A DNA stretch of 64,000 bases from Acidobacteriota bacterium (GTDB taxonomy: Bacteria > Acidobacteriota > Thermoanaerobaculia > Thermoanaerobaculales > Sulfomarinibacteraceae). The notes below the pieces were generated by a model. The model was not told the origin of the DNA. It searched no databases and worked only from the letters and a program-made list of their open reading frames with translations. The stretch is from NCBI GenBank assembly GCA_013152895.1, contig JAADFN010000181.1, forward strand, positions 1,143 to 65,142, written 5' to 3'. The translations under genes were made by a program, and so were the position numbers. Shown here piece after piece: positions 1 to 64,000 of this stretch (the first letter of the stretch is position 1; every line of letters begins with the position of its first letter).

Positions 1-155
1 CCTTTTCATCCTTCCAGTCGAGCGCAATTATTCCTTATCGCCGGACACAAGGGTCTCAAGCGTTCATAACCTCCGCACAGTGCGCAACATCACGCCGGGG
101 CGGAGGATCGCGGGGTGTATTCTTGGAAAGAGGTTCAACGATGGAAGGTGGTCTC

Positions 156-2000
156 ATGACGCGACTCGCTCCTGTGATCCTGGCGATGGTGGTCGTCATA
201 TCCAGCGGCCGCGCGATGGCCGACCAGCTGGTGGACGACTTCGAGAACCCGGCCGGATGGTCGGCCTGGTCGTTTTCGAACGGGCCGGAATGCCCCGGGG
301 CGGCGGGCAGCCTGGATCGGATCGCCGGAGCTGGCCGCAACGGTTCGACCGCGGCGCGGCTGCGATTCGATTTCACCGGGGGCGGCTGTCACGTGGGGGC
401 GCGGCGTTCGCTGGAGGGGTTTTCCGCCCGTCGGGGGATCTCCTTCTGGCTCGCCGGCGCCGTGCCGGGAACGCGCCTTTTCGTGTGGTTGACCGACGAG
501 ACGGGTCAGGTCTTCGAGACCTACCTGCCGATGCAAAGCTGCGATTCGCGGAGGTGGGTCCGGTACCGGATCCTGGCGGCCGGGGGCGGTCGGTGGTGGG
601 GTGGCGCTGCGGACGGCGTCTTCCACGGTGGAGCCACGGCCTTGGAGATCCTCCTCGATGTCGGCTATGGCGTTCACCGGACCGGGGAGATCTTTCTCGA
701 TGACGTGACGGCCCTGTCGGGGTCGCGTTTCCGGCTCGACCCCTTCGCCGCCGCGGCCGATGCGCCGGTGCTCTTCCGGGGCCGGTTGCACGATCGCCTC
801 GGGGTCAATGTCAACCTGGCATCGCTGAGTACTAGCCGGCTCGATCGCGCCGCGGCTGCAGGGTTCGGCTGGGTGCGGACGGACATGGCATGGGCCCAGG
901 TGGAGCAGGTCCGCGGCTCGTACGACTTTGCGCCTTACGATGCCCTGGTGGACGCCGTCGAGGCGCGCGGGATGCACGCGTTGCTGATTCTCGACTACTT
1001 CAACCCTCTCTACTGCCGGGATCCCGGATGTGACGAACATACCGGCCCCGTGACCGACACGCAGCAGAACGCCTTTGCTGCGTTCGCCGCCGCTGCCGCA
1101 GCCCATTTCGACGGTCGGGCCGTCTCCCTCGAGGTGTGGAACGAGCCCAACAGTACGAGCTTCTGGCGCCCCGAACCCGATCCGGCTGCGTACGGACGAC
1201 TGGCGGCGAAAACGTTGGCCGCGGTTCGAGAGGCGAGCGCTCGCGTGCCGGTGATCGTCGGCGTCACCGCCGGGGTCGATGTGGATTTTCTCGACGCCGC
1301 CCTGGCGGCCGCCGACCTGTCCAGGGCCGATGGGATCAGCGTGCACCCCTACCGGTCCTTCGAGCCCGAGTCGATCGGAGAGGACATGGCCCTGTTGCGG
1401 GAGACCGTCGCGGCGCGCACCGGTCGCCATGACATCCCGGTGATCTCGGGCGAGTGGGGATACACCACGCTGGAGTTGGGCGGGAGCGGCCCGGAGGCCC
1501 TGCAACGGCAGGCAGTGGCGGCCGTGCGGGAGCTCCTGTCGGCACAACTGTACCGGTTGCCCCTGGCGATCTGGTACGACCTGACGGACGACTGTGGCGA
1601 TCCCACCGAGTGGGAGTGCAACTTTGGTCTCCTGTGGGACGATGGCACGACCCCGAAGCCGGCGTGGAACGCCGTAGCGGCCATGAACCGGATCGTCCCC
1701 GGAGGGAAGGTCCAGGTCTCGGACTGTGGCCAGCCGCCGGCGGTCTACTGTCTCGCTTTTCGTGGTACGAACGGCACGGTCGCGGCACTGTGGAGCGGTC
1801 AGGAGGGGACCCAGGTCACGGTACAGCTGCCCGGCTCCCTCGGGGTGGACGTGCTGGACCTGTTTGGCGCGCCGGCCGGTGGAACGGTCTTCGTCGGGAG
1901 GGAGCTCACATTGAGGGAGGAGGATGGCCCGGTGTACCTTCGCGTGCAACGTCGGCCCAGGAGGTCGAAAGGCCGCCTGGTGCCGGCGAGATTGCAGTAA
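156..2000 (+). CDS. Secreted GH5-like glycoside hydrolase with an N-terminal carbohydrate-binding-like domain
   Basis: ORF 123..2000. The ATG at 156 follows GGAAGGTGG. Signal peptide MTRLAPVILAMVVVISSGRAMA. GH5 hallmarks EVWNEPN (acid/base Glu) and ISGEWGY (nucleophile Glu). Confidence 0.75.
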   Translation: MTRLAPVILAMVVVISSGRAMADQLVDDFENPAGWSAWSFSNGPECPGAAGSLDRIAGAGRNGSTAARLRFDFTGGGCHVGARRSLEGFSARRGISFWLAGAVPGTRLFVWLTDETGQVFETYLPMQSCDSRRWVRYRILAAGGGRWWGGAADGVFHGGATALEILLDVGYGVHRTGEIFLDDVTALSGSRFRLDPFAAAADAPVLFRGRLHDRLGVNVNLASLSTSRLDRAAAAGFGWVRTDMAWAQVEQVRGSYDFAPYDALVDAVEARGMHALLILDYFNPLYCRDPGCDEHTGPVTDTQQNAFAAFAAAAAAHFDGRAVSLEVWNEPNSTSFWRPEPDPAAYGRLAAKTLAAVREASARVPVIVGVTAGVDVDFLDAALAAADLSRADGISVHPYRSFEPESIGEDMALLRETVAARTGRHDIPVISGEWGYTTLELGGSGPEALQRQAVAAVRELLSAQLYRLPLAIWYDLTDDCGDPTEWECNFGLLWDDGTTPKPAWNAVAAMNRIVPGGKVQVSDCGQPPAVYCLAFRGTNGTVAALWSGQEGTQVTVQLPGSLGVDVLDLFGAPAGGTVFVGRELTLREEDGPVYLRVQRRPRRSKGRLVPARLQ

Positions 2001-2313
2001 GCTGCCGCAGCCGCCGTGGCGGTCTTCCATGTTTCCTGATTCGTGAGCTCCTTCCGTGTGGTGCCGTCCGATCGGATCATCCGGGCGTCGAGGCCGAAGA
2101 ATGGCGGGACGGTCGCTTCCCGTCGTCTCCCGGGGTGATGACCTGACGCTTCCAGATGCGTCGCAGGGTGATTCCCGGCTGCCGGCGGGTGAGACGCTCG
2201 CTGCCACGATCCGTCGTGAGTTTTTGCTCCTCACGGGCGGGCGTGGTGGGGTACCCTTGCAGGGTGTAGGTGATGCGGCAACCCGACGGGATGTGTACCG
2301 GGAGGGGACGGCG

Positions 2314-2703
2314 ATGGGGAAGGCTCAAAGCGGCGAGAGAACCGTGAGCGATGGCGGCCGGACGGTGTCGGCGTGGTGGCGGTGGGTGGGGGAGGATCTC
2401 GTCATGGTGATCGGGGGTGGAGCGCGGCCCCACGTGGGCTCGGTGGTGCTGGCGCAGCCCCGGCCGTCGAGCGCGAAACCGGGGCGGCGCTCGGCGACGG
2501 TTTCGGTGTTGAACATTCCGCCGCACAAGGACGAGGCGGTTGCACGCTCGATGGCCGAGACGCTTGCCGTCGAGCTCGGATGCACGGTGGTCGTGACGGC
2601 GGGGATCCACGAGGACGGGCTCGATGCGGCCGGAATCGAGAGCTATCTCGAGCTGGCCGGGCGGCTGGCGCGCGAGCTCATGCGCGCCGTCCGGGTGAGG
2701 TGA
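2314..2703 (+). CDS. LpdD-like small protein (prenylated-flavin chaperone-like fold)
   Basis: The ATG at 2314 follows GGAGGGGA. GGGARPHVGSVV...PPHKDEAVARSMAETLA...CTVVVTAGIHEDGL parallels the GGTNPHIGDV...HKD...TAGIH pattern I recall from Lactobacillus LpdD. Confidence 0.55.
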   Translation: MGKAQSGERTVSDGGRTVSAWWRWVGEDLVMVIGGGARPHVGSVVLAQPRPSSAKPGRRSATVSVLNIPPHKDEAVARSMAETLAVELGCTVVVTAGIHEDGLDAAGIESYLELAGRLARELMRAVRVR

Positions 2704-2709
2704 GAGGGA

Positions 2710-4767
2710 GTGCTCGCGGCGGTCGCCTTCTTCCTGTTCGTGCTCGTGGCCGGCCTGTGCGGCTATGCGCTGCTCGTCCGCCTCGGGTTGCCCGACGGCG
2801 AGGCGTGGGGGCTGGGACGCGCCGCGGGGCTGGTACTGGTCGCGCTACCGGCCTGGTGGGCCGGGTGTCTCGGGTTCGGAGGGTGGCGCTGGGTGGGTGG
2901 GGCCGTTCTGCTGGCCGGAGGCGCTGCGGGCCTGTGGACGTTGTGGAGACGGCGGCCCGGGTGGCGGGAGCTGGCGGCCGCCGAGGCGGTCTTCACGCTC
3001 GGATGGGTCGCCGTTGGCGTGCTGCGCCTCGACCATCCCGCGATTCGGGGGACCGAGAAGCCGATGGATCTCGGGATCTTCGCCACGTTGCTCCGGGCGC
3101 GGTCGTTCCCGCCCCCGGACATGTGGCTCGCGGGGTTCTCGCTGCCGTACTACTACTGGGGCGCGCTGGTGTGGATCGTGCCTCTCGCGCTCGGCGGGCT
3201 TGGGCTGGGAACGGGGTACAACCTCGTCGTCGCGCTGGTGGGCGGTCTGGTTGCGGTGGGTGTTTGGGTTCTCGCGGGGCGTCTTGCCGGTTCAAAGACC
3301 GCCGCGCTGGCAGCGGTCTTTCTCACGATGTTCGCCGGGACGCCGGACGGCCTCCGCCAGCTCTTCGCGGGCCGGGGCCTGGCGTCGCTCGACTACTGGG
3401 CCTCCTCGCGCCAGGTGCCGCACACGATCACCGAGTTTCCGCTGTTCACGCTGTGGCTGGGGGACCTGCATCCCCACCTGCTCTCGCTGCCGCTTGCACT
3501 CCTGGCGGTGGCGCTGGCGGCTCACGCGGCTCTCAAGGGTCTGCGGCCAGCGAATCTCGCGGCGATCGCGGTTGCCTTCGGCGCGACCTGGGCGGCCAAC
3601 CCGTGGGCGATGCCGCCGACGCTTACGGCGGTCGCGCTGATGCTGATCGCGGGCGACGGGCGGTGGCCGGCCGGGAATGGTCTTCGCCGGTGGGGGGCGG
3701 CGGGCACCGTCGCGATCGGCGGTGGGGTCGCGATGGCGCCGTTCCTGCTGGAGTTTCATCCCCCGTTCCACGGTATCGGCTTCGTCCATGCCTGGACGCC
3801 GTTTCCCGATCTGCTGCTCTACGCGGGGCCGCTTCTCGTCCTCGCCGCCGTCGGGGCGCTTGGGCTGGTCGTCGAGAGGCCGGCGGCCGATCCGTCCCGC
3901 CGGCGGATGTGGATCTGGCTCGTTGCGGCGTGGCTCGTGCTGGTGGCGGCGCTGAGCGGGCGGCCGGTGGCGGTGCTGCTGGCCGGGCTGCTCGCCGTGT
4001 TGGTCTGGTGGAGCGTGGCCACGCACGAGCCGGACCCGGACCGGGGCGCGATCTGGCTTGCGGCCCTGGGCGTCTTTCTCTTCCTGGTTCCAGAGATCAT
4101 CTTCGTCCGCGATCCGTACGGGGCGGAGCTCCACCGGATGAACACGGTGTTCAAGGCGTACTTCCAGGGTTGGGTGTTCCTGGCGGTCGCGGCGCCGGTT
4201 CTCTTCCGGAGGGCGCCGGTGAAGCGGCTCGGCGCGGCGGTGCTCGCCGCTGTGCTCGTTCTCCCAGCGCTTCCCGACCTCGCGGGGATGATGACGGCGC
4301 CGTTTCGCGCCGGACGGTTGGGCGTTGCGGGGCTCGAGTGGATGGATCCGGGCGATCTGGCGGCGGTTTCGCGGCTCAAACGCATGCCGCCCGCAACGGT
4401 GTTGGTCGAGGCCGTCGGAAACGCCTACAGCGATTACGCGCGCCTGTCCTCGGCGTCGGGGGTGCCGGCGGTCCTGGGGTGGAGCAACCACGAGCTGGTG
4501 TGGCGCGGCGGCGGGATCGGGCCGGTGCTCGAACGGCGGCGGAAACTGGTTCGCCGGGTTTACACGTGCGGCTCGGCAAAAACGATCCGCGCTCTGGCGG
4601 AAGAGACGCCCTTCGATGTCATCGCCGTGGGCGGCATGGAGCGCCGGACGTATCCACAGCTTGACGAGGACGCGATCCGGCGGGCGGGACGTGTCATCCT
4701 GGACGGGGAGGGAATGATGCTGGTCGATGTTGGGCGGAGCAAACAGCGGCGCGGGGGTGCGCGATGA
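2710..4767 (+). CDS. DUF2298 / YYY-domain (TIGR03662-like) polytopic membrane protein
   Basis: GTG start at 2710 after GAGGGAG. The protein is highly hydrophobic throughout. The signature DMWLAGFSLPYYYWG carries the YYYxG motif. Confidence 0.8.
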   Translation: MLAAVAFFLFVLVAGLCGYALLVRLGLPDGEAWGLGRAAGLVLVALPAWWAGCLGFGGWRWVGGAVLLAGGAAGLWTLWRRRPGWRELAAAEAVFTLGWVAVGVLRLDHPAIRGTEKPMDLGIFATLLRARSFPPPDMWLAGFSLPYYYWGALVWIVPLALGGLGLGTGYNLVVALVGGLVAVGVWVLAGRLAGSKTAALAAVFLTMFAGTPDGLRQLFAGRGLASLDYWASSRQVPHTITEFPLFTLWLGDLHPHLLSLPLALLAVALAAHAALKGLRPANLAAIAVAFGATWAANPWAMPPTLTAVALMLIAGDGRWPAGNGLRRWGAAGTVAIGGGVAMAPFLLEFHPPFHGIGFVHAWTPFPDLLLYAGPLLVLAAVGALGLVVERPAADPSRRRMWIWLVAAWLVLVAALSGRPVAVLLAGLLAVLVWWSVATHEPDPDRGAIWLAALGVFLFLVPEIIFVRDPYGAELHRMNTVFKAYFQGWVFLAVAAPVLFRRAPVKRLGAAVLAAVLVLPALPDLAGMMTAPFRAGRLGVAGLEWMDPGDLAAVSRLKRMPPATVLVEAVGNAYSDYARLSSASGVPAVLGWSNHELVWRGGGIGPVLERRRKLVRRVYTCGSAKTIRALAEETPFDVIAVGGMERRTYPQLDEDAIRRAGRVILDGEGMMLVDVGRSKQRRGGAR

Positions 4768-7157
4768 GCGAGCGCGTGGTTGTTGATGGCTCGACGGGCG
4801 CCTCCGCAGCACGGAGGCGGGCCTGGATCGCGCTGATCCTGCTGGCCGTTGCGCTGCACCTCTGGGGGCTCGGCGGGCGGTCCTTTCACCACGATGAGTC
4901 AATCCACGCGCGCCTGTCGTGGGATCTTCTCCACGAGGGGAGCTACCGGTACGATCCGACCTACCACGGCCCGCTGCTCTACATGCTGACGGCCGGGACC
5001 TTCGCCGTGCTCGGCGATTCCGACTTCACGGCGCGGATCCCCGCGGCGCTGGCCGGGATCCTGATGCTGGCTGTGGCGTGGAAGCTGCGGCGGCCGTTCG
5101 GAGATCGGGCGGCGTGGTGGACGGGGCTCCTCTTCACGGTCTCCCCGATCTTTCTCTACTACGGACGGTTCCTCAGGATGGACCTGATCGAGGCCGTCAC
5201 GGCGTCGGCGGCGTTCCTGGCGCTCTGGGCGGCCATCCGGGGCTCGGACCGGGCGTGGCCGTGGCTCGGGCTGTGGGCCGGGCTCGCCTTCGCGACGAAG
5301 GAAAACGCGTACGTGACGGTATTCCTGGCCGTGCTTGCTGGGGGGATGACCGGGCTCGCCTTCGGGCCGCGGCAGAGCCTCGCGCGGGCGTTGCGGTGGC
5401 TCACGGCGAAGTGGACGGGGATCGCGACGGCCGTGTCGGTCTTCATCGTGGTGACGATTCCGCTCTACACCGTCGGGTTCACGCACCTGGCGGACTGGTG
5501 CTTTCCGCTCAAGGCGATCGCCTACTGGTGGAAGCAGCACGAGATCGCCCGGGTCGGCGGCCCGTGGTGGTACCACCTGCCGCGTCTGGCCCAGTATGAG
5601 TTCCTGCCGATCCTGCTGGCGCTGATCTGGATCGTGCGGCGACGCAAGCGGCTCAAGCCGGTCGAGATCTTCCTGTTCAGCTTCGGCGTGTTGTCGATCG
5701 GGCTTTACTGCTACCTCGGCGAGAAGACTCCGTGGCTCGAGGTGCACCAGGTCTGGGCGTTCATCCCGCTGGCCGGCGCCCAGTTGGCCAGGACCTTCGG
5801 ACGGCGGGGACGGCGGTGGAGCCGGAGCCTGGCGGCGATCGGCCTGGCCGCGACCCTCGTGGTGTCGTTCGTGGCGTCGTTCGTTCTCGACGAGATCTCG
5901 CCGGCGCAGCGGCGCGTCGAGTCGCTGATCTTCGTCCAGACGTGCCCGGAATTCAGGGACGTTGCCATGGAGGGGCTGCGGCTCGCGCGCTCCAACCCCG
6001 GCGTCGTGGCGGCGGTGTCGGGTGAGGCGGCGTGGCCGCTGATGTGGTACTGGAGAAAGACGGGCGTCATGTGGAGCCTGCCGCATCCCGGGCAGCGTCC
6101 GCCGCTCGTGATCTGCGATCCGGAGACGGAGGCCGAGGCGCGAAGCATCCTCGGCCCTGGGTACAGCCGCCGCCGGATTCCCCTGCGGGCGTGGTGGCTG
6201 ATGTACCAACGCAAACCGTCGCTCGAAGAGATCGCCAGGTACGAGCTGACGCGCATTCCGTGGGGCAGCATCGGGTCGACCGATGTCATCGTGCTGACGC
6301 GTATGAAGAAAACTGCGGCCGTCGTCACCAACGTTCCGGTGCCGAAGCGGTTGCAGGAGGCGTTCGGGGCGGTCTCGATGAAGATGCTCGGGACCGGCTG
6401 GCTCGGCGAGCCGCGCGGAATCTCGATCCGTTCCGGCCGTATTGCCGTGGCCGACGCCGCGCTCTCCCAGGTGATGATCCTCGATCCAGCCGGAACGGCG
6501 CGCCGCGTCGACGTTGGAGGGCTCAACCAGCCGGAATCCGTGGTCTGGGCCGGGGCGAACACGTTGCTGGTCGCAGACACGTGGAGCCAGCGGGTTGTTC
6601 GTGTCAATGTCGCCACGGGCCGGGAGGAGACGCTTCCGGCGCCACGGGACGGCTGGTACGGGCCGCGCGGCATCGCGATCGGGCCGGATGGCTCGGTGGC
6701 CGTGACGGACACCGGCCACAAGCGGATCATTCTCTACGCCCCGGATCTCCATCATCGTACGGTGATCGGGCACCCGGGGACCGGCCGGGGTGGCCTGATC
6801 GAGCCGGTCGGGATCGCCTGGCTCGACCGGCAATCTTTCGTCGTGTGCGACACCGGGAACCGCCGGCTCGAAGTCTTCACGACGGACGGCGTGGTGCGCC
6901 GGATCGTTGGGCTCCCGGCCGCGTGGAGCGACTTCTACTCGAGGCCCCAGATCGCGGTGCTGGGGCCTCGCGACTGGATCGTCAGCGATACGCCGGGCAA
7001 GGCGCTGTGGCGGATCCGCGGCACGACCGTCGAGCGCATTGCACTCGGTAGGCTCGGTATGGATCCCACCGGCGTGGCGTGGGACGCCGCCGGGCACGAG
7101 CTGGCCATCGGCGATCTCTCAGGTAAAGTATGGGTGCTGGAGGTTCCCCGTGGGTGA
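4764..7157 (+). CDS. TIGR03663/Agl23-like GT-C-type membrane glycosyltransferase-like protein with a C-terminal NHL-repeat beta-propeller
   Basis: ATGA overlap with the upstream gene. N-terminal WGLGGRSFHHDESIHA loop motif followed by many TM segments. The C-terminal ~250 aa carry NHL repeats (PRGIAIGPDGSVAVTDTGHKRIILY, PVGIAWLDRQSFVVCDTGNRRLEVF). Confidence 0.8.
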   Translation: MSERVVVDGSTGASAARRRAWIALILLAVALHLWGLGGRSFHHDESIHARLSWDLLHEGSYRYDPTYHGPLLYMLTAGTFAVLGDSDFTARIPAALAGILMLAVAWKLRRPFGDRAAWWTGLLFTVSPIFLYYGRFLRMDLIEAVTASAAFLALWAAIRGSDRAWPWLGLWAGLAFATKENAYVTVFLAVLAGGMTGLAFGPRQSLARALRWLTAKWTGIATAVSVFIVVTIPLYTVGFTHLADWCFPLKAIAYWWKQHEIARVGGPWWYHLPRLAQYEFLPILLALIWIVRRRKRLKPVEIFLFSFGVLSIGLYCYLGEKTPWLEVHQVWAFIPLAGAQLARTFGRRGRRWSRSLAAIGLAATLVVSFVASFVLDEISPAQRRVESLIFVQTCPEFRDVAMEGLRLARSNPGVVAAVSGEAAWPLMWYWRKTGVMWSLPHPGQRPPLVICDPETEAEARSILGPGYSRRRIPLRAWWLMYQRKPSLEEIARYELTRIPWGSIGSTDVIVLTRMKKTAAVVTNVPVPKRLQEAFGAVSMKMLGTGWLGEPRGISIRSGRIAVADAALSQVMILDPAGTARRVDVGGLNQPESVVWAGANTLLVADTWSQRVVRVNVATGREETLPAPRDGWYGPRGIAIGPDGSVAVTDTGHKRIILYAPDLHHRTVIGHPGTGRGGLIEPVGIAWLDRQSFVVCDTGNRRLEVFTTDGVVRRIVGLPAAWSDFYSRPQIAVLGPRDWIVSDTPGKALWRIRGTTVERIALGRLGMDPTGVAWDAAGHELAIGDLSGKVWVLEVPRG

Positions 7158-8142
7158 GCGCCCCGAGATCAGCGTCGTCGTCCCCGCGTTCAACGAGGAG
7201 GCGAACGTCGTGCCGATGGTCGAGCGCCTGGTGGCGGCGCTCGACGGCGTCGTCGAGGGCTTCGAGATCGTCTTCATCGACGACGGCTCGAAGGACCGCA
7301 CGTGGGCCGAGGTTGCGGCGCTGGCCGAACGGGACCGGCGGGTGCGCGGCGTGCGATTCGCCCGCAACTTCGGGCACCAGGCGGCTGTGACGGCCGGGAT
7401 CGACGCGGCACGCGGGACGGCAGTGGTCCTCATCGATGCCGATCTGCAGGACCCGCCCGAGGTGATTCCCGAGCTCGTCGCGAAGTGGCGCGAGGGGTTC
7501 GAGGTCGTGTACGCACAGCGCGAGGCCCGGGAGGGCGAGAGCTGGTTCAAGAAGACGACCGCGGCGTTCTTCTACAGGACGTTGCGGGCGATCACCAACG
7601 TCGACATCCCGCTCGACACGGGGGACTTTCGCCTGATGGGACCCCGGGCGGTCGAGGCGTTCCGGGCGTTTGGAGAACGCAACCGGTTCATCCGCGGCCT
7701 CGTGAGTTGGGTGGGATTCGAGCAGGCCGGGGTCCGGTACCGCCGCCATGCGCGGAACGCGGGCGAGACGAAGTACCCGTTGAAGAAGATGATCCGCTTC
7801 GCGATCGACGGCATCACGTCGTTTTCGTTCCTGCCGTTGCGGCTGGCGACCTGGCTCGGCTTCGCCGTCTCGGCCCTGGCCTTCGTCTACATCGTGGTCG
7901 TCATCGGCCTCAAGCTCGCCGGGATCAACTGGCCCGGCTACACGTCGCTGATGGCGTCGATCCTCTTCCTCGGAGGCGTGCAGCTGATCATGATCGGTAT
8001 CCTCGGCGAGTACCTCGGGCGGGTCTTCGACGAGGTCAAGCAGCGGCCGCTCTACCTCGTGGGAGAGAGCACCGACGGGACCGTTCCCGTCGTCGGGAGG
8101 GCCCGCGGCCGGGAGCGGGGCGATGACGAGGCCGGGCGATGA
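7150..8142 (+). CDS. GT2 polyprenyl-phosphate glycosyltransferase (GtrB/ArnC/DPM1-like) with a C-terminal TM pair
   Basis: GTG at 7150 overlaps the upstream stop. Motifs ISVVVPAFNEE, FIDDGSKDRT and IDADLQDPPE. The C-terminus is hydrophobic (FLPLRLATWLGF..., LFLGGVQLIMIGILGEY). Confidence 0.85.
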   Translation: MGERPEISVVVPAFNEEANVVPMVERLVAALDGVVEGFEIVFIDDGSKDRTWAEVAALAERDRRVRGVRFARNFGHQAAVTAGIDAARGTAVVLIDADLQDPPEVIPELVAKWREGFEVVYAQREAREGESWFKKTTAAFFYRTLRAITNVDIPLDTGDFRLMGPRAVEAFRAFGERNRFIRGLVSWVGFEQAGVRYRRHARNAGETKYPLKKMIRFAIDGITSFSFLPLRLATWLGFAVSALAFVYIVVVIGLKLAGINWPGYTSLMASILFLGGVQLIMIGILGEYLGRVFDEVKQRPLYLVGESTDGTVPVVGRARGRERGDDEAGR

Positions 8143-9107
8143 CCGGCGGCGATCGTCCCGCCGCCTTCGGAGGACCGGGATGGTCGCCGCGGACACGAAC
8201 GCTTCGGCAGGAGATCGGTCCGATCTGGTCGCGCTGCGGCGTCGACACGGAATGGATGCCGCTCAAACGGGTGCTCGTGCACGCCCCCGGCCGGGAGCTC
8301 GCGGCATCGGCCGATCCGGGCGCGGTTCAGATGCTTGCGCCGGTCGATCTGGACGTGGCCCGGCGGCAGCACGAGGCGCTCGTGGCGGCGTACCGGCGTC
8401 TCGGTGTCGGCGTGGAGCTGATCGAGCCCGAGGGTGATGTTCCTCCGAACCTGGTGTTTGTCGCCGACCTGTTCCTGATGACGCCGGAGGGCGCCATCGT
8501 CGGGCGGCCGGCCTCGACGGTCCGGGCCGGCGAGGAACGGCACGTGGCCCGGCGCCTGGCGGCGCTCGGGATCCCCATCCTGCGAAGCATCCGGGGGTGC
8601 GGAACCTTCGAAGGCGCCGACGCGCTCTGGCTTGCTCCCACGAAGGTCGTGGTGGGCGTGGGCTTTCGCACCAACCGGGAGGGGTTCCAGCAGGTGGCCT
8701 CGTGCCTCGGGGAGCTCGGTGCCGATGCCGTGGAGGTGGCGCTTCCCCAAGGAGCGATGCACCTGATGGGCACGCTGCGCCTTCTCGACCGTGATCTGGC
8801 GATCGCGTGGCCCGGGCGTCTTGGGCAACGTACCCGTGCGATCCTCGAAGAGGCCGGCTTCGACGTGCTTCTCGTGCCTGACACGGACGAGCTGACGCGC
8901 GGTCAGGCGCTGAACGTGGTCGTTGTGAAGCCCCGCACGGTCCTGATGCCCGCGGGCAATCCAGAGACGCGCCGGTGGCTCGAAGGGCACGGCGTCACGT
9001 GCATCGAAGTGGAGGTTTCGGAGCTCGCCAAGGCCGCGGGTGGGATCGCCTGCATGAGCGGCGTTCTCGAACGAGGGCCGGCGCAGCCGGCGGACGGGGC
9101 GATGTGA
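8139..9107 (+). CDS. Amidinotransferase-fold enzyme (DDAH / arginine deiminase-related)
   Basis: ATGA overlap at 8139. FEGADALWL, HLMGTL and a C-terminal GGIACMSG putative Cys nucleophile are typical of the guanidino-modifying superfamily. Confidence 0.7.
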   Translation: MTGGDRPAAFGGPGWSPRTRTLRQEIGPIWSRCGVDTEWMPLKRVLVHAPGRELAASADPGAVQMLAPVDLDVARRQHEALVAAYRRLGVGVELIEPEGDVPPNLVFVADLFLMTPEGAIVGRPASTVRAGEERHVARRLAALGIPILRSIRGCGTFEGADALWLAPTKVVVGVGFRTNREGFQQVASCLGELGADAVEVALPQGAMHLMGTLRLLDRDLAIAWPGRLGQRTRAILEEAGFDVLLVPDTDELTRGQALNVVVVKPRTVLMPAGNPETRRWLEGHGVTCIEVEVSELAKAAGGIACMSGVLERGPAQPADGAM

Positions 9108-10285
9108 TGGAACGCCCCCGGTGGGACGTGATCGTTGCCGGCGCGGGTCCCGCCGGATGTCACGCGGCGTGGGAGCTGGGCCGGCGGGGATGGCACGTCC
9201 TGCTGATCGACCGTGCGTCATTCCCACGGTGGAAACCATGCGCCGGCGGCATCACGGTCAAAGCCTCGCCATACATCCCCGCGGAGCTTCGCAATCTGTT
9301 CGAGCGCGAGATGTCCGAGGCGGTGATCTCGTACGGGCCACGGCTCGTCACACGCATCCGGTCGTCGCGTCCCGTCGGGTGGGTGGTCCACAGGGAAACG
9401 TTCGATGCGGCCCATCTTGAGCTTGTGCGCTCGCTCGACCGGGTCGACGTGTTGGAAGGTTGCACCGTCCGCGATGTGATCGAGACGGCATGGCAGGTTG
9501 TGGTCACGACCTCGTGCGGCGAGCTCAGGAGCCTGGCGCTCGTCGGGGCGGACGGAGTCGAGAGCCGCGTCAGGAGGGCCATTTTCCCAACGGCCGAGCG
9601 CGAGTTCGCCGCGACGTACGAGATGGAGGCGCGCATGCCCCATATCGAAGACGGTCCCGCATCAGTCTCGTTTGATCTTCAATCGTTTCCGGGAGGCTAT
9701 GGCTGGATCTTTCCCAAGCGGACCACCTTCTCGATCGGGGGCTACGTCGAAGGCGGTCCAGGCGGAGGCCGGGTAGCGCGGGCGCGTCTTGAACGTTTCA
9801 TCGCCTGCTGGCCCCAGCTGGAAGGCAGCGAGCCGGTGCGCGCCCGGGGGTACAGGATCCCCGTCGGGGGAAGCCGCGCCCGCATGAATACCAACCGTAT
9901 CGTGCTTGCCGGCGATGCGGCCGGTACCGTCGATCCGGTGACCGGCGAGGGCATCTCGTACGCCTTCATGACCGGTCACCTGGCCGCCCAGGCCATCGAT
10001 GCGATGCTGAAAACGGGCCGTTCTCTCGACGGGTACGGCCTGCAGCTCTGGTGGAAAATCCACGGGCCGTTCGTCTTGGCCCGCCGGCTTTCCGATCTGC
10101 TCTTTCACCATCCGCGCAGCGCGTTCGAGTACCTGTTCCGGAACCGGCGGATCTGCGGTTGGTTCGTGCGCGTCATTCGCGGGGAGATGACCTATGCTGG
10201 CCTCCTGGCCCGTGCGGCGGTGTTGGCGCCGGTGTTGATCCCATCGCACCGGAACGGCCACGAGGTGACGTTCAATGTGCCGTAA
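9107..10285 (+). CDS. Geranylgeranyl reductase family FAD-dependent oxidoreductase
   Basis: The ATG at 9107 overlaps the upstream TGA by 1 nt. Motifs DVIVAGAGPAGCHAA (FAD GxGxxG), KPCAGGI and LAGDAAG. Confidence 0.8.
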   Translation: MERPRWDVIVAGAGPAGCHAAWELGRRGWHVLLIDRASFPRWKPCAGGITVKASPYIPAELRNLFEREMSEAVISYGPRLVTRIRSSRPVGWVVHRETFDAAHLELVRSLDRVDVLEGCTVRDVIETAWQVVVTTSCGELRSLALVGADGVESRVRRAIFPTAEREFAATYEMEARMPHIEDGPASVSFDLQSFPGGYGWIFPKRTTFSIGGYVEGGPGGGRVARARLERFIACWPQLEGSEPVRARGYRIPVGGSRARMNTNRIVLAGDAAGTVDPVTGEGISYAFMTGHLAAQAIDAMLKTGRSLDGYGLQLWWKIHGPFVLARRLSDLLFHHPRSAFEYLFRNRRICGWFVRVIRGEMTYAGLLARAAVLAPVLIPSHRNGHEVTFNVP

Positions 10286-11888
10286 GCGCGTAACACGTGC
10301 GAGATTCAGACGCGTGGTACTGGTCGTCATGCTTGCCGGCATCGGCGCCACGGTCGCAGGGCCGGCGTGCGCTGACGATCCCTGGATCATCACGACGCCG
10401 GTCACGATCACGCAGCCAACGGATCTCGGAGATGTCATCGTTGCCAGTGGCGGTCGGTTGACGGTCGAAAACGTACCCGACCCGGGGGTGCGCCTTGCCG
10501 GCAATCTCATGGTGGTTGGGCATGGCAGCTTGGTTCTGAAAGACTCGGTCATTCAGTTCATGAGCACGTACAACGGGCAGTATGTCCTCGTGGTGACGGA
10601 CGACGGATCGGCGCTGATCTCGGGGTGCGACTACCGCGTTCCCAACCGGGTCCAGCATGCCCTCTATGCGGGCGGCCGGGGATCGATCGAGATCACCGCC
10701 ACGGATTTCGGGAATGTCCAGCTCGTTGCCGCGGAAGACTCGCACATCGAAGCCACCCGTCTGGACGGCAACTTCGAGGTGATTCTGCAGGAGAGAGGGG
10801 CTATCATCCTCGAAGACATTCCCCGCGATCCCGGGCGTGGCACGCTTTGGGTCTGGCCCGAGTTTCCAGCGGGGAGCACCGCGGTGTACACGCCTCCGGA
10901 GCCGGGCTTCATCGAGTCGTGGAGCTTTCCCCCACCGGGTGCCGTGGGGATTCCCGACACGTGCCACCTCCAGCGGTGCCAGGTGCTTCTGTGGCCGATG
11001 CTGGTCAAGGAGGGGGCCGACCTGACACTCCGGGACATCCCGGAAGACAACAGGGTCATCGTCGGGCTGCATCTGCCACATGCAGAGACGATCACCGGGC
11101 TTGAAAACAACAGGACCTACGCGAATGAAAGGCTTCCACTGGCCGACCGGACGATCCGTCTCGAAAATGCCTCGATCGACACCTGGAACCTCTACCCCGA
11201 GAACGGTGCCAACGTGACCGTCAGGGACTCCGTCATCGGGGAGATGCTCACGTTCGGCGGCGCCCACTCGGTTCTGGAAAACACGACCGTCGATGGGAGC
11301 GGCGGGTATTTCGGCGCTGAGGCCACGTCGGTATCTATTGCACGAAACTGCACGTTCACCTGTGACATCCAAGCGTCGGACGATGCCACGATCGAGCTGC
11401 ACGGATGCCGCATCGAGCCCTATCCCCAAGATACCGATGGAACCATCACGAGGATCGGGGCGTTCGATCGGGCACGCCTCCTGGTGGATGCCTCCGAGGT
11501 TTCGACGAATCCCGTGCTCGGGGGGCAGGGGCTGATCGCGGGAACGTGGATCGAGAATCCTCCCCGCGTGCCTCCCGTTCCGGGCGTGGCGCTCGGCCTG
11601 TACGGAATCGCCTCGCTCTTCACACTTCCCGGTGGGCCTGCGCCCGGGTCGTGGAAGCTGGAAGCCGTGGACGCGGACGGCCACGTGCTGTCGGTTCTCG
11701 GAAGCGGATCGACATCCGGGGACCGCCGGCTGCTGGGCATCTGGGCGGGCGCGCGTGCGGCCAAGACATCCGGGCTCGAGCTCGTGCTCACCGACGGATG
11801 GGGCAGAACGCTGACCGGCTCGGTGAACCTGGCGACGATCGCCCGGCGGTCGTCCCGGGGCGTCCGTCCCGTCACGAAGATGCGCTGA
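10275..11888 (+). CDS. Secreted protein with right-handed parallel beta-helix-like repeats
   Basis: Start overlaps the upstream gene by 11 nt. Signal peptide RRVVLVVMLAGIGATVAGPACA. Periodic repeats have alternating hydrophobic beta-strand patterns (VTVRDSVIGEM..., SVSIARNCTFTCDIQ...). Confidence 0.6.
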   Translation: MCRKRVTRARFRRVVLVVMLAGIGATVAGPACADDPWIITTPVTITQPTDLGDVIVASGGRLTVENVPDPGVRLAGNLMVVGHGSLVLKDSVIQFMSTYNGQYVLVVTDDGSALISGCDYRVPNRVQHALYAGGRGSIEITATDFGNVQLVAAEDSHIEATRLDGNFEVILQERGAIILEDIPRDPGRGTLWVWPEFPAGSTAVYTPPEPGFIESWSFPPPGAVGIPDTCHLQRCQVLLWPMLVKEGADLTLRDIPEDNRVIVGLHLPHAETITGLENNRTYANERLPLADRTIRLENASIDTWNLYPENGANVTVRDSVIGEMLTFGGAHSVLENTTVDGSGGYFGAEATSVSIARNCTFTCDIQASDDATIELHGCRIEPYPQDTDGTITRIGAFDRARLLVDASEVSTNPVLGGQGLIAGTWIENPPRVPPVPGVALGLYGIASLFTLPGGPAPGSWKLEAVDADGHVLSVLGSGSTSGDRRLLGIWAGARAAKTSGLELVLTDGWGRTLTGSVNLATIARRSSRGVRPVTKMR

Positions 11889-11979
11889 CGTATACTTTGC
11901 CCCGACGGATAGGACGGCGCGTACTCCCAGACGAGGAGGGCGGTGGCTCTCGCCATGGATGGGGGAGTGAGGATCTGAG

Positions 11980-13137
11980 ATGTTGCAACGGCTAGGACCT
12001 CGATGGATCGACACGGCTTCGGGAGTGGAGGAGGCGGCCCGCGCATGCCGGGATGCGGGGCGTTTCGCCCTCGATACGGAAGCCGATTCGCTCCACTCGT
12101 ACTTTCACAAGGTGTGTCTCATCCAGGTGTCGGCTGACGGAAGTCATTTCCTGATCGATCCGCTGGCGCTCAACCGGACCGCGCTGGCGCCGCTCTTCGA
12201 AGTCATCGGGGACCCGGCAGTGCCCATCCTGATGCACGGAGCGGATTACGACATTCGCATGCTCGATCGTGATTTCGGCGCGAGGGTCCACGGGCTGGAA
12301 GATACGGAGCTCATGGCGCACCTGCTGGGCGAGCCGAGGACGGGGCTGGCAACGCTTCTCGAACGGGAGCTGGACATTTCTCTGGACAAGAAGTACCAGC
12401 GGGCGGACTGGGGCCGGCGTCCGATTCCGGACGAGATGCTCGATTATGCCGCCGCGGATACAGCGTTCCTGGAGCCGTTGAACGCCAGGCTCCGGCAGCG
12501 GCTCGAAGCGATGGGCCGGTGGGAGTGGGCCGTCGAGGAGTTTCGCCGCATGGAGGAGATCCGCTTTCACCGGGCGGCGCCGAACCCGCTGGCGTTCGAG
12601 CGGGTCAAGGATGTCCGCAGTCTGCGAGGCGGCGCTCGTGACCGGGCATACTCGCTTTTCGTGTGGCGGGACCAGGAGGCGCAGCGGCTCGATATACCGC
12701 CCTTCAAGGTTCTCGGAAATCGTCAGCTTGCAGGGCTCGCGGTGACCCCTCCCACGGATGTTCGTGAGCTGGCGGCGCGCCCTGGGCTTGGATCTCGCTT
12801 TGCACACCGCTGGGGGGCGGACGTTCTCGCCGTGCTGGCGAATCCATCCCCTGCGCCGCCACGCCAGCGCGGCCAGGCGCACCGGCAGCTCGACGCGGCG
12901 CAACTGGCGCGGCTCAGGCGGTTCAGGGCTGCCCGTGATGCGGCCGCGCAGGAGCTTGGACTGGAGCCGGGGCTGCTCTGCCCGAAGGCGCTCCTGGAGA
13001 CGCTGGCGACATGCGACCTGAGGGTCCGCGAGGCCGGCGACCTTGCGGCGTGCGGCCTGGAAGGATGGCGACTGCGTTGCCTCGGAGCGGCATTTGCCGA
13101 AGCGATGGAGACCACGCCGGGAGGGGACGGGTTGTAG
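11980..13137 (+). CDS. rnd: Ribonuclease D (3'-5' exonuclease plus HRDC domain)
   Basis: DEDD motifs FALDTEADSLHSYFHKVCLIQV and HGADYDIRML, plus ADWGRRP. An HRDC-like C-terminal region is present. Confidence 0.85.
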   Translation: MLQRLGPRWIDTASGVEEAARACRDAGRFALDTEADSLHSYFHKVCLIQVSADGSHFLIDPLALNRTALAPLFEVIGDPAVPILMHGADYDIRMLDRDFGARVHGLEDTELMAHLLGEPRTGLATLLERELDISLDKKYQRADWGRRPIPDEMLDYAAADTAFLEPLNARLRQRLEAMGRWEWAVEEFRRMEEIRFHRAAPNPLAFERVKDVRSLRGGARDRAYSLFVWRDQEAQRLDIPPFKVLGNRQLAGLAVTPPTDVRELAARPGLGSRFAHRWGADVLAVLANPSPAPPRQRGQAHRQLDAAQLARLRRFRAARDAAAQELGLEPGLLCPKALLETLATCDLRVREAGDLAACGLEGWRLRCLGAAFAEAMETTPGGDGL

Positions 13138-13139
13138 GG

Positions 13140-13907
13140 ATGCGCGCAGCGGCCTGTATCATCGACATCGACGGGACAGTGGTGACGTCCACCGGGCCGA
13201 TCCCCGGCGCTGCCGGCGCCATCGCGGCGCTCGAACGCGCCGGGATCCGGTACGTGTTCGCCACGAACACGACGCGGCACCCGCGCACCGTTCTGGCCGC
13301 GCGGCTCGCCTCTGCCGGGATCGATGTCGAACCCGAGCGCATCTGGACGGCGCCCGTTGCAGCCGCACGGTGGCTGCAGGCACGCGGCGTGACGCGGGTT
13401 TCACTGCTCCTTCCCAGCGCGAGCTTCGAGGAGTTTTCCGGTTTCGAGGTCGATGACGAGCGCCCGGAGGCCGTTGTTGTCGGCGATCTGGGCCGGGAGT
13501 GGACCTTCGACCGGCTCAACGCCGCTTTTCTCGCCCTGCGCGCCGGCGCCGTCCTGGTGGCGATTCAGAAGAATCGCTGCTGGAACGATGGAACCGGCCT
13601 GAAGCTCGACGCCGGCCCGTTCGTCGCCGCGCTCGAGTACGCCACCGGCCGGACGGCGGAGCTGATCGGAAAACCCGCGGCAGCCTTCTTTGAAACGGCG
13701 ATCTCGTTTCTCCAGGCGCCGAGAGAACGGATCGTCGTCGTCGGGGACAGCGTCGAGAATGACGTCAAAGGCGGTCATGACGCCGGCTGTCAGGCCGTCG
13801 CCGTTCGCACCGGCTCGTTTCGCGAGGACGATCTCGCCGCACTCGCCCGTCCCCCCGAAGCCATCCTCGCCACGATCGCCGCCCTCCCGGATTGGCTCGG
13901 CATCTAG
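13140..13907 (+). CDS. HAD-IIA family hydrolase (NagD/LHPP-like)
   Basis: DxDGT motif IIDIDGTVV, FATNTT and GDSVENDVKGG. The internal ATG at 13140 was chosen because the family N-terminus begins there. Confidence 0.8.
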   Translation: MRAAACIIDIDGTVVTSTGPIPGAAGAIAALERAGIRYVFATNTTRHPRTVLAARLASAGIDVEPERIWTAPVAAARWLQARGVTRVSLLLPSASFEEFSGFEVDDERPEAVVVGDLGREWTFDRLNAAFLALRAGAVLVAIQKNRCWNDGTGLKLDAGPFVAALEYATGRTAELIGKPAAAFFETAISFLQAPRERIVVVGDSVENDVKGGHDAGCQAVAVRTGSFREDDLAALARPPEAILATIAALPDWLGI

Positions 13908-14197
13908 GCCGCATGATCCATGAGCCCTCTGCTACGAGGCGCGGTAGACCACCGTTTTGGTGAGACCAACGATGCCCCGTGTTCGTCCCTGTCCTGGTGC
14001 TCGCAGAGGAACATGAGGATGCTCGCAAACAGTCCGGGCCAGGGCCGCACAATGGCGGGTAAGACGCCGCCCGCCACAACTGAGGGGTACAGGCAGGCAC
14101 GAGCGAATGTGTCGGGTGCAGCGCCGGCTGGGGTCATCGGTGCGCGGGCGATGTGATAGGATGTCTTTACCATCCACGGCTGCGGGGAGCGTAGCCA

Positions 14198-14899
14198 ATG
14201 AACATGCGTATCCGTGATATCGAGCCATCCCAGCGCCCGCGGGAGCGTTTGCTGGCTCACGGCCCCCGCGTTCTCTCCGATGCGGAGCTTCTGGCGGTCC
14301 TCCTTCGTACGGGACGCAGGGGTCAGAGCGCAATCGATGTCGCCCGCCAGATGTTGCAGGAAGAGGGAGGTCTCGCCGGGCTGGCCCGTGCCGGTGCCCG
14401 GAGCCTTGCGGCCAGGCCGGGGTTGGGTCCCGCCAAGGCCGCGACTCTCGCGGCGGCCCTCGAGCTTGCCCACCGTCTCGCCAGCGCCGAGCTGACCCGC
14501 CGGGAACGGCTCGACCGTCCGGAAGCGGTCGGTGGCTATCTCGTCCAGCATCTGGCGCATCACCGCCGCGAGGTCTTCGGGTTCGTCTCGCTTGACGGGA
14601 GGCACGGACTGATCAGGGTGCACGATCTCTCCAACGGGACGCGGCGAACGGCGCCCGTTGATACCGGGGAGCTCTTTCGCGAGGCCGTTCTCGACGGCGC
14701 GTCGGGGATGGTGCTGTATCACAATCATCCGTCGGGGACGCTGGATCCAAGCCGGGACGACCTGGAGCTGACGAAGAGGCTCGTCGCCGGCGGCGCGTTG
14801 ATCGGCGTGGATGTCCTCGATCACTTGATCGTTGCCGGCGCGAGGTGGCTGTCGCTGAGGACGACGCATCCGGGCGTCTTTGGACGCGTAGTAGAATAG
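14198..14899 (+). CDS. radC: RadC-family JAB-domain protein (UPF0758)
   Basis: N-terminal PRERLLAHGPRVLSDAELLAVLLRTG (HhH region). C-terminal JAMM motif HNHPSG...PSRDD. Confidence 0.9.
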   Translation: MNMRIRDIEPSQRPRERLLAHGPRVLSDAELLAVLLRTGRRGQSAIDVARQMLQEEGGLAGLARAGARSLAARPGLGPAKAATLAAALELAHRLASAELTRRERLDRPEAVGGYLVQHLAHHRREVFGFVSLDGRHGLIRVHDLSNGTRRTAPVDTGELFREAVLDGASGMVLYHNHPSGTLDPSRDDLELTKRLVAGGALIGVDVLDHLIVAGARWLSLRTTHPGVFGRVVE

Positions 14900-15086
14900 A
14901 CCTAAGATGAGCGATTCTCACCGGCGATCTGCACCGATCTCTTGCGCTCTGGACACGTGCGGCGATGCTCGACATACCTCTGGGTATGCCTCCGCTCGTC
15001 GCACGCACCGGAGCATCAAGATCTTGGCACATCTCATCCGGCAGAATCGCTCAAGAGGAAGCTCCACGGGGCGGGAGGCAATCGTG

Positions 15087-15623
15087 ATGGTGAAGCGTGG
15101 AATCGTGCTTGTTCTGGCCCTTGGCGTGGGGATGGCCTGTACGTCGGCCAGGGGAACGAAGGAGCTCCAGGTGAAGAGCTGGGCTGCGAGCGGAGTCGCC
15201 TTTTCGTCGCTCAAGGTGTTTTCGTGGAAGCCCGGATCGGACGGGGGTCTCGTCAAGAGCTCGTCCGACACGTATCGTCCCCTTGTCGATCGCGTCCGCG
15301 AGGCGATCATTGGCGAACTTGAAGGCCGGGGATACCGCCTTGCCGACAGCGGCGTGCCTGATTTTTGGGTCTCGTTTCAGGTTGCCATGACGTCTGCAAG
15401 GCGCGTCGTCCCCGGTTCGCGAGAGTCGGGATCGATGAATCCCCATCCTCTCGGCAGCTCCTACGTTCGTACCGGCTTCCTGATGATTTCAATCGGCCTG
15501 CCCGGGCACACCGATCCAGTCTGGACCGGGAGCGCCAGCGGGCAGAGCCCACGTTTGCTCCTCCGCCACATGCAGATCAGGGAGACCGTTCACCGGATCC
15601 TGACGCAGTTTCCGCCCCTGTAG
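15087..15623 (+). CDS. DUF4136-like lipoprotein
   Basis: The ATG at 15087 follows GGGAGG. Lipobox LALGVGMAC. It is a paralog of the gene at 26334..26870 (shared F/VSWKPG...DFW(V/L)SF pattern). Confidence 0.6.
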   Translation: MVKRGIVLVLALGVGMACTSARGTKELQVKSWAASGVAFSSLKVFSWKPGSDGGLVKSSSDTYRPLVDRVREAIIGELEGRGYRLADSGVPDFWVSFQVAMTSARRVVPGSRESGSMNPHPLGSSYVRTGFLMISIGLPGHTDPVWTGSASGQSPRLLLRHMQIRETVHRILTQFPPL

Positions 15624-15629
15624 CCCCAG

Positions 15630-17132
15630 TCACGCCCCTTTCGCCATCTCCGTGGGCGCCGCGTGCTCCCCGCTGTGTTCCGTTCGTTCCGGCTCGATGA
15701 ACTCCTGGTCCCAGACCGGCTTCGTCAGCTCCGCCACCTTGTGGCCGTAATCGACGAGCCCTTCCCGGTACGCCTCATCGTCCAGGGCGGCAGCGGCAGG
15801 CTCGTCCATTGGCGTAGCGCCCGTCTTCCTAATGGCGTTATACGCGAACGCGTAGTGGTCGCGGATCGGGCATGGGACGATCAGGTTCTGAACCTCGGTG
15901 GATTCGCGCTTGTACCCGTACGCGTCCTGCCAGTTACGGATCCGTTGAAACAGCGGATGCATCAGGACGTCCGACAGGTGCCCGCCCTGGCGATAGATGT
16001 CGTTGATGTCCGCGGTCTGGTAGGGGAAGAACACGCACGGCGAGACGTGCCCGTTCCAGTCGATGTAGAAGTAGCCTCCGGGACGGCCGGCCGAGATGCA
16101 TCCGTTGGAGATCGGGCCTCCGTTCCAGAAATCGACGAGGAAGATCTTCTTGTCGAAGATGATGTGCTCCTCGCGCTCGTACATCTTGAGGCGCTGATCG
16201 GGGGTGACCACCAGGTCGAGGGTGAAGCTGCGGCCGATGGGCATGTACTGGAACATCCATCCGTAAACCGCGCCCTGCTCGTTGAAGTAGTAGTCGACGA
16301 ACTCGTCGCTGGTCAGGATATCGACGTTGAGGCGAGTGGCGGTGGCCGAGATCCCGAATGGAACGCCCGCCTCCCGCAGGTTGGCGAATGCCTGCAAGAT
16401 TTTCTCATGGACGCCCTTGCCGCGCCGCTCGTCGGTCTGTTCCTCGAAGCCCTCCACCGAGATCGCGGGGGTCACGTTTCCCAGCCACGCGAGGCGGCGG
16501 GCCACCTCGGGGGTGATCAGGGTCCCGTTGGTGTACACCATGAAGTAGTTGTCGTTGAACTCCTGGAAAATATCGAAGATGTCGTGACCGTCGTCGGTCC
16601 TGTACATGAACGGTTCGCCGCCGGAAATGACCGTGAAGAACGATCCCCAGTCCCGGCGTTTCTCCTCGAGAATCCACCTGAAGACGTCATAGTCCAGCTT
16701 TTCGGTGTTGGCAGCCGTGCTCGAGGCGTAGCACCCCGTGCAGTGCAGGTTACACCGCTTCGTCGGGCTGATCGTGACGAAGCTCGGCGGGCTGAACCCG
16801 TTTCGCTCAACGAACGGGGCCTGGCGGTCGTTCTCGCCGATGATGACATGGCCTACGAAGTTACGGATCAGTGCCCTGCGGACCTGGGGCGAGATGCGGC
16901 CGTCGCCGAGCGCGCGGTCGACGGTGTGAAACAGGTTCGAGAGCACCTGCACCCGGAGCTCTTCCACCCGGCGCGGCCGGTTGTCGGGATTATCCACGAC
17001 GTACCGCTGGTAGAGAAGCTCGTCGCCCTTTTCCAGGGCCCATTTCCGGACGAGTTTTTGTTTGATCGACGTGTCGAGAAGCCCGGTGGAAAGGGACTTC
17101 CAAACAGCGTCGATACGGAGAGAATCCAACAT
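15630..17132 (-). CDS. Radical SAM enzyme (~500 aa) with an N-terminal extension and a twitch/SPASM-like C-terminal Cys region
   Basis: The ATG at 17132 lies 6 nt after GGAGGTG. Motifs CNLHCTGC (CX3CX2C), ISGGEPFMY, and later GCISAGRPGGYFYIDWNGHVSPCVFFP and VPCPIRDH. Confidence 0.85.
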   Translation of the reverse strand: MLDSLRIDAVWKSLSTGLLDTSIKQKLVRKWALEKGDELLYQRYVVDNPDNRPRRVEELRVQVLSNLFHTVDRALGDGRISPQVRRALIRNFVGHVIIGENDRQAPFVERNGFSPPSFVTISPTKRCNLHCTGCYASSTAANTEKLDYDVFRWILEEKRRDWGSFFTVISGGEPFMYRTDDGHDIFDIFQEFNDNYFMVYTNGTLITPEVARRLAWLGNVTPAISVEGFEEQTDERRGKGVHEKILQAFANLREAGVPFGISATATRLNVDILTSDEFVDYYFNEQGAVYGWMFQYMPIGRSFTLDLVVTPDQRLKMYEREEHIIFDKKIFLVDFWNGGPISNGCISAGRPGGYFYIDWNGHVSPCVFFPYQTADINDIYRQGGHLSDVLMHPLFQRIRNWQDAYGYKRESTEVQNLIVPCPIRDHYAFAYNAIRKTGATPMDEPAAAALDDEAYREGLVDYGHKVAELTKPVWDQEFIEPERTEHSGEHAAPTEMAKGA

Positions 17133-17309
17133 GATGCACCTCCACTCAACGTTTGGAAATGCCCGTTCCGGTTCGTCACGTGGCGGATCGGCGGGGCGTA
17201 CAAAGAACAACGTGTAGCCCCGCGCCATTCGGCGGAGCCACCTAGGAAGAACGTAGGTCCCAGGGCTCGAGATCGCAAGGCCTGCTCAGGCCGGGGACAT
17301 GCATCTTGA

Positions 17310-17350
17310 AAGAAGCAGCAAAAGCTGCTATCGGCGTTTTCTTTTCCGGC
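17310..17350 (-). terminator. Candidate intrinsic terminator downstream of the thiolase gene
   Basis: Hairpin AGCAGC-AAAA-GCTGCT at 17314..17329. It is flanked by UCUUUC on the minus strand and GUUUUCUUUUCC on the plus strand. The stem is short (6 bp). Confidence 0.3.
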
Positions 17351-17411
17351 GGCGCGGGGAACCCCCCGGTGGTACCGGGCACCTGGCGGGGGTGCACGAT
17401 GACGCTCCCTG

Positions 17412-18608
17412 CTACAACCTTACGATGACCTCGCCGCTGCCGATGCCGCCGCCGACGCAACGGGTGGTCACACCGATCTCGCCGTCCCGGCGGTGAAGCT
17501 GGTGCACCATGTCGGCCACCTGGCGGGCGCCGGTGCAGCCGACGGGATGGCCGAGGGCGATGCCGCTTCCCCAGAGATTGACCTTGTGGGGCGGGAGAGC
17601 GGGCAAGAACCGGAACGCGGCGCCAAGAACGGCTGCAAACGCCTCGTTGAGCTCGAACAGGTCGACGTCCGCCAGCGTGAGCCCCGCACGATCGAGCAGC
17701 GGTGGGATCACCTTGAACGCGCCCTCACCCATGTACTCGCGTTCGACACCGACGTCGAAAAACGCCCGGAGCTCCGCGAGAGGCTCGACGCCCAGCTCAT
17801 GCGCGTGCTTCCGGGTTGTCAGGACCACGGCAGCCGCGGCGTCGTTGACGCTGGACGCGTTGAGGGTCGTGATGGTCCCGCCGTCCGGTTTGAAGTAGGG
17901 AGGTGCCGCTGCGAGCTCCTCCCGGGTGATCGGCCGGGGCCCTTCATCCCGGGTCACGACGGTGGTTTTCCCGCCCCTTCCCGGAACCTCGACGGGAATA
18001 ACGTAGCCGTCGAACAAGCCGTTGTCCCACGCGGCCAGTGCGTTGTGATGACTCCGGTAGGCGATCTCGTCCTGCTCCTGGCGTGTCAAGCCGTATCGTT
18101 CAACGATGCGCTCGCTGAGGAGACCCATCAGCTCACCCTTCCCAACGTGCGTGTCGGTCAACGCGCCGAAGAGCCCGTCGACGAGCTTCATGTCGCCGTA
18201 GAGCTGGCGGCGGATTCTGCCGGTGAAGAGATACCGCGCAACGTTGCTCATCGACTCGACGCCTCCCCCGACGCCGAGCGCTATCTCGCCGAGAACCAGG
18301 CGCCGGGCGATGCTGTGGATCGCAGCGCCGCCCGAGGCGCAATTCTCGTGGAATGTCGTGGCGGGCGATGTGTACGGAATCCCGGCCCTCAGGGCGGCGT
18401 TGCGGGCAACGTTGGGCGACCGGGGATCCTGCATCACCCAGCCCATGCACGTGTAGTCGACGATCGCAGGATCGATGCCGCCGGCTTCGAGTGCACCCCG
18501 GATGGCGGCGGTGGCGAGATCCTCGGCCTGGAGGGGAGCCAGCCCCCCTCCGATCGAGCCGATCGGCGTTCTCACGGCGGAGACGATCACAACGTCGGAT
18601 TGAGCCAT
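17412..18608 (-). CDS. Acetyl-CoA C-acetyltransferase (thiolase)
   Basis: The ATG at 18608 follows GGAGGGAGG. N-terminal DVVIVSAVRTPIG, and C-terminal thiolase signatures NEAFAAV and GHPVGCTGAR...CVGGG. Confidence 0.9.
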   Translation of the reverse strand: MAQSDVVIVSAVRTPIGSIGGGLAPLQAEDLATAAIRGALEAGGIDPAIVDYTCMGWVMQDPRSPNVARNAALRAGIPYTSPATTFHENCASGGAAIHSIARRLVLGEIALGVGGGVESMSNVARYLFTGRIRRQLYGDMKLVDGLFGALTDTHVGKGELMGLLSERIVERYGLTRQEQDEIAYRSHHNALAAWDNGLFDGYVIPVEVPGRGGKTTVVTRDEGPRPITREELAAAPPYFKPDGGTITTLNASSVNDAAAAVVLTTRKHAHELGVEPLAELRAFFDVGVEREYMGEGAFKVIPPLLDRAGLTLADVDLFELNEAFAAVLGAAFRFLPALPPHKVNLWGSGIALGHPVGCTGARQVADMVHQLHRRDGEIGVTTRCVGGGIGSGEVIVRL

Positions 18609-18738
18609 CTGTCCTCCCTCCGGATGCCCACGGCCGAGATCGCATCTGCTGGCCCGGCGCGTGCTCCGGATGGTATTGTAGATGAGAGGTTGCCGGCCGT
18701 GGTTGCACGGGGTTCCAGTTTCTGGTGAGATTGTCAAC

Positions 18739-19143
18739 GTGAAACACCTTTCTCAAGAACGCGCGAGCTTTCTCCTGACCGTCGCCGGCCGCATCGTGCC
18801 GGAGATCAGGGAGATGGATCCTGACGGCATCTCACGGTTTTTCGGGATCGTCGACGGGGCGCTGGGCGGCCGGCCCCGGAAGGCGCGGCGCCAGTTCGGC
18901 GCGTTTCTTGGCGTGGTGCGCTGGCTTGGTCTCCCGCGTTGGGGGATGCCGTTCGAACGGCTCGATGACGACCGGCAGGACCGGGTGCTCCGGTGGTTGC
19001 AACGCTGTCCCGTCCGGGTGCTCCGCCAGGGGTTCTGGGCTCTCAGGACGATCGTGTTCATGGCGTACTACGGCCAGCCCGAGGTGTGGCCGTCGCTCGG
19101 CTATGAGCCACGGTGGGACGGGAACGAGGCGCTTCATGCGTGA
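18739..19143 (+). CDS. Gluconate 2-dehydrogenase subunit-3-like small protein (partner of the GMC oxidoreductase)
   Basis: Lies directly upstream of the GMC gene and overlaps it. The C-terminal pattern FMAYYGQPEVWPSLGY resembles that family. The start (GTG 18739) is uncertain. I saw no twin-arginine signal. Confidence 0.5.
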   Translation: MKHLSQERASFLLTVAGRIVPEIREMDPDGISRFFGIVDGALGGRPRKARRQFGAFLGVVRWLGLPRWGMPFERLDDDRQDRVLRWLQRCPVRVLRQGFWALRTIVFMAYYGQPEVWPSLGYEPRWDGNEALHA

Positions 19144-20635
19144 GGTGAAGGCGGACATCGTCATCGTCGGCTCCGGCGCCGGCGGCGGTACCGTCGCGAA
19201 CGAGCTCGCGCCGCTGTGCGCCGACGGCATTCGCATCATCGTTTTCGAGCAGGGGCCGAGGCTCAGGGACGATGAGCTGACCGGGCGCGAGGTCGAGATG
19301 GCGCAGCGTCTCTACTTCGAGTCGGGCGGCATGCTGACCCACGACCGGAGCATGACGCTCGCCTGGGCGCGCGCCTATGGCGGATCGACAACCGTTTACA
19401 CGGGGACCTCGATGGTCGTTCCAGGGCATGTCATCGAGGCGTGGAACGTTCCGGGGCTCAGGTGGGACGACGTGCGCGAGCGCTCGAAGAAATACCTCGA
19501 GGAAAACAACGTCCACCTGCTCGAAGAGCGGTTGATCAACGAGAACAACCGCCTGTTCGTGAAGGGCTGCACTGCGCTGGGCTATCGCGTGCGTCAGTTT
19601 CCCGTCAACGTCGAGGGATGCCGGGGCTTGGGCCTGTGCAACCTCGGATGCCCGAACGGGGCCAAGAGGGGGACGCACCGGGTGCAGCTTCCGGCGGCCG
19701 AGCGCCAGGGCGTCGAAGTTGTGACGAACGCGACCGTTTCGAGCGTCACCAAGCGCCGGTGCCTGGTAACGGTTGCACACCGGGAGATCGGCGAGCCATC
19801 GTCGTGGGAACCGGGCGAGTACCGGGTGACGGCGAGGGTCGTGGTCGTTGCTGGCAACGCCGTGAACAGTCCCGTTCTCCTGTTTCGCTCTGGCTTCGGC
19901 GAGTATCTTCCGGCCCTGGGCCGCGGTATCACGCTTCATCCGGCCTTGATCCTGGCAGCGGAGCACGATCATCCGCTCACGAACTTCTTCGGCTTTCCCA
20001 AGAGCTACTTCACTGACGAGTTCCGGGAAGACGGGCGGTTTTTGCTCGAAACCTGCATGTACTACCCGTTTACCACGGCGAAGAACCTCAACGGCTTCGG
20101 CGCGGAGCACTCGAGCTTCATGAAGGGCTTCCGCTCGATGCAGCAGATTCTCGTTCTCGCGCTCGACGATCCTGCCGATACGAACCGCGTCGAGGTGGGC
20201 CGGCACGGCGAGCCGGTCGTCCGGTACCGGCTGGGCAGGAACGTCCTCGACAGCCTGCACGCCTCGATGAAGACCGCGGCGCGGATCTTCTTCGCAGCCG
20301 GGGCGCGCCGCGTTCATGTTCCCGCCGGGACGACGTTCACGATCGGGACGGCCGATGCCGGGAGGCTGGACGATCTGGTTCCCCGGTCGAACGTGCGGCC
20401 GGGCGGGATGTCGATCTCCAGCGCGCACCTGATGGGTGGGTGCCGGATGGGTGCCGACGAGAAGACCTCGGTCACCGATGCGTGGGGCCAGGTGCACGGT
20501 ATTCCCTGGCTGTTCGTGGCGGATTCCTCGCTCTTTCCCCGGTGCTCGGAGGTCAACCCGTACGTCACGGTCATGGCCCTGGCCGATCGGGTGGCCCAGC
20601 GGGTTCGCGAACGTTTCAAGGAGCTGGCCTCATGA
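19136..20635 (+). CDS. GMC family FAD oxidoreductase
   Basis: ADIVIVGSGAGGG dinucleotide fold, and C-terminal GMC signature HLMGGCRMG...VTDAWGQVHGIPWLFVADSSLFP. Confidence 0.85.
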   Translation: MREVKADIVIVGSGAGGGTVANELAPLCADGIRIIVFEQGPRLRDDELTGREVEMAQRLYFESGGMLTHDRSMTLAWARAYGGSTTVYTGTSMVVPGHVIEAWNVPGLRWDDVRERSKKYLEENNVHLLEERLINENNRLFVKGCTALGYRVRQFPVNVEGCRGLGLCNLGCPNGAKRGTHRVQLPAAERQGVEVVTNATVSSVTKRRCLVTVAHREIGEPSSWEPGEYRVTARVVVVAGNAVNSPVLLFRSGFGEYLPALGRGITLHPALILAAEHDHPLTNFFGFPKSYFTDEFREDGRFLLETCMYYPFTTAKNLNGFGAEHSSFMKGFRSMQQILVLALDDPADTNRVEVGRHGEPVVRYRLGRNVLDSLHASMKTAARIFFAAGARRVHVPAGTTFTIGTADAGRLDDLVPRSNVRPGGMSISSAHLMGGCRMGADEKTSVTDAWGQVHGIPWLFVADSSLFPRCSEVNPYVTVMALADRVAQRVRERFKELAS

Positions 20636-22347
20636 GAACACGCGGCGCACGGTTGATCGTCAGGGCGCTCGAGGCCGAGGGAGTGCGGTACACCTTCGGC
20701 ATTCCAGGGACGCACAACATTGAGCTTTATGACGAGCTCGAGCGCAGCGCGACGATCCAGCCGATCCTCGTGACGAGCGAGCAAGCCGCCTCCTTCATCG
20801 CCGACGGTCTTTCGAGGACATCCGGCCAGGTCGGTGTGCTCAACCTCGTTCCGGGTGCCGGCGTGACCCATGCCCTGTCGGGGATCGCGGAGGCCTTTCT
20901 CGACAACGTTCCGTTGGTGGTCATTGCCTCCGGGATCCGGACGGATACGGGCAGGGCCTACCAGCTTCACGCGATCGACCAGCTGGCCGTGCTTGCCCCG
21001 GTGACCAAGGGCGCGTTCCACGCAGAGACGCCTGACGACATCTACCCGTTGATCCGGCAGGCGTTCCGCCTGGCAACCAGCGGAACGCCAGGCCCGGTTG
21101 CGGTCGAGATTCCCGCCAACTTCCTCCTGCTCAGCCAGGAGATCGAGGGTATTCCGCCGCTTCCGGCCCCGGAGGCGGCGCCGGTTCCCGACCCGGACCT
21201 GCTCGAACGCGCGGCCGATCTGCTCAACGGCGCGCGGCAACCGGCGCTCTACATCGGCGCCGGAGCTACCGGAGCCCGCGAGGAGCTCATCGCGATCGCC
21301 GAGAGGCTTGGCGCGCCGGTGACGACGACGATCCAGGGCAAGGGCGTATTCCCGGAAGACCATCCGCTCTGGCTGTGGAACGGCTTCGGCGCATCGGTGC
21401 CGAAGTTCGTGCAACGGATCATGGATGCGTGCGACGTTCTGCTCGCCGTTGGCTGCCGCTTCGGCGAAGTCGCCACGGCGAGCTACGGACTGACACCGCC
21501 TGAAACGTTGATCCACGTGGACATCGATCCAGGCGTGTTCGGCCGGAACTTTCCCGCAGCCGTTGCCATCCCCAGCGACGCCCACGCCTGTGCCGAGGCG
21601 TTGCTCCCGCTGCTCAGGAAACGAGACGGAGCCGGCGGACTGACGCGGTCCATCGCCGCCGGCCACGCCGGCGTCCGTGAACGGTGGCGGAAGAGCCCAA
21701 GCCCGGACCGGGTGACGCCGTTTGCCTTCTTCGAGGCGTTGCAACGGTATGCCGGGCCGGACGCGATCTACGCGACCGATTCCGGCAACGGCACCTTCCT
21801 CGCCATGGAGCACCTCCGCCTGCGGCGTCCGCGCTGCTTCATCGGGCCGGTCGATTTCTCCTGCATGGGCTACGCGGTTCCCGGCGCGATCGGGGCCAAG
21901 CTCGGGAACCGGGAGCGCGACGTGATCGCCCTGGTGGGGGACGGCGCCCTGCTGATGACCGGCCTCGAGCTGATTAGCGCCACCTCGTACGGGGTCGCTC
22001 CGGTGATCTGCGTGCTGCGCGATCGCAAGCTCGGCCAGATCGCCCAGTTCCAGGAGGTTCCTCTGAACCGTTCCACCTGCACCGTGCTGCCCGACTATTC
22101 CGTCGAGGAGCTCGCCCGCGCCACCGGTTGCCGGTACTTCCGGATCCTTCACGACAACGAGCTCGACGGCGTCATCCCGGCCGCGCTGGAGCTTACCCGC
22201 TCCGGCAACCCCGTCATGGTGGAAGTCGCCATCGATGACTCCCGGAAGACATACTTCACGAAGGGAGTCCTCAAGACGAACTTCCTGCGCCTCCCCTGGC
22301 GCGACCGCATCCGCATGCTGACGAGAGCCGTCGCTCGCCGCCTCTGA
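20632..22347 (+). CDS. Thiamine-diphosphate-dependent enzyme (acetolactate synthase large-subunit-like)
   Basis: ATGA overlap with the GMC gene. N-terminal RALEAEGVRYTFGIPG, and a ThDP motif GDGALLM...N-type region. Confidence 0.85.
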   Translation: MRTRGARLIVRALEAEGVRYTFGIPGTHNIELYDELERSATIQPILVTSEQAASFIADGLSRTSGQVGVLNLVPGAGVTHALSGIAEAFLDNVPLVVIASGIRTDTGRAYQLHAIDQLAVLAPVTKGAFHAETPDDIYPLIRQAFRLATSGTPGPVAVEIPANFLLLSQEIEGIPPLPAPEAAPVPDPDLLERAADLLNGARQPALYIGAGATGAREELIAIAERLGAPVTTTIQGKGVFPEDHPLWLWNGFGASVPKFVQRIMDACDVLLAVGCRFGEVATASYGLTPPETLIHVDIDPGVFGRNFPAAVAIPSDAHACAEALLPLLRKRDGAGGLTRSIAAGHAGVRERWRKSPSPDRVTPFAFFEALQRYAGPDAIYATDSGNGTFLAMEHLRLRRPRCFIGPVDFSCMGYAVPGAIGAKLGNRERDVIALVGDGALLMTGLELISATSYGVAPVICVLRDRKLGQIAQFQEVPLNRSTCTVLPDYSVEELARATGCRYFRILHDNELDGVIPAALELTRSGNPVMVEVAIDDSRKTYFTKGVLKTNFLRLPWRDRIRMLTRAVARRL

Positions 22348-22600
22348 GCGCGCGCCATGGCCCCTACCTTGGGAATGCCCGCAGCCCGCGTATCTCGCCA
22401 CTTCCTGCAGCGACCGCAGAAGCATCTGCCATTGCGGCGTTCCTGGCGGCCGGTGGCGTCGTGCGCCGGGAATCCCCACCGATGGACTACCGTATGGCCC
22501 GCAAGGACACCTCCTTCCGTGGGCCAGCGGCGCCGGCGGACCGAGAAACCTGATTGCGTGAATGCTCCCGCGGAAGGCTTGGATCTGGGATAATCCGCGC

Positions 22601-23386
22601 ATGACGCATCGTGCCCGTATTCTCATCACCAACGACGATGGCTACACGTCCCAGGGGATCCAGGTTCTTGCCGAGCGGCTGAAGAGCCTGGGCGAGATCT
22701 GGGTCGTGGCGCCCAACCGGGAGCAGTCGGCGGTGTCGCACGCGTTGACGCTCCACCGGCCGCTTCGGATCGAGCGCCTGGGGACGCGGCGGTTCGCGGT
22801 CGACGGGACGCCGACCGACTGTGTGACGCTGGCGGTCAGCTCGCTGATGAAGGACGATCCTCCCGATCTCGTGATCTCCGGGATCAACTTCGGCCTCAAC
22901 ATGGGGGTCGACGTCCACTACTCGGGGACGGTGTCGGCCGCGTTCGAGGGGGTGATCCTCGGGGTTCCCGGGATCGCGGTGTCGCAGGAGCTCGGGAAGG
23001 GGTTTTCCTACGATCACGCGGCTGCCTTTGCACGTGAGATTGCGACGTGGGTGCTCGAAAACGGGCTTCCCCCAAGCACGCTTCTCAACGTCAACTGTCC
23101 GCTTGGGAGGCCGAAGGGCGTGCGCCTGACGCGGCTCGGGAGCCGGCGCTACACGGAGGGCGTCATCGCCCAGCGCGATCCACGGGGCCGGCGCATCTAC
23201 TGGATCGGTGGGGGAGAGCCTCTGTGGGATCCGATCCCCGGCACCGACTTCCCAACGCTGCACGGGGGCTACATCTCGGTGACGCCGCTGCACCTCGACA
23301 TGACGGCGGCCTCCTTCCTGTCCGATCTGCGCGTGGATCCGCCGAGCTGGGTGTCGTGGGAGCCCAAACATGCCGCGCGGGTTTGA
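22601..23386 (+). CDS. surE: 5'/3'-nucleotidase SurE
   Basis: ILITNDDGYTSQGIQ, PNREQSAVSHALTLHRPLR and SGINFGLN. Confidence 0.9.
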   Translation: MTHRARILITNDDGYTSQGIQVLAERLKSLGEIWVVAPNREQSAVSHALTLHRPLRIERLGTRRFAVDGTPTDCVTLAVSSLMKDDPPDLVISGINFGLNMGVDVHYSGTVSAAFEGVILGVPGIAVSQELGKGFSYDHAAAFAREIATWVLENGLPPSTLLNVNCPLGRPKGVRLTRLGSRRYTEGVIAQRDPRGRRIYWIGGGEPLWDPIPGTDFPTLHGGYISVTPLHLDMTAASFLSDLRVDPPSWVSWEPKHAARV

Positions 23387-24026
23387 GTACCAGCGCCAAC
23401 GGATGGTGGAAGCGCTCCGGGGCTCCGGGATCTCGGACCAACGGGTGCTCGACGCCATGGCGGCGATTCCGCGGCACCTCTTCGTGCCGGCGCAGTGGCG
23501 GCACCAGGCGTACGCCGAGGATGTCTCGATCAACATCGGGCAGGGACAAACGATTTCCCAGCCGCGGGTCGTGGCGGCGATGACCCAGGCGGCGGCCGTT
23601 GGGCCGCAATCGCGGGTGCTCGAGGTGGGGACCGGCTCGGGGTACCAGGCCGCCGTGCTCGCGGCACTCGCCCAGTTCGTCTTTTCGGTCGAGCGGATTT
23701 CCGCGCTGGCACGCGAGGCCAAGAAACGCATGGACGCGCTCGGGATCTCAAACGTCAGCATCAAGGTGATGGATGGAACGCTGGGCTGGCGGGCCCAGGC
23801 ACCGTACGATGCGATCGTGGTCACGGCCGGTGCTCCGGAGGTCCCGGATCCGCTGGTGGAGCAGCTTGCCGACGGCGGGCGGCTGGTGGTTCCGGTCGGT
23901 CCCCTCGACCGGCAGGTGCTCACGATCGTCGAACGGCGGGGGCGCCGGACGAAACGGCGCGTGCTGCAGAACGCGTGCTTCGTGCCGTTGATCGGGCTGC
24001 ACGGGTGGGAGGAGGAACGCGGGTGA
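23370..24026 (+). CDS. pcm: Protein-L-isoaspartate O-methyltransferase
   Basis: VPRHLFVP, QTISQPRVVA and VLEVGTGSGYQAAVLA. It sits in the conserved surE-pcm arrangement. An alternative start lies at 23403. Confidence 0.9.
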   Translation: MPRGFEYQRQRMVEALRGSGISDQRVLDAMAAIPRHLFVPAQWRHQAYAEDVSINIGQGQTISQPRVVAAMTQAAAVGPQSRVLEVGTGSGYQAAVLAALAQFVFSVERISALAREAKKRMDALGISNVSIKVMDGTLGWRAQAPYDAIVVTAGAPEVPDPLVEQLADGGRLVVPVGPLDRQVLTIVERRGRRTKRRVLQNACFVPLIGLHGWEEERG

Positions 24027-24640
24027 AAGAGAAACTATTCGCCTGGATCAACGCCATCGCGGCTTCGCCTCACCCGGGGTGGTACCTCTTTGCGCTGGCG
24101 TTCGCCGAGGCGTCGTTCTTCCCGATTCCTCCCGACACGCTGCTGATTACGCTTGGCGTTGTCAACCCGGAGCGTGCGCTCTGGTACGCGCTCGTGTGTA
24201 CGGTTGGGAGCGTCACCGGCGCCTCGCTCGGGTACACCATCGGCCTGTACGGCGGCCGGCCGATCCTCTACCGGCTCTTCAACCAGGCAAAGGTCGCCGC
24301 CGTCGAACGGCTCTACGACCGGTACAACGCCTGGGCGACCGGCATCGCCGGGCTGACGCCGATCCCGTACAAGGTGTTCACGATCGGCGGGGGTGCATTC
24401 AAGATCAACTTCCGGGTGTTCATGGCGGCGTCCGTGGTCTCCCGTGGCTTCCGTTTCATTGTCGAGGGCATCCTGTTGTACTTCTTCGGGGCACGGATCA
24501 AGGACTTCCTCTACACCCAGTTCAACTGGCTCTCGATCGGCCTCGTCATCCTCGGGATCGCCGGGTTCTGGTTCGTGCATCACGTTGGCAAGGGGGCCCA
24601 TGCGCGCCAGAAGAAGGAGGAAGAAGGCGATGGAGAATGA
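24023..24640 (+). CDS. YqaA/DedA-related membrane protein
   Basis: GTG at 24023 overlaps the pcm stop. FAEASFFPIPPDTLLI motif and four or more hydrophobic segments. Confidence 0.75.
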   Translation: MKEKLFAWINAIAASPHPGWYLFALAFAEASFFPIPPDTLLITLGVVNPERALWYALVCTVGSVTGASLGYTIGLYGGRPILYRLFNQAKVAAVERLYDRYNAWATGIAGLTPIPYKVFTIGGGAFKINFRVFMAASVVSRGFRFIVEGILLYFFGARIKDFLYTQFNWLSIGLVILGIAGFWFVHHVGKGAHARQKKEEEGDGE

Positions 24641-24923
24641 GGCGATCGAAGGCCGGCGCTATCTCGTCCATGGCAGGGTCCAGGGTGTCGGTTTCCGGGC
24701 CTTCGTCTGGCGTGTTGCGGCAGATCTTGGGCTGCGCGGATGGGTCCGGAACCTCCGGGACGGCAGTGTCGAGGTCGTTGCGTGGGCGCCAGGGGCCTCT
24801 CACGTCCGGCTCGAAGCATTGCTCCGGCAAGGTCCCGGCTTGGCCCGCGTCGATGCGATCGATGTGAGTGTGGCGCCACCGGGTGAGATTCCGCCTGGAT
24901 TCGGGATCGAGCGGGACCGATGA
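24630..24923 (+). CDS. acyP: Acylphosphatase
   Basis: VHGRVQGVGFRAFV and GWVRNLRDGSVEV signatures in a ~97-aa protein. Confidence 0.85.
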   Translation: MENEAIEGRRYLVHGRVQGVGFRAFVWRVAADLGLRGWVRNLRDGSVEVVAWAPGASHVRLEALLRQGPGLARVDAIDVSVAPPGEIPPGFGIERDR

Positions 24924-26047
24924 TTCCAATTCTCGGGTCGCCGGGCGGTGTGCTCCGAAAGGCGGTGGAAAAGACCGCGGAGCGCGCCATCGCCGGAGGC
25001 GCTCCGGCCCCGCCGTGGATCGCCGTCGAGAGCGATCACGAGGAATGGCTCAGGCGTGCGTTTCTCGAGCCGCGGTCCGACCGTCGTCGAGGCGTCGTGG
25101 CGGTTTCGAGCGATCGCGGCGTGACAGCCGCGATCACGGCTGGCATCGGCGGTGCAGTGTGGATTCCACCGGGAACGGAAACGATGACCGAGGCGATGCG
25201 AGCGGCCGCGTCCAGTCCAGCTGCTCCGAGGGTCTATAGCCACGAGGCCGGGATGGCGTTGCTCCAGGCCTTGGACATGCAGCACTGCCTGGCCGTTACG
25301 TTCGAGAAGACCGGGCTGTGGCGGGCTCTCCGTGGCGCGCCGCTCCTGGAGCATCTCCTTGCAGCGCTTGCGGAGAGGATTGGATGCCGTTTCGTCCTGA
25401 TCGAAGGTCCGGCGCTCTTTCTTGATGACTGCCGTGAGAACACGGTCGCGCGGGCATGGGAAGCGATTGGTGCATCCGAACCGTTGACGCCGGAAGATGG
25501 GCTGCGGATTGCCGAGGTCAATTGGGTAGAATGGAGTGTGGGAGATGATGGCCTCTATGATCTGCTGCCGCCGGGAACGTGGCGTACGACCGGGAGGAGT
25601 TCGGGTCAAACGAAACCACGCCCGGTTTTCGAGCTACCCTCCGGACGCCAGGTGGGCCTTTGGCGCCCCGGCGTTTCGAGTTCGAACGATGAGATTCCAT
25701 CATCGGGTTGGATCGCCATTGGGCCGGCCGAAGATGGCAAAGGCCGGGTCCTGTGGCAGCTCGTTGCTGCGGGTGGGGCGGTCGGTACGGTTCCCGAGGT
25801 GACCTCGGCCAGGCAGATCGCCAGAGCCGGGGAGGCGCCCGCCGTGCGAATGCCGGGGTGGGCGACGGCGGACCAGCGTGCCGGAACGCCCGGCGGCCTG
25901 TTGCTCCAACGTCTCCTCCGGGAGGCGAACGCCAACGGCCTTCCGCTCTGGGTTCCGAACGTGACCGGCGCCGTGCTCCGGCGGCTTCTGCGCCTCGGGG
26001 GCCGTGCCTGGGTCGACGGCCCCGCCGTCCCGGACGCCCCCGAGTAG
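24920..26047 (+). CDS. Hypothetical protein (375 aa)
   Basis: ATGA-coupled to acyP. It is the only long ORF here with non-shadow amino-acid composition. No motif recognised. Confidence 0.5.
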   Translation: MIPILGSPGGVLRKAVEKTAERAIAGGAPAPPWIAVESDHEEWLRRAFLEPRSDRRRGVVAVSSDRGVTAAITAGIGGAVWIPPGTETMTEAMRAAASSPAAPRVYSHEAGMALLQALDMQHCLAVTFEKTGLWRALRGAPLLEHLLAALAERIGCRFVLIEGPALFLDDCRENTVARAWEAIGASEPLTPEDGLRIAEVNWVEWSVGDDGLYDLLPPGTWRTTGRSSGQTKPRPVFELPSGRQVGLWRPGVSSSNDEIPSSGWIAIGPAEDGKGRVLWQLVAAGGAVGTVPEVTSARQIARAGEAPAVRMPGWATADQRAGTPGGLLLQRLLREANANGLPLWVPNVTGAVLRRLLRLGGRAWVDGPAVPDAPE

Positions 26048-26333
26048 CCGTCTCGTGACATACGGCTCATGTGCCCGCACACCGGCGCTACCAGCGTGCC
26101 GTACTGACGTTCCGGGACACCGAGGAGGCCCGGGAGGAACGGGAGCACGAGAACAGGACCGCTTCGAGCGATTGCATGCCTCGAAAGGACATGCGTGGAA
26201 CACGGGGAAAGGAAGGCCGCCCGGCGAGGGCCTCGACTCGTTTGACCGGTGGCAGACCGTGTGCACGAACCTTTTCTCCATAGATACGTTGAACGGGGAA
26301 AGGGGAGCTTTCGGCTTCCCGAGGGAGATTGCG

Positions 26334-26870
26334 ATGTCTGGTCTTCGAGGCGCTCGTGTGAGCTTGTTGTTATTTATCATGCTCGGGATCGGCGGATGCA
26401 CGCTGTATTCGGTCCCGGAACAGCCTCAGTACGGAGGCGCCGCCATCTGGCGGAATACGACGGTTCCGCTGGATGATCTGGTGACGTTCTCCTGGAAGCC
26501 GGGGACACGGGCGGGGCTCGAGGCAGGGAGCATGCTCATGGCGCCTGGCGTCGTCGACGCGTTCCGGAAGGGGATCGTCGCCAACCTCGCATCATGCTGG
26601 AAACTGAAAAGCTCGGGCCGGGTCGATTTCTGGCTGAGCTTTGCGCTTGAGCCGAATGCGGCTGCGTCACCGGTGCCGGTGCCGGTGCCCACAAATGCCA
26701 GGCCTCCCTTCCTCGAGGTCTTCATCGGTGTGCCGGGATACGGCCGGCCGGCGTGGGCGTCGGCCATCCCGGTTCCGGACGATTTTGCGTCGAGTGGTGC
26801 CGGAATGGACGCGATCGTTCACGATCTGCTCATGGAATTTCCCAACGGTACGCCGCGGCGGTGTCGCTGA
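26334..26870 (+). CDS. DUF4136-like lipoprotein (paralog of 15087..15623)
   Basis: The ATG at 26334 follows GAGGGAG. Lipobox MLGIGGC. Shared VTFSWKPG and DFWLSF motifs. Confidence 0.55.
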   Translation: MSGLRGARVSLLLFIMLGIGGCTLYSVPEQPQYGGAAIWRNTTVPLDDLVTFSWKPGTRAGLEAGSMLMAPGVVDAFRKGIVANLASCWKLKSSGRVDFWLSFALEPNAAASPVPVPVPTNARPPFLEVFIGVPGYGRPAWASAIPVPDDFASSGAGMDAIVHDLLMEFPNGTPRRCR

Positions 26871-26885
26871 GGAATCACGAGGCTC

Positions 26886-28106
26886 CTAGATCACTCCGAT
26901 CAGGGCAAGCCAGGCGACGGCAAGGGCACAGAGGGCGATGGTGAGGGGAATGCCGACACGGGCGTGATCGCGCCAGCTGATCGTGATGCCGGAGGTCGAG
27001 GCGGCCGACGCGACGATGATGTTGGCGATGCTACCGACGAGCAGGAGGTTCCCGGCGAACGTGCTGACGAGCGCGAGAATGACGGCAGCGCCATTGCCGG
27101 CGACGCCCGGTAGCAGCAGCATGACGGCCGGCACGTTCGAGAAGACGTTCGAGCTGATCAGGGTCACCGTGGCCAGGCCGAGAGGTTCGCCGAGCGGCAG
27201 GCCCCACGAGGCCAGGAGGTGGACGCCGCGTGCAGCGAGGCCGGTTGCGACGAGGGCATGGGTCACCACGAACAGGCCGATGAAGAGCAGGAGCAGGTCC
27301 CAGTCGACGAGGCCAAACAGGCGCCGTGATGTCAGCTTCCGGTTGACCAGAAGAATGGCGCCGGCGCCCAGGGCCACCACGGCGCGGGGCGGCGAGCCTG
27401 CGAGAAAAAACAGGACGACGATGGCGAGAACGGCAAGACCCTTGACGGTGTGCCAGCGGGACGGTTCGGGCATCGGTCCGGTGCGAGATTCTTTACCGGC
27501 CGGCCAGCCGTGGAGGTGCTCTCGCCAGACCACGATCACGAACACCCAGACCAGAACGAGCCCGAGCAAGGCTGGAACGCCGCCGTCGACCAGGTATCTC
27601 GCGAAGCTCAGATGGAAGTGCTCGCCGACCAGGATGTTCTGGGGATTGCCGATCAGGGTGGCCGCCGATCCGGTGTTGGCAGCGAGCGCGAGAGCCAGCA
27701 GGTATGGCACCGGGTTGAGATTGCGGCGATACGTGATCTCGAGGACGACCGGCGCAGCCGCGAGACAGACAATATCGTTGGACAGGAGCGCCGAAAGCAG
27801 GCCGGCGACGGCGACGAGCAGCGCCATCAGCGCCCACGGCCCAACGGCTGCGCGGCCGAACCTCCGCGTGACGGCGGTGTAAAAACCGCCGAGACGGAGC
27901 TGGGCCGAGATCAGCATCAGTCCGAAAAGAACGGCCATCGTGTTGACGTCGATCTGGTTCCAGGCATGGGCCGGCGTCATGACGCCGCCGACCACGAGCG
28001 CGATCGCACCGACTATGGCGATGCCGGTGCGATCGAGCGCCAGGCCGGGAAAGTTCCCGAGCATCATACCTGCGTACACGAAGAGGAAGACTGCAAGGAC
28101 CAGCAT
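26886..28106 (-). CDS. ArsB/NhaD-superfamily anion permease (CitMHS-like)
   Basis: Internal ATG at 28106 (MLVLAVFLFVYAG...). The upstream 115 codons are Arg/His-rich and non-membrane. About 10-12 hydrophobic helices. Confidence 0.65.
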   Translation of the reverse strand: MLVLAVFLFVYAGMMLGNFPGLALDRTGIAIVGAIALVVGGVMTPAHAWNQIDVNTMAVLFGLMLISAQLRLGGFYTAVTRRFGRAAVGPWALMALLVAVAGLLSALLSNDIVCLAAAPVVLEITYRRNLNPVPYLLALALAANTGSAATLIGNPQNILVGEHFHLSFARYLVDGGVPALLGLVLVWVFVIVVWREHLHGWPAGKESRTGPMPEPSRWHTVKGLAVLAIVVLFFLAGSPPRAVVALGAGAILLVNRKLTSRRLFGLVDWDLLLLFIGLFVVTHALVATGLAARGVHLLASWGLPLGEPLGLATVTLISSNVFSNVPAVMLLLPGVAGNGAAVILALVSTFAGNLLLVGSIANIIVASAASTSGITISWRDHARVGIPLTIALCALAVAWLALIGVI

Positions 28107-28202
28107 GACGGCCTCAAGAATACACCGGGCCGGCCGGGATGCGCAGTTTCGTCCGTGAAGGGGGAAGCGGTATGATGCGCGCCGGTTGGATGGAGGTGTG
28201 CG

Positions 28203-28712
28203 ATGCGTGTTGCGATCCTGACGACTGGTGGCACGATTGAAAAGACCTACAACGAGCTCGAGGGGAGTCTCCGAAACGACCGTTCGGTGCTGGATGAGAT
28301 CCTCGCGAGCCTGCGCCTGCCCGACCTGCTGATTCTCCCCGTCAACGTGATGTACAAGGACTCGCTCGACATGACGGACGAGGACCGGCTCAAGATTCTC
28401 GCGGCGGTCAAGAACGCGCTGGCACGGTCGGACGCGGTGATCGTGCTGCACGGCACGGACACCCTCTCGGTGACGGGCGAGCTCCTGGCCGGCGAGCTGG
28501 GCAAAGACCTTTCAAAACCGGTTGTTCTGACCGGTGCCATGCGTCCGTACGTGTTCAGGGACTCCGACACCCTTCAGAACGTCACGGAGGCGTTGTTGGC
28601 GGCCAGGCTCGTCGATCCTGGCGTCTATGTCGTGATGCACAACAGGGTATTGCGCTTCCCCGGAGTGATCAAGGATCGGCAGGCGTTGACCTTCCGAAAG
28701 GCCACAGAATAA
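28203..28712 (+). CDS. Asparaginase-domain protein (N-terminal domain only, 169 aa)
   Basis: VAILTTGGTIEKTY (TGGTI active-site motif) and VVLHGTDTL. Confidence 0.7.
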   Translation: MRVAILTTGGTIEKTYNELEGSLRNDRSVLDEILASLRLPDLLILPVNVMYKDSLDMTDEDRLKILAAVKNALARSDAVIVLHGTDTLSVTGELLAGELGKDLSKPVVLTGAMRPYVFRDSDTLQNVTEALLAARLVDPGVYVVMHNRVLRFPGVIKDRQALTFRKATE

Positions 28713-28724
28713 CCGGCGGTAGTG

Positions 28725-29726
28725 TCACACGGACGCCTGTTCCAGTTTCTCGACGCTGTGGGTCGGTCCCAGGGCGACGAGGACATCCCCGGCTTCGACG
28801 GCCGTATCGGGCGGTGGATTGAAGAGGCTTTTCTCTCCCCGCCTGAGGGCCACGACGATCAGGCCGAACCTCTGCCTGACGTTGGCGCTGGCGAGGGTCT
28901 CTCCGGCGAGCTGGCTGCCCGGTCTGATACGAATCTCGGCGAGCTCCAGGTCTGCGTTGGTGCCGGGGAGCGATGCGTCGAGAAAGTCAATGACGGCCGG
29001 CTTGAGGGCCGTGTACGCGATCCGCATCGCACCGGTTCTGTACGGGTTGATCACCGTGTCGGCGCCGGCCAGTTTGAGGGGCTCGTCGGAGCTATCACCA
29101 ACGGCCCGGACGATGATCTTCAGGCCGGGATTCAGCCGCCGCGCCAGCAGGACCATGTAGACATTGTGCGCGTCGTCGGCGAGGCTTGCGATCATCGTTG
29201 CAGCCCTGGCGAGTCCCGCCGCTTCAAGCACCTGCCGCTCGGTGGCGTCCCCCTGTATAACCAGGATGCCCGCCTGTTCGAGCCGACGGCACTGCTCGGC
29301 GTTCCTTTCGATCACGACGAACGGCTCCGAACGCGCCTTGAGGATATCGATCACCGTTTGGCCGGTGCGTCCGGCGCCGCACAGGACGATATGCCTGGTA
29401 AGCTTGTCGATCATGCGATGTTCCTTCCTGAAACCGAGGATCCGGCGGATGTCCGTCTCGACCATCAGGCTGGCGACCACCGACACGGCGTAAAGCATGA
29501 CGCCAACGCCCGACAGGGCCAAGACCATCGTGAAGATCCTGCCGCCCGAAGACAACGGGAAGATTTCACGGAAACCGATGGTCGTGACCGTAATCACGGT
29601 CATATACAGGGCGTCCATCCATGGGGCGTGCTCGATCAGAACGTATCCCACCGTTCCGAAAGCCAGAACCGCGATGGCCAGCCACGCCATGCGAATCGCC
29701 GCGCCGAGCTTCGTGTGCAGCTCCAT
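28725..29726 (-). CDS. 2-TM potassium-channel protein with RCK (TrkA-N/TrkA-C) domains
   Basis: Pore region YMTVITVTTIGFREIF between two TM helices. Rossmann motif VLCGAGRTG. The C-terminal TrkA-C-like region has ELAEIRIRPGSQLAG. Confidence 0.85.
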   Translation of the reverse strand: MELHTKLGAAIRMAWLAIAVLAFGTVGYVLIEHAPWMDALYMTVITVTTIGFREIFPLSSGGRIFTMVLALSGVGVMLYAVSVVASLMVETDIRRILGFRKEHRMIDKLTRHIVLCGAGRTGQTVIDILKARSEPFVVIERNAEQCRRLEQAGILVIQGDATERQVLEAAGLARAATMIASLADDAHNVYMVLLARRLNPGLKIIVRAVGDSSDEPLKLAGADTVINPYRTGAMRIAYTALKPAVIDFLDASLPGTNADLELAEIRIRPGSQLAGETLASANVRQRFGLIVVALRRGEKSLFNPPPDTAVEAGDVLVALGPTHSVEKLEQASV

Positions 29727-29780
29727 GGCTCCATAGTACCCGAGACCGTTACGTGCGAGTGCAGGACACGCCGGGGGGCT

Positions 29781-31442
29781 TTACCGTGGCGGAGCAGCGG
29801 GGATGGGGACGGCGGCGGCCTCGAGCGCTGCCGCTGCCGCCGCTGCCCGGGCACGTTCGAGGTTCGCTGCGATCGCGGAATCCTTGGGCGAGAGCTCGTG
29901 GGCGCGGTCGAACAGGGTCGCAGCATCGGCGAATCGGCTCATCCGGTAGAGCGTAACCCCGACGAGGTCGAGCGCTGCGGGATCATTCGGTTTCTTGGCC
30001 GCCTGCGCCTGGAATGCGGCCAGCGCCCGGCCGAGATGGCGCTGATGGAGCATCAGCAGTCCATCGAGGATTCGACGCCCGTCGGCATCGGTGATGGTGG
30101 TGTTCTTGAGCAGCCGCTGCGCTTTCGCGTCGAGGCCGCTCCGGATCAGCGCCAGTGCGAGCGCCGCGACGACATCCGGAGGGTTGAACTTCTGTTGAAT
30201 GGCGGCCTCGAGGCGGGGCAGCGCGTCGGCAGTCCGGTCGAGGGCCAGTAACGCCTGGCCGGTTCTTGCCTCCAGCTGCGGATCATCCTCCAGCAAGTTG
30301 GCCGCGGATTGAAACGCGGCGAGCGCCTTGCGCGCGTGCCCCTTGGCCAAAAGCAACTCGCCGTATGCGAGCTGCGCCTCGGGCAGCAGCGGGTTTTCTT
30401 CGAGCGCCCGCGCGAGCTCCTTGATGGCCCTGTCGTCCTGGCGCATCCGTGCGTCCAGGAGGCCCAGCGATGCCCATGCTCGATCCGAATGCGGGTGGGC
30501 GTCGCTCAGCTGACGAAAGACATCGCGTGCCGCGGAAAGCTTGCCCATCGCGAGGTAGGTCTCCCCGAGGCGAAGCTGGAGCTCGAGGTTGTCCTGCTGG
30601 TAACTGAGTGCGCTCTTCAACGCGAATTCGGCTTCATCCCAGTGTCCCGCCCGGATGGCGGCTTCCGCAAGCAACTCAAGCGCCGCAACGTTAGCCGGCT
30701 GTCGGTCGACAGCCTTGCGCAGAAGCTTGAGGCTGGTCGTGACATCGCCCTGGTCCAGCAGCCTGTTCGCCCTCAGCACGAGCTCCGGAACGGAGAGCGC
30801 GGAGATCCCCTCCATCTGGGGAGCGGGCGCGGACCTCCCGCCACCAGCCGTCGCGTTCATGCTCTGCTGAAGCTGCGCGGCCTCGTCGCTGCGTCCCATT
30901 TTTCGAAGTATCGCGATCTCCAATGGGAGCAGACGGCCGTCCGTCGGGTAAACCTGCCTGAGATTCTTGACGTCGGCCAGCGCACCTGAAAGGTCCGAAC
31001 CGCTTTGAAGCCGCTGCTGGATCGAATCGATGGTCGCCTCGAGGTCCGGGGGTGGCGGCGAGGGACCGGCCGCCGGGCTGGATGCGACTTCCTTCTTGAT
31101 CCTGTCGAAGAGCTGCAAGAACTCCTGGGTGTAGTAGTCAGGAACGAGCGTCAGTCCGGGATCCTCAAGGAGGGCCGCACGAAGATGGGTCGCGACATTC
31201 TCGCGCCGTCCAAGCGCGAAGAGCGTCCATGCGATGCGCACCTGCAACTGGGCCCGGTGCCCAGGGTTATCGGTTTCGGCGAGAGCCTTGGTATAGAGCC
31301 TGACGGCCTGCGAGAACTTGCCCTGCCGGTACGCGGCGAGGGCGGCCTGCTCGCTCGGCGTAGGTTGATCTGCGTAAAGCGATGGCGCCAGAACGGTGAC
31401 GAACATCGCAAGAATGAGGCAGAGCACGAACCCGCGTTTCAT
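29781..31442 (-). CDS. Secreted tetratricopeptide-repeat protein
   Basis: Signal peptide MKRGFVLCLILAMFVTVLAPSLYA, followed by multiple TPR-like A..Y..AL...P units. Confidence 0.8.
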   Translation of the reverse strand: MKRGFVLCLILAMFVTVLAPSLYADQPTPSEQAALAAYRQGKFSQAVRLYTKALAETDNPGHRAQLQVRIAWTLFALGRRENVATHLRAALLEDPGLTLVPDYYTQEFLQLFDRIKKEVASSPAAGPSPPPPDLEATIDSIQQRLQSGSDLSGALADVKNLRQVYPTDGRLLPLEIAILRKMGRSDEAAQLQQSMNATAGGGRSAPAPQMEGISALSVPELVLRANRLLDQGDVTTSLKLLRKAVDRQPANVAALELLAEAAIRAGHWDEAEFALKSALSYQQDNLELQLRLGETYLAMGKLSAARDVFRQLSDAHPHSDRAWASLGLLDARMRQDDRAIKELARALEENPLLPEAQLAYGELLLAKGHARKALAAFQSAANLLEDDPQLEARTGQALLALDRTADALPRLEAAIQQKFNPPDVVAALALALIRSGLDAKAQRLLKNTTITDADGRRILDGLLMLHQRHLGRALAAFQAQAAKKPNDPAALDLVGVTLYRMSRFADAATLFDRAHELSPKDSAIAANLERARAAAAAAALEAAAVPIPAAPPR

Positions 31443-32009
31443 GCTCCGACTCTAGCCGCCTTCGCCAGAAACGGCAAGCCTCACGCGTTGACGAGGCTGT
31501 TGCGCGGTACCCAGTTTGGAGGTGGGGGCTGTCGGCTTCGTTGTTGGTGAAGGGTCGGTGGGTCGGGGTTTAGGGCGGCTAAGAGAGTAAGAGAGAAGGA
31601 GTCTCGGAAGTGGTGCGTTCGGGCAGTCCTTCCCCAGATGCGGGGTTTCCACGGGCGGGAGGCGGGAGGCCTCGGGCCGCCACGCGTAATCGTCGAGTGC
31701 TGCCGACCGAGGAAGAGAAGAAGGGGAAGAGGTTGCAGAGGGGTCACGGTCCCCGGCCGCAGCCTGATCTGCCCGGACTCAGATTCCGATCACCACAACC
31801 ACCGCCCACCGTCGGGCCGGGTCACGGCGAGGATGTACCGTTCCGGGGGCTTTCGGGATCTCATGGCCCTTCCCGGAGCACGCAGCCGCTCACGTCCCGG
31901 CGCGTCGCGTGCTTTGTTGGGTGCGCTCGTCGCTTCGACGGGTTCCGGATAGGTTGGCCGCTCGCCGTTGAGAGAAATGTGTTGGCGGGGGGCGGGGTAG
32001 AATGCGTGC

Positions 32010-33398
32010 ATGGCTGTGGATCAGGTTCTTGCAGACGGGTTGGGTGGGATTCTTTCCGGTGACGAGTGGACGGTGGAGCGGGAGGAGCTTGAGGCGTACG
32101 GGCATGACGAGACGGAGGACCTGTCGTTTCTGCCGGAGGTTGTCGTGCGTCCGAAGGATCCGGGGGCGGTTCCGGCGATTCTCGAGTTGGCCCACCGGCT
32201 CAAGGTGCCTGTAACGCCGCGGGGCGGCGGGACGGGGCTGTCGGGTGGGGCTCTTCCGGTTCGCGGAGGGATCGTGCTTTCGCTCGACCGGTGCGACCGG
32301 ATCCTCGAGATCGACACCGGGAACATGGTGGCGGTCGTTGAGCCGGGCGTTATCACGCAGGTCCTGCAGGAAGAGGTCGAGAGGGTTGGACTCTACTACC
32401 CGCCCGATCCCGCCTCGCGTGGCTCGTGCACGATCGGGGGCAATCTCGCGGAGAACGCGGGGGGGCCGCACGCTGTCAAGTACGGCGTGACCTCGGACTA
32501 CGTCATGGGTCTCGAAGTTGTCCTGGCGAACGGGAAGGTGCTTCACTGCGGTGGTGCGCGGCGCAAGGACGTGGCCGGGTACGACCTGGCGAAGCTGTTC
32601 GTTGGCTCGGAAGGCACGCTCGGCATCATCACGCGGGCGACGCTGCGTCTCGTGCCGCAACCGGAGGAGCGGGCCGTGCTGCTGGCGTCGTTTTCCTCGC
32701 TCCGCTCGGGGCTCGACGGCGTGCTGGCCGTGTTCAAGGGGCTGACCCCGTCCGCCTGCGAGCTGCTGGAACGTGATGCCGTGGAGGCTGCGGCCAGGCA
32801 TCTCGGGCGTCCCGTCCCCGTACCGGGGGCCGAGGCGCTGATCGTCATGGAGGTCGATGGGTTCACCAGGGATGACGTCGAGCGTCAGATGGTGACCGCC
32901 GGCGAACGCCTGGAAGCGGCGGGCGCCGTCGACGTGCGGGTCGCCATGACCCGCAAGGAGCGGGAAGAGCTGTGGGCCCTGCGCGCGGCGACCGGGGAGG
33001 CCGTCAAGGCGATCTCGACCTACAAGGAGGAGGACTGCTCCGTCCCGCGTTCCCGGATCGGCGAGCTGGTCATGGGGGTCAAGGAGATCGCACGGCGGGC
33101 GGGCATCCGGACGATCTGCTATGGCCACGCCGGGGATGGCAACATCCACGTCAACATCTTGCGCATGGATGCAGACGAAGCGACGTGGCGCGACCGCCTG
33201 CCGGCGGTGATCGAGGAGATCTTCTCGTTGACCGTGAAGCTCGGTGGCAGCATCACGGGCGAACACGGCATCGGCTGGACACAGCGCCGGTACCTTCCGC
33301 TGCAGCTTGGACCGGTCGAGATGGAAACTCTCAAAGCAATCAAGGACGCGCTCGACCCGGACGCCATCCTCAACCCCGGCAAGATCTTCCCCGGTTGA
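32010..33398 (+). CDS. FAD-linked oxidase (GlcD / D-lactate dehydrogenase-like)
   Basis: FAD-binding PCMH region VTPRGGGTGLSGGALP. C-terminal GGSITGEHGIG and DPDAILNPGKIF. Confidence 0.85.
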   Translation: MAVDQVLADGLGGILSGDEWTVEREELEAYGHDETEDLSFLPEVVVRPKDPGAVPAILELAHRLKVPVTPRGGGTGLSGGALPVRGGIVLSLDRCDRILEIDTGNMVAVVEPGVITQVLQEEVERVGLYYPPDPASRGSCTIGGNLAENAGGPHAVKYGVTSDYVMGLEVVLANGKVLHCGGARRKDVAGYDLAKLFVGSEGTLGIITRATLRLVPQPEERAVLLASFSSLRSGLDGVLAVFKGLTPSACELLERDAVEAAARHLGRPVPVPGAEALIVMEVDGFTRDDVERQMVTAGERLEAAGAVDVRVAMTRKEREELWALRAATGEAVKAISTYKEEDCSVPRSRIGELVMGVKEIARRAGIRTICYGHAGDGNIHVNILRMDADEATWRDRLPAVIEEIFSLTVKLGGSITGEHGIGWTQRRYLPLQLGPVEMETLKAIKDALDPDAILNPGKIFPG

Positions 33399-33557
33399 TT
33401 TCGTTCCGTAAAGTGCCGGCCAAGTTCGTTTCGCCGTTCGAAGGCCTGGAGGACGAAGGCGACACAAGTCGGCCAGGCTCCGGCGGAACAACTCCAGCGG
33501 AATCGTGCACATGTGATCTGGCCGGGTTACAATGGGGACCGAGGCTCGGGAGGTTTC

Positions 33558-34067
33558 GTGGACTTTCAAGTTGGGGACAAGGTCGTTTACCCGTCACAGG
33601 GGGTTTCCGTTGTTGAACAGATCGCTGATGAACATCTGGCTGGCCAGGAGATTCGCTGCTATCACTTGAGGCTCCTCAGCACGAACTCCAGGGTCATGGT
33701 GCCGGTCACGAATTCCGAACGCGTCGGGTTGCGCCCGTTGTCGGATGCGAGGGAGGTTGGCCGAGCCCTGCGCCGGCTGCGCGGAGAAGAGGCCGGCGGG
33801 GAGAACGATTGGAAAGACCGCTACAAGGCGAACCTCGACCGGATCAAGACCGGCGATCTGGGAGAAATCGTGGATGTGCTCCTGTGCCTCGCGGACGTGG
33901 CGTCGCGCAAGACCCTTTCGTTCCGCGAGCGGAAGATGTTCGATCATGCGCGCCAACTGCTGGCGTACGAGGTCGCAGAGGTTGAGCAGCGACCGGTCGA
34001 AGTTGTGGACGGCGAGATCGACGAGGTCATTCAAAAGCGTATCCACGACATGGGTGAGGAGAACTGA
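33558..34067 (+). CDS. CarD/CdnL-family RNA-polymerase-binding transcription regulator
   Basis: The GTG at 33558 follows GGGAGG. FQVGDKVVYPSQGVSVVEQI (Tudor-like domain) and SFRERKMFDHARQLL. Confidence 0.85.
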   Translation: MDFQVGDKVVYPSQGVSVVEQIADEHLAGQEIRCYHLRLLSTNSRVMVPVTNSERVGLRPLSDAREVGRALRRLRGEEAGGENDWKDRYKANLDRIKTGDLGEIVDVLLCLADVASRKTLSFRERKMFDHARQLLAYEVAEVEQRPVEVVDGEIDEVIQKRIHDMGEEN

Positions 34068-34083
34068 CGAAGGGAGCATCACG

Positions 34084-34830
34084 GTGAAACGGATCTTGAT
34101 CGCCCTTCTGGCCATCACTGTGGCGTCCGGCGCAGTTGCGAGCGAGCGCACGACGCGCCACACACTCCGCACCATCATCGAAATCCAAAAAAGGGTGGTC
34201 GCGGCGAATCTCGCCAGGCTCGAACGGCGACAGGCGGATCTGCAAGAAGCCTGGTCTCGCGTGGACCGGCTCAGCGCCGACCTGGTGCGTGCCGAGGGGG
34301 AGGGTGAGACCGCCAAGAGTTTGAGCTTGCGCGACCAGGATCTCCGTATCGCCGAGGGTACCCTCGTCATGGCGGTTTTCAGCTGCCAGCAGCTGAGATC
34401 TGCCCTGATGTCTTCTCAGCAGAGCCTCAAACAGATGCAAGACAAGCTCGAACAGCTCGAAAAGGAAGGCAGGAAGGGTCGGGATCCCATTTCCGGGAAA
34501 TGGAAGGTCATCATCGATCCGGGAGGCCAGGAAGGCGTCATGAACCTCGATCTCGATGGGACCCTGGTCACCGGGACCTACACGTTGAATGGCGGCTGGA
34601 CGGGATCGCTGCGCGGCACGTTTGTCGCGGGCAAGATCCGGCTTGAACGGATCGACGCCCAGCTCGGATTCGCCGCCGTGTACCACGCGATCGTCAAGGT
34701 GTCGGACGGTACGGGCCGCATGGAGGGGAGCTGGGAAGGGACCCGTCTGGCAGCCGGGATGCCTGGCAGCGGGACATGGGTCGCGGAAAAAGTGACCAAA
34801 GATAAGAGCTCGGGTTATCCTGAGCCGTGA
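34084..34830 (+). CDS. Secreted coiled-coil protein, unknown function
   Basis: GTG at 34084. Signal peptide VKRILIALLAITVASGAVA. Heptad-rich central region (QQSLKQMQDKLEQLEKEG). Confidence 0.55.
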   Translation: MKRILIALLAITVASGAVASERTTRHTLRTIIEIQKRVVAANLARLERRQADLQEAWSRVDRLSADLVRAEGEGETAKSLSLRDQDLRIAEGTLVMAVFSCQQLRSALMSSQQSLKQMQDKLEQLEKEGRKGRDPISGKWKVIIDPGGQEGVMNLDLDGTLVTGTYTLNGGWTGSLRGTFVAGKIRLERIDAQLGFAAVYHAIVKVSDGTGRMEGSWEGTRLAAGMPGSGTWVAEKVTKDKSSGYPEP

Positions 34831-34907
34831 TGTGTGGAGCGCGGCCTCGAAACGGAGCAAGCGCCTCCAGTGATGGGTGAAATAAGCAGCGAGGAGATAC
34901 CGCACCA

Positions 34908-35525
34908 ATGTTCTTCAACAAGTGGGTTACGCTCGTCCTTGGTCTCATGATCGGTCTTGTCGTTGGCTACGCGTTGGCGGAGCTCCAGCCCGTCCCGCCG
35001 GCGCGGGCGTTGATCAAGGGAATGAACAAGGGGCAGTCCCGAGCGGGTGGAATGCCCCCCGGCCATCCCCCGGTTCCTTCCGGGAACCAGGCGAACTCGC
35101 CGAATCCGGGATTCGCCCAGGAGGTCCAGGACCTCGAAGGTCTGATCGCAAAGGATCCAACGAACTTCGATGCGTTGCGGCAGCTGGGAAACCTGTACTA
35201 CGACCATTCGCAGTGGCCCGAGGCGCAACTCTGGTACGAGCGGGCGCGCAAGATCAAGGGAAACGACCCCAATCTCCTGACGGACCTGGCCGTCGTCTAC
35301 CGGAACCAGCACGAGGCCGGCAAGGCGCTCGAGCTGCTCAACCGTGCGTTGAGAATCGATCCCTCCCACTGGCGAGCGCTCTACAACAAGGTTGTGGTTC
35401 TCCATTTCGACCTTCACCGGCGCCAGGAGGCGATTGCGGCACTGGCGCAACTCGAAGCGTTGAAGAAAACCGATACGAGCATTCCCGATTTGAGCAGGCT
35501 CGAGAAGGATGTGGCGGGCAAGTAG
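34908..35525 (+). CDS. Membrane-anchored TPR protein
   Basis: N-terminal TM segment WVTLVLGLMIGLVVGYALA, then TPR units (LRQLGNLYYDHSQWPEAQLWYERA...). Confidence 0.7.
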   Translation: MFFNKWVTLVLGLMIGLVVGYALAELQPVPPARALIKGMNKGQSRAGGMPPGHPPVPSGNQANSPNPGFAQEVQDLEGLIAKDPTNFDALRQLGNLYYDHSQWPEAQLWYERARKIKGNDPNLLTDLAVVYRNQHEAGKALELLNRALRIDPSHWRALYNKVVVLHFDLHRRQEAIAALAQLEALKKTDTSIPDLSRLEKDVAGK

Positions 35526-35540
35526 CGCCTCACCAGTCAT

Positions 35541-35846
35541 ATGCGACGGCTCCTGATTTTCATCACCGTTTTGTACGTGGTCTGGCGAGTCCTGATCATC
35601 ATTGGCAAGAGGATCCAGAAAAAGGCGGCGTCTGCCAATCCTTTCGCGGGTTTCTCCAGGAACGGGTCGTCGCGGCCAACCGACGAGGCCGGGCAAGGCG
35701 AGCAGCTCGTGGCCTGTTCCCAATGTGGCACGCTCCTTCCCGCCAGCCGGGCTCTTCGCGGACCGCACGGGGTGGTGTTCTGCTCCGAAAAATGCCGCGC
35801 GCTCGCACGGGGGAGCGATGGGGGGGCGAACGATGCCGGCCGGTGA
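35541..35846 (+). CDS. Small membrane-anchored protein with a C-terminal CxxC...C zinc-ribbon-like motif
   Basis: TM segment LLIFITVLYVVWRVLIIIG, and a Cys motif CSQCGTLLP...FCSEKC. Confidence 0.55.
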   Translation: MRRLLIFITVLYVVWRVLIIIGKRIQKKAASANPFAGFSRNGSSRPTDEAGQGEQLVACSQCGTLLPASRALRGPHGVVFCSEKCRALARGSDGGANDAGR

Positions 35847-36396
35847 ACGCCAGGTTCGCCTGGAGCTTGTCATGGCTGGCGCTGTATTGTCTTCGGCTGG
35901 CCTGATCCGGCCCGGCGAGGGCAATCTCTCTGTACGAACAGGCGCGGATTTCCTGATCACGCTTTCCGGTGCCGACAAGGGTGCGTTGAGTGCCAGGGAC
36001 TTGATCTCCGTTGAAATCGGTGGCAACACGATTCCCCAGGGCGCGTCATCGGAAACGCGGATGCACCGGGAGATTTACCGCAGGTATCCCGGCGTGGGCG
36101 CCATCGTGCATGCACATCCGACGGCGATCCTCCGCCTTGCCTCGCAGAATCAAACGCCGGCCGTCTGGGCGACCGAGCTCGGGAGGATCGAGCTTGGCAC
36201 GGTCGGATGGACGGGGTTCTATCCGCCCGGTTCGCCGGCCCTTGCGGAAGCGGTGGCGGTCGCACTGGCCGGGGCGGCCGCCTGCATCCTCGACCAGCAC
36301 GGCGCTGTGAGCGTTGGCGAGTCGGTTGAACGGGCGCTGAGGAGGATGTTGCTCCTGGAGCATCATGCGGCGCTGACACCGCCACGCGCGAGGTGA
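35833..36396 (+). CDS. Class II aldolase/adducin-family protein
   Basis: GNLSVR, SSETRMHREIY and AIVHAHP metal-binding motifs. The start overlaps the upstream gene by 14 nt. Confidence 0.75.
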   Translation: MPAGERQVRLELVMAGAVLSSAGLIRPGEGNLSVRTGADFLITLSGADKGALSARDLISVEIGGNTIPQGASSETRMHREIYRRYPGVGAIVHAHPTAILRLASQNQTPAVWATELGRIELGTVGWTGFYPPGSPALAEAVAVALAGAAACILDQHGAVSVGESVERALRRMLLLEHHAALTPPRAR

Positions 36397-36399
36397 TGC

Positions 36400-37713
36400 A
36401 TGACCACCGAGGACCCCGGACGCACCGGTACGACGCCGCTGGCCGACCGGATGCGGCCGCAAAACCTCGACGAGGTCGTGGGGCAGGAAGCGCTCGTTGG
36501 TTCAGGCGGGATCCTGAGGAGGTTTGTCCAGAGCGGGGAATTTCCCTCGATGGTGCTGTGGGGGCCGCCGGGGTGTGGGAAGACGACGATCGCCCGCCTG
36601 CTCGCCCGGCTCGCCGGTGCCGAGGTCGTGACATTTTCCGCCGTGCTTTCCGGGGTCAAGGAGGCCCGGGCGGTCATGGCGGAGGCCAAGAGCCGCCGCG
36701 AGATGTTCGGGACGAAGACGGTACTGTTCGTCGACGAGATTCATCGGTTCAACCGCGCCCAGCAGGATGCGTTTCTGCCCTACGTCGAGTCGGGCGACAT
36801 CGTTCTGGTCGGCGCCACGACGGAGAACCCCTCGTTCGAGCTCAACCGGGCGCTGCTTTCCAGGTTGAAAGTCTATGTGCTGGAGGCACTGTCCGAGGAC
36901 GATCTCGTGAGCCTCCTCCAACGGGCGCTCAACGATTCCGAACGTGGCCTCGGAAACGTGGCCGTGTCCGTCGGTCGCGACGTTCTCGAGCTCATCGCCC
37001 GGCTCGGCGCGGGCGATGCCAGGCAGGCGCTCAACCACCTCGAGATGGCCGTGTCGGCGGCCGTTTCGGAGGGACGGGACGAGGTTGACCGCGAGCTCGT
37101 CAAGCGAGTCGCGCAGCGAATGCTGGCGGTCTACGACAAGGGGCGCGAGGAGCACTACAACTTGATCTCGGCGCTCCACAAGTCGATCCGGAACTCCGAC
37201 GTCGATGCGGCGCTCTACTGGCTCGGACGGATGCTCGAAGGCGGGGCGGACCCGAGATTCGTGGCGCGCAGGCTGCTGCGGGTTGCGTCGGAAGACGTCG
37301 GTATGGCCGACCCCCGGGCGCTGGAGCAGGCGTCCGCTGCCGCCCACGCCGTCGAGCACATCGGGATGCCGGAGTGCGAGCTGGCGCTGGCCCAGTGCGC
37401 CGTCTACCTCTGCCTGACGCCCAAATCGAACGCGCTGTATACGGCATACACGGCCGTCAAGAAGGAAATTGCCCGGCGCCCCGGATTGCCGGTGCCGCTC
37501 CATCTCCGCAACGCGCCCACCGCGATGATGAAGGAGCTTGGCTACGGGAAGGGATACCGCTACGCCCACGACGAACCGGGGCACGTCGCCGACATGGACT
37601 GCCTTCCTTCCGAGCTGGCAGGGACCACCTTCTACCGGCCGGCCGAGGAGGGGTGGGAGGCCCGGATCCGTCAGAGGCTCAAGGAGATCGCCGAGGCGAA
37701 GAGGCGGCGCTGA
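36400..37713 (+). CDS. rarA: Replication-associated recombination protein A (AAA+ ATPase)
   Basis: PLADRMRPQNLDEVVGQ, Walker A GPPGCGKTT, FVDEIHRFN, and the MgsA C-terminal region GYRYAHD. Confidence 0.9.
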   Translation: MTTEDPGRTGTTPLADRMRPQNLDEVVGQEALVGSGGILRRFVQSGEFPSMVLWGPPGCGKTTIARLLARLAGAEVVTFSAVLSGVKEARAVMAEAKSRREMFGTKTVLFVDEIHRFNRAQQDAFLPYVESGDIVLVGATTENPSFELNRALLSRLKVYVLEALSEDDLVSLLQRALNDSERGLGNVAVSVGRDVLELIARLGAGDARQALNHLEMAVSAAVSEGRDEVDRELVKRVAQRMLAVYDKGREEHYNLISALHKSIRNSDVDAALYWLGRMLEGGADPRFVARRLLRVASEDVGMADPRALEQASAAAHAVEHIGMPECELALAQCAVYLCLTPKSNALYTAYTAVKKEIARRPGLPVPLHLRNAPTAMMKELGYGKGYRYAHDEPGHVADMDCLPSELAGTTFYRPAEEGWEARIRQRLKEIAEAKRRR

Positions 37714-37724
37714 GCCCGGCCTGG

Positions 37725-38912
37725 CTATTCGGCCGGGTGTGGTGGATCGAACGCGGGGATGCCCGTCAGGTACTGGCCGAGGATCAACGTGTGGATGTCG
37801 TGTGTCCCCTCGTAGGTGTAGACCGTTTCCAGGTTCATCATGTGGCGCATGATCGGGTAGTCGTTGACGATGCCGTTGGCACCGTGGATCTCCCGCGCGA
37901 TCTTGGCGCACTCGCGCGCGACCCAGACGTTGTTCCGCTTGGCCAGCGAGACGGCCTGGTGGGTCATCGTCCCGGCGTCCTTCATACGTCCGAGCTGCAA
38001 CGCCAGGAGCTGCCCCTTGACGATCTCGGAGTACATCCATACCAGCTTTTCCTGCTGGAGCTGGTGAGCCGCAATCGGCCGTCCCCCGAACTGGATCCGC
38101 GTCGTGGCGTAGTCGAGCGCGGCGGAAAACGTGGCCATGGCGGAGCCGATGGCGCCCCAGGCGATGCCGTACCGCGCCTGTGTCAGGCACATCAACGGAT
38201 TCTTGAGCCCGGTCGTGCCGGGAAGGATGGCGTCTCCCGGAATCCGGCAGTCCTCGAGGACGAGCTGTGACGTGATCGATGCCCTGAGCGAGTACTTGCC
38301 CGTGTGATCGACCGTGGAGAAGCCCGTCGTGCCACGTTCGACGAGAAACCCGCGCACGCCATCGGGCGTCCGCGCCCAGACGACCGCGATGTCGGCGATC
38401 GAGCCGTTCGTGATCCACGCCTTTTCGCCGTTGAGCACCCAACCATCACCGTCCCGCACGGCCGTCGTCCGCATCCCGCCGGGGTTCGATCCGAAGTCGG
38501 GTTCCGTCAGCCCAAAGCATCCGATCGCCTCGCCGCGGCCGAGCCGCGGGATCCACCGGTCCTTCTGCTCCTTCGAGCCCCACTGCAGGATCGGGTACAT
38601 GACGAGCGCCGACTGTACCGAGATGAACGAGCGTAACCCCGAATCGGCGCGTTCGAGCTCCTGGTTGATCAGCCCGTACCCGACGCCCCCGAGGCCCGGC
38701 AGGCCGTACTCCGAGTAATTCGCGCCCAAGAGCCCGAGCTTCGCCATCTCGGGGATGAGCTCCCTGGGGAAATGCTCGTTCCACGCCCAGTCCTCGATGT
38801 TGGGAAGGATCCGGTCGGCCGCCCAGCGCCGGACCGTGTCGCGGATCATCCGCTCCTCCTCGGTGAGCAGCGCATCGACGTGGTAGAGATCGAGATCTTC
38901 AAGCTTCGGCAT
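37725..38912 (-). CDS. gcdH: Acyl-CoA dehydrogenase, glutaryl-CoA dehydrogenase-like
   Basis: Internal ATG at 38912 (MPKLEDLDLYHVDALLTEEE). CFGLTEPDFGSNPGGM, WITNGSIADIAVVWA and YEGTHDIHTLILG. The upstream 215 codons of the ORF are Pro/Ser/Arg junk. Confidence 0.85.
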   Translation of the reverse strand: MPKLEDLDLYHVDALLTEEERMIRDTVRRWAADRILPNIEDWAWNEHFPRELIPEMAKLGLLGANYSEYGLPGLGGVGYGLINQELERADSGLRSFISVQSALVMYPILQWGSKEQKDRWIPRLGRGEAIGCFGLTEPDFGSNPGGMRTTAVRDGDGWVLNGEKAWITNGSIADIAVVWARTPDGVRGFLVERGTTGFSTVDHTGKYSLRASITSQLVLEDCRIPGDAILPGTTGLKNPLMCLTQARYGIAWGAIGSAMATFSAALDYATTRIQFGGRPIAAHQLQQEKLVWMYSEIVKGQLLALQLGRMKDAGTMTHQAVSLAKRNNVWVARECAKIAREIHGANGIVNDYPIMRHMMNLETVYTYEGTHDIHTLILGQYLTGIPAFDPPHPAE

Positions 38913-39015
38913 GACGGCTCCCTCGCCTCCCGGGTGCCCGGGTTTCGCCATCATTCTGGCACAGCCCGCGGTAGCAAGGAAGGTCCGGCACCCGCCCGAG
39001 GCCTGGGGCCGCGGG

Positions 39016-40035
39016 TCAGAGCCAGCCGGCGAGGTTGTCGAGAGCGATGGCGGCGAGCGCTTCGACGTGGGCGGGGGTGTCGTTGAGCGCGGGGATGTAA
39101 CGGAGCTCGCCGCCCCCGGCGGCGTTGAACAGCGTGCGGTCTTCGATGGCGATTTCGTTGAGCGTTTCCAGGCAGTCGGCTGCAAATCCAGGGCAGAGGA
39201 CGTCGGCCGCCGCCACGCCTTCCCGTCCCCAGCGCTCGAGCGTCGCATCGGTGCACGGTTCGAGCCACGACTCGCGACCGAAGCGTGACTGGAATGAGAC
39301 CGTCCACGAGCCCTGGTCGAGCCCGAGCTCGCGCGCCAGTAACGACGCCGTTGCGGCGCACTCGGCCGGGTACGGGTCTCCGGCATCGGCATATCGCCGG
39401 GGGATGCTGTGAAAGGAAAGGAGGAAGCGCTGCCCGGGACCGTGCACGTGCCAGTGCGCGCGCACCGAGGCGGCGAGGGCGGCGATGTAGCGCGGGTCGG
39501 AGGCGTATCCGGAGATGGTGCGAATCGTGGGAACGTCGCGCCACCGGGCGAGCTCACGTCCTACCGCGTCGATCGCCGAACCGGTCGTGGTCGCCGAGCG
39601 CTGGGGAAACAGTGGCAGGACGAGGATCCGCGCGCACCCGGCTTCAGCCAGCTCACGCAACCCGGACGCCAGCGAGGGGCGGCCGTACCGCATGCCCATT
39701 CGGACGGGGACTGCCCGTCCCGCGGATGCGGCGATCTCGCGTTCCATCGCGTGCGCGAGGCGGCGCGTGATGGCGATCAACGGCGAACCACCGGGGGTCC
39801 AGATCTTTTCGTACCTGCGAGCGGAGCTGTGCGAGCGGTGGGGGAGGATAACGAGGTTGAGCAGGAGCCACCACGGCAGGCGCGGCGCCTCGACAACCCG
39901 CCGATCACTGAGGAACTGGCGTAGGTAACGGCGGACGGCGCGGGGTGCCGGAGCATCTGGTGAGCCCAGGTTGGTGACGAGTATGCCAGGCCTCGGCGGG
40001 GTGACACGGGCGCGGGACGACCAGTACGCGCCCAT
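39016..40035 (-). CDS. hemH: Ferrochelatase
   Basis: ILVTNLGSPDAP, YLRQFLSDRRVV, FSFHSIP and CPGFAADCLETL. Confidence 0.9.
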   Translation of the reverse strand: MGAYWSSRARVTPPRPGILVTNLGSPDAPAPRAVRRYLRQFLSDRRVVEAPRLPWWLLLNLVILPHRSHSSARRYEKIWTPGGSPLIAITRRLAHAMEREIAASAGRAVPVRMGMRYGRPSLASGLRELAEAGCARILVLPLFPQRSATTTGSAIDAVGRELARWRDVPTIRTISGYASDPRYIAALAASVRAHWHVHGPGQRFLLSFHSIPRRYADAGDPYPAECAATASLLARELGLDQGSWTVSFQSRFGRESWLEPCTDATLERWGREGVAAADVLCPGFAADCLETLNEIAIEDRTLFNAAGGGELRYIPALNDTPAHVEALAAIALDNLAGWL

Positions 40036-40186
40036 GTCAGGCGGCTCTCCCGGCGGCGGCGCGACGCGCGCCGGAATGATCCCTGGAGGCGGTTGTCGTC
40101 GCGTGGCGGACGGTGCATGCGCCGTTCATGGCAGTATTCTACGTTGTTCCGGGCTCTATCTGTCACCATTCCAGATTCCATTGGGC

Positions 40187-41095
40187 TTACCGCAAGAAGA
40201 GGAGAACGCCTCCGAGCACAGCGACCAGCGCTCCGGCGACGGCGATCGGCCGGGGCCGGTCGTGATAGGCGATCCACGAAGGGATGAGAATCGTCACCGG
40301 CGTCGTTCCTATGAGAGCCTGGGCGACGCCGGCCTCGGCGTTCTTGATCGCCACGAGCGAGAGCCAGACACCGAGCACCGGTCCCACGACGATGCCCGTC
40401 CCGAGCGCGGGCCATGCCTCCCGGTTCCGCAGGCTCCTGAGCGTTGCCGGCAGCCTGCCGATCAGAAGGGTGAGCAGGAACAGGCCCACGGTGGCCCACA
40501 CCATGCGTAACAACGTCGCCGGGAGTGGATCGAGGGACCGCATCCCCACCTTGGCGAAAGTCGCCCCGAGCCCCTGTCCCGCTGCGCCGAGGAAGGCGGC
40601 CGAAAAGCCCCGACGGACGGTCGCCGGGGACTGATGGCGGAAAACCTCTCCGCCGTCATCGCGCCCGACCGTCGCCAACGCCACGCCGCCGATGATCACC
40701 GTGATTCCGGCCAGGGCGATCAGGCTCAGATGCTCGTGGAGCAAGATCCAGGCGCTGATGACCGTGACGATCGGCGCCGTGGACATCACCAGGAGCGAGC
40801 GCCGCGGCCCGATCATCGTAAATGACGTGAAGAGGAACATGTCCCCCAGTGTCAGTCCGGTGATCCCGCTCAGCCCGAGCCAGAAGTGTTCGTGAAGACC
40901 CGCCGAGACCGGCCACGGCGATCCGGTGGCGATCCAGAGACTTGCCGAGAGAAGCACGACGGCGAGGGGCAACCGGGCGAAATTGACCGCCCACGCCCCG
41001 ATCTTCCTGCCAGCGGACGTGAACACGATCGCCGTCAACGCCCAGAGAACAGACGTGATGACTGCCGCGATCTCGCCGAGGCTGAGAGCCGTCAC
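40187..41095 (-). CDS. EamA/DMT-family transporter
   Basis: Ten predicted TM helices in two EamA-like halves, 302 aa. Confidence 0.8.
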   Translation of the reverse strand: MTALSLGEIAAVITSVLWALTAIVFTSAGRKIGAWAVNFARLPLAVVLLSASLWIATGSPWPVSAGLHEHFWLGLSGITGLTLGDMFLFTSFTMIGPRRSLLVMSTAPIVTVISAWILLHEHLSLIALAGITVIIGGVALATVGRDDGGEVFRHQSPATVRRGFSAAFLGAAGQGLGATFAKVGMRSLDPLPATLLRMVWATVGLFLLTLLIGRLPATLRSLRNREAWPALGTGIVVGPVLGVWLSLVAIKNAEAGVAQALIGTTPVTILIPSWIAYHDRPRPIAVAGALVAVLGGVLLFLR

Positions 41096-41188
41096 GAATC
41101 ACACCCGGGCGCGAAAGCCATGCGCATGCCCAGATCCTACCGCACCGCACCCAGGGCGCACAGCCGCGCCAACGCCGGAAGCCGGGGA

Positions 41189-42829
41189 TCAGGGAGCGAC
41201 GGCCAGGGTTCGTGCAGGAGCGGGGAGCCGGCCGATATGCACCTTCTGGGCCCTGGTGCGCCCGTCCGGCCAGCGGATGGTCAACGTGTGGTCGCCGGAG
41301 GGAACCTTGACCTTGATGAGCGGAAGCTTGCCAAGCTTCTTGCCGTCAAAGAACGCGGTAGCGCCTGCCGGAGCGCCGATGTCATAGACCACCGTAAGCT
41401 CTCCCACGTTCAGCAGGAGCGAGATGGTTTTCGTCCTCCACGTCACGTTCCTGTCAAACGATCTCGCGCCAAACCCGGGGAGGGACAGGGTGAACCGGTG
41501 CCGCCCCTGGGAGAGCCGGAGCTTTTTGATCTGAACCCGCCGTCTTCCGATCCGCTTTCCATCGATGCGAAGCATCGCTGGTGGGTCGATGAGCACGCGC
41601 ACCGAAACGGGTCCGCTCGGCGTGGGGGTGGCGGTTGGGGTCGGCGTCATGGTGGGCGTTGGTGTCGCGGATGGTGTCGGCGTCGGCGTCGGTGGAGGCG
41701 TCGGCGTTGGTGTCGGCGTCGGCGTCGGGATCCATGGAGCGCCCGCGGGTCCGAAGACGAAGGTTTGTGCGCGGGGAGAGAAGTACAGGAACCCCGCGGC
41801 GCCAGCGAGTAGCACGAGCATAACGATAAACAGGATCCAAGCGGGGCTCGAGCTTGAGACTTCGTTCATGGCCGGCTCGAGATGTTTGAGCGGGACGGAA
41901 TCGGGCGTTTCCATCCTGGCTGGAAGCGGCTCGGTCGAGGGGAGGTTGCTGGTCGTCCGTTTCTGTTTCATCGTGACGATGGCGTCACGGAGAATCGCGG
42001 GAGGATCGTGCTCCTCCGCGTCGAACGGCTCGACACGGCGAAGGGCCTCGGCAAGGTCGTTGGCCGAGGCAAAGCGTTCGTCCGGATCCTTGGCCAAACA
42101 CCTGAGGATGATGTCTTCCAGCGCCTGTGGACACCATGCAGCCCTGACCCGTGGCGGTTCGGGAACTTCATTGACGATCTTGTAGAGGATGTTGCTCAGG
42201 GAGTTTCCCTGGAAGGGAGAGACGCCCGTGATGAGCTCGTAGGCCACGGCTCCGACAGAGAACAGGTCCGAACGCCGGTCGAGGCCCGTCCCCTGAATCT
42301 GCTCAGGCGAAAGATATCCCGCGGTGCCAAGGGCGACACCGGTCTGCGTCAGGCGGCTGACGTCGCCGATCGACTTCGCAATCCCGAAATCCATGAGCTT
42401 GACGAGACCATCCTCCAGCACGTGGATGTTCGAGGGCTTGATGTCCCGGTGAATGACGCCGCGCGAGTGAGCGAACTCGAGGCCCTCGCAGACCTGGAGA
42501 AGCAGTGCGATGACGGCCAAGGGGTTCTCGTCGAACAGGTGCGCCCCCAGGAGCTCGTCGACGTCGTACCCGTTGAGGAGCTCCTGGACGAGGTACGGCA
42601 CCTCGTCCTCGATGCCGAAATCGAAAATGAGCGTGATGTTGGGATGGACGAGGTTCCCGACGAACTGGGCTTCCTTGAAGAACCTCTTCCGGATCTCGGG
42701 ATCGGGCGTCGCGCAGGTCTTGATGGCAACGTACCGCTTGATGAAGGGATCCCACGCCTTGTAGATGATGCCGAAGCCGCCCATGGCGATCTTGTCTCGG
42801 ATCTCGTACTTTCCGATGTGCTTCAGCAT
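41189..42829 (-). CDS. Ser/Thr protein kinase with a TM segment, a Pro-Thr linker and two PEGA-like extracytoplasmic domains
   Basis: Hanks motifs GGFGIIYKA, VAIK, HRDIKPSNI, DFGIA and GTAGYLSPE. TM segment WILFIVMLVLLAGAAGFLYF. PEGA-like motif VPSGDHTLTIRWPDG. Confidence 0.9.
   Translation of the reverse strand: MLKHIGKYEIRDKIAMGGFGIIYKAWDPFIKRYVAIKTCATPDPEIRKRFFKEAQFVGNLVHPNITLIFDFGIEDEVPYLVQELLNGYDVDELLGAHLFDENPLAVIALLLQVCEGLEFAHSRGVIHRDIKPSNIHVLEDGLVKLMDFGIAKSIGDVSRLTQTGVALGTAGYLSPEQIQGTGLDRRSDLFSVGAVAYELITGVSPFQGNSLSNILYKIVNEVPEPPRVRAAWCPQALEDIILRCLAKDPDERFASANDLAEALRRVEPFDAEEHDPPAILRDAIVTMKQKRTTSNLPSTEPLPARMETPDSVPLKHLEPAMNEVSSSSPAWILFIVMLVLLAGAAGFLYFSPRAQTFVFGPAGAPWIPTPTPTPTPTPPPTPTPTPSATPTPTMTPTPTATPTPSGPVSVRVLIDPPAMLRIDGKRIGRRRVQIKKLRLSQGRHRFTLSLPGFGARSFDRNVTWRTKTISLLLNVGELTVVYDIGAPAGATAFFDGKKLGKLPLIKVKVPSGDHTLTIRWPDGRTRAQKVHIGRLPAPARTLAVAP
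41620..41730 (-). repeat. Imperfect hexanucleotide (GGCGTC/GGTGTC)n tract encoding the (PT)n linker of the kinase
   Basis: Plus strand reads ...ggtgtcggcgtcggcgtcggtggaggcgtcggcgttggtgtcggcgtcggcgtcggg. It translates on the minus strand to PTPTPTPTPTPPPTPTPTPSATPTPTMTPTPTATPTP. Confidence 0.8.
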
Positions 42830-42945
42830 GTGCCCACGTCCTCTCCGTAGACGTATTATTCACGAGTTGGCGCGAATAATAAAGGAGGCCGTCCCCGGGA
42901 GACTCGATCGCTGATACGCACGGTGGCGCGGGGAAGCCGGCGGGC

Positions 42946-43650
42946 TCATGTCAGCCGGAGGCTGTCGAGCTCGATCGTCTGCTGCGTTTGCCGTACCTTG
43001 ATGATGGTACGGGGCGGATAGAACCCTCCGCGGAGGGTGGCGTTCGGGTAGGTGATCGAGCCGGGACCCAGCAGGACACCCGGGTTGAGGACCGTGTTAC
43101 AGCCCGTCTTGACGCCGTCGCCCAGGATGGCGCCGAACTTTCTCAAGCCGGTGTGGATCACCTCGCCACCGATGCGCATGGTGACCTCGCGGCCAACGTT
43201 CTTGACGTTCGAGAGGATGGTGCCGGCACCGAGATTGACATCCCGGCCGAGGATCGAGTCACCGACGTACGCCTGGTGGGGTGCCTTGGCGCCGGGGAAC
43301 AGGATGGCGCCCTTGACCTCGGTATGGGCGCCGACGAGCGATCCCTCTCCCAGGATCACGTGTTGACGGACGTATGCGCCGGTCCGGATCTGGGCGTTGG
43401 CCCCAATGATTGCGGGGCCGATGATCACGGCGCCGGGTTCGATGTGACACCCCTCGGCGATGTGGACCCGTGAGCCGAGGATGTGGACCCCTTCGGGCAG
43501 GTTGATCTGGATCGACCAGTCCTCCCACGCGTCGAGGTAGGTGGCAAGCTGGGCGCCGAGGGCGGACCAGGCAGGTTGACCCGCCGCGAAGATGCGGGCA
43601 TGCAGCCAGCCCTCGAGGGAGAAGAATGTGCCGGGCGAAAAATCCTGCAT
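42946..43650 (-). CDS. Left-handed beta-helix (hexapeptide-repeat) transferase, GlmU C-terminal-like
   Basis: The ATG at 43650 lies 6 nt after GGAGG and overlaps the upstream TGA. Repeated [LIV]G..[AV].I hexapeptides (IGPAIIGANAQIRTGAYV..., LGRDVNLGAGTILSN). Confidence 0.7.
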   Translation of the reverse strand: MQDFSPGTFFSLEGWLHARIFAAGQPAWSALGAQLATYLDAWEDWSIQINLPEGVHILGSRVHIAEGCHIEPGAVIIGPAIIGANAQIRTGAYVRQHVILGEGSLVGAHTEVKGAILFPGAKAPHQAYVGDSILGRDVNLGAGTILSNVKNVGREVTMRIGGEVIHTGLRKFGAILGDGVKTGCNTVLNPGVLLGPGSITYPNATLRGGFYPPRTIIKVRQTQQTIELDSLRLT

Positions 43651-44879
43651 CACGTACCTCCTCGCGTATCACCGGTCCGCCGGACGACCACGACCGTCTG
43701 GTCGTCCTCCAGCGGCCGGTTTTCACTGAACGATGATACGGCGTCGAAGATCGTGCCGATGATCTTCGACGCCGGCATGTCGCCCAGTCCCCCGACCAGC
43801 TTTTCGAGACGCGCCACGGAGAACTCCTCGTCGTTGCCCGGGTGGTGGGCCTCGGTGATTCCGTCGGTGTACAGAACGAAGAAGTCGCCCGGCGCCATGT
43901 GAAAGAGGTCAAAGCAGTACCGGCTATCCGGCATCGGGCCGAGAATCATGCCCCCCGTGCTGAGCTCCTCGATCGTTCCGGTCTTTCTGACGAGGAGACC
44001 GGGGGGATGCCCCGCGTTGCAGTACACGACGCCGCCGCCGACCTGCAGCTCTGCGAGGAAGAGCGACACGAACTTCGTCGCCAGCCTGCTCCGGTGGATG
44101 ATGCTGTTGAGCCGCTCAAGCGTCCTGGTGATCTTGAACTCCCGCGAGAGTCCCATTCTCAAGCCGGTGTAGACGTCTCTGACCTGCAGCGCGGCGGGCA
44201 ACCCGTGGCCCGTTGCATCGGCGATGACGACGTTGACGGTCATGTCGGTCAGGGTGATGAAATCGTAGAAATCTCCACCGACGACCTCGGCGGGAATTGT
44301 GCGGGCCGCCATGTCGAAACCTTCGTACTTGGGAATTCGGCTTGGAAGGATCGATTCTTGAATACGGCGGGCCTCTTCCAGGATCTCGTACATCCGTTCC
44401 TCGCGAAGCTTCTGGTTGATGGCAAGCCGCACGATATTGAGGATCGCGATGAGGTCTTCCTGGGCCGAGCTGGCCGGGGCGACGTCGAACGAGAGTGCAT
44501 ACCTCCTGTCCGCGACCATGATCGCGGCAAAATGATCCCGCGTCCCGATCTCGGATTCGAGCGAGGCGTCCAGGCCGGTGTCCGAAAGCGACATGCTGAC
44601 GCAGCCCTCGTCGTACAGACGCTCAAAAGGATGGTAATCGGTGGGGATCCGGAGCCCGAGCGGCGCCCTCGTCACCGTGCCAAACGTGCCGACGAGCTCG
44701 TAGTTCCCGAAATCATCCCGGGCGTAAATGCGTCCCCCCGTGATGCCAAGATCGTCGGAAAAGCTTTCGACGAGGAACTGGGCGGTCTGCCGGATCGTCT
44801 CGAGCGGCGTGGAGGCGTTGGCTATGGTCTCCAGAGCGCGTTCGATTCGGCGGAAAAGTGAAACCGGGCGGCGCGGCAT
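43650..44879 (-). CDS. GAF-domain PP2C-type (SpoIIE/RsbU-like) phosphatase
   Basis: C-terminal PPM motifs GGDFYDF, IADATGHG and LYTDGITEA. The N-terminal ~170 aa are GAF-like. Confidence 0.8.
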   Translation of the reverse strand: MPRRPVSLFRRIERALETIANASTPLETIRQTAQFLVESFSDDLGITGGRIYARDDFGNYELVGTFGTVTRAPLGLRIPTDYHPFERLYDEGCVSMSLSDTGLDASLESEIGTRDHFAAIMVADRRYALSFDVAPASSAQEDLIAILNIVRLAINQKLREERMYEILEEARRIQESILPSRIPKYEGFDMAARTIPAEVVGGDFYDFITLTDMTVNVVIADATGHGLPAALQVRDVYTGLRMGLSREFKITRTLERLNSIIHRSRLATKFVSLFLAELQVGGGVVYCNAGHPPGLLVRKTGTIEELSTGGMILGPMPDSRYCFDLFHMAPGDFFVLYTDGITEAHHPGNDEEFSVARLEKLVGGLGDMPASKIIGTIFDAVSSFSENRPLEDDQTVVVVRRTGDTRGGT

Positions 44880-45055
44880 GCCGGAATAATGTCACGGGTT
44901 TTGCGTTTGCACAAGACGGTGGCCGGGGAATATAGCCGATGGGTATCCCTCGCCACGACCGGAATCCAAAACAGCCCGGGAAAGCTCTGGGGGCGAGCCT
45001 CAACGAGCTTGTGTACAATTGTGCCCCGGCGAGCTCCTTCGCCTTGGAGGTCTTG

Positions 45056-45538
45056 GTGAAAGCCCTTATCGGAACGAGCGTATTGATCGTGATGGGCGCT
45101 GTGATGGCGCTGACAACGGCCGGATGCCACCGGGGCATCTCCGAAGAATCGGCGCCTCCCGTGCTTGCGTCCCACAGTGAGGGAAGCGTGGACTGGACGA
45201 GAAGCTGGGACGCTGCGGTCAAAAAGGCGCGGTCGAAGAATAGAACGATCCTGATCGACTTTTATGCCGATTGGTGCATCTGGTGCCGGCGGCTCGATGC
45301 GACCACCTACCGCGATCCCAAGGTCGTGGCATTCCTGACTGATCGCGTGGTAGCCACGAAGCTGAACGTCGACAAAAGAGAGGGCCGCAGCCTGTCCACC
45401 AAGTACCACGTTGACGGGCTCCCGACCATCCTGCTCCTGTCTGCGGACGGCCGCGAGCTCGGAAGGATCCCCGGTTACATGCCCGCCGGACAGTTCCTCG
45501 ACCGCCTAAACCAGATTCTCGGAACGGCCTCCAGGTAA
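45056..45538 (+). CDS. Thioredoxin-fold lipoprotein (DsbD-gamma / thioredoxin_7-like)
   Basis: The GTG at 45056 lies 6 nt after GGAGG. Lipobox ALTTAGC. Redox motif FYADWCIWCRRLD. Confidence 0.7.
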   Translation: MKALIGTSVLIVMGAVMALTTAGCHRGISEESAPPVLASHSEGSVDWTRSWDAAVKKARSKNRTILIDFYADWCIWCRRLDATTYRDPKVVAFLTDRVVATKLNVDKREGRSLSTKYHVDGLPTILLLSADGRELGRIPGYMPAGQFLDRLNQILGTASR

Positions 45539-45552
45539 GATCCCGGGGGATC
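45539..45552. other. Perfect 14-nt palindrome GATCCC-GG-GGGATC between the convergent stop codons
   Basis: Read directly at 45539..45552, between TAA (45536-45538) and the minus-strand TGA (45551-45553). It could act as a bidirectional hairpin. There is no U tract. Confidence 0.25.
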
Positions 45553-45970
45553 AACTGGAAGAGCGGGCGGGCTGGGTGAAGATCTCGGCGAAGCTGGTAT
45601 CTTCTGACAGCAGGGCGGGGCAGTCGCGAGCCGTGAGCCATGCGTGGTAGAGCCTGGTATTGCCGGCCTTCTTGATGCCGAGGTGGAGCTCCGGCTCGAG
45701 GCCGCAGCGGGACCAGAGGTCGAGGAGAATGAGTGAGCGCTTGAGGCATCGTCCCATGTGACGTGGGGGAAGGAACGAAGCGGTACGAGAGACGAGCGCA
45801 CCGGCGACAACGGGATCACGGAGAGGACGTGGGAGGGGAGAGACGCCGGAAAGCCACGCAGGAAGCTCGTCGAGGCCGTGCCGGCGGTAGCCGAAGGCGA
45901 CGCGAGCGGCGGCGAGCCCGACCCACGGGAGCAGGCAAAGCGCGCGAACCGCATTCCTTCTCATGCTCAT
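45551..45970 (-). CDS. Lasso-peptide B2-type transglutaminase-like cysteine protease (Transglut_core3-like)
   Basis: The ATG at 45970 is in an ATGA overlap with the upstream stop. MGRCLKRSLILLDLWSRCGLEPELHLGI...RLYHAWLTARD matches the Cys...His...Asp layout of lasso B2 proteins. 139 aa. Confidence 0.7.
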   Translation of the reverse strand: MSMRRNAVRALCLLPWVGLAAARVAFGYRRHGLDELPAWLSGVSPLPRPLRDPVVAGALVSRTASFLPPRHMGRCLKRSLILLDLWSRCGLEPELHLGIKKAGNTRLYHAWLTARDCPALLSEDTSFAEIFTQPARSSS

Positions 45971-47085
45971 GCCCGGCGTTTCACAACCTGTTCGAGGGCC
46001 TCGGCATACGCGCACGCTGCGCTTGAGGGACCCAGGATATCGCCATCTTCGACCAGCGCCTGCGCGTGGCACCGGCCGCAGTACGCAAGCCTCGAACATG
46101 TGGCGCAACCGCGAAGGTCCTGGCGCCGGATCTTGCGGAGCTTCGCAAGCCACGGCGACGTCTCCCAGATCTCCCGAAAGCTCATCTCGTTGATATTTCC
46201 CGATGAAGCAGGAAGGACATTGCACGCCAACACGTCTCCAGAAGGGGTAATGTTGGCGTACCGCACGCCCGCAGCGCAGAGTGGCCCGTCGCCGGCTGGT
46301 TGTTCGGCGTCATCGATCTCGCACCCGGTCTCCGGACCACCCCTGCCCAGCTGCACGGCATCTTCCGGGGCGAGGCGGAGCTTCAGCGGATCGGTGTTTC
46401 CATCCTTCCGGGCGAAGATTTTCGTATAGACCTTCGCCGGAACGTCGAGCTCCCCGGCAAGCTCGGGGACCGAGCTGCCACCATCGGGATTGAGAGTGGA
46501 GAGAGGAACGGTGAGCTCGACGGGGACGCCGCGCTCCCGTAACCGTGTGATGGCCGCGCGCACGGCCCTGAACGATCCCGGGATCGATGTGACGGCCTCG
46601 AAGACTGCTGGATCGCCGCTGTGGAAGCTGATCTCCGTCTGGAGGCCGAGCTCGGCGATACGATCGGCAGTCGGCTCATCGATCAGGGCGCCATTGGTGA
46701 GCAGCATGACCTGGAAGCCCAGGCTCCTCGCGTGCCTGGCGATCAGCGCCCAGTCTTTTCTCAGAAGCGGCTCGCCGCCCGTAAGCGCGAGGAAGAGCGT
46801 TCCCATGTCTGCGAGCTCATCCAGGAGGCGCATCAGACGTTCGGTTGAAACGCCGTTGGGAGCGTTGAAGTCCGGGATGTAGCAGTGACGGCAGCGGAAG
46901 TTGCAACGCCATGTCAGCTCGATGGAGATATCGAGCGGAATCAGCTCGCGAGCGGCCCGCTGGACCAGGCTGCGGAAGTGCGGCATGCCCTTGGTTTCGA
47001 TGCCCAGGTTTTCGGCCGTTCGCACGGGCACATGGCCCTGAGAGGCGCCCTCGTCGAAACGGTTCGTGCCGCGCGGGTCGCTCAT
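45967..47085 (-). CDS. Radical SAM/SPASM-domain peptide-modifying enzyme
   Basis: CNFRCRHC (CX3CX2C) and LTGGEPLL. SPASM-like C-terminus CAAGVRYANITPSGDVLAC...CATCSRLAYCGRC. The start at 47085 is in an ATGA overlap. An alternative start is 46986 (MPHFRSL). Confidence 0.85.
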   Translation of the reverse strand: MSDPRGTNRFDEGASQGHVPVRTAENLGIETKGMPHFRSLVQRAARELIPLDISIELTWRCNFRCRHCYIPDFNAPNGVSTERLMRLLDELADMGTLFLALTGGEPLLRKDWALIARHARSLGFQVMLLTNGALIDEPTADRIAELGLQTEISFHSGDPAVFEAVTSIPGSFRAVRAAITRLRERGVPVELTVPLSTLNPDGGSSVPELAGELDVPAKVYTKIFARKDGNTDPLKLRLAPEDAVQLGRGGPETGCEIDDAEQPAGDGPLCAAGVRYANITPSGDVLACNVLPASSGNINEMSFREIWETSPWLAKLRKIRRQDLRGCATCSRLAYCGRCHAQALVEDGDILGPSSAACAYAEALEQVVKRRA

Positions 47086-47819
47086 GCCGGGGCCGTGATC
47101 AGGTCCCATACCGACGGATCGGGGCGGAAGGCGAGGCGCCACACCGGGACCGAGGAGGCCAGCGCGCTCAACGTTTCAAAAGCGTCCGCAAATGCGGAGG
47201 CTTGCTCGACCGGCCAGTAGAAGTGACGCCGAAGCTCCCGGACGGCGCTGGGGGCGCCGAGCCGTGTCCGCACGTTTTCAGGACCGTGCTCCAACACAAA
47301 AACTCCGGCGAGCGGCGCATGGCCGGGACGTGCACGCCAGTAGGGGAGCGAGACGCCCTCGAAACCGCGAGTTGAAGCACGAACGAGGGCGAGCTCATCG
47401 CAGAGCGCGCGATCGCCACACAGGGCCGCAAGAGTGCTCTTGCCGCTCCCAGAGACGCCGCAACAAAGGTACCCGCGGTTTGCGTCCGTCAGGAGAGCCG
47501 CGTGGGCAACGATGGCCGGGGCGAGGAACTGTGGCAGCAGGTTTCTCAGGATACTGTCAACGTGATCGAGCGTGGCAGCCGTCCGCAGGGTGACGACACG
47601 GCCCGTCCCGTCCCACTCGACGGCCGGGCCGGCCTCTCCGGGTCGGTAAACGAGGATGGCGTCGGGCCCCGACGACGAGCTGCCGAATCCTTCGAACCGT
47701 CTTTTCAAGGCCCCGATTCGTGCCTCGTCGCCGGTACGAAACTCGATGGCAGCCCCGCCCATGTCAACTCGATGTGAGAACGTGCCCGGTAATTCGTCGG
47801 TGGGAAGGGGGGCGTTCAT
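47082..47819 (-). CDS. HPr-kinase-C-terminal-like P-loop protein (lasso-type precursor kinase candidate)
   Basis: Walker A CCGVSGSGKSTLAALCGDRALCDELALV resembles the HprK P-loop and following DD region. ATGA overlaps at both ends. Confidence 0.7.
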   Translation of the reverse strand: MNAPLPTDELPGTFSHRVDMGGAAIEFRTGDEARIGALKRRFEGFGSSSSGPDAILVYRPGEAGPAVEWDGTGRVVTLRTAATLDHVDSILRNLLPQFLAPAIVAHAALLTDANRGYLCCGVSGSGKSTLAALCGDRALCDELALVRASTRGFEGVSLPYWRARPGHAPLAGVFVLEHGPENVRTRLGAPSAVRELRRHFYWPVEQASAFADAFETLSALASSVPVWRLAFRPDPSVWDLITAPA

Positions 47820-48220
47820 GAATTCTGAGGATTTGTATTGCAGAGGTCACTGACGCCCGGTTGGAGAGCACAGGTTCCGGCAAACTGCCGAATCTCCTCC
47901 CGCCACTCGATCCGCGGTGCGGCCGCGCTCTCGGTGGTGTTCGGATCGGTTGGAAGACGACCCTCGAATTCGATCAGGCCTTCGCCGGCCAGATCCTTGA
48001 GAAAGGCGGCAAGATGTGATCGTGGAGTTTCGCCAACCCCGGCTTCGCTCAGCAGCAACCGCTCGAGATCTTCGAATTCGGCAGGCGTGGCGAGGGCGTT
48101 CCACACTCTGCCTGCAGTGACATTGAGCCCGTACATCTGCTTCCGTGACAAGTGGACAATGACCGTTTCTCCGCCGACATTCCTCCAGGCAAGGCCCTCC
48201 GCCCTCCGGATCCTTTCCAT
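47816..48220 (-). CDS. PqqD-family RiPP recognition element (lasso B1-like) with a 47-aa C-terminal tail
   Basis: The ATG at 48220 lies 6 nt after GGAGGGAGGA. LAWRNVGGETVIVHLSRKQMYGLNVTAGRVWNAL...LKDLAGEGLIE is PqqD-like. The tail is TDPNTTESAAAPRIEWREEIRQFAGTCALQPGVSDLCNTNPQNS. Confidence 0.7.
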   Translation of the reverse strand: MERIRRAEGLAWRNVGGETVIVHLSRKQMYGLNVTAGRVWNALATPAEFEDLERLLLSEAGVGETPRSHLAAFLKDLAGEGLIEFEGRLPTDPNTTESAAAPRIEWREEIRQFAGTCALQPGVSDLCNTNPQNS

Positions 48221-48286
48221 CCTCGATCCTCCCTCCATCTTCAAGCTCTACTCGTTATGCGTCTGCCCATCCCCCCGGCGAGGGCG

Positions 48287-48841
48287 TTACTGCACGATAA
48301 AAAAGTACGTCGGGTCGGGACAGGGCTTTCGCATCCCATCCATCTGGATCTCAACTTTCCATCGCCCGTAGAGCGAGCTCGTCACGATACTCGATCCCGC
48401 GACTGGCAACCGGACATTTATTGAATCGTAGAGAACATTGTTGTATTTCAGCGCCTGTGGCGCCTTGATCCGGACGGGATACGGGTACCCGGCCAGCCGT
48501 CGGCTTCCCATCGGCGTGTGTCCTTTTTGCGGCGCCACGGGGACGTTGAGCGTCTGGTACAGGTGGCCGCGCGGCGTATAGACCTTGAGCGTCACCACGT
48601 GGTTCTTGTCGAGCTTGCCCTGGAACAACACGTGAAACACGAGATCCGTCGTCCGTGTGGCCGAGAAACGATTCCGGCTGAGCTGCGCCGGGGTATCCAC
48701 GGCGGTGACGATGACCTGGGGGCAGGTCGATGCCGGTGGCCCAACGTAGCCGTGAACCTGCGTCTGAGCGAAGAGCGGGACACCGGAAAGAACCATGACG
48801 CCTGTCACAACAAGCGCAGAGCGAAGTGAACGGTATTTCAT
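48287..48841 (-). CDS. Secreted protein of unknown function (184 aa)
   Basis: Signal peptide MKYRSLRSALVVTGVMVLSGVPLFAQ. It starts 9 nt downstream of the giant gene's stop. Beta-rich sequence, no recognised motif. Confidence 0.6.
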   Translation of the reverse strand: MKYRSLRSALVVTGVMVLSGVPLFAQTQVHGYVGPPASTCPQVIVTAVDTPAQLSRNRFSATRTTDLVFHVLFQGKLDKNHVVTLKVYTPRGHLYQTLNVPVAPQKGHTPMGSRRLAGYPYPVRIKAPQALKYNNVLYDSINVRLPVAGSSIVTSSLYGRWKVEIQMDGMRKPCPDPTYFFIVQ

Positions 48842-48850
48842 GGCGCCTCC

Positions 48851-51800
48851 TTACTGAAGCGGTACCTGGACGCCATACACGGCGCCCGATTCAGAGCCGA
48901 CATAGAGTGTGCTGTTGACGTGGTCGTATGCGGGACTGCCGATCGTCGCCGAGCCATCTCCGAGCGTGACCGACGTGACGACGCTTCCATCCGCTGCGCT
49001 GAGCTGGTAGAGCTTGCCGTCGCTCGATCCGGCGTAGAGATAGGTGGGGTCGGCTCCGAAAACATGTAGAGGAATCGACGGTGAGGCGACACTGGTCTGT
49101 TTCCAGCCGAGGCTGGCGGAGCTTCCATCGTCCGTGATCGCCCAGATGTCGTTCGTCGTCGAGAAGTAGAGCCGACGCGGCGTCGACTGCGTGAACTGCG
49201 GAATGACATAGCCCTTGACCGGTCCATCGTCCGTGGCGTATGACCAGATCGTGTGCCCGTCAGCCGGATCGATCGCGTACACGATGCCGGAGTTGTTCCC
49301 GACATAGATCCGCCCGCCGTACAGGATCGGTGCGCCATCGATGTCACCGAGCGCCACCGACCAGACCTTCGTCAAGCTCGTTCCGTCGAAGCTCAGGCAC
49401 CACAAGGTGTCCTTCGATCCACCGGTCGAGCTTTCGCGGCTGGCGAAGTAGAGCCGGTTCGAGGCGTAGTCCACGCTGGCCGCCGACGAGATGATGCCAA
49501 TCCCGTTTGAACCACCGCCGTTATTGAAGCTGGTGATCGTGCTCCCGTCCGACGGATCGAGCATGTACATCGCGTTGTCCGCCGTTGCATCACGGGATCC
49601 GGCGAAGAGGACGCTCCAGCTTCCCCCAAAGTCGGTAAACATCCCGGCGGGGGACGCCAGCAGGATGTTTGAGAGCTGTGCGCTTTGCCAGAGGGTCACG
49701 CCGGTCTCGGCATTGACGGCGTAGACGTGGCCGTCCTCGGAACCGAGAAACACGACCATGGACGCGCCCGAGACGACGCTGGTCGGCACGACCGGCGGCC
49801 GGGCTTCTGCCGGGCCGTTCATCGCCATCGGCTTCCACGAATAGCTGCCGGTCCGCGGCCATGTGCCCCCGGAATCCCCGGGGTTCATCCCGTGCAGGAC
49901 ACGATCGTTCGAGACGGCCCACGTCGCGCCCGTCCCGATCGCCCCGGGATACACGCCGTTCGGCGCCAGCGCAGTGGCCTCCGAGTTGTAGACCCACTTG
50001 ACCTTGCCCGACGTGTCGAACGGTCTGGCTGTGACCGTCTTGGCGGACGAGAAGTTACCCGCGCCATCGTCCACGAAGGCGGTGTAATAGTACGTCGTTC
50101 CGTTGGTCAGCCCCGTGTCGGTGTAGCTGTCGTACGCTCCGAGGCTTCCGGCCTGGCTGACGATCGGTGTACACGTTGACTCGTCGGGGTAGGCCGACGT
50201 GTCGCGGCAGATTTTCGTCGATCCGTACACTCCGGTGGACGGGTTGACCCACTCGAGCGTGACCTGGCCGGAAGTCGCCCGGGCCGTGAAGCTCTGGAGC
50301 GGATCCGACGTCCCGGAGCTGCAGGTCGAGCCGGACAAGTTGGTTACCGAGACATCATCGATCAGCCATCCCACATAGGTGTTGTAATAGGAGTCCACTG
50401 AATCAAAGGTAAACCGAATGATCATATCGCTGGGAGATGATGGTGGAGATAGCGCGATGTCTCCCGACGCGGTCCACGCTGCGCCTGACGCATCGGCACA
50501 ATCCTTGTACCAGACCTGGTTCCAGGTCGTTCCTCCATCGTACGAGACGTCTACCTTCGTGATGTCATAGCCTCCGCTCGAATAACTTTCGACTTGCCGC
50601 CAGTATTCGAAGCTCAAGAGTGACGACGATGTGACGCCGGAGATTGTCGGCGACGTCAACGTGCCGGTGGTTGTTGCCCCGGTGTCGTAGTCGCAGCTCG
50701 AGTCCTGGCCGTAGTACCACGCATGCGTTCCCGACGTGGCCGGGGGACTGACACAACCGGTGCTGTTGACCTCGTGCCACAGCCCTCCGCTCGCGGTCCA
50801 TCCCGTCGATCCCGATTCGAAGTCTTCGGTCCAGGTGGTGTTGCCGGCCACTCCGCTCTTTTCGATCGTGTTGGCATCCTCGAAGCCGCCGTTGCAGGCA
50901 CCGCCATGCCCGACCGACGAGTCTTCGGCCCGAACGATGTAGTAGTACGTCGTGCCTCCGGCGACCGTCGTGTCTTCGTAATAGAGGTTCGTCACGCAGC
51001 TCGCCATGAGGGTGGACGAGTCAGGCGTGAAGCCGGACGTCGTGGATCGGTAGATGTTGTAGACGATCGAGGTACCGGTGGCGCAGTTCGACGTCGCGGC
51101 GTTCCACTCGAGCTTGAGGCCGCAGGTGCTGCCGGCCATTACGGTCACCGATTGGAGACCGTCGAACGTCGGTGGCGCACCCACGTTGTCGACGGCGGAT
51201 GCCGTGGTTCCGCCGTCGGTGGCGCACCCGTACCCGTTCGTCGCCTGGATACCGTAACTGTACGTTGTGCCGTTCGTGCCGGTCGTGTCGACGTACGAGG
51301 TCGTCGTTTCGGAAACATCGCTGGCGATCGCGCTGCCGCCGCGCAGGACGGAAAAGCTCCGGGTTCCAGATCCCCCGTCGTTCCAGGTCGCGGGCGTGTT
51401 CCATGTCAGGACGACGCCTGTGTCGTCGCATGCGTCACGGTCGGTTGCGGTCTGGATCCCGCCGAACGCGAACGAGTGGTCCGCGTCGGCCCCCGAGGTT
51501 CCCGCCGACCATGCGCTCGTGTTGCTGCAATTGTCGTTGACCGCCTGGACCGTGTAGGTGTGCGTTGCCGCATCGCCAGGCGTGTCCGTGTAGCTCGTTG
51601 CCGTGACCCCGGTCGCCACCGTGGTGCCATCGCGAGCCACGTTGTACGAGGTGGCGTTCGCCGCGGCGCTCCACGATACGCCGATACCGCTTGCAGCGCA
51701 CACCGAGATATCGCTCACGCTCGGTGCTGATGGCGTTGCCGGGAAGGCATCGGCGTCCGAAGCGGATGTCGCCGCCGACCACGCACCGGTGCAGGTCGAG

Positions 51801-54004
51801 TTGGTGCCGCGCACCTGGTAGGTATGGGAGGCCGAGTCGCCCGGGTTGTACGAGTACGGACTGCTCACGTTGGTGATCGTTGTCGTTCCGTCGATCAGCA
51901 GGTCGTACGCCGTCGCGCCGGTGACGGAGGTCCAACTGACCGTGACGCCTGTCTGTGCGCACTGGTCATCATCGCTGACGGACGGCGCCGCCGGCGTTGC
52001 GGGGGAGTCGTCTGCATCCGTGAAGCTCTGGGCGGCGCTGTCGGTGTAGCAGGTGTCGTCGAGCGCGCGAATAACGTAGCTATGAGAATTGGTATCGCCG
52101 GGGTTGTACAGGTCTCCCGAGGCGTAGTTGCTGACCGCAAGTGCGCCGTCAACGTAAAGATCGTGGCTCGTTGCGCCTGAGCCTGCCGTGTAGTTGACGT
52201 GTACGCCGTCCTGGGCGCACGCGCTGTTGTCTGTAATCGAGGTGATGACCGGCTGCCCCGGATCGGTGCATACGGCGCAGTCGGAGTACTTGAACGATGC
52301 GATGCGGGTGTGCCACTGGAAGTCACCGGTCGCGGTGTAATACTCCTGGGTGTACCAGAACGTGCAGTCATCGGAAGGGTCAATGCTCATCGAGGAGTAA
52401 TCACCCCATCGGCTGTGACCATCCTGCGAGCCGGTACCGTCCACAATCGACGATTCTGCCTGGGTCATCTCGTTCAGCGTATCGCCAGCGAGCCTTCCCG
52501 TGTAGTAAATCGAGGGGTACACGGATGAGCTGGACGCGCTGTATCCAAGCGCCATGTTCCCCATGTGATCCATCGCGATCGATCCCATCCAACGTGAAGT
52601 ACCGTCAGGTTCGTACGTTCCTGACTGGTAGATCGTGGGTGTTCCACCGGGATCCCTGATCTCATACCACCTGATGGCACTGTCGGCAGACGAGCCCGTG
52701 ACCGAGTGATTGACCACGAGCGACTCGTGATCGCCCGGGAAGTTCCGGTAGGCGAGGCGGTACATCATCCGGTCTGCCAGCGAATCCAGCTGCTGGGTGA
52801 CGCCCGGTTGTGCGATGCACGTGCCACCACTGCACGCTTCACTGAAGCTTGCGACGGTGAGTGTGGTCGGCCCCGTGAAGGTAGAATTGCTCGAATTGCT
52901 CCAGTCGATATGAAGCTTCCAGAAGAGCAGGCTCTGGCCGTCGCCTCCTTTTGCGACGACGTATTCCGGCGACCCCGAAGGCGGCTCGTTCGGTCCCTCC
53001 ATGTCGGCCGGCAGCAGGCCACCGTAGCTCGAATAGGGCCCAAAGCACTGGGTCACGGCGTTGGCATCGCCGTTGATCATCGCGGTACGGTCGTACGCGC
53101 AGATTTCGCCTCCGTCCCAGGTTTGGCCGTTGGCAAACATGTTGTACGTAATGTAGTACCCGTCCGGCCAGACTCCCATCTTGGGATAGTCGTTGAAGTC
53201 GGAGAAAGTATACTCGTAGAGGTACCAGGATCCGGTGGGATCGGACGTCTGGGAAACAGCGATACATTGATAATAGTTTGTCTTGTCATCGGTTTGCGAG
53301 ACCGCGAACTGCGTCATGATCCACCGGTTCGCCATTTGATCGTACTCGACGATCGGGTCGCCATCGTTGTCGTCGGCGCACTCGTTACCCGAGCCGAGGC
53401 TGCTCCAGAGGGTGTTCCCAGCGGCAGGTCCGTATGCGACGCTGGCATCGGACTTGTTGAAAATCGTGAACATCGTATTCGTCCACTGAACGTAGTAGTT
53501 CAGGCCGACGTCACCCTCAGTGTCTGGTGGTTCACTTGCGATCGTATAGCCGGACAGGCCATCCCCGCCACCTTCGAAGTTCAAGATCGGCGCCGGCATC
53601 AGCCTGGTACCCGGGGTCGTCTGGTCCGTGTAATGCAACTTGGAAGGTGGTGCTCCACCACCTTTGACCGCGTTCGGTGGCATGTTGATGCCCTCGGGAA
53701 GCTCGTGTTCCGGCATGAGGCGGATTTTCTTCGCAACAGGGAGCGGCTTGATGGTGCGCAGCGGGGGAGTCACGGCAAACGCGACGGGCCTGTAGACCGT
53801 GGCACCCTGCTTTTCCGGGGGGCTTGAGCCGTGCCACTGTGCATTGACGACCGGGACCGCGCCGAGCAGCAAAAGCCCTGGAAGGACGGCTAGCCCGAGC
53901 CATCGGCGAACCTGCGAACCCATCGCATGAGCGTCCGGATTCGTCTGAGGTCCCCCAGGCGCATGATTATCCCTCGACCCCCGTGTATTCTTGGATTCCA
54001 ACAT
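48851..54004 (-). CDS. Giant secreted multidomain protein (1717 aa): N-terminal unknown domain, tandem Fn3/Ig-like modules, a jelly-roll (MAM-like) domain and a C-terminal PQQ/BamB-like beta-propeller
   Basis: The ATG at 54004 follows GGAGGGG. Signal region SQVRRWLGLAVLPGLLLLGAVPVVNAQ. Propeller blades VYAVNAETGVTLWQS, VYAIDPADGHTIWSY and LYQLSAADGSVVTS. Jelly-roll region WTEDFESGSTGWTASGGLWH...GWLIDDVSV. Confidence 0.85.
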   Translation of the reverse strand: MLESKNTRGSRDNHAPGGPQTNPDAHAMGSQVRRWLGLAVLPGLLLLGAVPVVNAQWHGSSPPEKQGATVYRPVAFAVTPPLRTIKPLPVAKKIRLMPEHELPEGINMPPNAVKGGGAPPSKLHYTDQTTPGTRLMPAPILNFEGGGDGLSGYTIASEPPDTEGDVGLNYYVQWTNTMFTIFNKSDASVAYGPAAGNTLWSSLGSGNECADDNDGDPIVEYDQMANRWIMTQFAVSQTDDKTNYYQCIAVSQTSDPTGSWYLYEYTFSDFNDYPKMGVWPDGYYITYNMFANGQTWDGGEICAYDRTAMINGDANAVTQCFGPYSSYGGLLPADMEGPNEPPSGSPEYVVAKGGDGQSLLFWKLHIDWSNSSNSTFTGPTTLTVASFSEACSGGTCIAQPGVTQQLDSLADRMMYRLAYRNFPGDHESLVVNHSVTGSSADSAIRWYEIRDPGGTPTIYQSGTYEPDGTSRWMGSIAMDHMGNMALGYSASSSSVYPSIYYTGRLAGDTLNEMTQAESSIVDGTGSQDGHSRWGDYSSMSIDPSDDCTFWYTQEYYTATGDFQWHTRIASFKYSDCAVCTDPGQPVITSITDNSACAQDGVHVNYTAGSGATSHDLYVDGALAVSNYASGDLYNPGDTNSHSYVIRALDDTCYTDSAAQSFTDADDSPATPAAPSVSDDDQCAQTGVTVSWTSVTGATAYDLLIDGTTTITNVSSPYSYNPGDSASHTYQVRGTNSTCTGAWSAATSASDADAFPATPSAPSVSDISVCAASGIGVSWSAAANATSYNVARDGTTVATGVTATSYTDTPGDAATHTYTVQAVNDNCSNTSAWSAGTSGADADHSFAFGGIQTATDRDACDDTGVVLTWNTPATWNDGGSGTRSFSVLRGGSAIASDVSETTTSYVDTTGTNGTTYSYGIQATNGYGCATDGGTTASAVDNVGAPPTFDGLQSVTVMAGSTCGLKLEWNAATSNCATGTSIVYNIYRSTTSGFTPDSSTLMASCVTNLYYEDTTVAGGTTYYYIVRAEDSSVGHGGACNGGFEDANTIEKSGVAGNTTWTEDFESGSTGWTASGGLWHEVNSTGCVSPPATSGTHAWYYGQDSSCDYDTGATTTGTLTSPTISGVTSSSLLSFEYWRQVESYSSGGYDITKVDVSYDGGTTWNQVWYKDCADASGAAWTASGDIALSPPSSPSDMIIRFTFDSVDSYYNTYVGWLIDDVSVTNLSGSTCSSGTSDPLQSFTARATSGQVTLEWVNPSTGVYGSTKICRDTSAYPDESTCTPIVSQAGSLGAYDSYTDTGLTNGTTYYYTAFVDDGAGNFSSAKTVTARPFDTSGKVKWVYNSEATALAPNGVYPGAIGTGATWAVSNDRVLHGMNPGDSGGTWPRTGSYSWKPMAMNGPAEARPPVVPTSVVSGASMVVFLGSEDGHVYAVNAETGVTLWQSAQLSNILLASPAGMFTDFGGSWSVLFAGSRDATADNAMYMLDPSDGSTITSFNNGGGSNGIGIISSAASVDYASNRLYFASRESSTGGSKDTLWCLSFDGTSLTKVWSVALGDIDGAPILYGGRIYVGNNSGIVYAIDPADGHTIWSYATDDGPVKGYVIPQFTQSTPRRLYFSTTNDIWAITDDGSSASLGWKQTSVASPSIPLHVFGADPTYLYAGSSDGKLYQLSAADGSVVTSVTLGDGSATIGSPAYDHVNSTLYVGSESGAVYGVQVPLQ
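50851..52261 (-). repeat. Protein-level tandem repeat: about five Fn3/Ig-like modules inside the giant CDS
   Basis: Recurring pattern C(A)..G(V).V.W....GATsYdL..DG......S.YsY.PGD...HTY.V.a.N..C (for example CAQTGVTVSWTSVTGATAYDLLIDG..., CAASGIGVSWSAAANATSYNVARDG...). It spans residues ~590-1060 counted from the track ORF. Confidence 0.7.
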
Positions 54005-54048
54005 GTTCCCCTCCAGTCCCAAAACCAAGGCAAGTCTCTCTTATCATC

Positions 54049-54077
54049 TATATAGCATCTCACGGGACTCGGTGCAA
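54049..54077 (-). promoter_or_regulatory. Candidate sigma70-type promoter for the giant-protein/RiPP unit
   Basis: Minus strand reads TTGCAC (54077-54072), a 17-nt spacer, then TATATA (54054-54049). It lies ~45 nt upstream of the ATG at 54004, in a visibly AT-richer divergent intergenic region. Confidence 0.35.
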
Positions 54078-54336
54078 GTCACTCCTTGGTCTGAGTGAGA
54101 AGTTTACAGAACTTTCACAAAGGAACAGCGCGAAGAGCGCATAGAAGTAACTGCGGACACGTAACTTAGGGATTACCCGCTTTGTAGCTGAGAACCGGTC
54201 GCAAGGCAGCGATATATTGGAATTTCGCAACTTCCCGGCTGGGAGGACGGATCGAGGTTGCTCGGCTACTTTGCGACGGGATTTCTGCAGCTGGCACCAT
54301 GAGCCCGGCTGCGCTATGGTCTTCTCGGAGGTGGCT

Positions 54337-55275
54337 ATGGAAAAACGGCCGCGGGCTCTCGTAACGGGTGGAGCAGGATTTCTTGGATCGCATCTGTGCG
54401 AGCGGTTGCTCGACGAGGGATGCTCGGTGGTTTGTATGGACAACCTCATCACCGGATCGCTCACCAACATCGAACATCTCTTCGGACGAGAAGGGTTCGT
54501 CTTCGTCAAACATGACGTGACAAACTTCATCCATGTGCCGGGACGGGTCGATTACATCCTGCACTTCGCGTCGCCAGCGTCGCCGATCGACTACCTCAAG
54601 CTCCCGATCCAGACGCTCAAGGTCGGGTCGCTCGGGACACACAAGGCGCTTGGGCTGGCGAAATCGAAGGGTTCGCGCTTCCTGCTCGCGTCGACGTCGG
54701 AGGTCTACGGCGATCCGCTCGTGCATCCCCAGCCGGAGAGCTACTGGGGCAACGTTCATCCGGTGGGACCGCGCGGCGTTTACGACGAGGCCAAGCGATT
54801 CGCCGAGGCGTTGACGATGGCGTACCATCGGCATCACGGGGTCGAGACGCGCATCGTTCGAATCTTCAATACCTACGGGCCGCGGATGCGGGCAGGGGAT
54901 GGGCGGGTGGTGCCGACGTTCATCAACCAGGCCCTGGCTGGAGAGCCGCTGACGGTCTTTGGGGATGGATCTCAGACGCGGTCTTTCTGCTACGTGGACG
55001 ATCTCGTCGAGGGCCTCTGGCGGCTTCTCAACTCGGATCATGCTGAGCCCGTCAATATCGGGAATCCCAAGGAGATGACCGTTCTCCAGTTTGCGAAGGA
55101 GATCGTCCGGCTGACCGGGTCGAAATCGAAGATCGTGTTCGAGCCGTTGCCGGAGGATGATCCAAAGGTTCGCCAACCAGATATCACTCTGGCTCGCAAG
55201 CTTCTCGAGTGGGAGCCAGAAGTTCCGCTGGATCGGGGGCTGGCCCGCACGATCGAGTACTTCAAGAACGCGTGA
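54337..55275 (+). CDS. UDP-glucuronate decarboxylase (UDP-xylose synthase), SDR family
   Basis: The ATG at 54337 follows [29 protein letters not shown] and YDEAKR catalytic motif. Confidence 0.9.
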
Positions 55276-55336
55276 GTCCCGGGCGCGATGGATTCGAAAA
55301 CGATGATGGTACATCACATCGGACTCCTCCGGTGCC

Positions 55337-55365
55337 TTGACGCGTGAGATACCCAAGACTAGATT
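55337..55365 (+). promoter_or_regulatory. Candidate sigma70-type promoter
   Basis: TTGACG (55337-55342), a 17-nt spacer, then TAGATT (55360-55365), ~80 nt upstream of the ATG at 55445. Confidence 0.3.
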
Positions 55366-55444
55366 GAGAGAGGATACGGACACGGTGAAAGCGAATCTAT
55401 CGTTCATGTCTGGTTTCATGTCTTGTGAGCCCTGGAGGTGTTTC

Positions 55445-56395
55445 ATGGTGTCTCGAGTTCTTGTTGGGGCGCTCGTGGTTGCCGTTCTTGCCGCGGCGGT
55501 CCCGGCGTCGGCCCAGGTTGTCTCTCCCGTTCATTTTCTTCCGGTGGTTGTCAAGGCGAAGGGCGTTGCAGGCACGCTTTGGCGCAGCGATGTCTCCATC
55601 ACGAACTTGACGAACAAGGCAGTCACGGTGACCGCTGCATACCTCCCCGAAAAACAGACGAACTTTCCACCGTTGCAGCACACGCACGAGTTCACGTTGC
55701 AGTCGAGACAGACGATTCTCGTGGAGGATGTTGTCGGGAAGTGGTTCCCCGGCTTTGGCGACAATACGAAGGGTGCCATGCTGGTGTACACGGAGAATCC
55801 TTCCTTCAGCAAGGGGATGTTCCTGAGCAAGGACGCGCTCATGGCCCAGGGGAAGGGTGAGGCGGCGCCGTCTCTGGCGGTCACAAGCCGGGCGTACAAC
55901 GCGGCGAATCCGGATGCGACGTATGGCCAGACCGTTGCGTCGAATCCGTACGGCTATTTTTTCGGAATCGCGGCCGGTGAGATGACCGGTATGCGGCAAG
56001 ACACGAGGTTCCGCACGAACATCGGGGTGGTCAACCTCTCGGGACTGACGGCGGCCGTGCTGGTCACGGTGTACGACGAGACGGGACGCCTCCTCGCTCA
56101 CAAGACTGAGCATGTTGAGGGGTTCTCCCTCCGACAGTGGAACCTCAAGCGTGAGTTCGGGGTCGACGGTCTGCACGACGGCTTGGTTGAGGTGAAGATC
56201 GATCCGTCGGTCGCAAATCAGGACCCCTGTGGCAACACGGCGGGCGGCCTGTCTCCGATGCTGGTCGCGTATTATTCGAAAAACGACTTCGCCACGGGAG
56301 ATGCCGAGTTCGGCGTCGCCCAGGTGGACTGGAGGCAGTACGCGGTGGAGTGCCACGAAAGCCCGATGGAGCAGTGTCCGGCCGTCGGTGAGTGA
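55445..56395 (+). CDS. Secreted protein of unknown function
   Basis: The ATG at 55445 follows GGAGGTG. Signal peptide MVSRVLVGALVVAVLAAAVPASA. N-terminal HFLPVVVKAKGVAGTLWRSDVSITN pattern. Confidence 0.6.
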   Translation: MVSRVLVGALVVAVLAAAVPASAQVVSPVHFLPVVVKAKGVAGTLWRSDVSITNLTNKAVTVTAAYLPEKQTNFPPLQHTHEFTLQSRQTILVEDVVGKWFPGFGDNTKGAMLVYTENPSFSKGMFLSKDALMAQGKGEAAPSLAVTSRAYNAANPDATYGQTVASNPYGYFFGIAAGEMTGMRQDTRFRTNIGVVNLSGLTAAVLVTVYDETGRLLAHKTEHVEGFSLRQWNLKREFGVDGLHDGLVEVKIDPSVANQDPCGNTAGGLSPMLVAYYSKNDFATGDAEFGVAQVDWRQYAVECHESPMEQCPAVGE

Positions 56396-56413
56396 CCCTT
56401 GGCCGCGGATCGT

Positions 56414-57199
56414 TCAGCTGATACGTGCCTTGGCGGCGAGCTCGCGTGCCAGCGCAATCTCGTGGCGAGAAAGCTCGCCCCGCGTCAACTCGATACCGAG
56501 CGCCCGGCTGATACCATGTGTGAGGGCGTCGTACAGGACGGCGAGCGGTGGAACGTCCCCGAGCTCGGCCGCGACCGTGGTCAGGGAGGAGCGCAGCGTA
56601 CGGTCGCCGGGGAGGCCGACTGCCCCGGCCTGCAGCACCCCGTCCCAGTCCAGAAGCCATGCGCCGTGCTGGAGGACGATTCCGTTGTGAAGCCGCATGG
56701 CTGAACCGATGATTTTCTTCCCGCTCACGGCGACCTCGCCTCCTGCGGGGGCCTGGAAGCAGGGGATGGACGAAGCCGGGGAGGGCAGGCGCATGTTGAT
56801 CTCGCCCGGAGTCAGCGTGGCATCGATGCCGATGGCGCGGCACGCCAGCACCAGGCCGGAGCAGATCATCCTGTACGCCTCCTGGAGATGACGGGGCAAG
56901 ATGCCCGTGCCAAGCGGTGCGATGACGGCATAGGTCAGCTCGTGATGATGCAACACGGCCCGGCCGCCGGTGGGACGGCGGACGACATCGACTCCGTGGC
57001 TTCGGCAGAACGCCATGTCCACAGCCTCCGGAAGCTGGTGCCGCCCAAGTGAGAGACAGGGTGGAGCCCACCGGTAGAGTCTCAATGTCGGTGGCGCTTC
57101 GCCGGCGGCGGCGGCCTCGGTGATCGCCATGTCGCGGCCCATGTTCAGCGAGCCGGAAAGCGGATCATCGACGATCAGCCGCCATGCGTTGCTGCTCAA
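56414..57199 (-). CDS. Lipoate-protein ligase / octanoyltransferase family protein (BPL_LplA_LipB)
   Basis: TLRLYRWAPPCLSLGRHQ, VVRRPTGGRAVLH and a SGKKIIGSA lysine motif. Confidence 0.8.
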   Translation of the reverse strand: MSSNAWRLIVDDPLSGSLNMGRDMAITEAAAAGEAPPTLRLYRWAPPCLSLGRHQLPEAVDMAFCRSHGVDVVRRPTGGRAVLHHHELTYAVIAPLGTGILPRHLQEAYRMICSGLVLACRAIGIDATLTPGEINMRLPSPASSIPCFQAPAGGEVAVSGKKIIGSAMRLHNGIVLQHGAWLLDWDGVLQAGAVGLPGDRTLRSSLTTVAAELGDVPPLAVLYDALTHGISRALGIELTRGELSRHEIALARELAAKARIS

Positions 57200-58179
57200 T
57201 GCTCACCATCCAGTGAGGCCCAGCGGCGCCAGGCGGATGCGAGTGGCTCGCCTCCCGACCACAAGGCACGCGTGAAGGCCTCGACCCAGGGATCGAAGCC
57301 CGGGATGACGCGGAGGTTGTCCTCCTCGGACAGGATTCTCGGGTCTTGAGAGAGGGGCGCCAGCGCTGAAGCGGCCCGCCTCAGCCGCCATCCCCACGAG
57401 CTTTCTTCGTACGACTGGTCGAGGCGGCGGGCCCACAGGCGGAGCAGCGCCGCGGTCTTGACGGCGCCGGGGTGTGAGCCTGCCGGTGCAGCGTTGGGGA
57501 TCACGGGATCCATCCCCAGCCGGTGAATGACGATACCTGCCCGCCGTTCAAGGGCGTGGAGCCCACGGCTGACGTCGGCATGGAAGAGGCAGTTCTCGAA
57601 TTGCTCCTCGTCCCCCGAGCCATCGACGCCATCGAGGATCCGGTGACGGTCCTTCGGAGTCAGGAGCAGGGGGGCGGCCACCGCAAACCCGGCGCCGGCG
57701 CCGTGGAGGCGCTCAATTCGTCGTTCGAGCTCAGCCGCGGCGCCGGGAAAAGGAAACAGGCCAAGTACCGCACCCCAGGCACGTGCACTCCAGCTTTGTG
57801 GGATCTGGATGGTGTGCGAAAGGGGGGAAGGGAGCACGGGTACCAGCGCGATGACCCGCGATTCCCCATCGTGTTCGCCGAGTCCGAGATCATCCGGCGT
57901 GATGGATGGATCGTCGAGCACGAGCAGCACCGAGCTCCCCCGTTCCAGGAGCCGCTCCAGGGCGTCGAGGCGCTTCCGGATCACGCGGGCGAAGGCCATC
58001 GCGCAGATGGGCGGCCGTGGGACGACGGTCTCGGCCGGTAGGATCCGGCGGGGGGCGTCTTCCCACACGATGCCCATACGGATGGGATCAAGCGATACCG
58101 AAGAGACCGGAAGATAGCCGGGACGCACCACGTGCGTAACCGGGAAGAGATCGGGGAATGCGGGCTCAATCCGCTTCAT
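57196..58179 (-). CDS. Hypothetical protein (~327 aa)
   Basis: ATGA-coupled to the lipoate ligase gene. Non-shadow composition. No motif recognised. The start is uncertain (58179 or 58194). Confidence 0.5.
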   Translation of the reverse strand: MKRIEPAFPDLFPVTHVVRPGYLPVSSVSLDPIRMGIVWEDAPRRILPAETVVPRPPICAMAFARVIRKRLDALERLLERGSSVLLVLDDPSITPDDLGLGEHDGESRVIALVPVLPSPLSHTIQIPQSWSARAWGAVLGLFPFPGAAAELERRIERLHGAGAGFAVAAPLLLTPKDRHRILDGVDGSGDEEQFENCLFHADVSRGLHALERRAGIVIHRLGMDPVIPNAAPAGSHPGAVKTAALLRLWARRLDQSYEESSWGWRLRRAASALAPLSQDPRILSEEDNLRVIPGFDPWVEAFTRALWSGGEPLASAWRRWASLDGEH

Positions 58180-58819
58180 TGGAACCCCTGTCAAGAAAGA
58201 CCTCCCAAACGGAAGGCCCTGCGGAGGCGCCCTTTTCGATGGAGCGCGCCACGTACTTGGCGAGAACGTCCGTTTCCAGGTGCAGCGCGTCTCCCGGGCG
58301 GCGTCTGCCGAGCGCCGTCGCCTCGAGGGTCGCCGGGATCAATGCCACCTCGAACCAGCCGTCTCCCAGCGCTGCGACGGTCAGGGACACACCATCCAGT
58401 GCAACGCTGCCCTTGACGGCGACCTCGCGGCTCTGCGCCGTCGGCAGCGAGATCCGCCAGCGGGCGAACGAGCCGGCGTTGGAGATCGATAAAATACGAA
58501 CGACCGCGTCGACGTGGCCCTGAACGAAATGTCCGCCCAGCCGGCCTCCGGCGCGAAGCGCCCTTTCGAGATTGACCGCATCGCCGGGGCGGAGCGAAGA
58601 CAGGCGCGTCCGGCTCAAGGTTTCCGGCGAAAGATCGGCGGAAAAGGCGCCTGGCTCTGGCTCCACGGCGGTCAGGCACGCGCCGTTGACGGCGACACTG
58701 TCGCCTTTACGCGGATCCTCGTCATCGGGCCAGCGCGCCTGGATCCGCAGCCTGAAACCGCCCGCCGTCCGGGAGGTTTCCACAACCGATCCGACGGCTT
58801 CAATCAGCCCGGTGAACAT
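58166..58819 (-). CDS. ribE: Riboflavin synthase
   Basis: MFTGLIE N-terminus, GDSVAVNGACLT, and the second-half repeat GSVALDGVSLTV. Confidence 0.9.
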   Translation of the reverse strand: MFTGLIEAVGSVVETSRTAGGFRLRIQARWPDDEDPRKGDSVAVNGACLTAVEPEPGAFSADLSPETLSRTRLSSLRPGDAVNLERALRAGGRLGGHFVQGHVDAVVRILSISNAGSFARWRISLPTAQSREVAVKGSVALDGVSLTVAALGDGWFEVALIPATLEATALGRRRPGDALHLETDVLAKYVARSIEKGASAGPSVWEVFLDRGSNEAD

Positions 58820-59945
58820 CAGCCTCGTTTGCCCGGATCACCCGGATCTCCACATCGGTATCGTGTCGAGTCACAGAAACGATGATATACCTTTTCGCCT
58901 CATCGAGCATCCCCGCGCCGAGGCCTCCAATCGCGGCAGGCGCCTGGACCCCCCCGATGATCACGGGCGCCAGGAAAAGCTCGATCTCATCGGCGAGCCC
59001 TGCATCGTTGAACGATCCGTGAACCGCCGGGCCTCCCTCGACGAGCAAAGAGACGACCGGCTCGGCCGCCAGCGCGCGCAGGAGGGTAGTGAGGGCGGGC
59101 CGCCCATCCGGCCCGGGCTCGATCTCGAGGAGGCGGACGCCGGCATCGCGGAACCGTTCGCGCCGGTCGGCCGGGGCGCGATCCGTATGAACGAGCAGCA
59201 CACTTTCCGGATCCTCGCGGATCAATGCCGCGTCGGCGGGAATGTCAAGCGCGGAGTCCAGGACGATCCGCAACCACCGTCCGTTGGGGTTGAGCCCGAG
59301 GCGCCGCGTCAGGCGCGGGTTGTCGGCGCGAACGGTGCCGGCGCCGACGAGAATTGCGTCGTACTCCTCGCGCAACTCGAGACTGCGCCGCCTGGCCGCC
59401 TCGCACGTGATCCACCGGGAATCTCCGCGCCGGGTGGCGACCTTGCCATCGAGGCTGACGGCAGCCTTGAGCGTGATCCACGGCTTCTGCGCGCTGGCCC
59501 AGTGGAGCCACCGGTAGTTCAGGCGCCGTGCCTCCACAGCCGCCACGCCCATGGTGACCTGGACGCCACCGCTTCGCAGGCGCGCAGCGCCACCCCCCGC
59601 TTGCGGGTTTGGATCGGGAATGGCGATGACGACCCGCGCCATCCCCGCCTCGAGAATGGCGTCCGTGCATGGAGGCGTTTTGCCGTAGTGATTGCATGGC
59701 TCCAGGGTAACGTAGAGGGTACCGCTGCGGGCCCGTTCCCCGGCCTCTGCCAGGGCGTTGATCTCTGCGTGGGGTCCTCCAACTCTCTCGTGAAATCCCT
59801 CGCCGGCGAGGCGACCTTCAACATCGAGGATGACGGCGCCGACCATCGGATTGGGAGAGGCGCCGAAGCGCCCGCGGGCGGCCAGCTCGAGGGCACGGCG
59901 CATCCAGCGGAGATCAGTCTCGTTGGGAGAGTGATCGCCCATCAT
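58800..59945 (-). CDS. ribD: Bifunctional riboflavin biosynthesis deaminase/reductase
   Basis: Internal ATG at 59945. Deaminase zinc motifs HAEINAL and PCNHYGKTPPC. The reductase half has KAAVSLDGK. Confidence 0.9.
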   Translation of the reverse strand: MMGDHSPNETDLRWMRRALELAARGRFGASPNPMVGAVILDVEGRLAGEGFHERVGGPHAEINALAEAGERARSGTLYVTLEPCNHYGKTPPCTDAILEAGMARVVIAIPDPNPQAGGGAARLRSGGVQVTMGVAAVEARRLNYRWLHWASAQKPWITLKAAVSLDGKVATRRGDSRWITCEAARRRSLELREEYDAILVGAGTVRADNPRLTRRLGLNPNGRWLRIVLDSALDIPADAALIREDPESVLLVHTDRAPADRRERFRDAGVRLLEIEPGPDGRPALTTLLRALAAEPVVSLLVEGGPAVHGSFNDAGLADEIELFLAPVIIGGVQAPAAIGGLGAGMLDEAKRYIIVSVTRHDTDVEIRVIRANEADVHRAD

Positions 59946-59949
59946 TCCA

Positions 59950-60879
59950 TCACGACGCTGCGAGCAGCGCATCGACGAACTCCTCGGGATCGAACGGGAG
60001 AAGATCGTCTTCGCCCTCGCCAACGCCGACCCAGCGAACCGGGAGCCCGAGCCCCTCGGCGATCGCCAGAATCACGCCACCCTTCGCCGTGCCATCGAGC
60101 TTCGTCAGGACGACCCCGGTCACCCCGGCGGTCGCGCCGAACCTCTGCGCCTGCTCGATGCCGTTTGAGCCGGTCGTTGCGTCGAGGACGAGCAGGACGT
60201 CGTGTGGGGCGCCGGCAACCTCCCGGGCGGCGACCCTGCGGACTTTTTCAAGTTCTTTCATCAAGTTGGCGCGGGTGTGGAGCCTCCCGGCGGTGTCGAC
60301 CAGCACGTCGTCGGCGTTGCGCGCCTTCGCCCGGGCGATGGCGTCGAAAACCACCGCGGCGGGGTCAGCGCCCTCGCCCTGGTGCACGAGTGGAACACCT
60401 ATGCGATCCGCCCAGTACTGGAGCTGCTCAACGGCGGCCGCGCGGAAGGTATCGGCCGCCGCGAGAAGCACGGTGCGCCCGGCATCGTGGTACCTCTTGG
60501 CGAGCTTCGCGGCGGTCGTCGTCTTCCCCGTCCCGTTGACGCCGACCAAGAGCGTGACGCGTGGACGCTCGCCTGGAGCTTCGGCCGGGAAGGGGTGCTC
60601 CACGGACTTCAAGAGTCCGACGAGCCGTTGACGAAGGGCCGGCCGGAGTTGCTCGGCGTTTTCAATCTCGCCGGAACGAACCGCCTCCTTCAGCTCAGCG
60701 GCGAGACGAAGGGAGAGGGATACGCCGGTGTCCGCGGCGATCAGGGCTTCCTCGACGCGATCGATGTGCCATTCTTCCACGGGGCCGGTCCGGCGAAATG
60801 CCTCGCCGACCTTCTCCAAAAACTCCGTGTGCGTCATGAACAGGCCACGCTTGAGCTTGGCCAGAATTGTACGGGTCAC
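59950..60879 (-). CDS. ftsY: Signal-recognition-particle receptor FtsY (short form, NG domain only)
   Basis: GVNGTGKTTT, AADTFRAAA, DTAGRLH, TKLDGTAKGG. Confidence 0.9.
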   Translation of the reverse strand: MTRTILAKLKRGLFMTHTEFLEKVGEAFRRTGPVEEWHIDRVEEALIAADTGVSLSLRLAAELKEAVRSGEIENAEQLRPALRQRLVGLLKSVEHPFPAEAPGERPRVTLLVGVNGTGKTTTAAKLAKRYHDAGRTVLLAAADTFRAAAVEQLQYWADRIGVPLVHQGEGADPAAVVFDAIARAKARNADDVLVDTAGRLHTRANLMKELEKVRRVAAREVAGAPHDVLLVLDATTGSNGIEQAQRFGATAGVTGVVLTKLDGTAKGGVILAIAEGLGLPVRWVGVGEGEDDLLPFDPEEFVDALLAAS

Positions 60880-60905
60880 TGTATCCTCCGAGCGTTCCGA
60901 TTGGC

Positions 60906-61268
60906 TCAGGCGAGCTCCCGCTCGATGACCCGAGCCGCTCTCCGGAGGTAATAGCCTGCCTTGGCGGGCAGGCCGTTCCGGCGGAGCACGAGCACAACAT
61001 AGTAACCGTCGGAAAGCAGCTCAGTCAATGACGTCAGGTGAGCCGCAGAGATCGTATAAGAACGCACAAAGCCGGCTTCGGTCGCCTCAAACGCCTGATT
61101 GATCCTTCTTTTGAAGATGCTGTGATATGCCCCTTCGACCTTGAGCTCATATGGATCGCCCTCCCTCGTGACGCACTCGATCGTTTCGCCCTCGTGATCA
61201 AGAAAAATGGCACCAACAGCTTCGGGAACATCGACGAGGAGGTTTGTTAAAATATAATTGAACGGCAT
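60906..61268 (-). CDS. Roadblock/LC7 (MglB-like) domain protein
   Basis: A 120-aa product starting MPFNYILTNLLVDVPEAVGAIFLDHEGETI. The alpha-beta-alpha pattern is typical of Roadblock/LC7. TGATG overlap with the upstream TPR reading frame. Confidence 0.65.
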   Translation of the reverse strand: MPFNYILTNLLVDVPEAVGAIFLDHEGETIECVTREGDPYELKVEGAYHSIFKRRINQAFEATEAGFVRSYTISAAHLTSLTELLSDGYYVVLVLRRNGLPAKAGYYLRRAARVIERELA

Positions 61269-62051
61269 CACTGTCCCTTGAGAACTGTTCTCGCCTGACT
61301 GGCCCACGGGGAGTCGGGCGCATTGGAAATGATCTGCTCCAAGTATTTTCGAGCACGGTCCTTCTTGCCTGCCAGTATCAGGGTCTCTGCAAGTTGGAGC
61401 GTCGCCTCGGGACGCTCCGGGAACTTCAGGTGGGCGGCCTCGAGCGTGGCAATCGCTGCATCGAGCTTCCCCTGCTTTTGCTGAACCTCGGAGAGCCTGA
61501 GACACGCCTGGAACACGGGCACCGGCGCCTCGGCCGCCCTGCGGAGGTTTTCCTCCGCCGCAACGAGACGTCCCATCTGAAGATACGTCATGCCGAGATT
61601 GTAATAAACCTGCCACCGGTGCGGGTAGGTCATATCGGAAAGAACCCCGAGAAACGACCTCGGCCAGACGGTACTGCTTCAACGCCAGGTACGCTACCCC
61701 CCGGTTGTTGCGAGCGTTCGAAAACGACGGAATCAAGGTCAGCGCCTTGTTGAACGCTTCGATGCTTTGCGCGGGTTTGTGGAGGCGCAGATAACACAGC
61801 CCGATCATGTTGTACGCAGTCGCATTGTTCGGCTCAAGCCGGGCCGCCTCCTGAAAGCGTTTCAACGCCGCCTGGAAATGCCCCTGTTGGAGGTCCACGG
61901 AACCCTGGCGCATTACCGTAAAGGGATAGAGTGGATTCTTGACCGACATTGCCGAGGGGTTTCCCGTTCGCTCGGGTCCGCCCGTGCTTGCGCAGGATGG
62001 CAAGATCAGGAGCGTGCCACACAGCAGAAGAACGAGAGAGGAACGTTTCAT
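61268..62051 (-). pseudogene. TPR lipoprotein (PilF/PilW-like) interrupted by a +1 frameshift
   Basis: The N-terminal part (from ATG 62051, lipobox LILPSC, TPR units) is in one frame. The TPR continuation ...FLGVLSDMTYPHRWQVYYNLGMTYLQMG... to the stop at 61268 is in the +1 frame. The switch must lie between 61640 and 61678. Confidence 0.55.
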
Positions 62052-63802
62052 GAGGCCTCCTGGTTTGATTCCGGGTCACGTGGATCTATGAGCGGCGGTG
62101 TCGTGCGTGGCGGCGGGGTGATATCGCCCGCGGCCACGGCAGCAGCGAGGGCCTCGATGACTTTTGGGTCGAACCTGATGCCCGCCATCGCCCTCATCCT
62201 ATCAAGCACAACCTCTAACCGCAGCGCCCGCTGGTAGGGCCGGTCCGTCGTCATGGCGTCGAACGTATCGGCAACACCGATAATCCTGGCTACAAGCGGG
62301 ATGGTTTCGCCCGTCAGGTGGTCCGGATACCCGCTTCCGTCCCACATTTCATGATGGTTCCGGATGCCCGGGATGATATCTCTCAGCATGCGGATCGGCG
62401 CCATGATCTGGGCGCCAATCACCGGGTGCTGGCGCATGACGGCGAATTCCTCGGCGGTGAGACGGCCGGGTTTCTTGAGGATATCGTCCCGGATTCCAAG
62501 CTTCCCGACGTCGTGAAGAATGGCCGCAATCCGGATTCTGAAGACCTGTTCCTGGGACAGGCCGAGATGACGCGCGATGGCCATCGAAAATGAGCTGACT
62601 CGTTCTGCGTGGCCGCGGGTATACGGATCCTTGGCATCGATGGCCGCAGCCAGGGTACGGATCGTTTCCAGGAATAGCTCCTGGTTTTGTCTCAGGGCCT
62701 GTTTGAGCCGGCGAACCAGGCTTTCAATGTTGCCAGCCATGTTATTGAAATTCGTTGCGAGGTGCGCGAGCTCGTTGTAGCCGGCGACGTTCGCGCGGAC
62801 GGTCAAGTTCCCACCGGCCAGTTCCGAGGTGACTCCCGCGAGGCGCTGGAGTGGGCGGATCATGAAACCGCTCAGGAAGTACCCAAGTGCCAGGGCGCCA
62901 CCGGCAGCGATACCGGTGACGATGAGCGTCCGGATTTGCATGGCACGAACGAAGGCGAACGCCTTTGCCGTTGGGCGCTCGACGATAACGCCCCAGCGAG
63001 GCTGGCCGACGGGGGCGATAGAGCCAAGCATCTGCTGGGCGCCGTCTCCCGCACGGGTGCGGTACACCCTGGTCAACCGGAGGGGCTTGATCAAGAAGTC
63101 GTGTACGAGAGGAGATCCGGCCATGGAGCGGCCGGCGAGGCCTGGCCGCGAGGCGAGCACAACGCGGCCCTTGTGATCGATGATGGCGATATTGAGCCCG
63201 GCAAGCGCGTTGTCATGGAGCCTTTCCTGGAGACCGTTGAGGTCGACGGCGCCGCAGAGAACGGCGCGGGGCTTCGTGCCGCCGGAGCTCGTCAACGGGT
63301 ACGCAAACGTCGCGACGCCCGCCGTGAGACCGGGGAGAGGAACGTGCAGGCGTTGCGTCACTTTGCCCGCAAAAGCTGCCTTCCGGTCCTGTGCGAACAG
63401 GGCCGTGAGTCGTTGCTCTGCAGATGGGCGGAGGTTTCGCGTCCGGACAAATGCGCCCTTCCCCGATTGGTCCAAAATCTCGAGGCGCAAGATGGCGGGA
63501 TCATGTTGCGCCAGAGTCGCAAGGAGAGATTCCAGGTCCTGGGGAGAGAACGATCCCGCAGCTTCGAGCGCCCGGACCGTGCTGCTTAGCCGTGTGCTGT
63601 GAACCGTGTAAAAAAGCGAGACCTCGCTCGCCAGGCTGACCGCCTGGCGCGTCAGGTATTGCTTCTCGATGGTCGTCAAATGCTCGCGGTTCCGTGCGGC
63701 GAGCAACAGCCCGACGGCTACCAGCGGCACCACGGTAACGAGAACAAGCGTGGCGATGATCGGATAGCTGAGACTCGACCGGAAACGTCGGAACACGCTC
63801 AT
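62048..63802 (-). CDS. Membrane sensor with periplasmic Cache-like region, HAMP and HD-GYP domains (cyclic-di-GMP phosphodiesterase family)
   Basis: HAMP region PLQRLAGVTSELAGGNLTVR. HD-GYP motifs HAERVS, LHDVGK and HHEMWDGSGYP. ATG at 63802; the track start at 63817 is a TTG. Confidence 0.85.
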   Translation of the reverse strand: MSVFRRFRSSLSYPIIATLVLVTVVPLVAVGLLLAARNREHLTTIEKQYLTRQAVSLASEVSLFYTVHSTRLSSTVRALEAAGSFSPQDLESLLATLAQHDPAILRLEILDQSGKGAFVRTRNLRPSAEQRLTALFAQDRKAAFAGKVTQRLHVPLPGLTAGVATFAYPLTSSGGTKPRAVLCGAVDLNGLQERLHDNALAGLNIAIIDHKGRVVLASRPGLAGRSMAGSPLVHDFLIKPLRLTRVYRTRAGDGAQQMLGSIAPVGQPRWGVIVERPTAKAFAFVRAMQIRTLIVTGIAAGGALALGYFLSGFMIRPLQRLAGVTSELAGGNLTVRANVAGYNELAHLATNFNNMAGNIESLVRRLKQALRQNQELFLETIRTLAAAIDAKDPYTRGHAERVSSFSMAIARHLGLSQEQVFRIRIAAILHDVGKLGIRDDILKKPGRLTAEEFAVMRQHPVIGAQIMAPIRMLRDIIPGIRNHHEMWDGSGYPDHLTGETIPLVARIIGVADTFDAMTTDRPYQRALRLEVVLDRMRAMAGIRFDPKVIEALAAAVAAGDITPPPRTTPPLIDPRDPESNQEAS

Positions 63803-64000
63803 GAGCACACCGTTCAATATACCACGAGCCGTTTCAGGGCATCTCGGGTACAGGACGGTGCGTGGGATATCATCGGGGATAGCCCGCGTGTCTTACACAC
63901 GTTCGTCGCGGGATCGAGGAGGCGTTTGTCAGTGTGGCGTTTCGACCAAGGTGGGGCCGAGGCGTGCTTGTGGCACGGCGCAGGCGGCACCACGGCGAGA

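Follow-up and report, generated by a model that had tools for sequence, protein, structure and literature searches.

Two secreted proteins and a peptide-modifying enzyme set probably form one conserved operon in an uncultured Acidobacteria genome

Introduction

Several described systems combine the types of protein considered here. In the PQQ and mycofactocin pathways, a PqqD-type chaperone, a radical SAM/SPASM enzyme and a peptidase act on the conserved C-terminal segment of a ribosomal peptide. In borosins such as omphalotin, the core peptide is the C-terminus of the biosynthetic protein itself (OphMA) and must be cut off. Qhp maturation involves QhpC, QhpD and QhpE with the propeller subunit QhpB; a small peptide has its Cys residues cross-linked by a radical SAM/SPASM enzyme, loses its leader to a protease and ends as the partner of a periplasmic beta-propeller protein. 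The combination of a PqqD protein, a ScmC/HprK-like protein and a radical SAM/SPASM enzyme is covered by curated models (ScmC/ScmD/ScmE and GeoRSP), whose descriptions, to our knowledge, assign no precursor. Our search of the literature on SynChlorMet, ScmC, PF27840 and cassettes of RRE, radical SAM and kinase genes found nothing relevant.

A further group for comparison is the split-B lasso pathways with HPr-kinase-like tailoring (paeninodin, pseudomycoidin and Bsf types). In lasso precursors, the C-terminal Ser is a phosphorylation target of HPr-kinase homologs (PMC8498205), and YxxPxL is the lasso leader motif (PMC10368454). In the passages on fusions retrieved from a 2025 RRE survey, RREs are joined only to other domains or enzymes, and the survey mentions neither HPr nor a kinase.

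Here we describe six genes from an uncultured Acidobacteria genome that probably constitute one conserved operon, encoding two secreted proteins and a peptide-modifying enzyme set. In its RRE, B2-like protease and HPr-kinase-like protein, this enzyme set is similar to split-B lasso pathways, but with a radical SAM/SPASM enzyme replacing the cyclase.

The six-gene locus

Positions are those of the window, the whole 64,000-nt stretch of DNA that was analyzed. The features of interest are listed below.

54049 to 54077, minus strand: promoter-like element, TTGCAC-17-TATATA, its -10 extended by TG; the ATG at 54004 follows 45 nt downstream
48851 to 54004, minus strand: giant secreted protein, 1717 aa from its ATG, with Pfam PQQ_2 and RGI_lyase matches
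48287 to 48841, minus strand: 184-aa secreted protein, signal peptide and beta-sandwich, no Pfam or NCBIfam match
47963 to 48220, minus strand: RRE (PqqD/lasso-B1-like) domain, residues 1-86 of the 134-aa PqqD protein (Pfam PqqD)
47819 to 47920, minus strand: putative fused precursor segment, PqqD residues 101-134, a tail conserved in related loci
47082 to 47819, minus strand: ScmC-family HPr-kinase-like P-loop protein, 245 aa, its start overlapping the PqqD stop (ATGA)
45967 to 47085, minus strand: radical SAM/SPASM enzyme, 372 aa counted from the start codon in the ATGA overlap (Pfam Radical_SAM and SPASM)
45551 to 45970, minus strand: lasso-B2-like cysteine protease of transglutaminase fold, 139 aa, overlapping the radical SAM stop (ATGA)
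45539 to 45552, no strand assigned: imperfect palindrome GATCCCGGGGGATC (GATCCC-GG-GGGATC), between the convergent stops of a thioredoxin-like gene and the B2 gene

The genes follow one another on the minus strand in the order giant, 184-aa, PqqD (whole gene 47816-48220), ScmC/HprK-like, radical SAM/SPASM and B2-like. A 9-nt gap (48842-48850) with a GGAGG Shine-Dalgarno sequence separates the two genes for secreted proteins, a 66-nt gap (48221-48286) lies between the 184-aa and PqqD genes, and each of the three remaining junctions (PqqD/ScmC, ScmC/radical SAM and radical SAM/B2) is an ATGA overlap. This is the arrangement given in the initial annotation, gaps and overlaps included, and its remark that the 66-nt gap has no obvious terminator also holds: the consensus scan found no terminator-like site there, the gap has no significant RNA structure (z = -0.40), and neither a hairpin nor a conserved promoter-like element was found in it. 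Among relatives, the corresponding gap ranges from 40 to 140 nt, with a ribosome-binding site as its sole conserved element. In strand, short gaps or overlaps and kept order, the six genes look like an operon. The last four (PqqD, ScmC, radical SAM and B2) are probably a translationally coupled RiPP maturation cassette.

The promoter-like element noticed upstream of the giant gene is present at 54049-54077. It agrees with the sigma-70 consensus at only 7/12 positions, which is why it is absent from the consensus scan; for the minus strand of the unit, that scan gave no sigma-70-like site. L005, the closest relative, keeps both hexamers and the TG while the spacer has diverged, and keeps the giant-gene ATG (54004 here) and its Shine-Dalgarno sequence too. 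The operon is probably transcribed from this element. At the other end, the palindrome on which the unit was said to end does exist, but is at most a putative terminator: the stem is only 5-6 bp, there is no T-run, and the terminator scan does not list it among its sites. The terminator-like sites in the consensus scan number 10, against 7.0 +/- 2.7 expected, which is not above chance.

The six genes probably share a single transcript, as had been proposed for the RiPP genes and the secreted proteins, because the neighborhood is kept in relatives, the 184-aa/PqqD gap conserves only a ribosome-binding site, and the upstream promoter-like element is conserved; the 184-aa gene may nevertheless contain an internal promoter. 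The same evidence supports regarding the secreted pair and the RiPP-type genes as one functional unit.

The cassette enzymes and described systems

The PqqD protein scores 39.2 bits against Pfam PqqD (cut-off 23.4) and so qualifies as a discrete RRE. Of five AlphaFold models, one is confident; the best Foldseek matches of its RRE are complexes of the lasso RRE TbiB1 with leader (5v1v and 5v1u; TM 0.86, rmsd 1.5-1.8 A). Homologs of the kinase-like protein fall in Pfam PF27840 ‘ScmC’, and its NCBIfam matches, to HprK_rel_A/B and ScmC, are weak and below cut-offs (HprK_rel_A gives 25.8 bits versus a cut-off of 200). The family profile matches HPr kinase/phosphatase (1ko7) weakly, with E 2.4e-4 over ~115 positions, and the Walker A residues G121, G124, G126, K127 and T129 are invariant in the family.

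The radical SAM enzyme scores 83.6 bits for Radical_SAM and 36.2 bits for SPASM in Pfam, and matches no NCBIfam family at or above cut-off. It has the CX3CX2C motif at 61-68 (Cys 61, 65 and 68) and eight further Cys in its C-terminal half (255-358), including CX2CX5CX2C at 327-339. As expected of an RRE-dependent radical SAM/SPASM RiPP system (sactipeptide/ranthipeptide-like), the cassette combines an RRE with a radical SAM enzyme that has CX3CX2C and SPASM; its product would then be predicted to carry a thioether or other radical SAM-made cross-link. The B2-like protein matches Pfam Transglut_core3 (38.3 bits, cut-off 26) and comes just below the cut-off of NCBIfam lasso_biosyn_B2 (30.6 bits versus 33); candidate Cys and His residues lie in RCLKRS and YHAWL.

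Similarities to split-B lasso pathways include the discrete PqqD-type RRE whose model matches TbiB1, a B2-like transglutaminase-fold protease, an HPr-kinase-like P-loop protein, precursors ending in Ser, a YxxPx[VIL] leader in free relatives of the precursor, and NTP_transf_5 genes in some related loci (L019, L056 and L069). There are also differences. No match to an asparagine-synthetase-like lasso cyclase was found in the six genes or the scanned neighbors, and a radical SAM/SPASM gene fills the cyclase slot in all related loci. The core carries a pair of invariant Cys; no ring-forming Asp/Glu (core position 7-9) is conserved, nor is Thr(-2), and the fused tail retains only P-R-I-x-W of the leader. 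The putative precursor is fused to the RRE, there is no ABC exporter, and genes for two secreted proteins accompany the cassette. Without a cyclase and without the full set of lasso precursor features, the cassette was not assigned to the lasso family.

With SynChlorMet (Scm) and GeoRSP cassettes it shares the trio of PqqD-like, HprK-related/ScmC and radical SAM/SPASM proteins, and weak NCBIfam matches to ScmC, ScmE, the GeoRSP radical SAM protein and HprK_rel_A/B. These scores are far under the curated cut-offs, and SynChlorMet membership (TIGR04248-04251), which calls for ScmC, ScmD and two radical SAM/SPASM proteins (ScmE and ScmF) at equivalog level, was rejected: ScmC gives 17.2 bits versus 125 and ScmE 88.7 versus 400, and there is one radical SAM gene instead of two. 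The B2 protease, fused precursor and additional secreted partner genes are further differences. As in the PQQ and mycofactocin pathways, there is a PqqD-type chaperone, a radical SAM/SPASM enzyme and a peptidase, but membership in either was likewise rejected. With the PqqE and MftC models the radical SAM enzyme reaches 96-98 bits, short of the family cut-offs; the termini typical of these pathways (Glu/Tyr or Val-Tyr) and their other genes are absent; and the kinase-like protein and B2 protease set the cassette apart.

Two other systems offer partial parallels. As in borosins, the substrate appears to be encoded at the C-terminal end of one of the pathway's own proteins and has to be cut off; unlike in borosins, the carrier is a non-catalytic RRE instead of the modifying enzyme, and chemistry and phylogeny are unrelated. 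Qhp maturation is a precedent for linkage of such a cassette to secreted proteins, by analogy only, no sequence relationship between the two having been found; the ABC exporter, haem subunit and flavoprotein are missing here, and there is no Trp in the core.

A putative precursor fused to the PqqD protein

At its C-terminus the PqqD protein has a conserved tail, PRIEWREEIRQFAG-TCALQPGVSDLCNTNPQNS, in which a leader-like recognition motif, APRIEWREEIRQFAG (PRIEWREE), precedes the putative core TCALQPGVSDLCNTNPQNS (47819-47875). The core has ~19 residues and ends in Ser (...NPQNS); its two invariant Cys are spaced nine residues apart. In the PqqD model, the IEWREE strand block has pLDDT ~86 and the core is disordered. 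The tail is kept in all related loci, behind a variable linker; it is present in 116/154 top representatives. Among these 116 fused tails, the Cys spacing is 9 in 103, and the last residue is Ser in 80 and Thr in 8. For a RiPP core, such conservation would be unusual.

Some related cassettes have a short PqqD gene instead, adjoined by a free precursor ORF of 55-59 aa with the motif PYEKPxVxWxE...C-x9-C...S-stop. A profile of the fused tails matched these free precursors only marginally (E about 0.1), and the L018 ORF not at all, so the reverse comparison was needed, with a profile built from 10 free precursors, all ending in Ser. Searched against 13,858 segments, it matched fused tails at E 1e-4 to 8e-3. 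The tail in the window itself gave only E 0.17; thus, its link to the free precursors is transitive, by way of the tails of its relatives. The fused tail provides the cluster with a Cys-containing precursor. It was missed because the protein to which it belongs bears no annotation beyond ‘PqqD family protein’. That the substrate peptide of the cassette would be the tail of the operon's own PqqD protein is part of an explanation that we rate, taken as a whole, as reasonably likely.

The two secreted proteins

In the giant protein, a signal peptide (residues ~28-56) is followed by a ~560-aa N-terminal domain, FN3/Ig-like repeats and, in about the last 480 aa, a PQQ-like/BamB-like beta-propeller. 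Sequence matches in the PDB are to designed propellers, BamB and an Fn3-like protein, and the Pfam search gave no family match for the N-terminal 560 aa. In the distant locus L020, the propeller module alone is the conserved partner. Pfam and NCBIfam scans of the 184-aa protein (p184) were without any match; its AlphaFold model is all-beta (pLDDT 81.7), with weak, generic Ig-like matches only in Foldseek. Its family comprises 60 clusters, with 19 invariant columns that include two Cys (C40 and C174). None of the 19 matches the leader motif P-x-[IVL]-x-W.

Linkage across relatives

The locus scan used alignment A2, A1 being too divergent. Among relatives of the kinase-like gene, every genome locus that includes upstream DNA (12/12) runs giant, p184, PqqD, ScmC, radical SAM and B2, and the same order is found in L021-L025. 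In the reverse direction, starting from metagenome loci with a p184 relative, cassette genes are present in 31-32 of about 46 informative ones. The synteny check suggested earlier, of whether the secreted and RiPP genes co-occur, therefore comes out positive both ways. The pair and the cassette occur in three gene orders (pair upstream, pair downstream, and divergent in L060), and the linkage holds down to about 31-35% p184 identity. The distant L020 has the order propeller, p184, precursor, PqqD, radical SAM and ScmC. No conserved exporter was found beside the cassette in the longer loci. There are exceptions: about 14 informative metagenome loci have propeller and p184 without the cassette, the distant cassettes L018 and L019 have a precursor and no secreted pair, and L015 holds one orphan ScmC homolog. 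The coupling is therefore frequent, not obligate.

The exceptions bear on the possibility that the adjacency is merely inherited gene order, with separate units lying head to tail in this lineage and no functional coupling. Pairs without cassettes and the pair-less L018 and L019 are what that would produce. We think it unlikely, given that the neighborhood survives all three arrangements, that the association is kept down to such low p184 identity, and that the variable gap between pair and cassette conserves nothing but its ribosome-binding site.

The initial annotation also raised the alternative that the target of the enzymes is a secreted protein and not a small peptide. The cassette would then mature the 184-aa or giant protein in the cytoplasm before export, and the PqqD tail would be a docking or regulatory extension. 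Radical SAM/SPASM maturases acting on exported proteins are well established, examples being QhpD, whose target is the small subunit of quinohemoprotein amine dehydrogenase, and the anaerobic sulfatase maturases. The tight, conserved linkage, the lack of an exporter in the unit and a PqqD tail more conserved than typical RiPP cores would all suit such a scheme. We nevertheless regard it as quite improbable because a substrate can be identified, the PqqD-fused precursor, with homologous free ORFs that carry a lasso-type YxxPxL-like leader in short-PqqD cassettes. Moreover, the B2 protease tracks the fused form, being present in 24/25 complete fused loci and absent from complete free-precursor loci, and L018 and L019 possess the precursor without the secreted pair. 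The 184-aa protein itself has only two invariant Cys, a Sec signal peptide and no leader motif in its invariant columns.

Base composition

The segment had been described as less GC-rich than its flanks, and modestly it is: 61.4% versus 65.5% for the rest of the window, at the 5th percentile of same-size windows. The count of 29/60 G+C at 50341-50400 and the AT-rich run in the 184-aa gene were confirmed. The further suggestion of a horizontally acquired island fares poorly. Synonymous-site composition does not follow the overall difference: GC3 is 0.78 in the giant gene and 0.74 in the 184-aa gene (background 0.80 +/- 0.04), and these two and the three enzyme genes are within about 1.6 sd of background. 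It is GC1 of the giant gene that is about 3 sd low (0.52 versus 0.68), so the deficit reflects amino-acid composition. Recent acquisition would fit the overall GC and the low GC3 of the small PqqD gene (0.65), but the low-GC zone continues past the unit to ~56.4 kb, over conserved neighbors (54217-56395). The window scans found no tRNA genes and no flanking repeats (Rfam, tRNA and repeat scans were empty or uninformative), and there is no mobility gene among the scanned neighbors. A divergent UXS-like flanking gene is retained in L004, L005 and L017. We rejected the island reading, which we consider highly improbable as the cause of the lower GC.

Proposed mechanism and significance

We favor, as reasonably likely overall, a conserved six-gene operon of Thermoanaerobaculia/Holophagae-type Acidobacteria, which would comprise the secreted pair, a RiPP cassette with a built-in substrate, and a peptide functioning with the pair. 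The RRE of the PqqD protein would present its own tail; the radical SAM/SPASM enzyme would add a cross-link, most likely via the invariant Cys; and the HPr-kinase-like ScmC protein would modify the C-terminal Ser, by analogy with HPr-kinase homologs on lasso precursors. The B2-like cysteine protease would then sever the peptide from the RRE, and the mature peptide would be a ligand, subunit or cofactor of the secreted propeller/beta-sandwich pair, functioning together with it. That the peptide may act together with the secreted proteins, as was first suggested, is the natural reading of the synteny. Only tentatively would we go further, to a peptide that is the dedicated partner of the pair (ligand, cross-linked small subunit or peptide-derived cofactor) and comes from an undescribed RiPP family, with the whole operon building one extracytoplasmic protein-peptide machine.

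The fused tail would supply a substrate for an enzyme set that has been an orphan, in a family of at least 116 clusters at 50% identity. It also gives a signature that can be used in genome mining: an RRE, a linker, PxIxWxE, C-x9-C and a C-terminal Ser. The tie to a secreted propeller and a small beta-sandwich protein is a lead to the function of the peptide, which is the usual gap in RiPP genome mining. On the more tentative reading above, this would be a new RiPP family whose precursors are joined to their own RRE, and in which lasso-type leader handling (B1, B2 and kinase) has been recombined with radical SAM chemistry.

Gene layout and boundaries of the unit

The unit consists of six minus-strand genes, the last four of which form the cassette.

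Genes of the unit, in 5' to 3' order
48851-54004, minus strand: giant secreted protein, 1717 aa counted from ATG
48287-48841, minus strand: 184-aa secreted protein (p184)
47816-48220, minus strand: PqqD protein, 134 aa
47082-47819, minus strand: ScmC/HprK-like protein, 245 aa
45967-47085, minus strand: radical SAM (rSAM)/SPASM enzyme, 372 aa
45551-45970, minus strand: B2-like protease (B2), 139 aa

All sequence features listed in the initial annotation were found again on re-checking. The 9-nt gap between the first two genes contains GGAGG, 66 nt separate p184 from PqqD, and the three remaining junctions (PqqD/ScmC, ScmC/rSAM, rSAM/B2) are all ATGA overlaps. The 66-nt gap has no significant RNA structure (z = -0.40), and only its ribosome-binding site is conserved in a comparison of the window with loci L005 and L026.

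The promoter-like element TTGCAC-17-TATATA is indeed present at 54077-54049; it agrees with the consensus at only 7/12 positions and is absent from the output of the consensus scan. Both hexamers and the TG of an extended -10 are kept, with a diverged spacer, in L005, the closest relative, as are the giant-gene ATG at 54004 and its Shine-Dalgarno sequence. This phylogenetic footprint thus speaks in favour of a genuine promoter and of the 1717-aa start. The ATG at 54004 leaves ~27 mostly polar residues before the signal peptide, an unusually long n-region (53923-54004); an alternative start at 53923 would yield a standard signal peptide.

At the other end, the palindrome taken as the end of the unit reads GATCCC-GG-GGGATC (45539-45552) and lies between the convergent stop codons of B2 and a thioredoxin-like gene. 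That boundary holds only in that the next gene is convergent. The palindrome has no T-run. The thioredoxin-like protein (44939-45538, 12 nt from the B2 stop) is similar to the C-terminal domain of DsbD; its N-terminus is hydrophobic and includes a possible lipobox (LTTAGC). No homolog of it was seen across L001-L019; a full DsbD gene adjoins the cassette in L052. Further downstream, 41189-44879 holds a 546-aa ORF whose N-terminus looks Ser/Thr protein kinase-like by eye, an ORF of 235 aa and a phosphatase of the SpoIIE/PP2C type. L008, L009 and L014 likewise have a SpoIIE homolog, ~1.8 kb downstream of B2.

Synteny of the secreted pair and the cassette

The giant protein has a signal peptide and a ~560-residue N-terminal domain that matches no family; FN3/Ig-like repeats follow, and the C-terminal part is a PQQ-like/BamB-like propeller. 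The 184-aa protein has a signal peptide, a confidently modelled beta-sandwich (pLDDT 81.7) and two invariant Cys; no informative structural relative was found, and its small family has no Pfam entry.

The proposal that this pair shares an operon, and co-occurs, with the cassette is supported by synteny in both directions of search. The forward test scanned one genome per species with a ScmC-like protein alignment and gave 19 loci. Exact protein matches assign the window to an uncultured Acidobacteria MAG (locus tags GXP48_), and MAGs of Thermoanaerobaculia and Holophagae are its closest relatives. Wherever upstream DNA is available (12/12 loci), the order is that of the window, with p184/PqqD gaps of 40-140 nt, and the same neighbourhood surrounds the more distant ScmC homologs of L023, L024 and L025 (33-37% identity to the window protein in alignment A1).

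In the reverse test, a distant p184 member, P0118 (35% identity), lies in L020 in the order propeller > p184 > PqqD > rSAM > ScmC, where the propeller protein shares 42% identity with the last 480 residues of the giant protein. Scanning metagenomes with the p184 alignment yielded 78 loci, 32 of them too short to judge. Cassette genes are present in 31-32 of the 78; in about 14 informative loci, propeller > p184 occurs with no cassette. The propeller is directly upstream of p184 in 40/56. Three gene orders can be distinguished.

Gene orders
A (window type): giant > p184 > PqqD > ScmC > rSAM > B2
B: propeller > p184 > free precursor > short PqqD > rSAM > ScmC
C: NTP_transf_5 > PqqD-tail > ScmC > rSAM > B2 > p184 > p184

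Since the neighbourhood is kept through these rearrangements, comparison of the loci argues for a functional coupling of pair and cassette beyond mere inherited order. The coupling is frequent, not obligate, as L015 has an orphan ScmC homolog and the distant cassettes of L018 and L019 lack the secreted pair. The L015 homolog (6532-7314, 40% identity) is flanked by genes for a UbiA-like membrane protein and for a TPR protein, with no PqqD, rSAM, B2 or p184 gene nearby. In L002, tandem giant-protein paralogs (12-3443 and 3887-8836) precede the p184 gene. No conserved exporter adjoins the cassette among the longer loci.

Base composition

The lower GC content on which the initial annotation had based a possible horizontally acquired island is real. 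Its count of 29/60 G+C at 50341-50400 and the AT-rich run in the p184 gene are both exact, and the region that it flagged has 61.4% GC vs 65.5% elsewhere in the window (65% overall), the 5th percentile among same-size windows. The island itself is unsupported. GC3 is 0.78 in the giant gene and 0.74 in the p184 gene (background 0.80 +/- 0.04), and only the small PqqD gene is low (0.65). With GC3 at background and GC1 low in the giant gene (0.52 vs 0.68 +/- 0.05), the deficit is mainly one of amino-acid composition. Scans of the window found no tRNA genes, Rfam matches or flanking repeats, and no mobility genes were among the neighbours examined.

The GC minimum, centred on 50-56 kb, takes in the neighbouring genes at 54217-56395, so the low-GC zone is wider than the unit. 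One of these is a divergent gene for a UXS-like NAD-dependent epimerase/dehydratase; the other encodes a 352-aa protein that matches no family and whose N-terminal segment is hydrophobic. Both are at ~60% GC; the UXS-like gene is kept in L004, L005 and L017. The lowest-GC kilobase of the window, 61001-62000 (57.4%), has no tRNA gene or Rfam match.

Fused and free precursors

The window PqqD protein is ~45 residues longer than a plain RRE, the peptide-binding domain. All relatives of types A and C carry a conserved C-terminal tail, preceded by a linker that is variable and acidic or Pro-rich; in the window protein the tail is APRIEWREEIRQFAG-TCALQPGVSDLCNTNPQNS-stop. Loci with a short PqqD (85-103 aa) instead contain an uncalled 55-59-aa ORF with the pattern of the tail inside the cassette, for example in L020 (10611-10790, ...PYEKPAVTWRETLGSMPTLMSGCAKMSASDPICVAAPPPGS). 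At least 10 such free precursors lie between p184 and PqqD, and every one ends in Ser; in L018 and L019 the ORF adjoins the rSAM gene. Free precursors carry Y-x-x-P-x-[VIL], and YxxPxL is the lasso leader motif (PMC10368454).

An HMM built from ten free precursors was searched against 13,858 six-frame segments. It found further free precursors (E 1e-21 to 1e-12), the L019 ORF (2.6e-5) and the fused tails of eight relatives (1e-4 to 8e-3). Inside the window it matches the tail best, though at no better than E 0.17; a fused-tail HMM matches the same tail at E 2e-24. Homology of the window tail to the free precursors is therefore transitive. In a profile search of 1.84 billion representatives, 116/154 top matches have a W-x-[ED]...C-x9-C...end tail on a PqqD domain, with a Cys spacing of 9 in 103 of these tails and a C-terminal Ser in 80 or Thr in 8. 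It is unlikely that the cassette acts on a secreted protein, the alternative raised in the initial annotation.

Of five AlphaFold models of the window PqqD protein, the best has a pLDDT of 75.7 and the rest fall below 50. In the best model the RRE is folded, IEWREE (residues 104-109) forms a confident strand and the core is disordered; structurally it comes closest to lasso TbiB1-leader complexes (TM 0.86).

A second type of PqqD-fused tail among the representatives has the same leader-like P-x-[IVL]-x-W-x-E motif; its core differs, reading ...Q.SPP..IGNPQC.. and having just one Cys, close to the end (P0213, P0215, P0227, P0231, P0238, P0245, P0255, P0259, P0262, P0267 and P0268). Its sequence suggests a sister family of RRE-fused precursors.

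Cassette enzymes

B2 is present in 24/25 complete fused-precursor loci (the exception is L024) and absent from complete free-precursor loci. By tracking the fused precursor, it fits a role in cutting the peptide off the RRE; B2 would thus be the cleaving protease. The rSAM/SPASM enzyme, which has CX3CX2C and whose C-terminal half is rich in Cys and matches SPASM, would make a Cys-based cross-link. It reaches the cut-off of no curated NCBIfam family; the highest partial scores come from models of haem-related and peptide maturases, among them GeoRSP, PqqE, MftC and ScmE.

The kinase-like protein is a member of Pfam PF27840 'ScmC', and its Walker A motif is invariant; among solved structures, HPr kinase/phosphatase gives the best extended match (E 2.4e-4). 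In lasso clusters, HPr-kinase homologs phosphorylate the linear precursor at its C-terminal Ser, and NTP_transf-type enzymes can then decorate that phosphate (PMC8498205). The kinase-like protein would likewise act on the terminal Ser. Genes for NTP_transf_5, an uncharacterised nucleotidyltransferase, stand beside the cassette in type C loci and a distant deltaproteobacterial locus (L056 2017-3243, L069 3922-5082, L019 11935-12948), the same arrangement as in those lasso clusters where the phosphorylated C-terminal Ser is decorated; the window's unit has none.

Relation to known systems

Part by part, the cassette works as a kinase-tailored split-B lasso pathway would. Lasso membership was rejected, as there is no cyclase and no ring-forming core, and the cassette also fails the curated models for Scm, GeoRSP, PQQ and mycofactocin. 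Borosins are the nearest architectural analogy to the RRE-fused precursor, and maturation of quinohemoprotein amine dehydrogenase is a loose precedent for the association with the secreted pair. No paper describing the cassette was found in the literature searched, which is absence of evidence only. The cassette is best described as a newly recognised variant of RRE-dependent radical SAM RiPP systems, and its standout features are a precursor fused to its own RRE and a conserved association with a secreted propeller/beta-sandwich pair.
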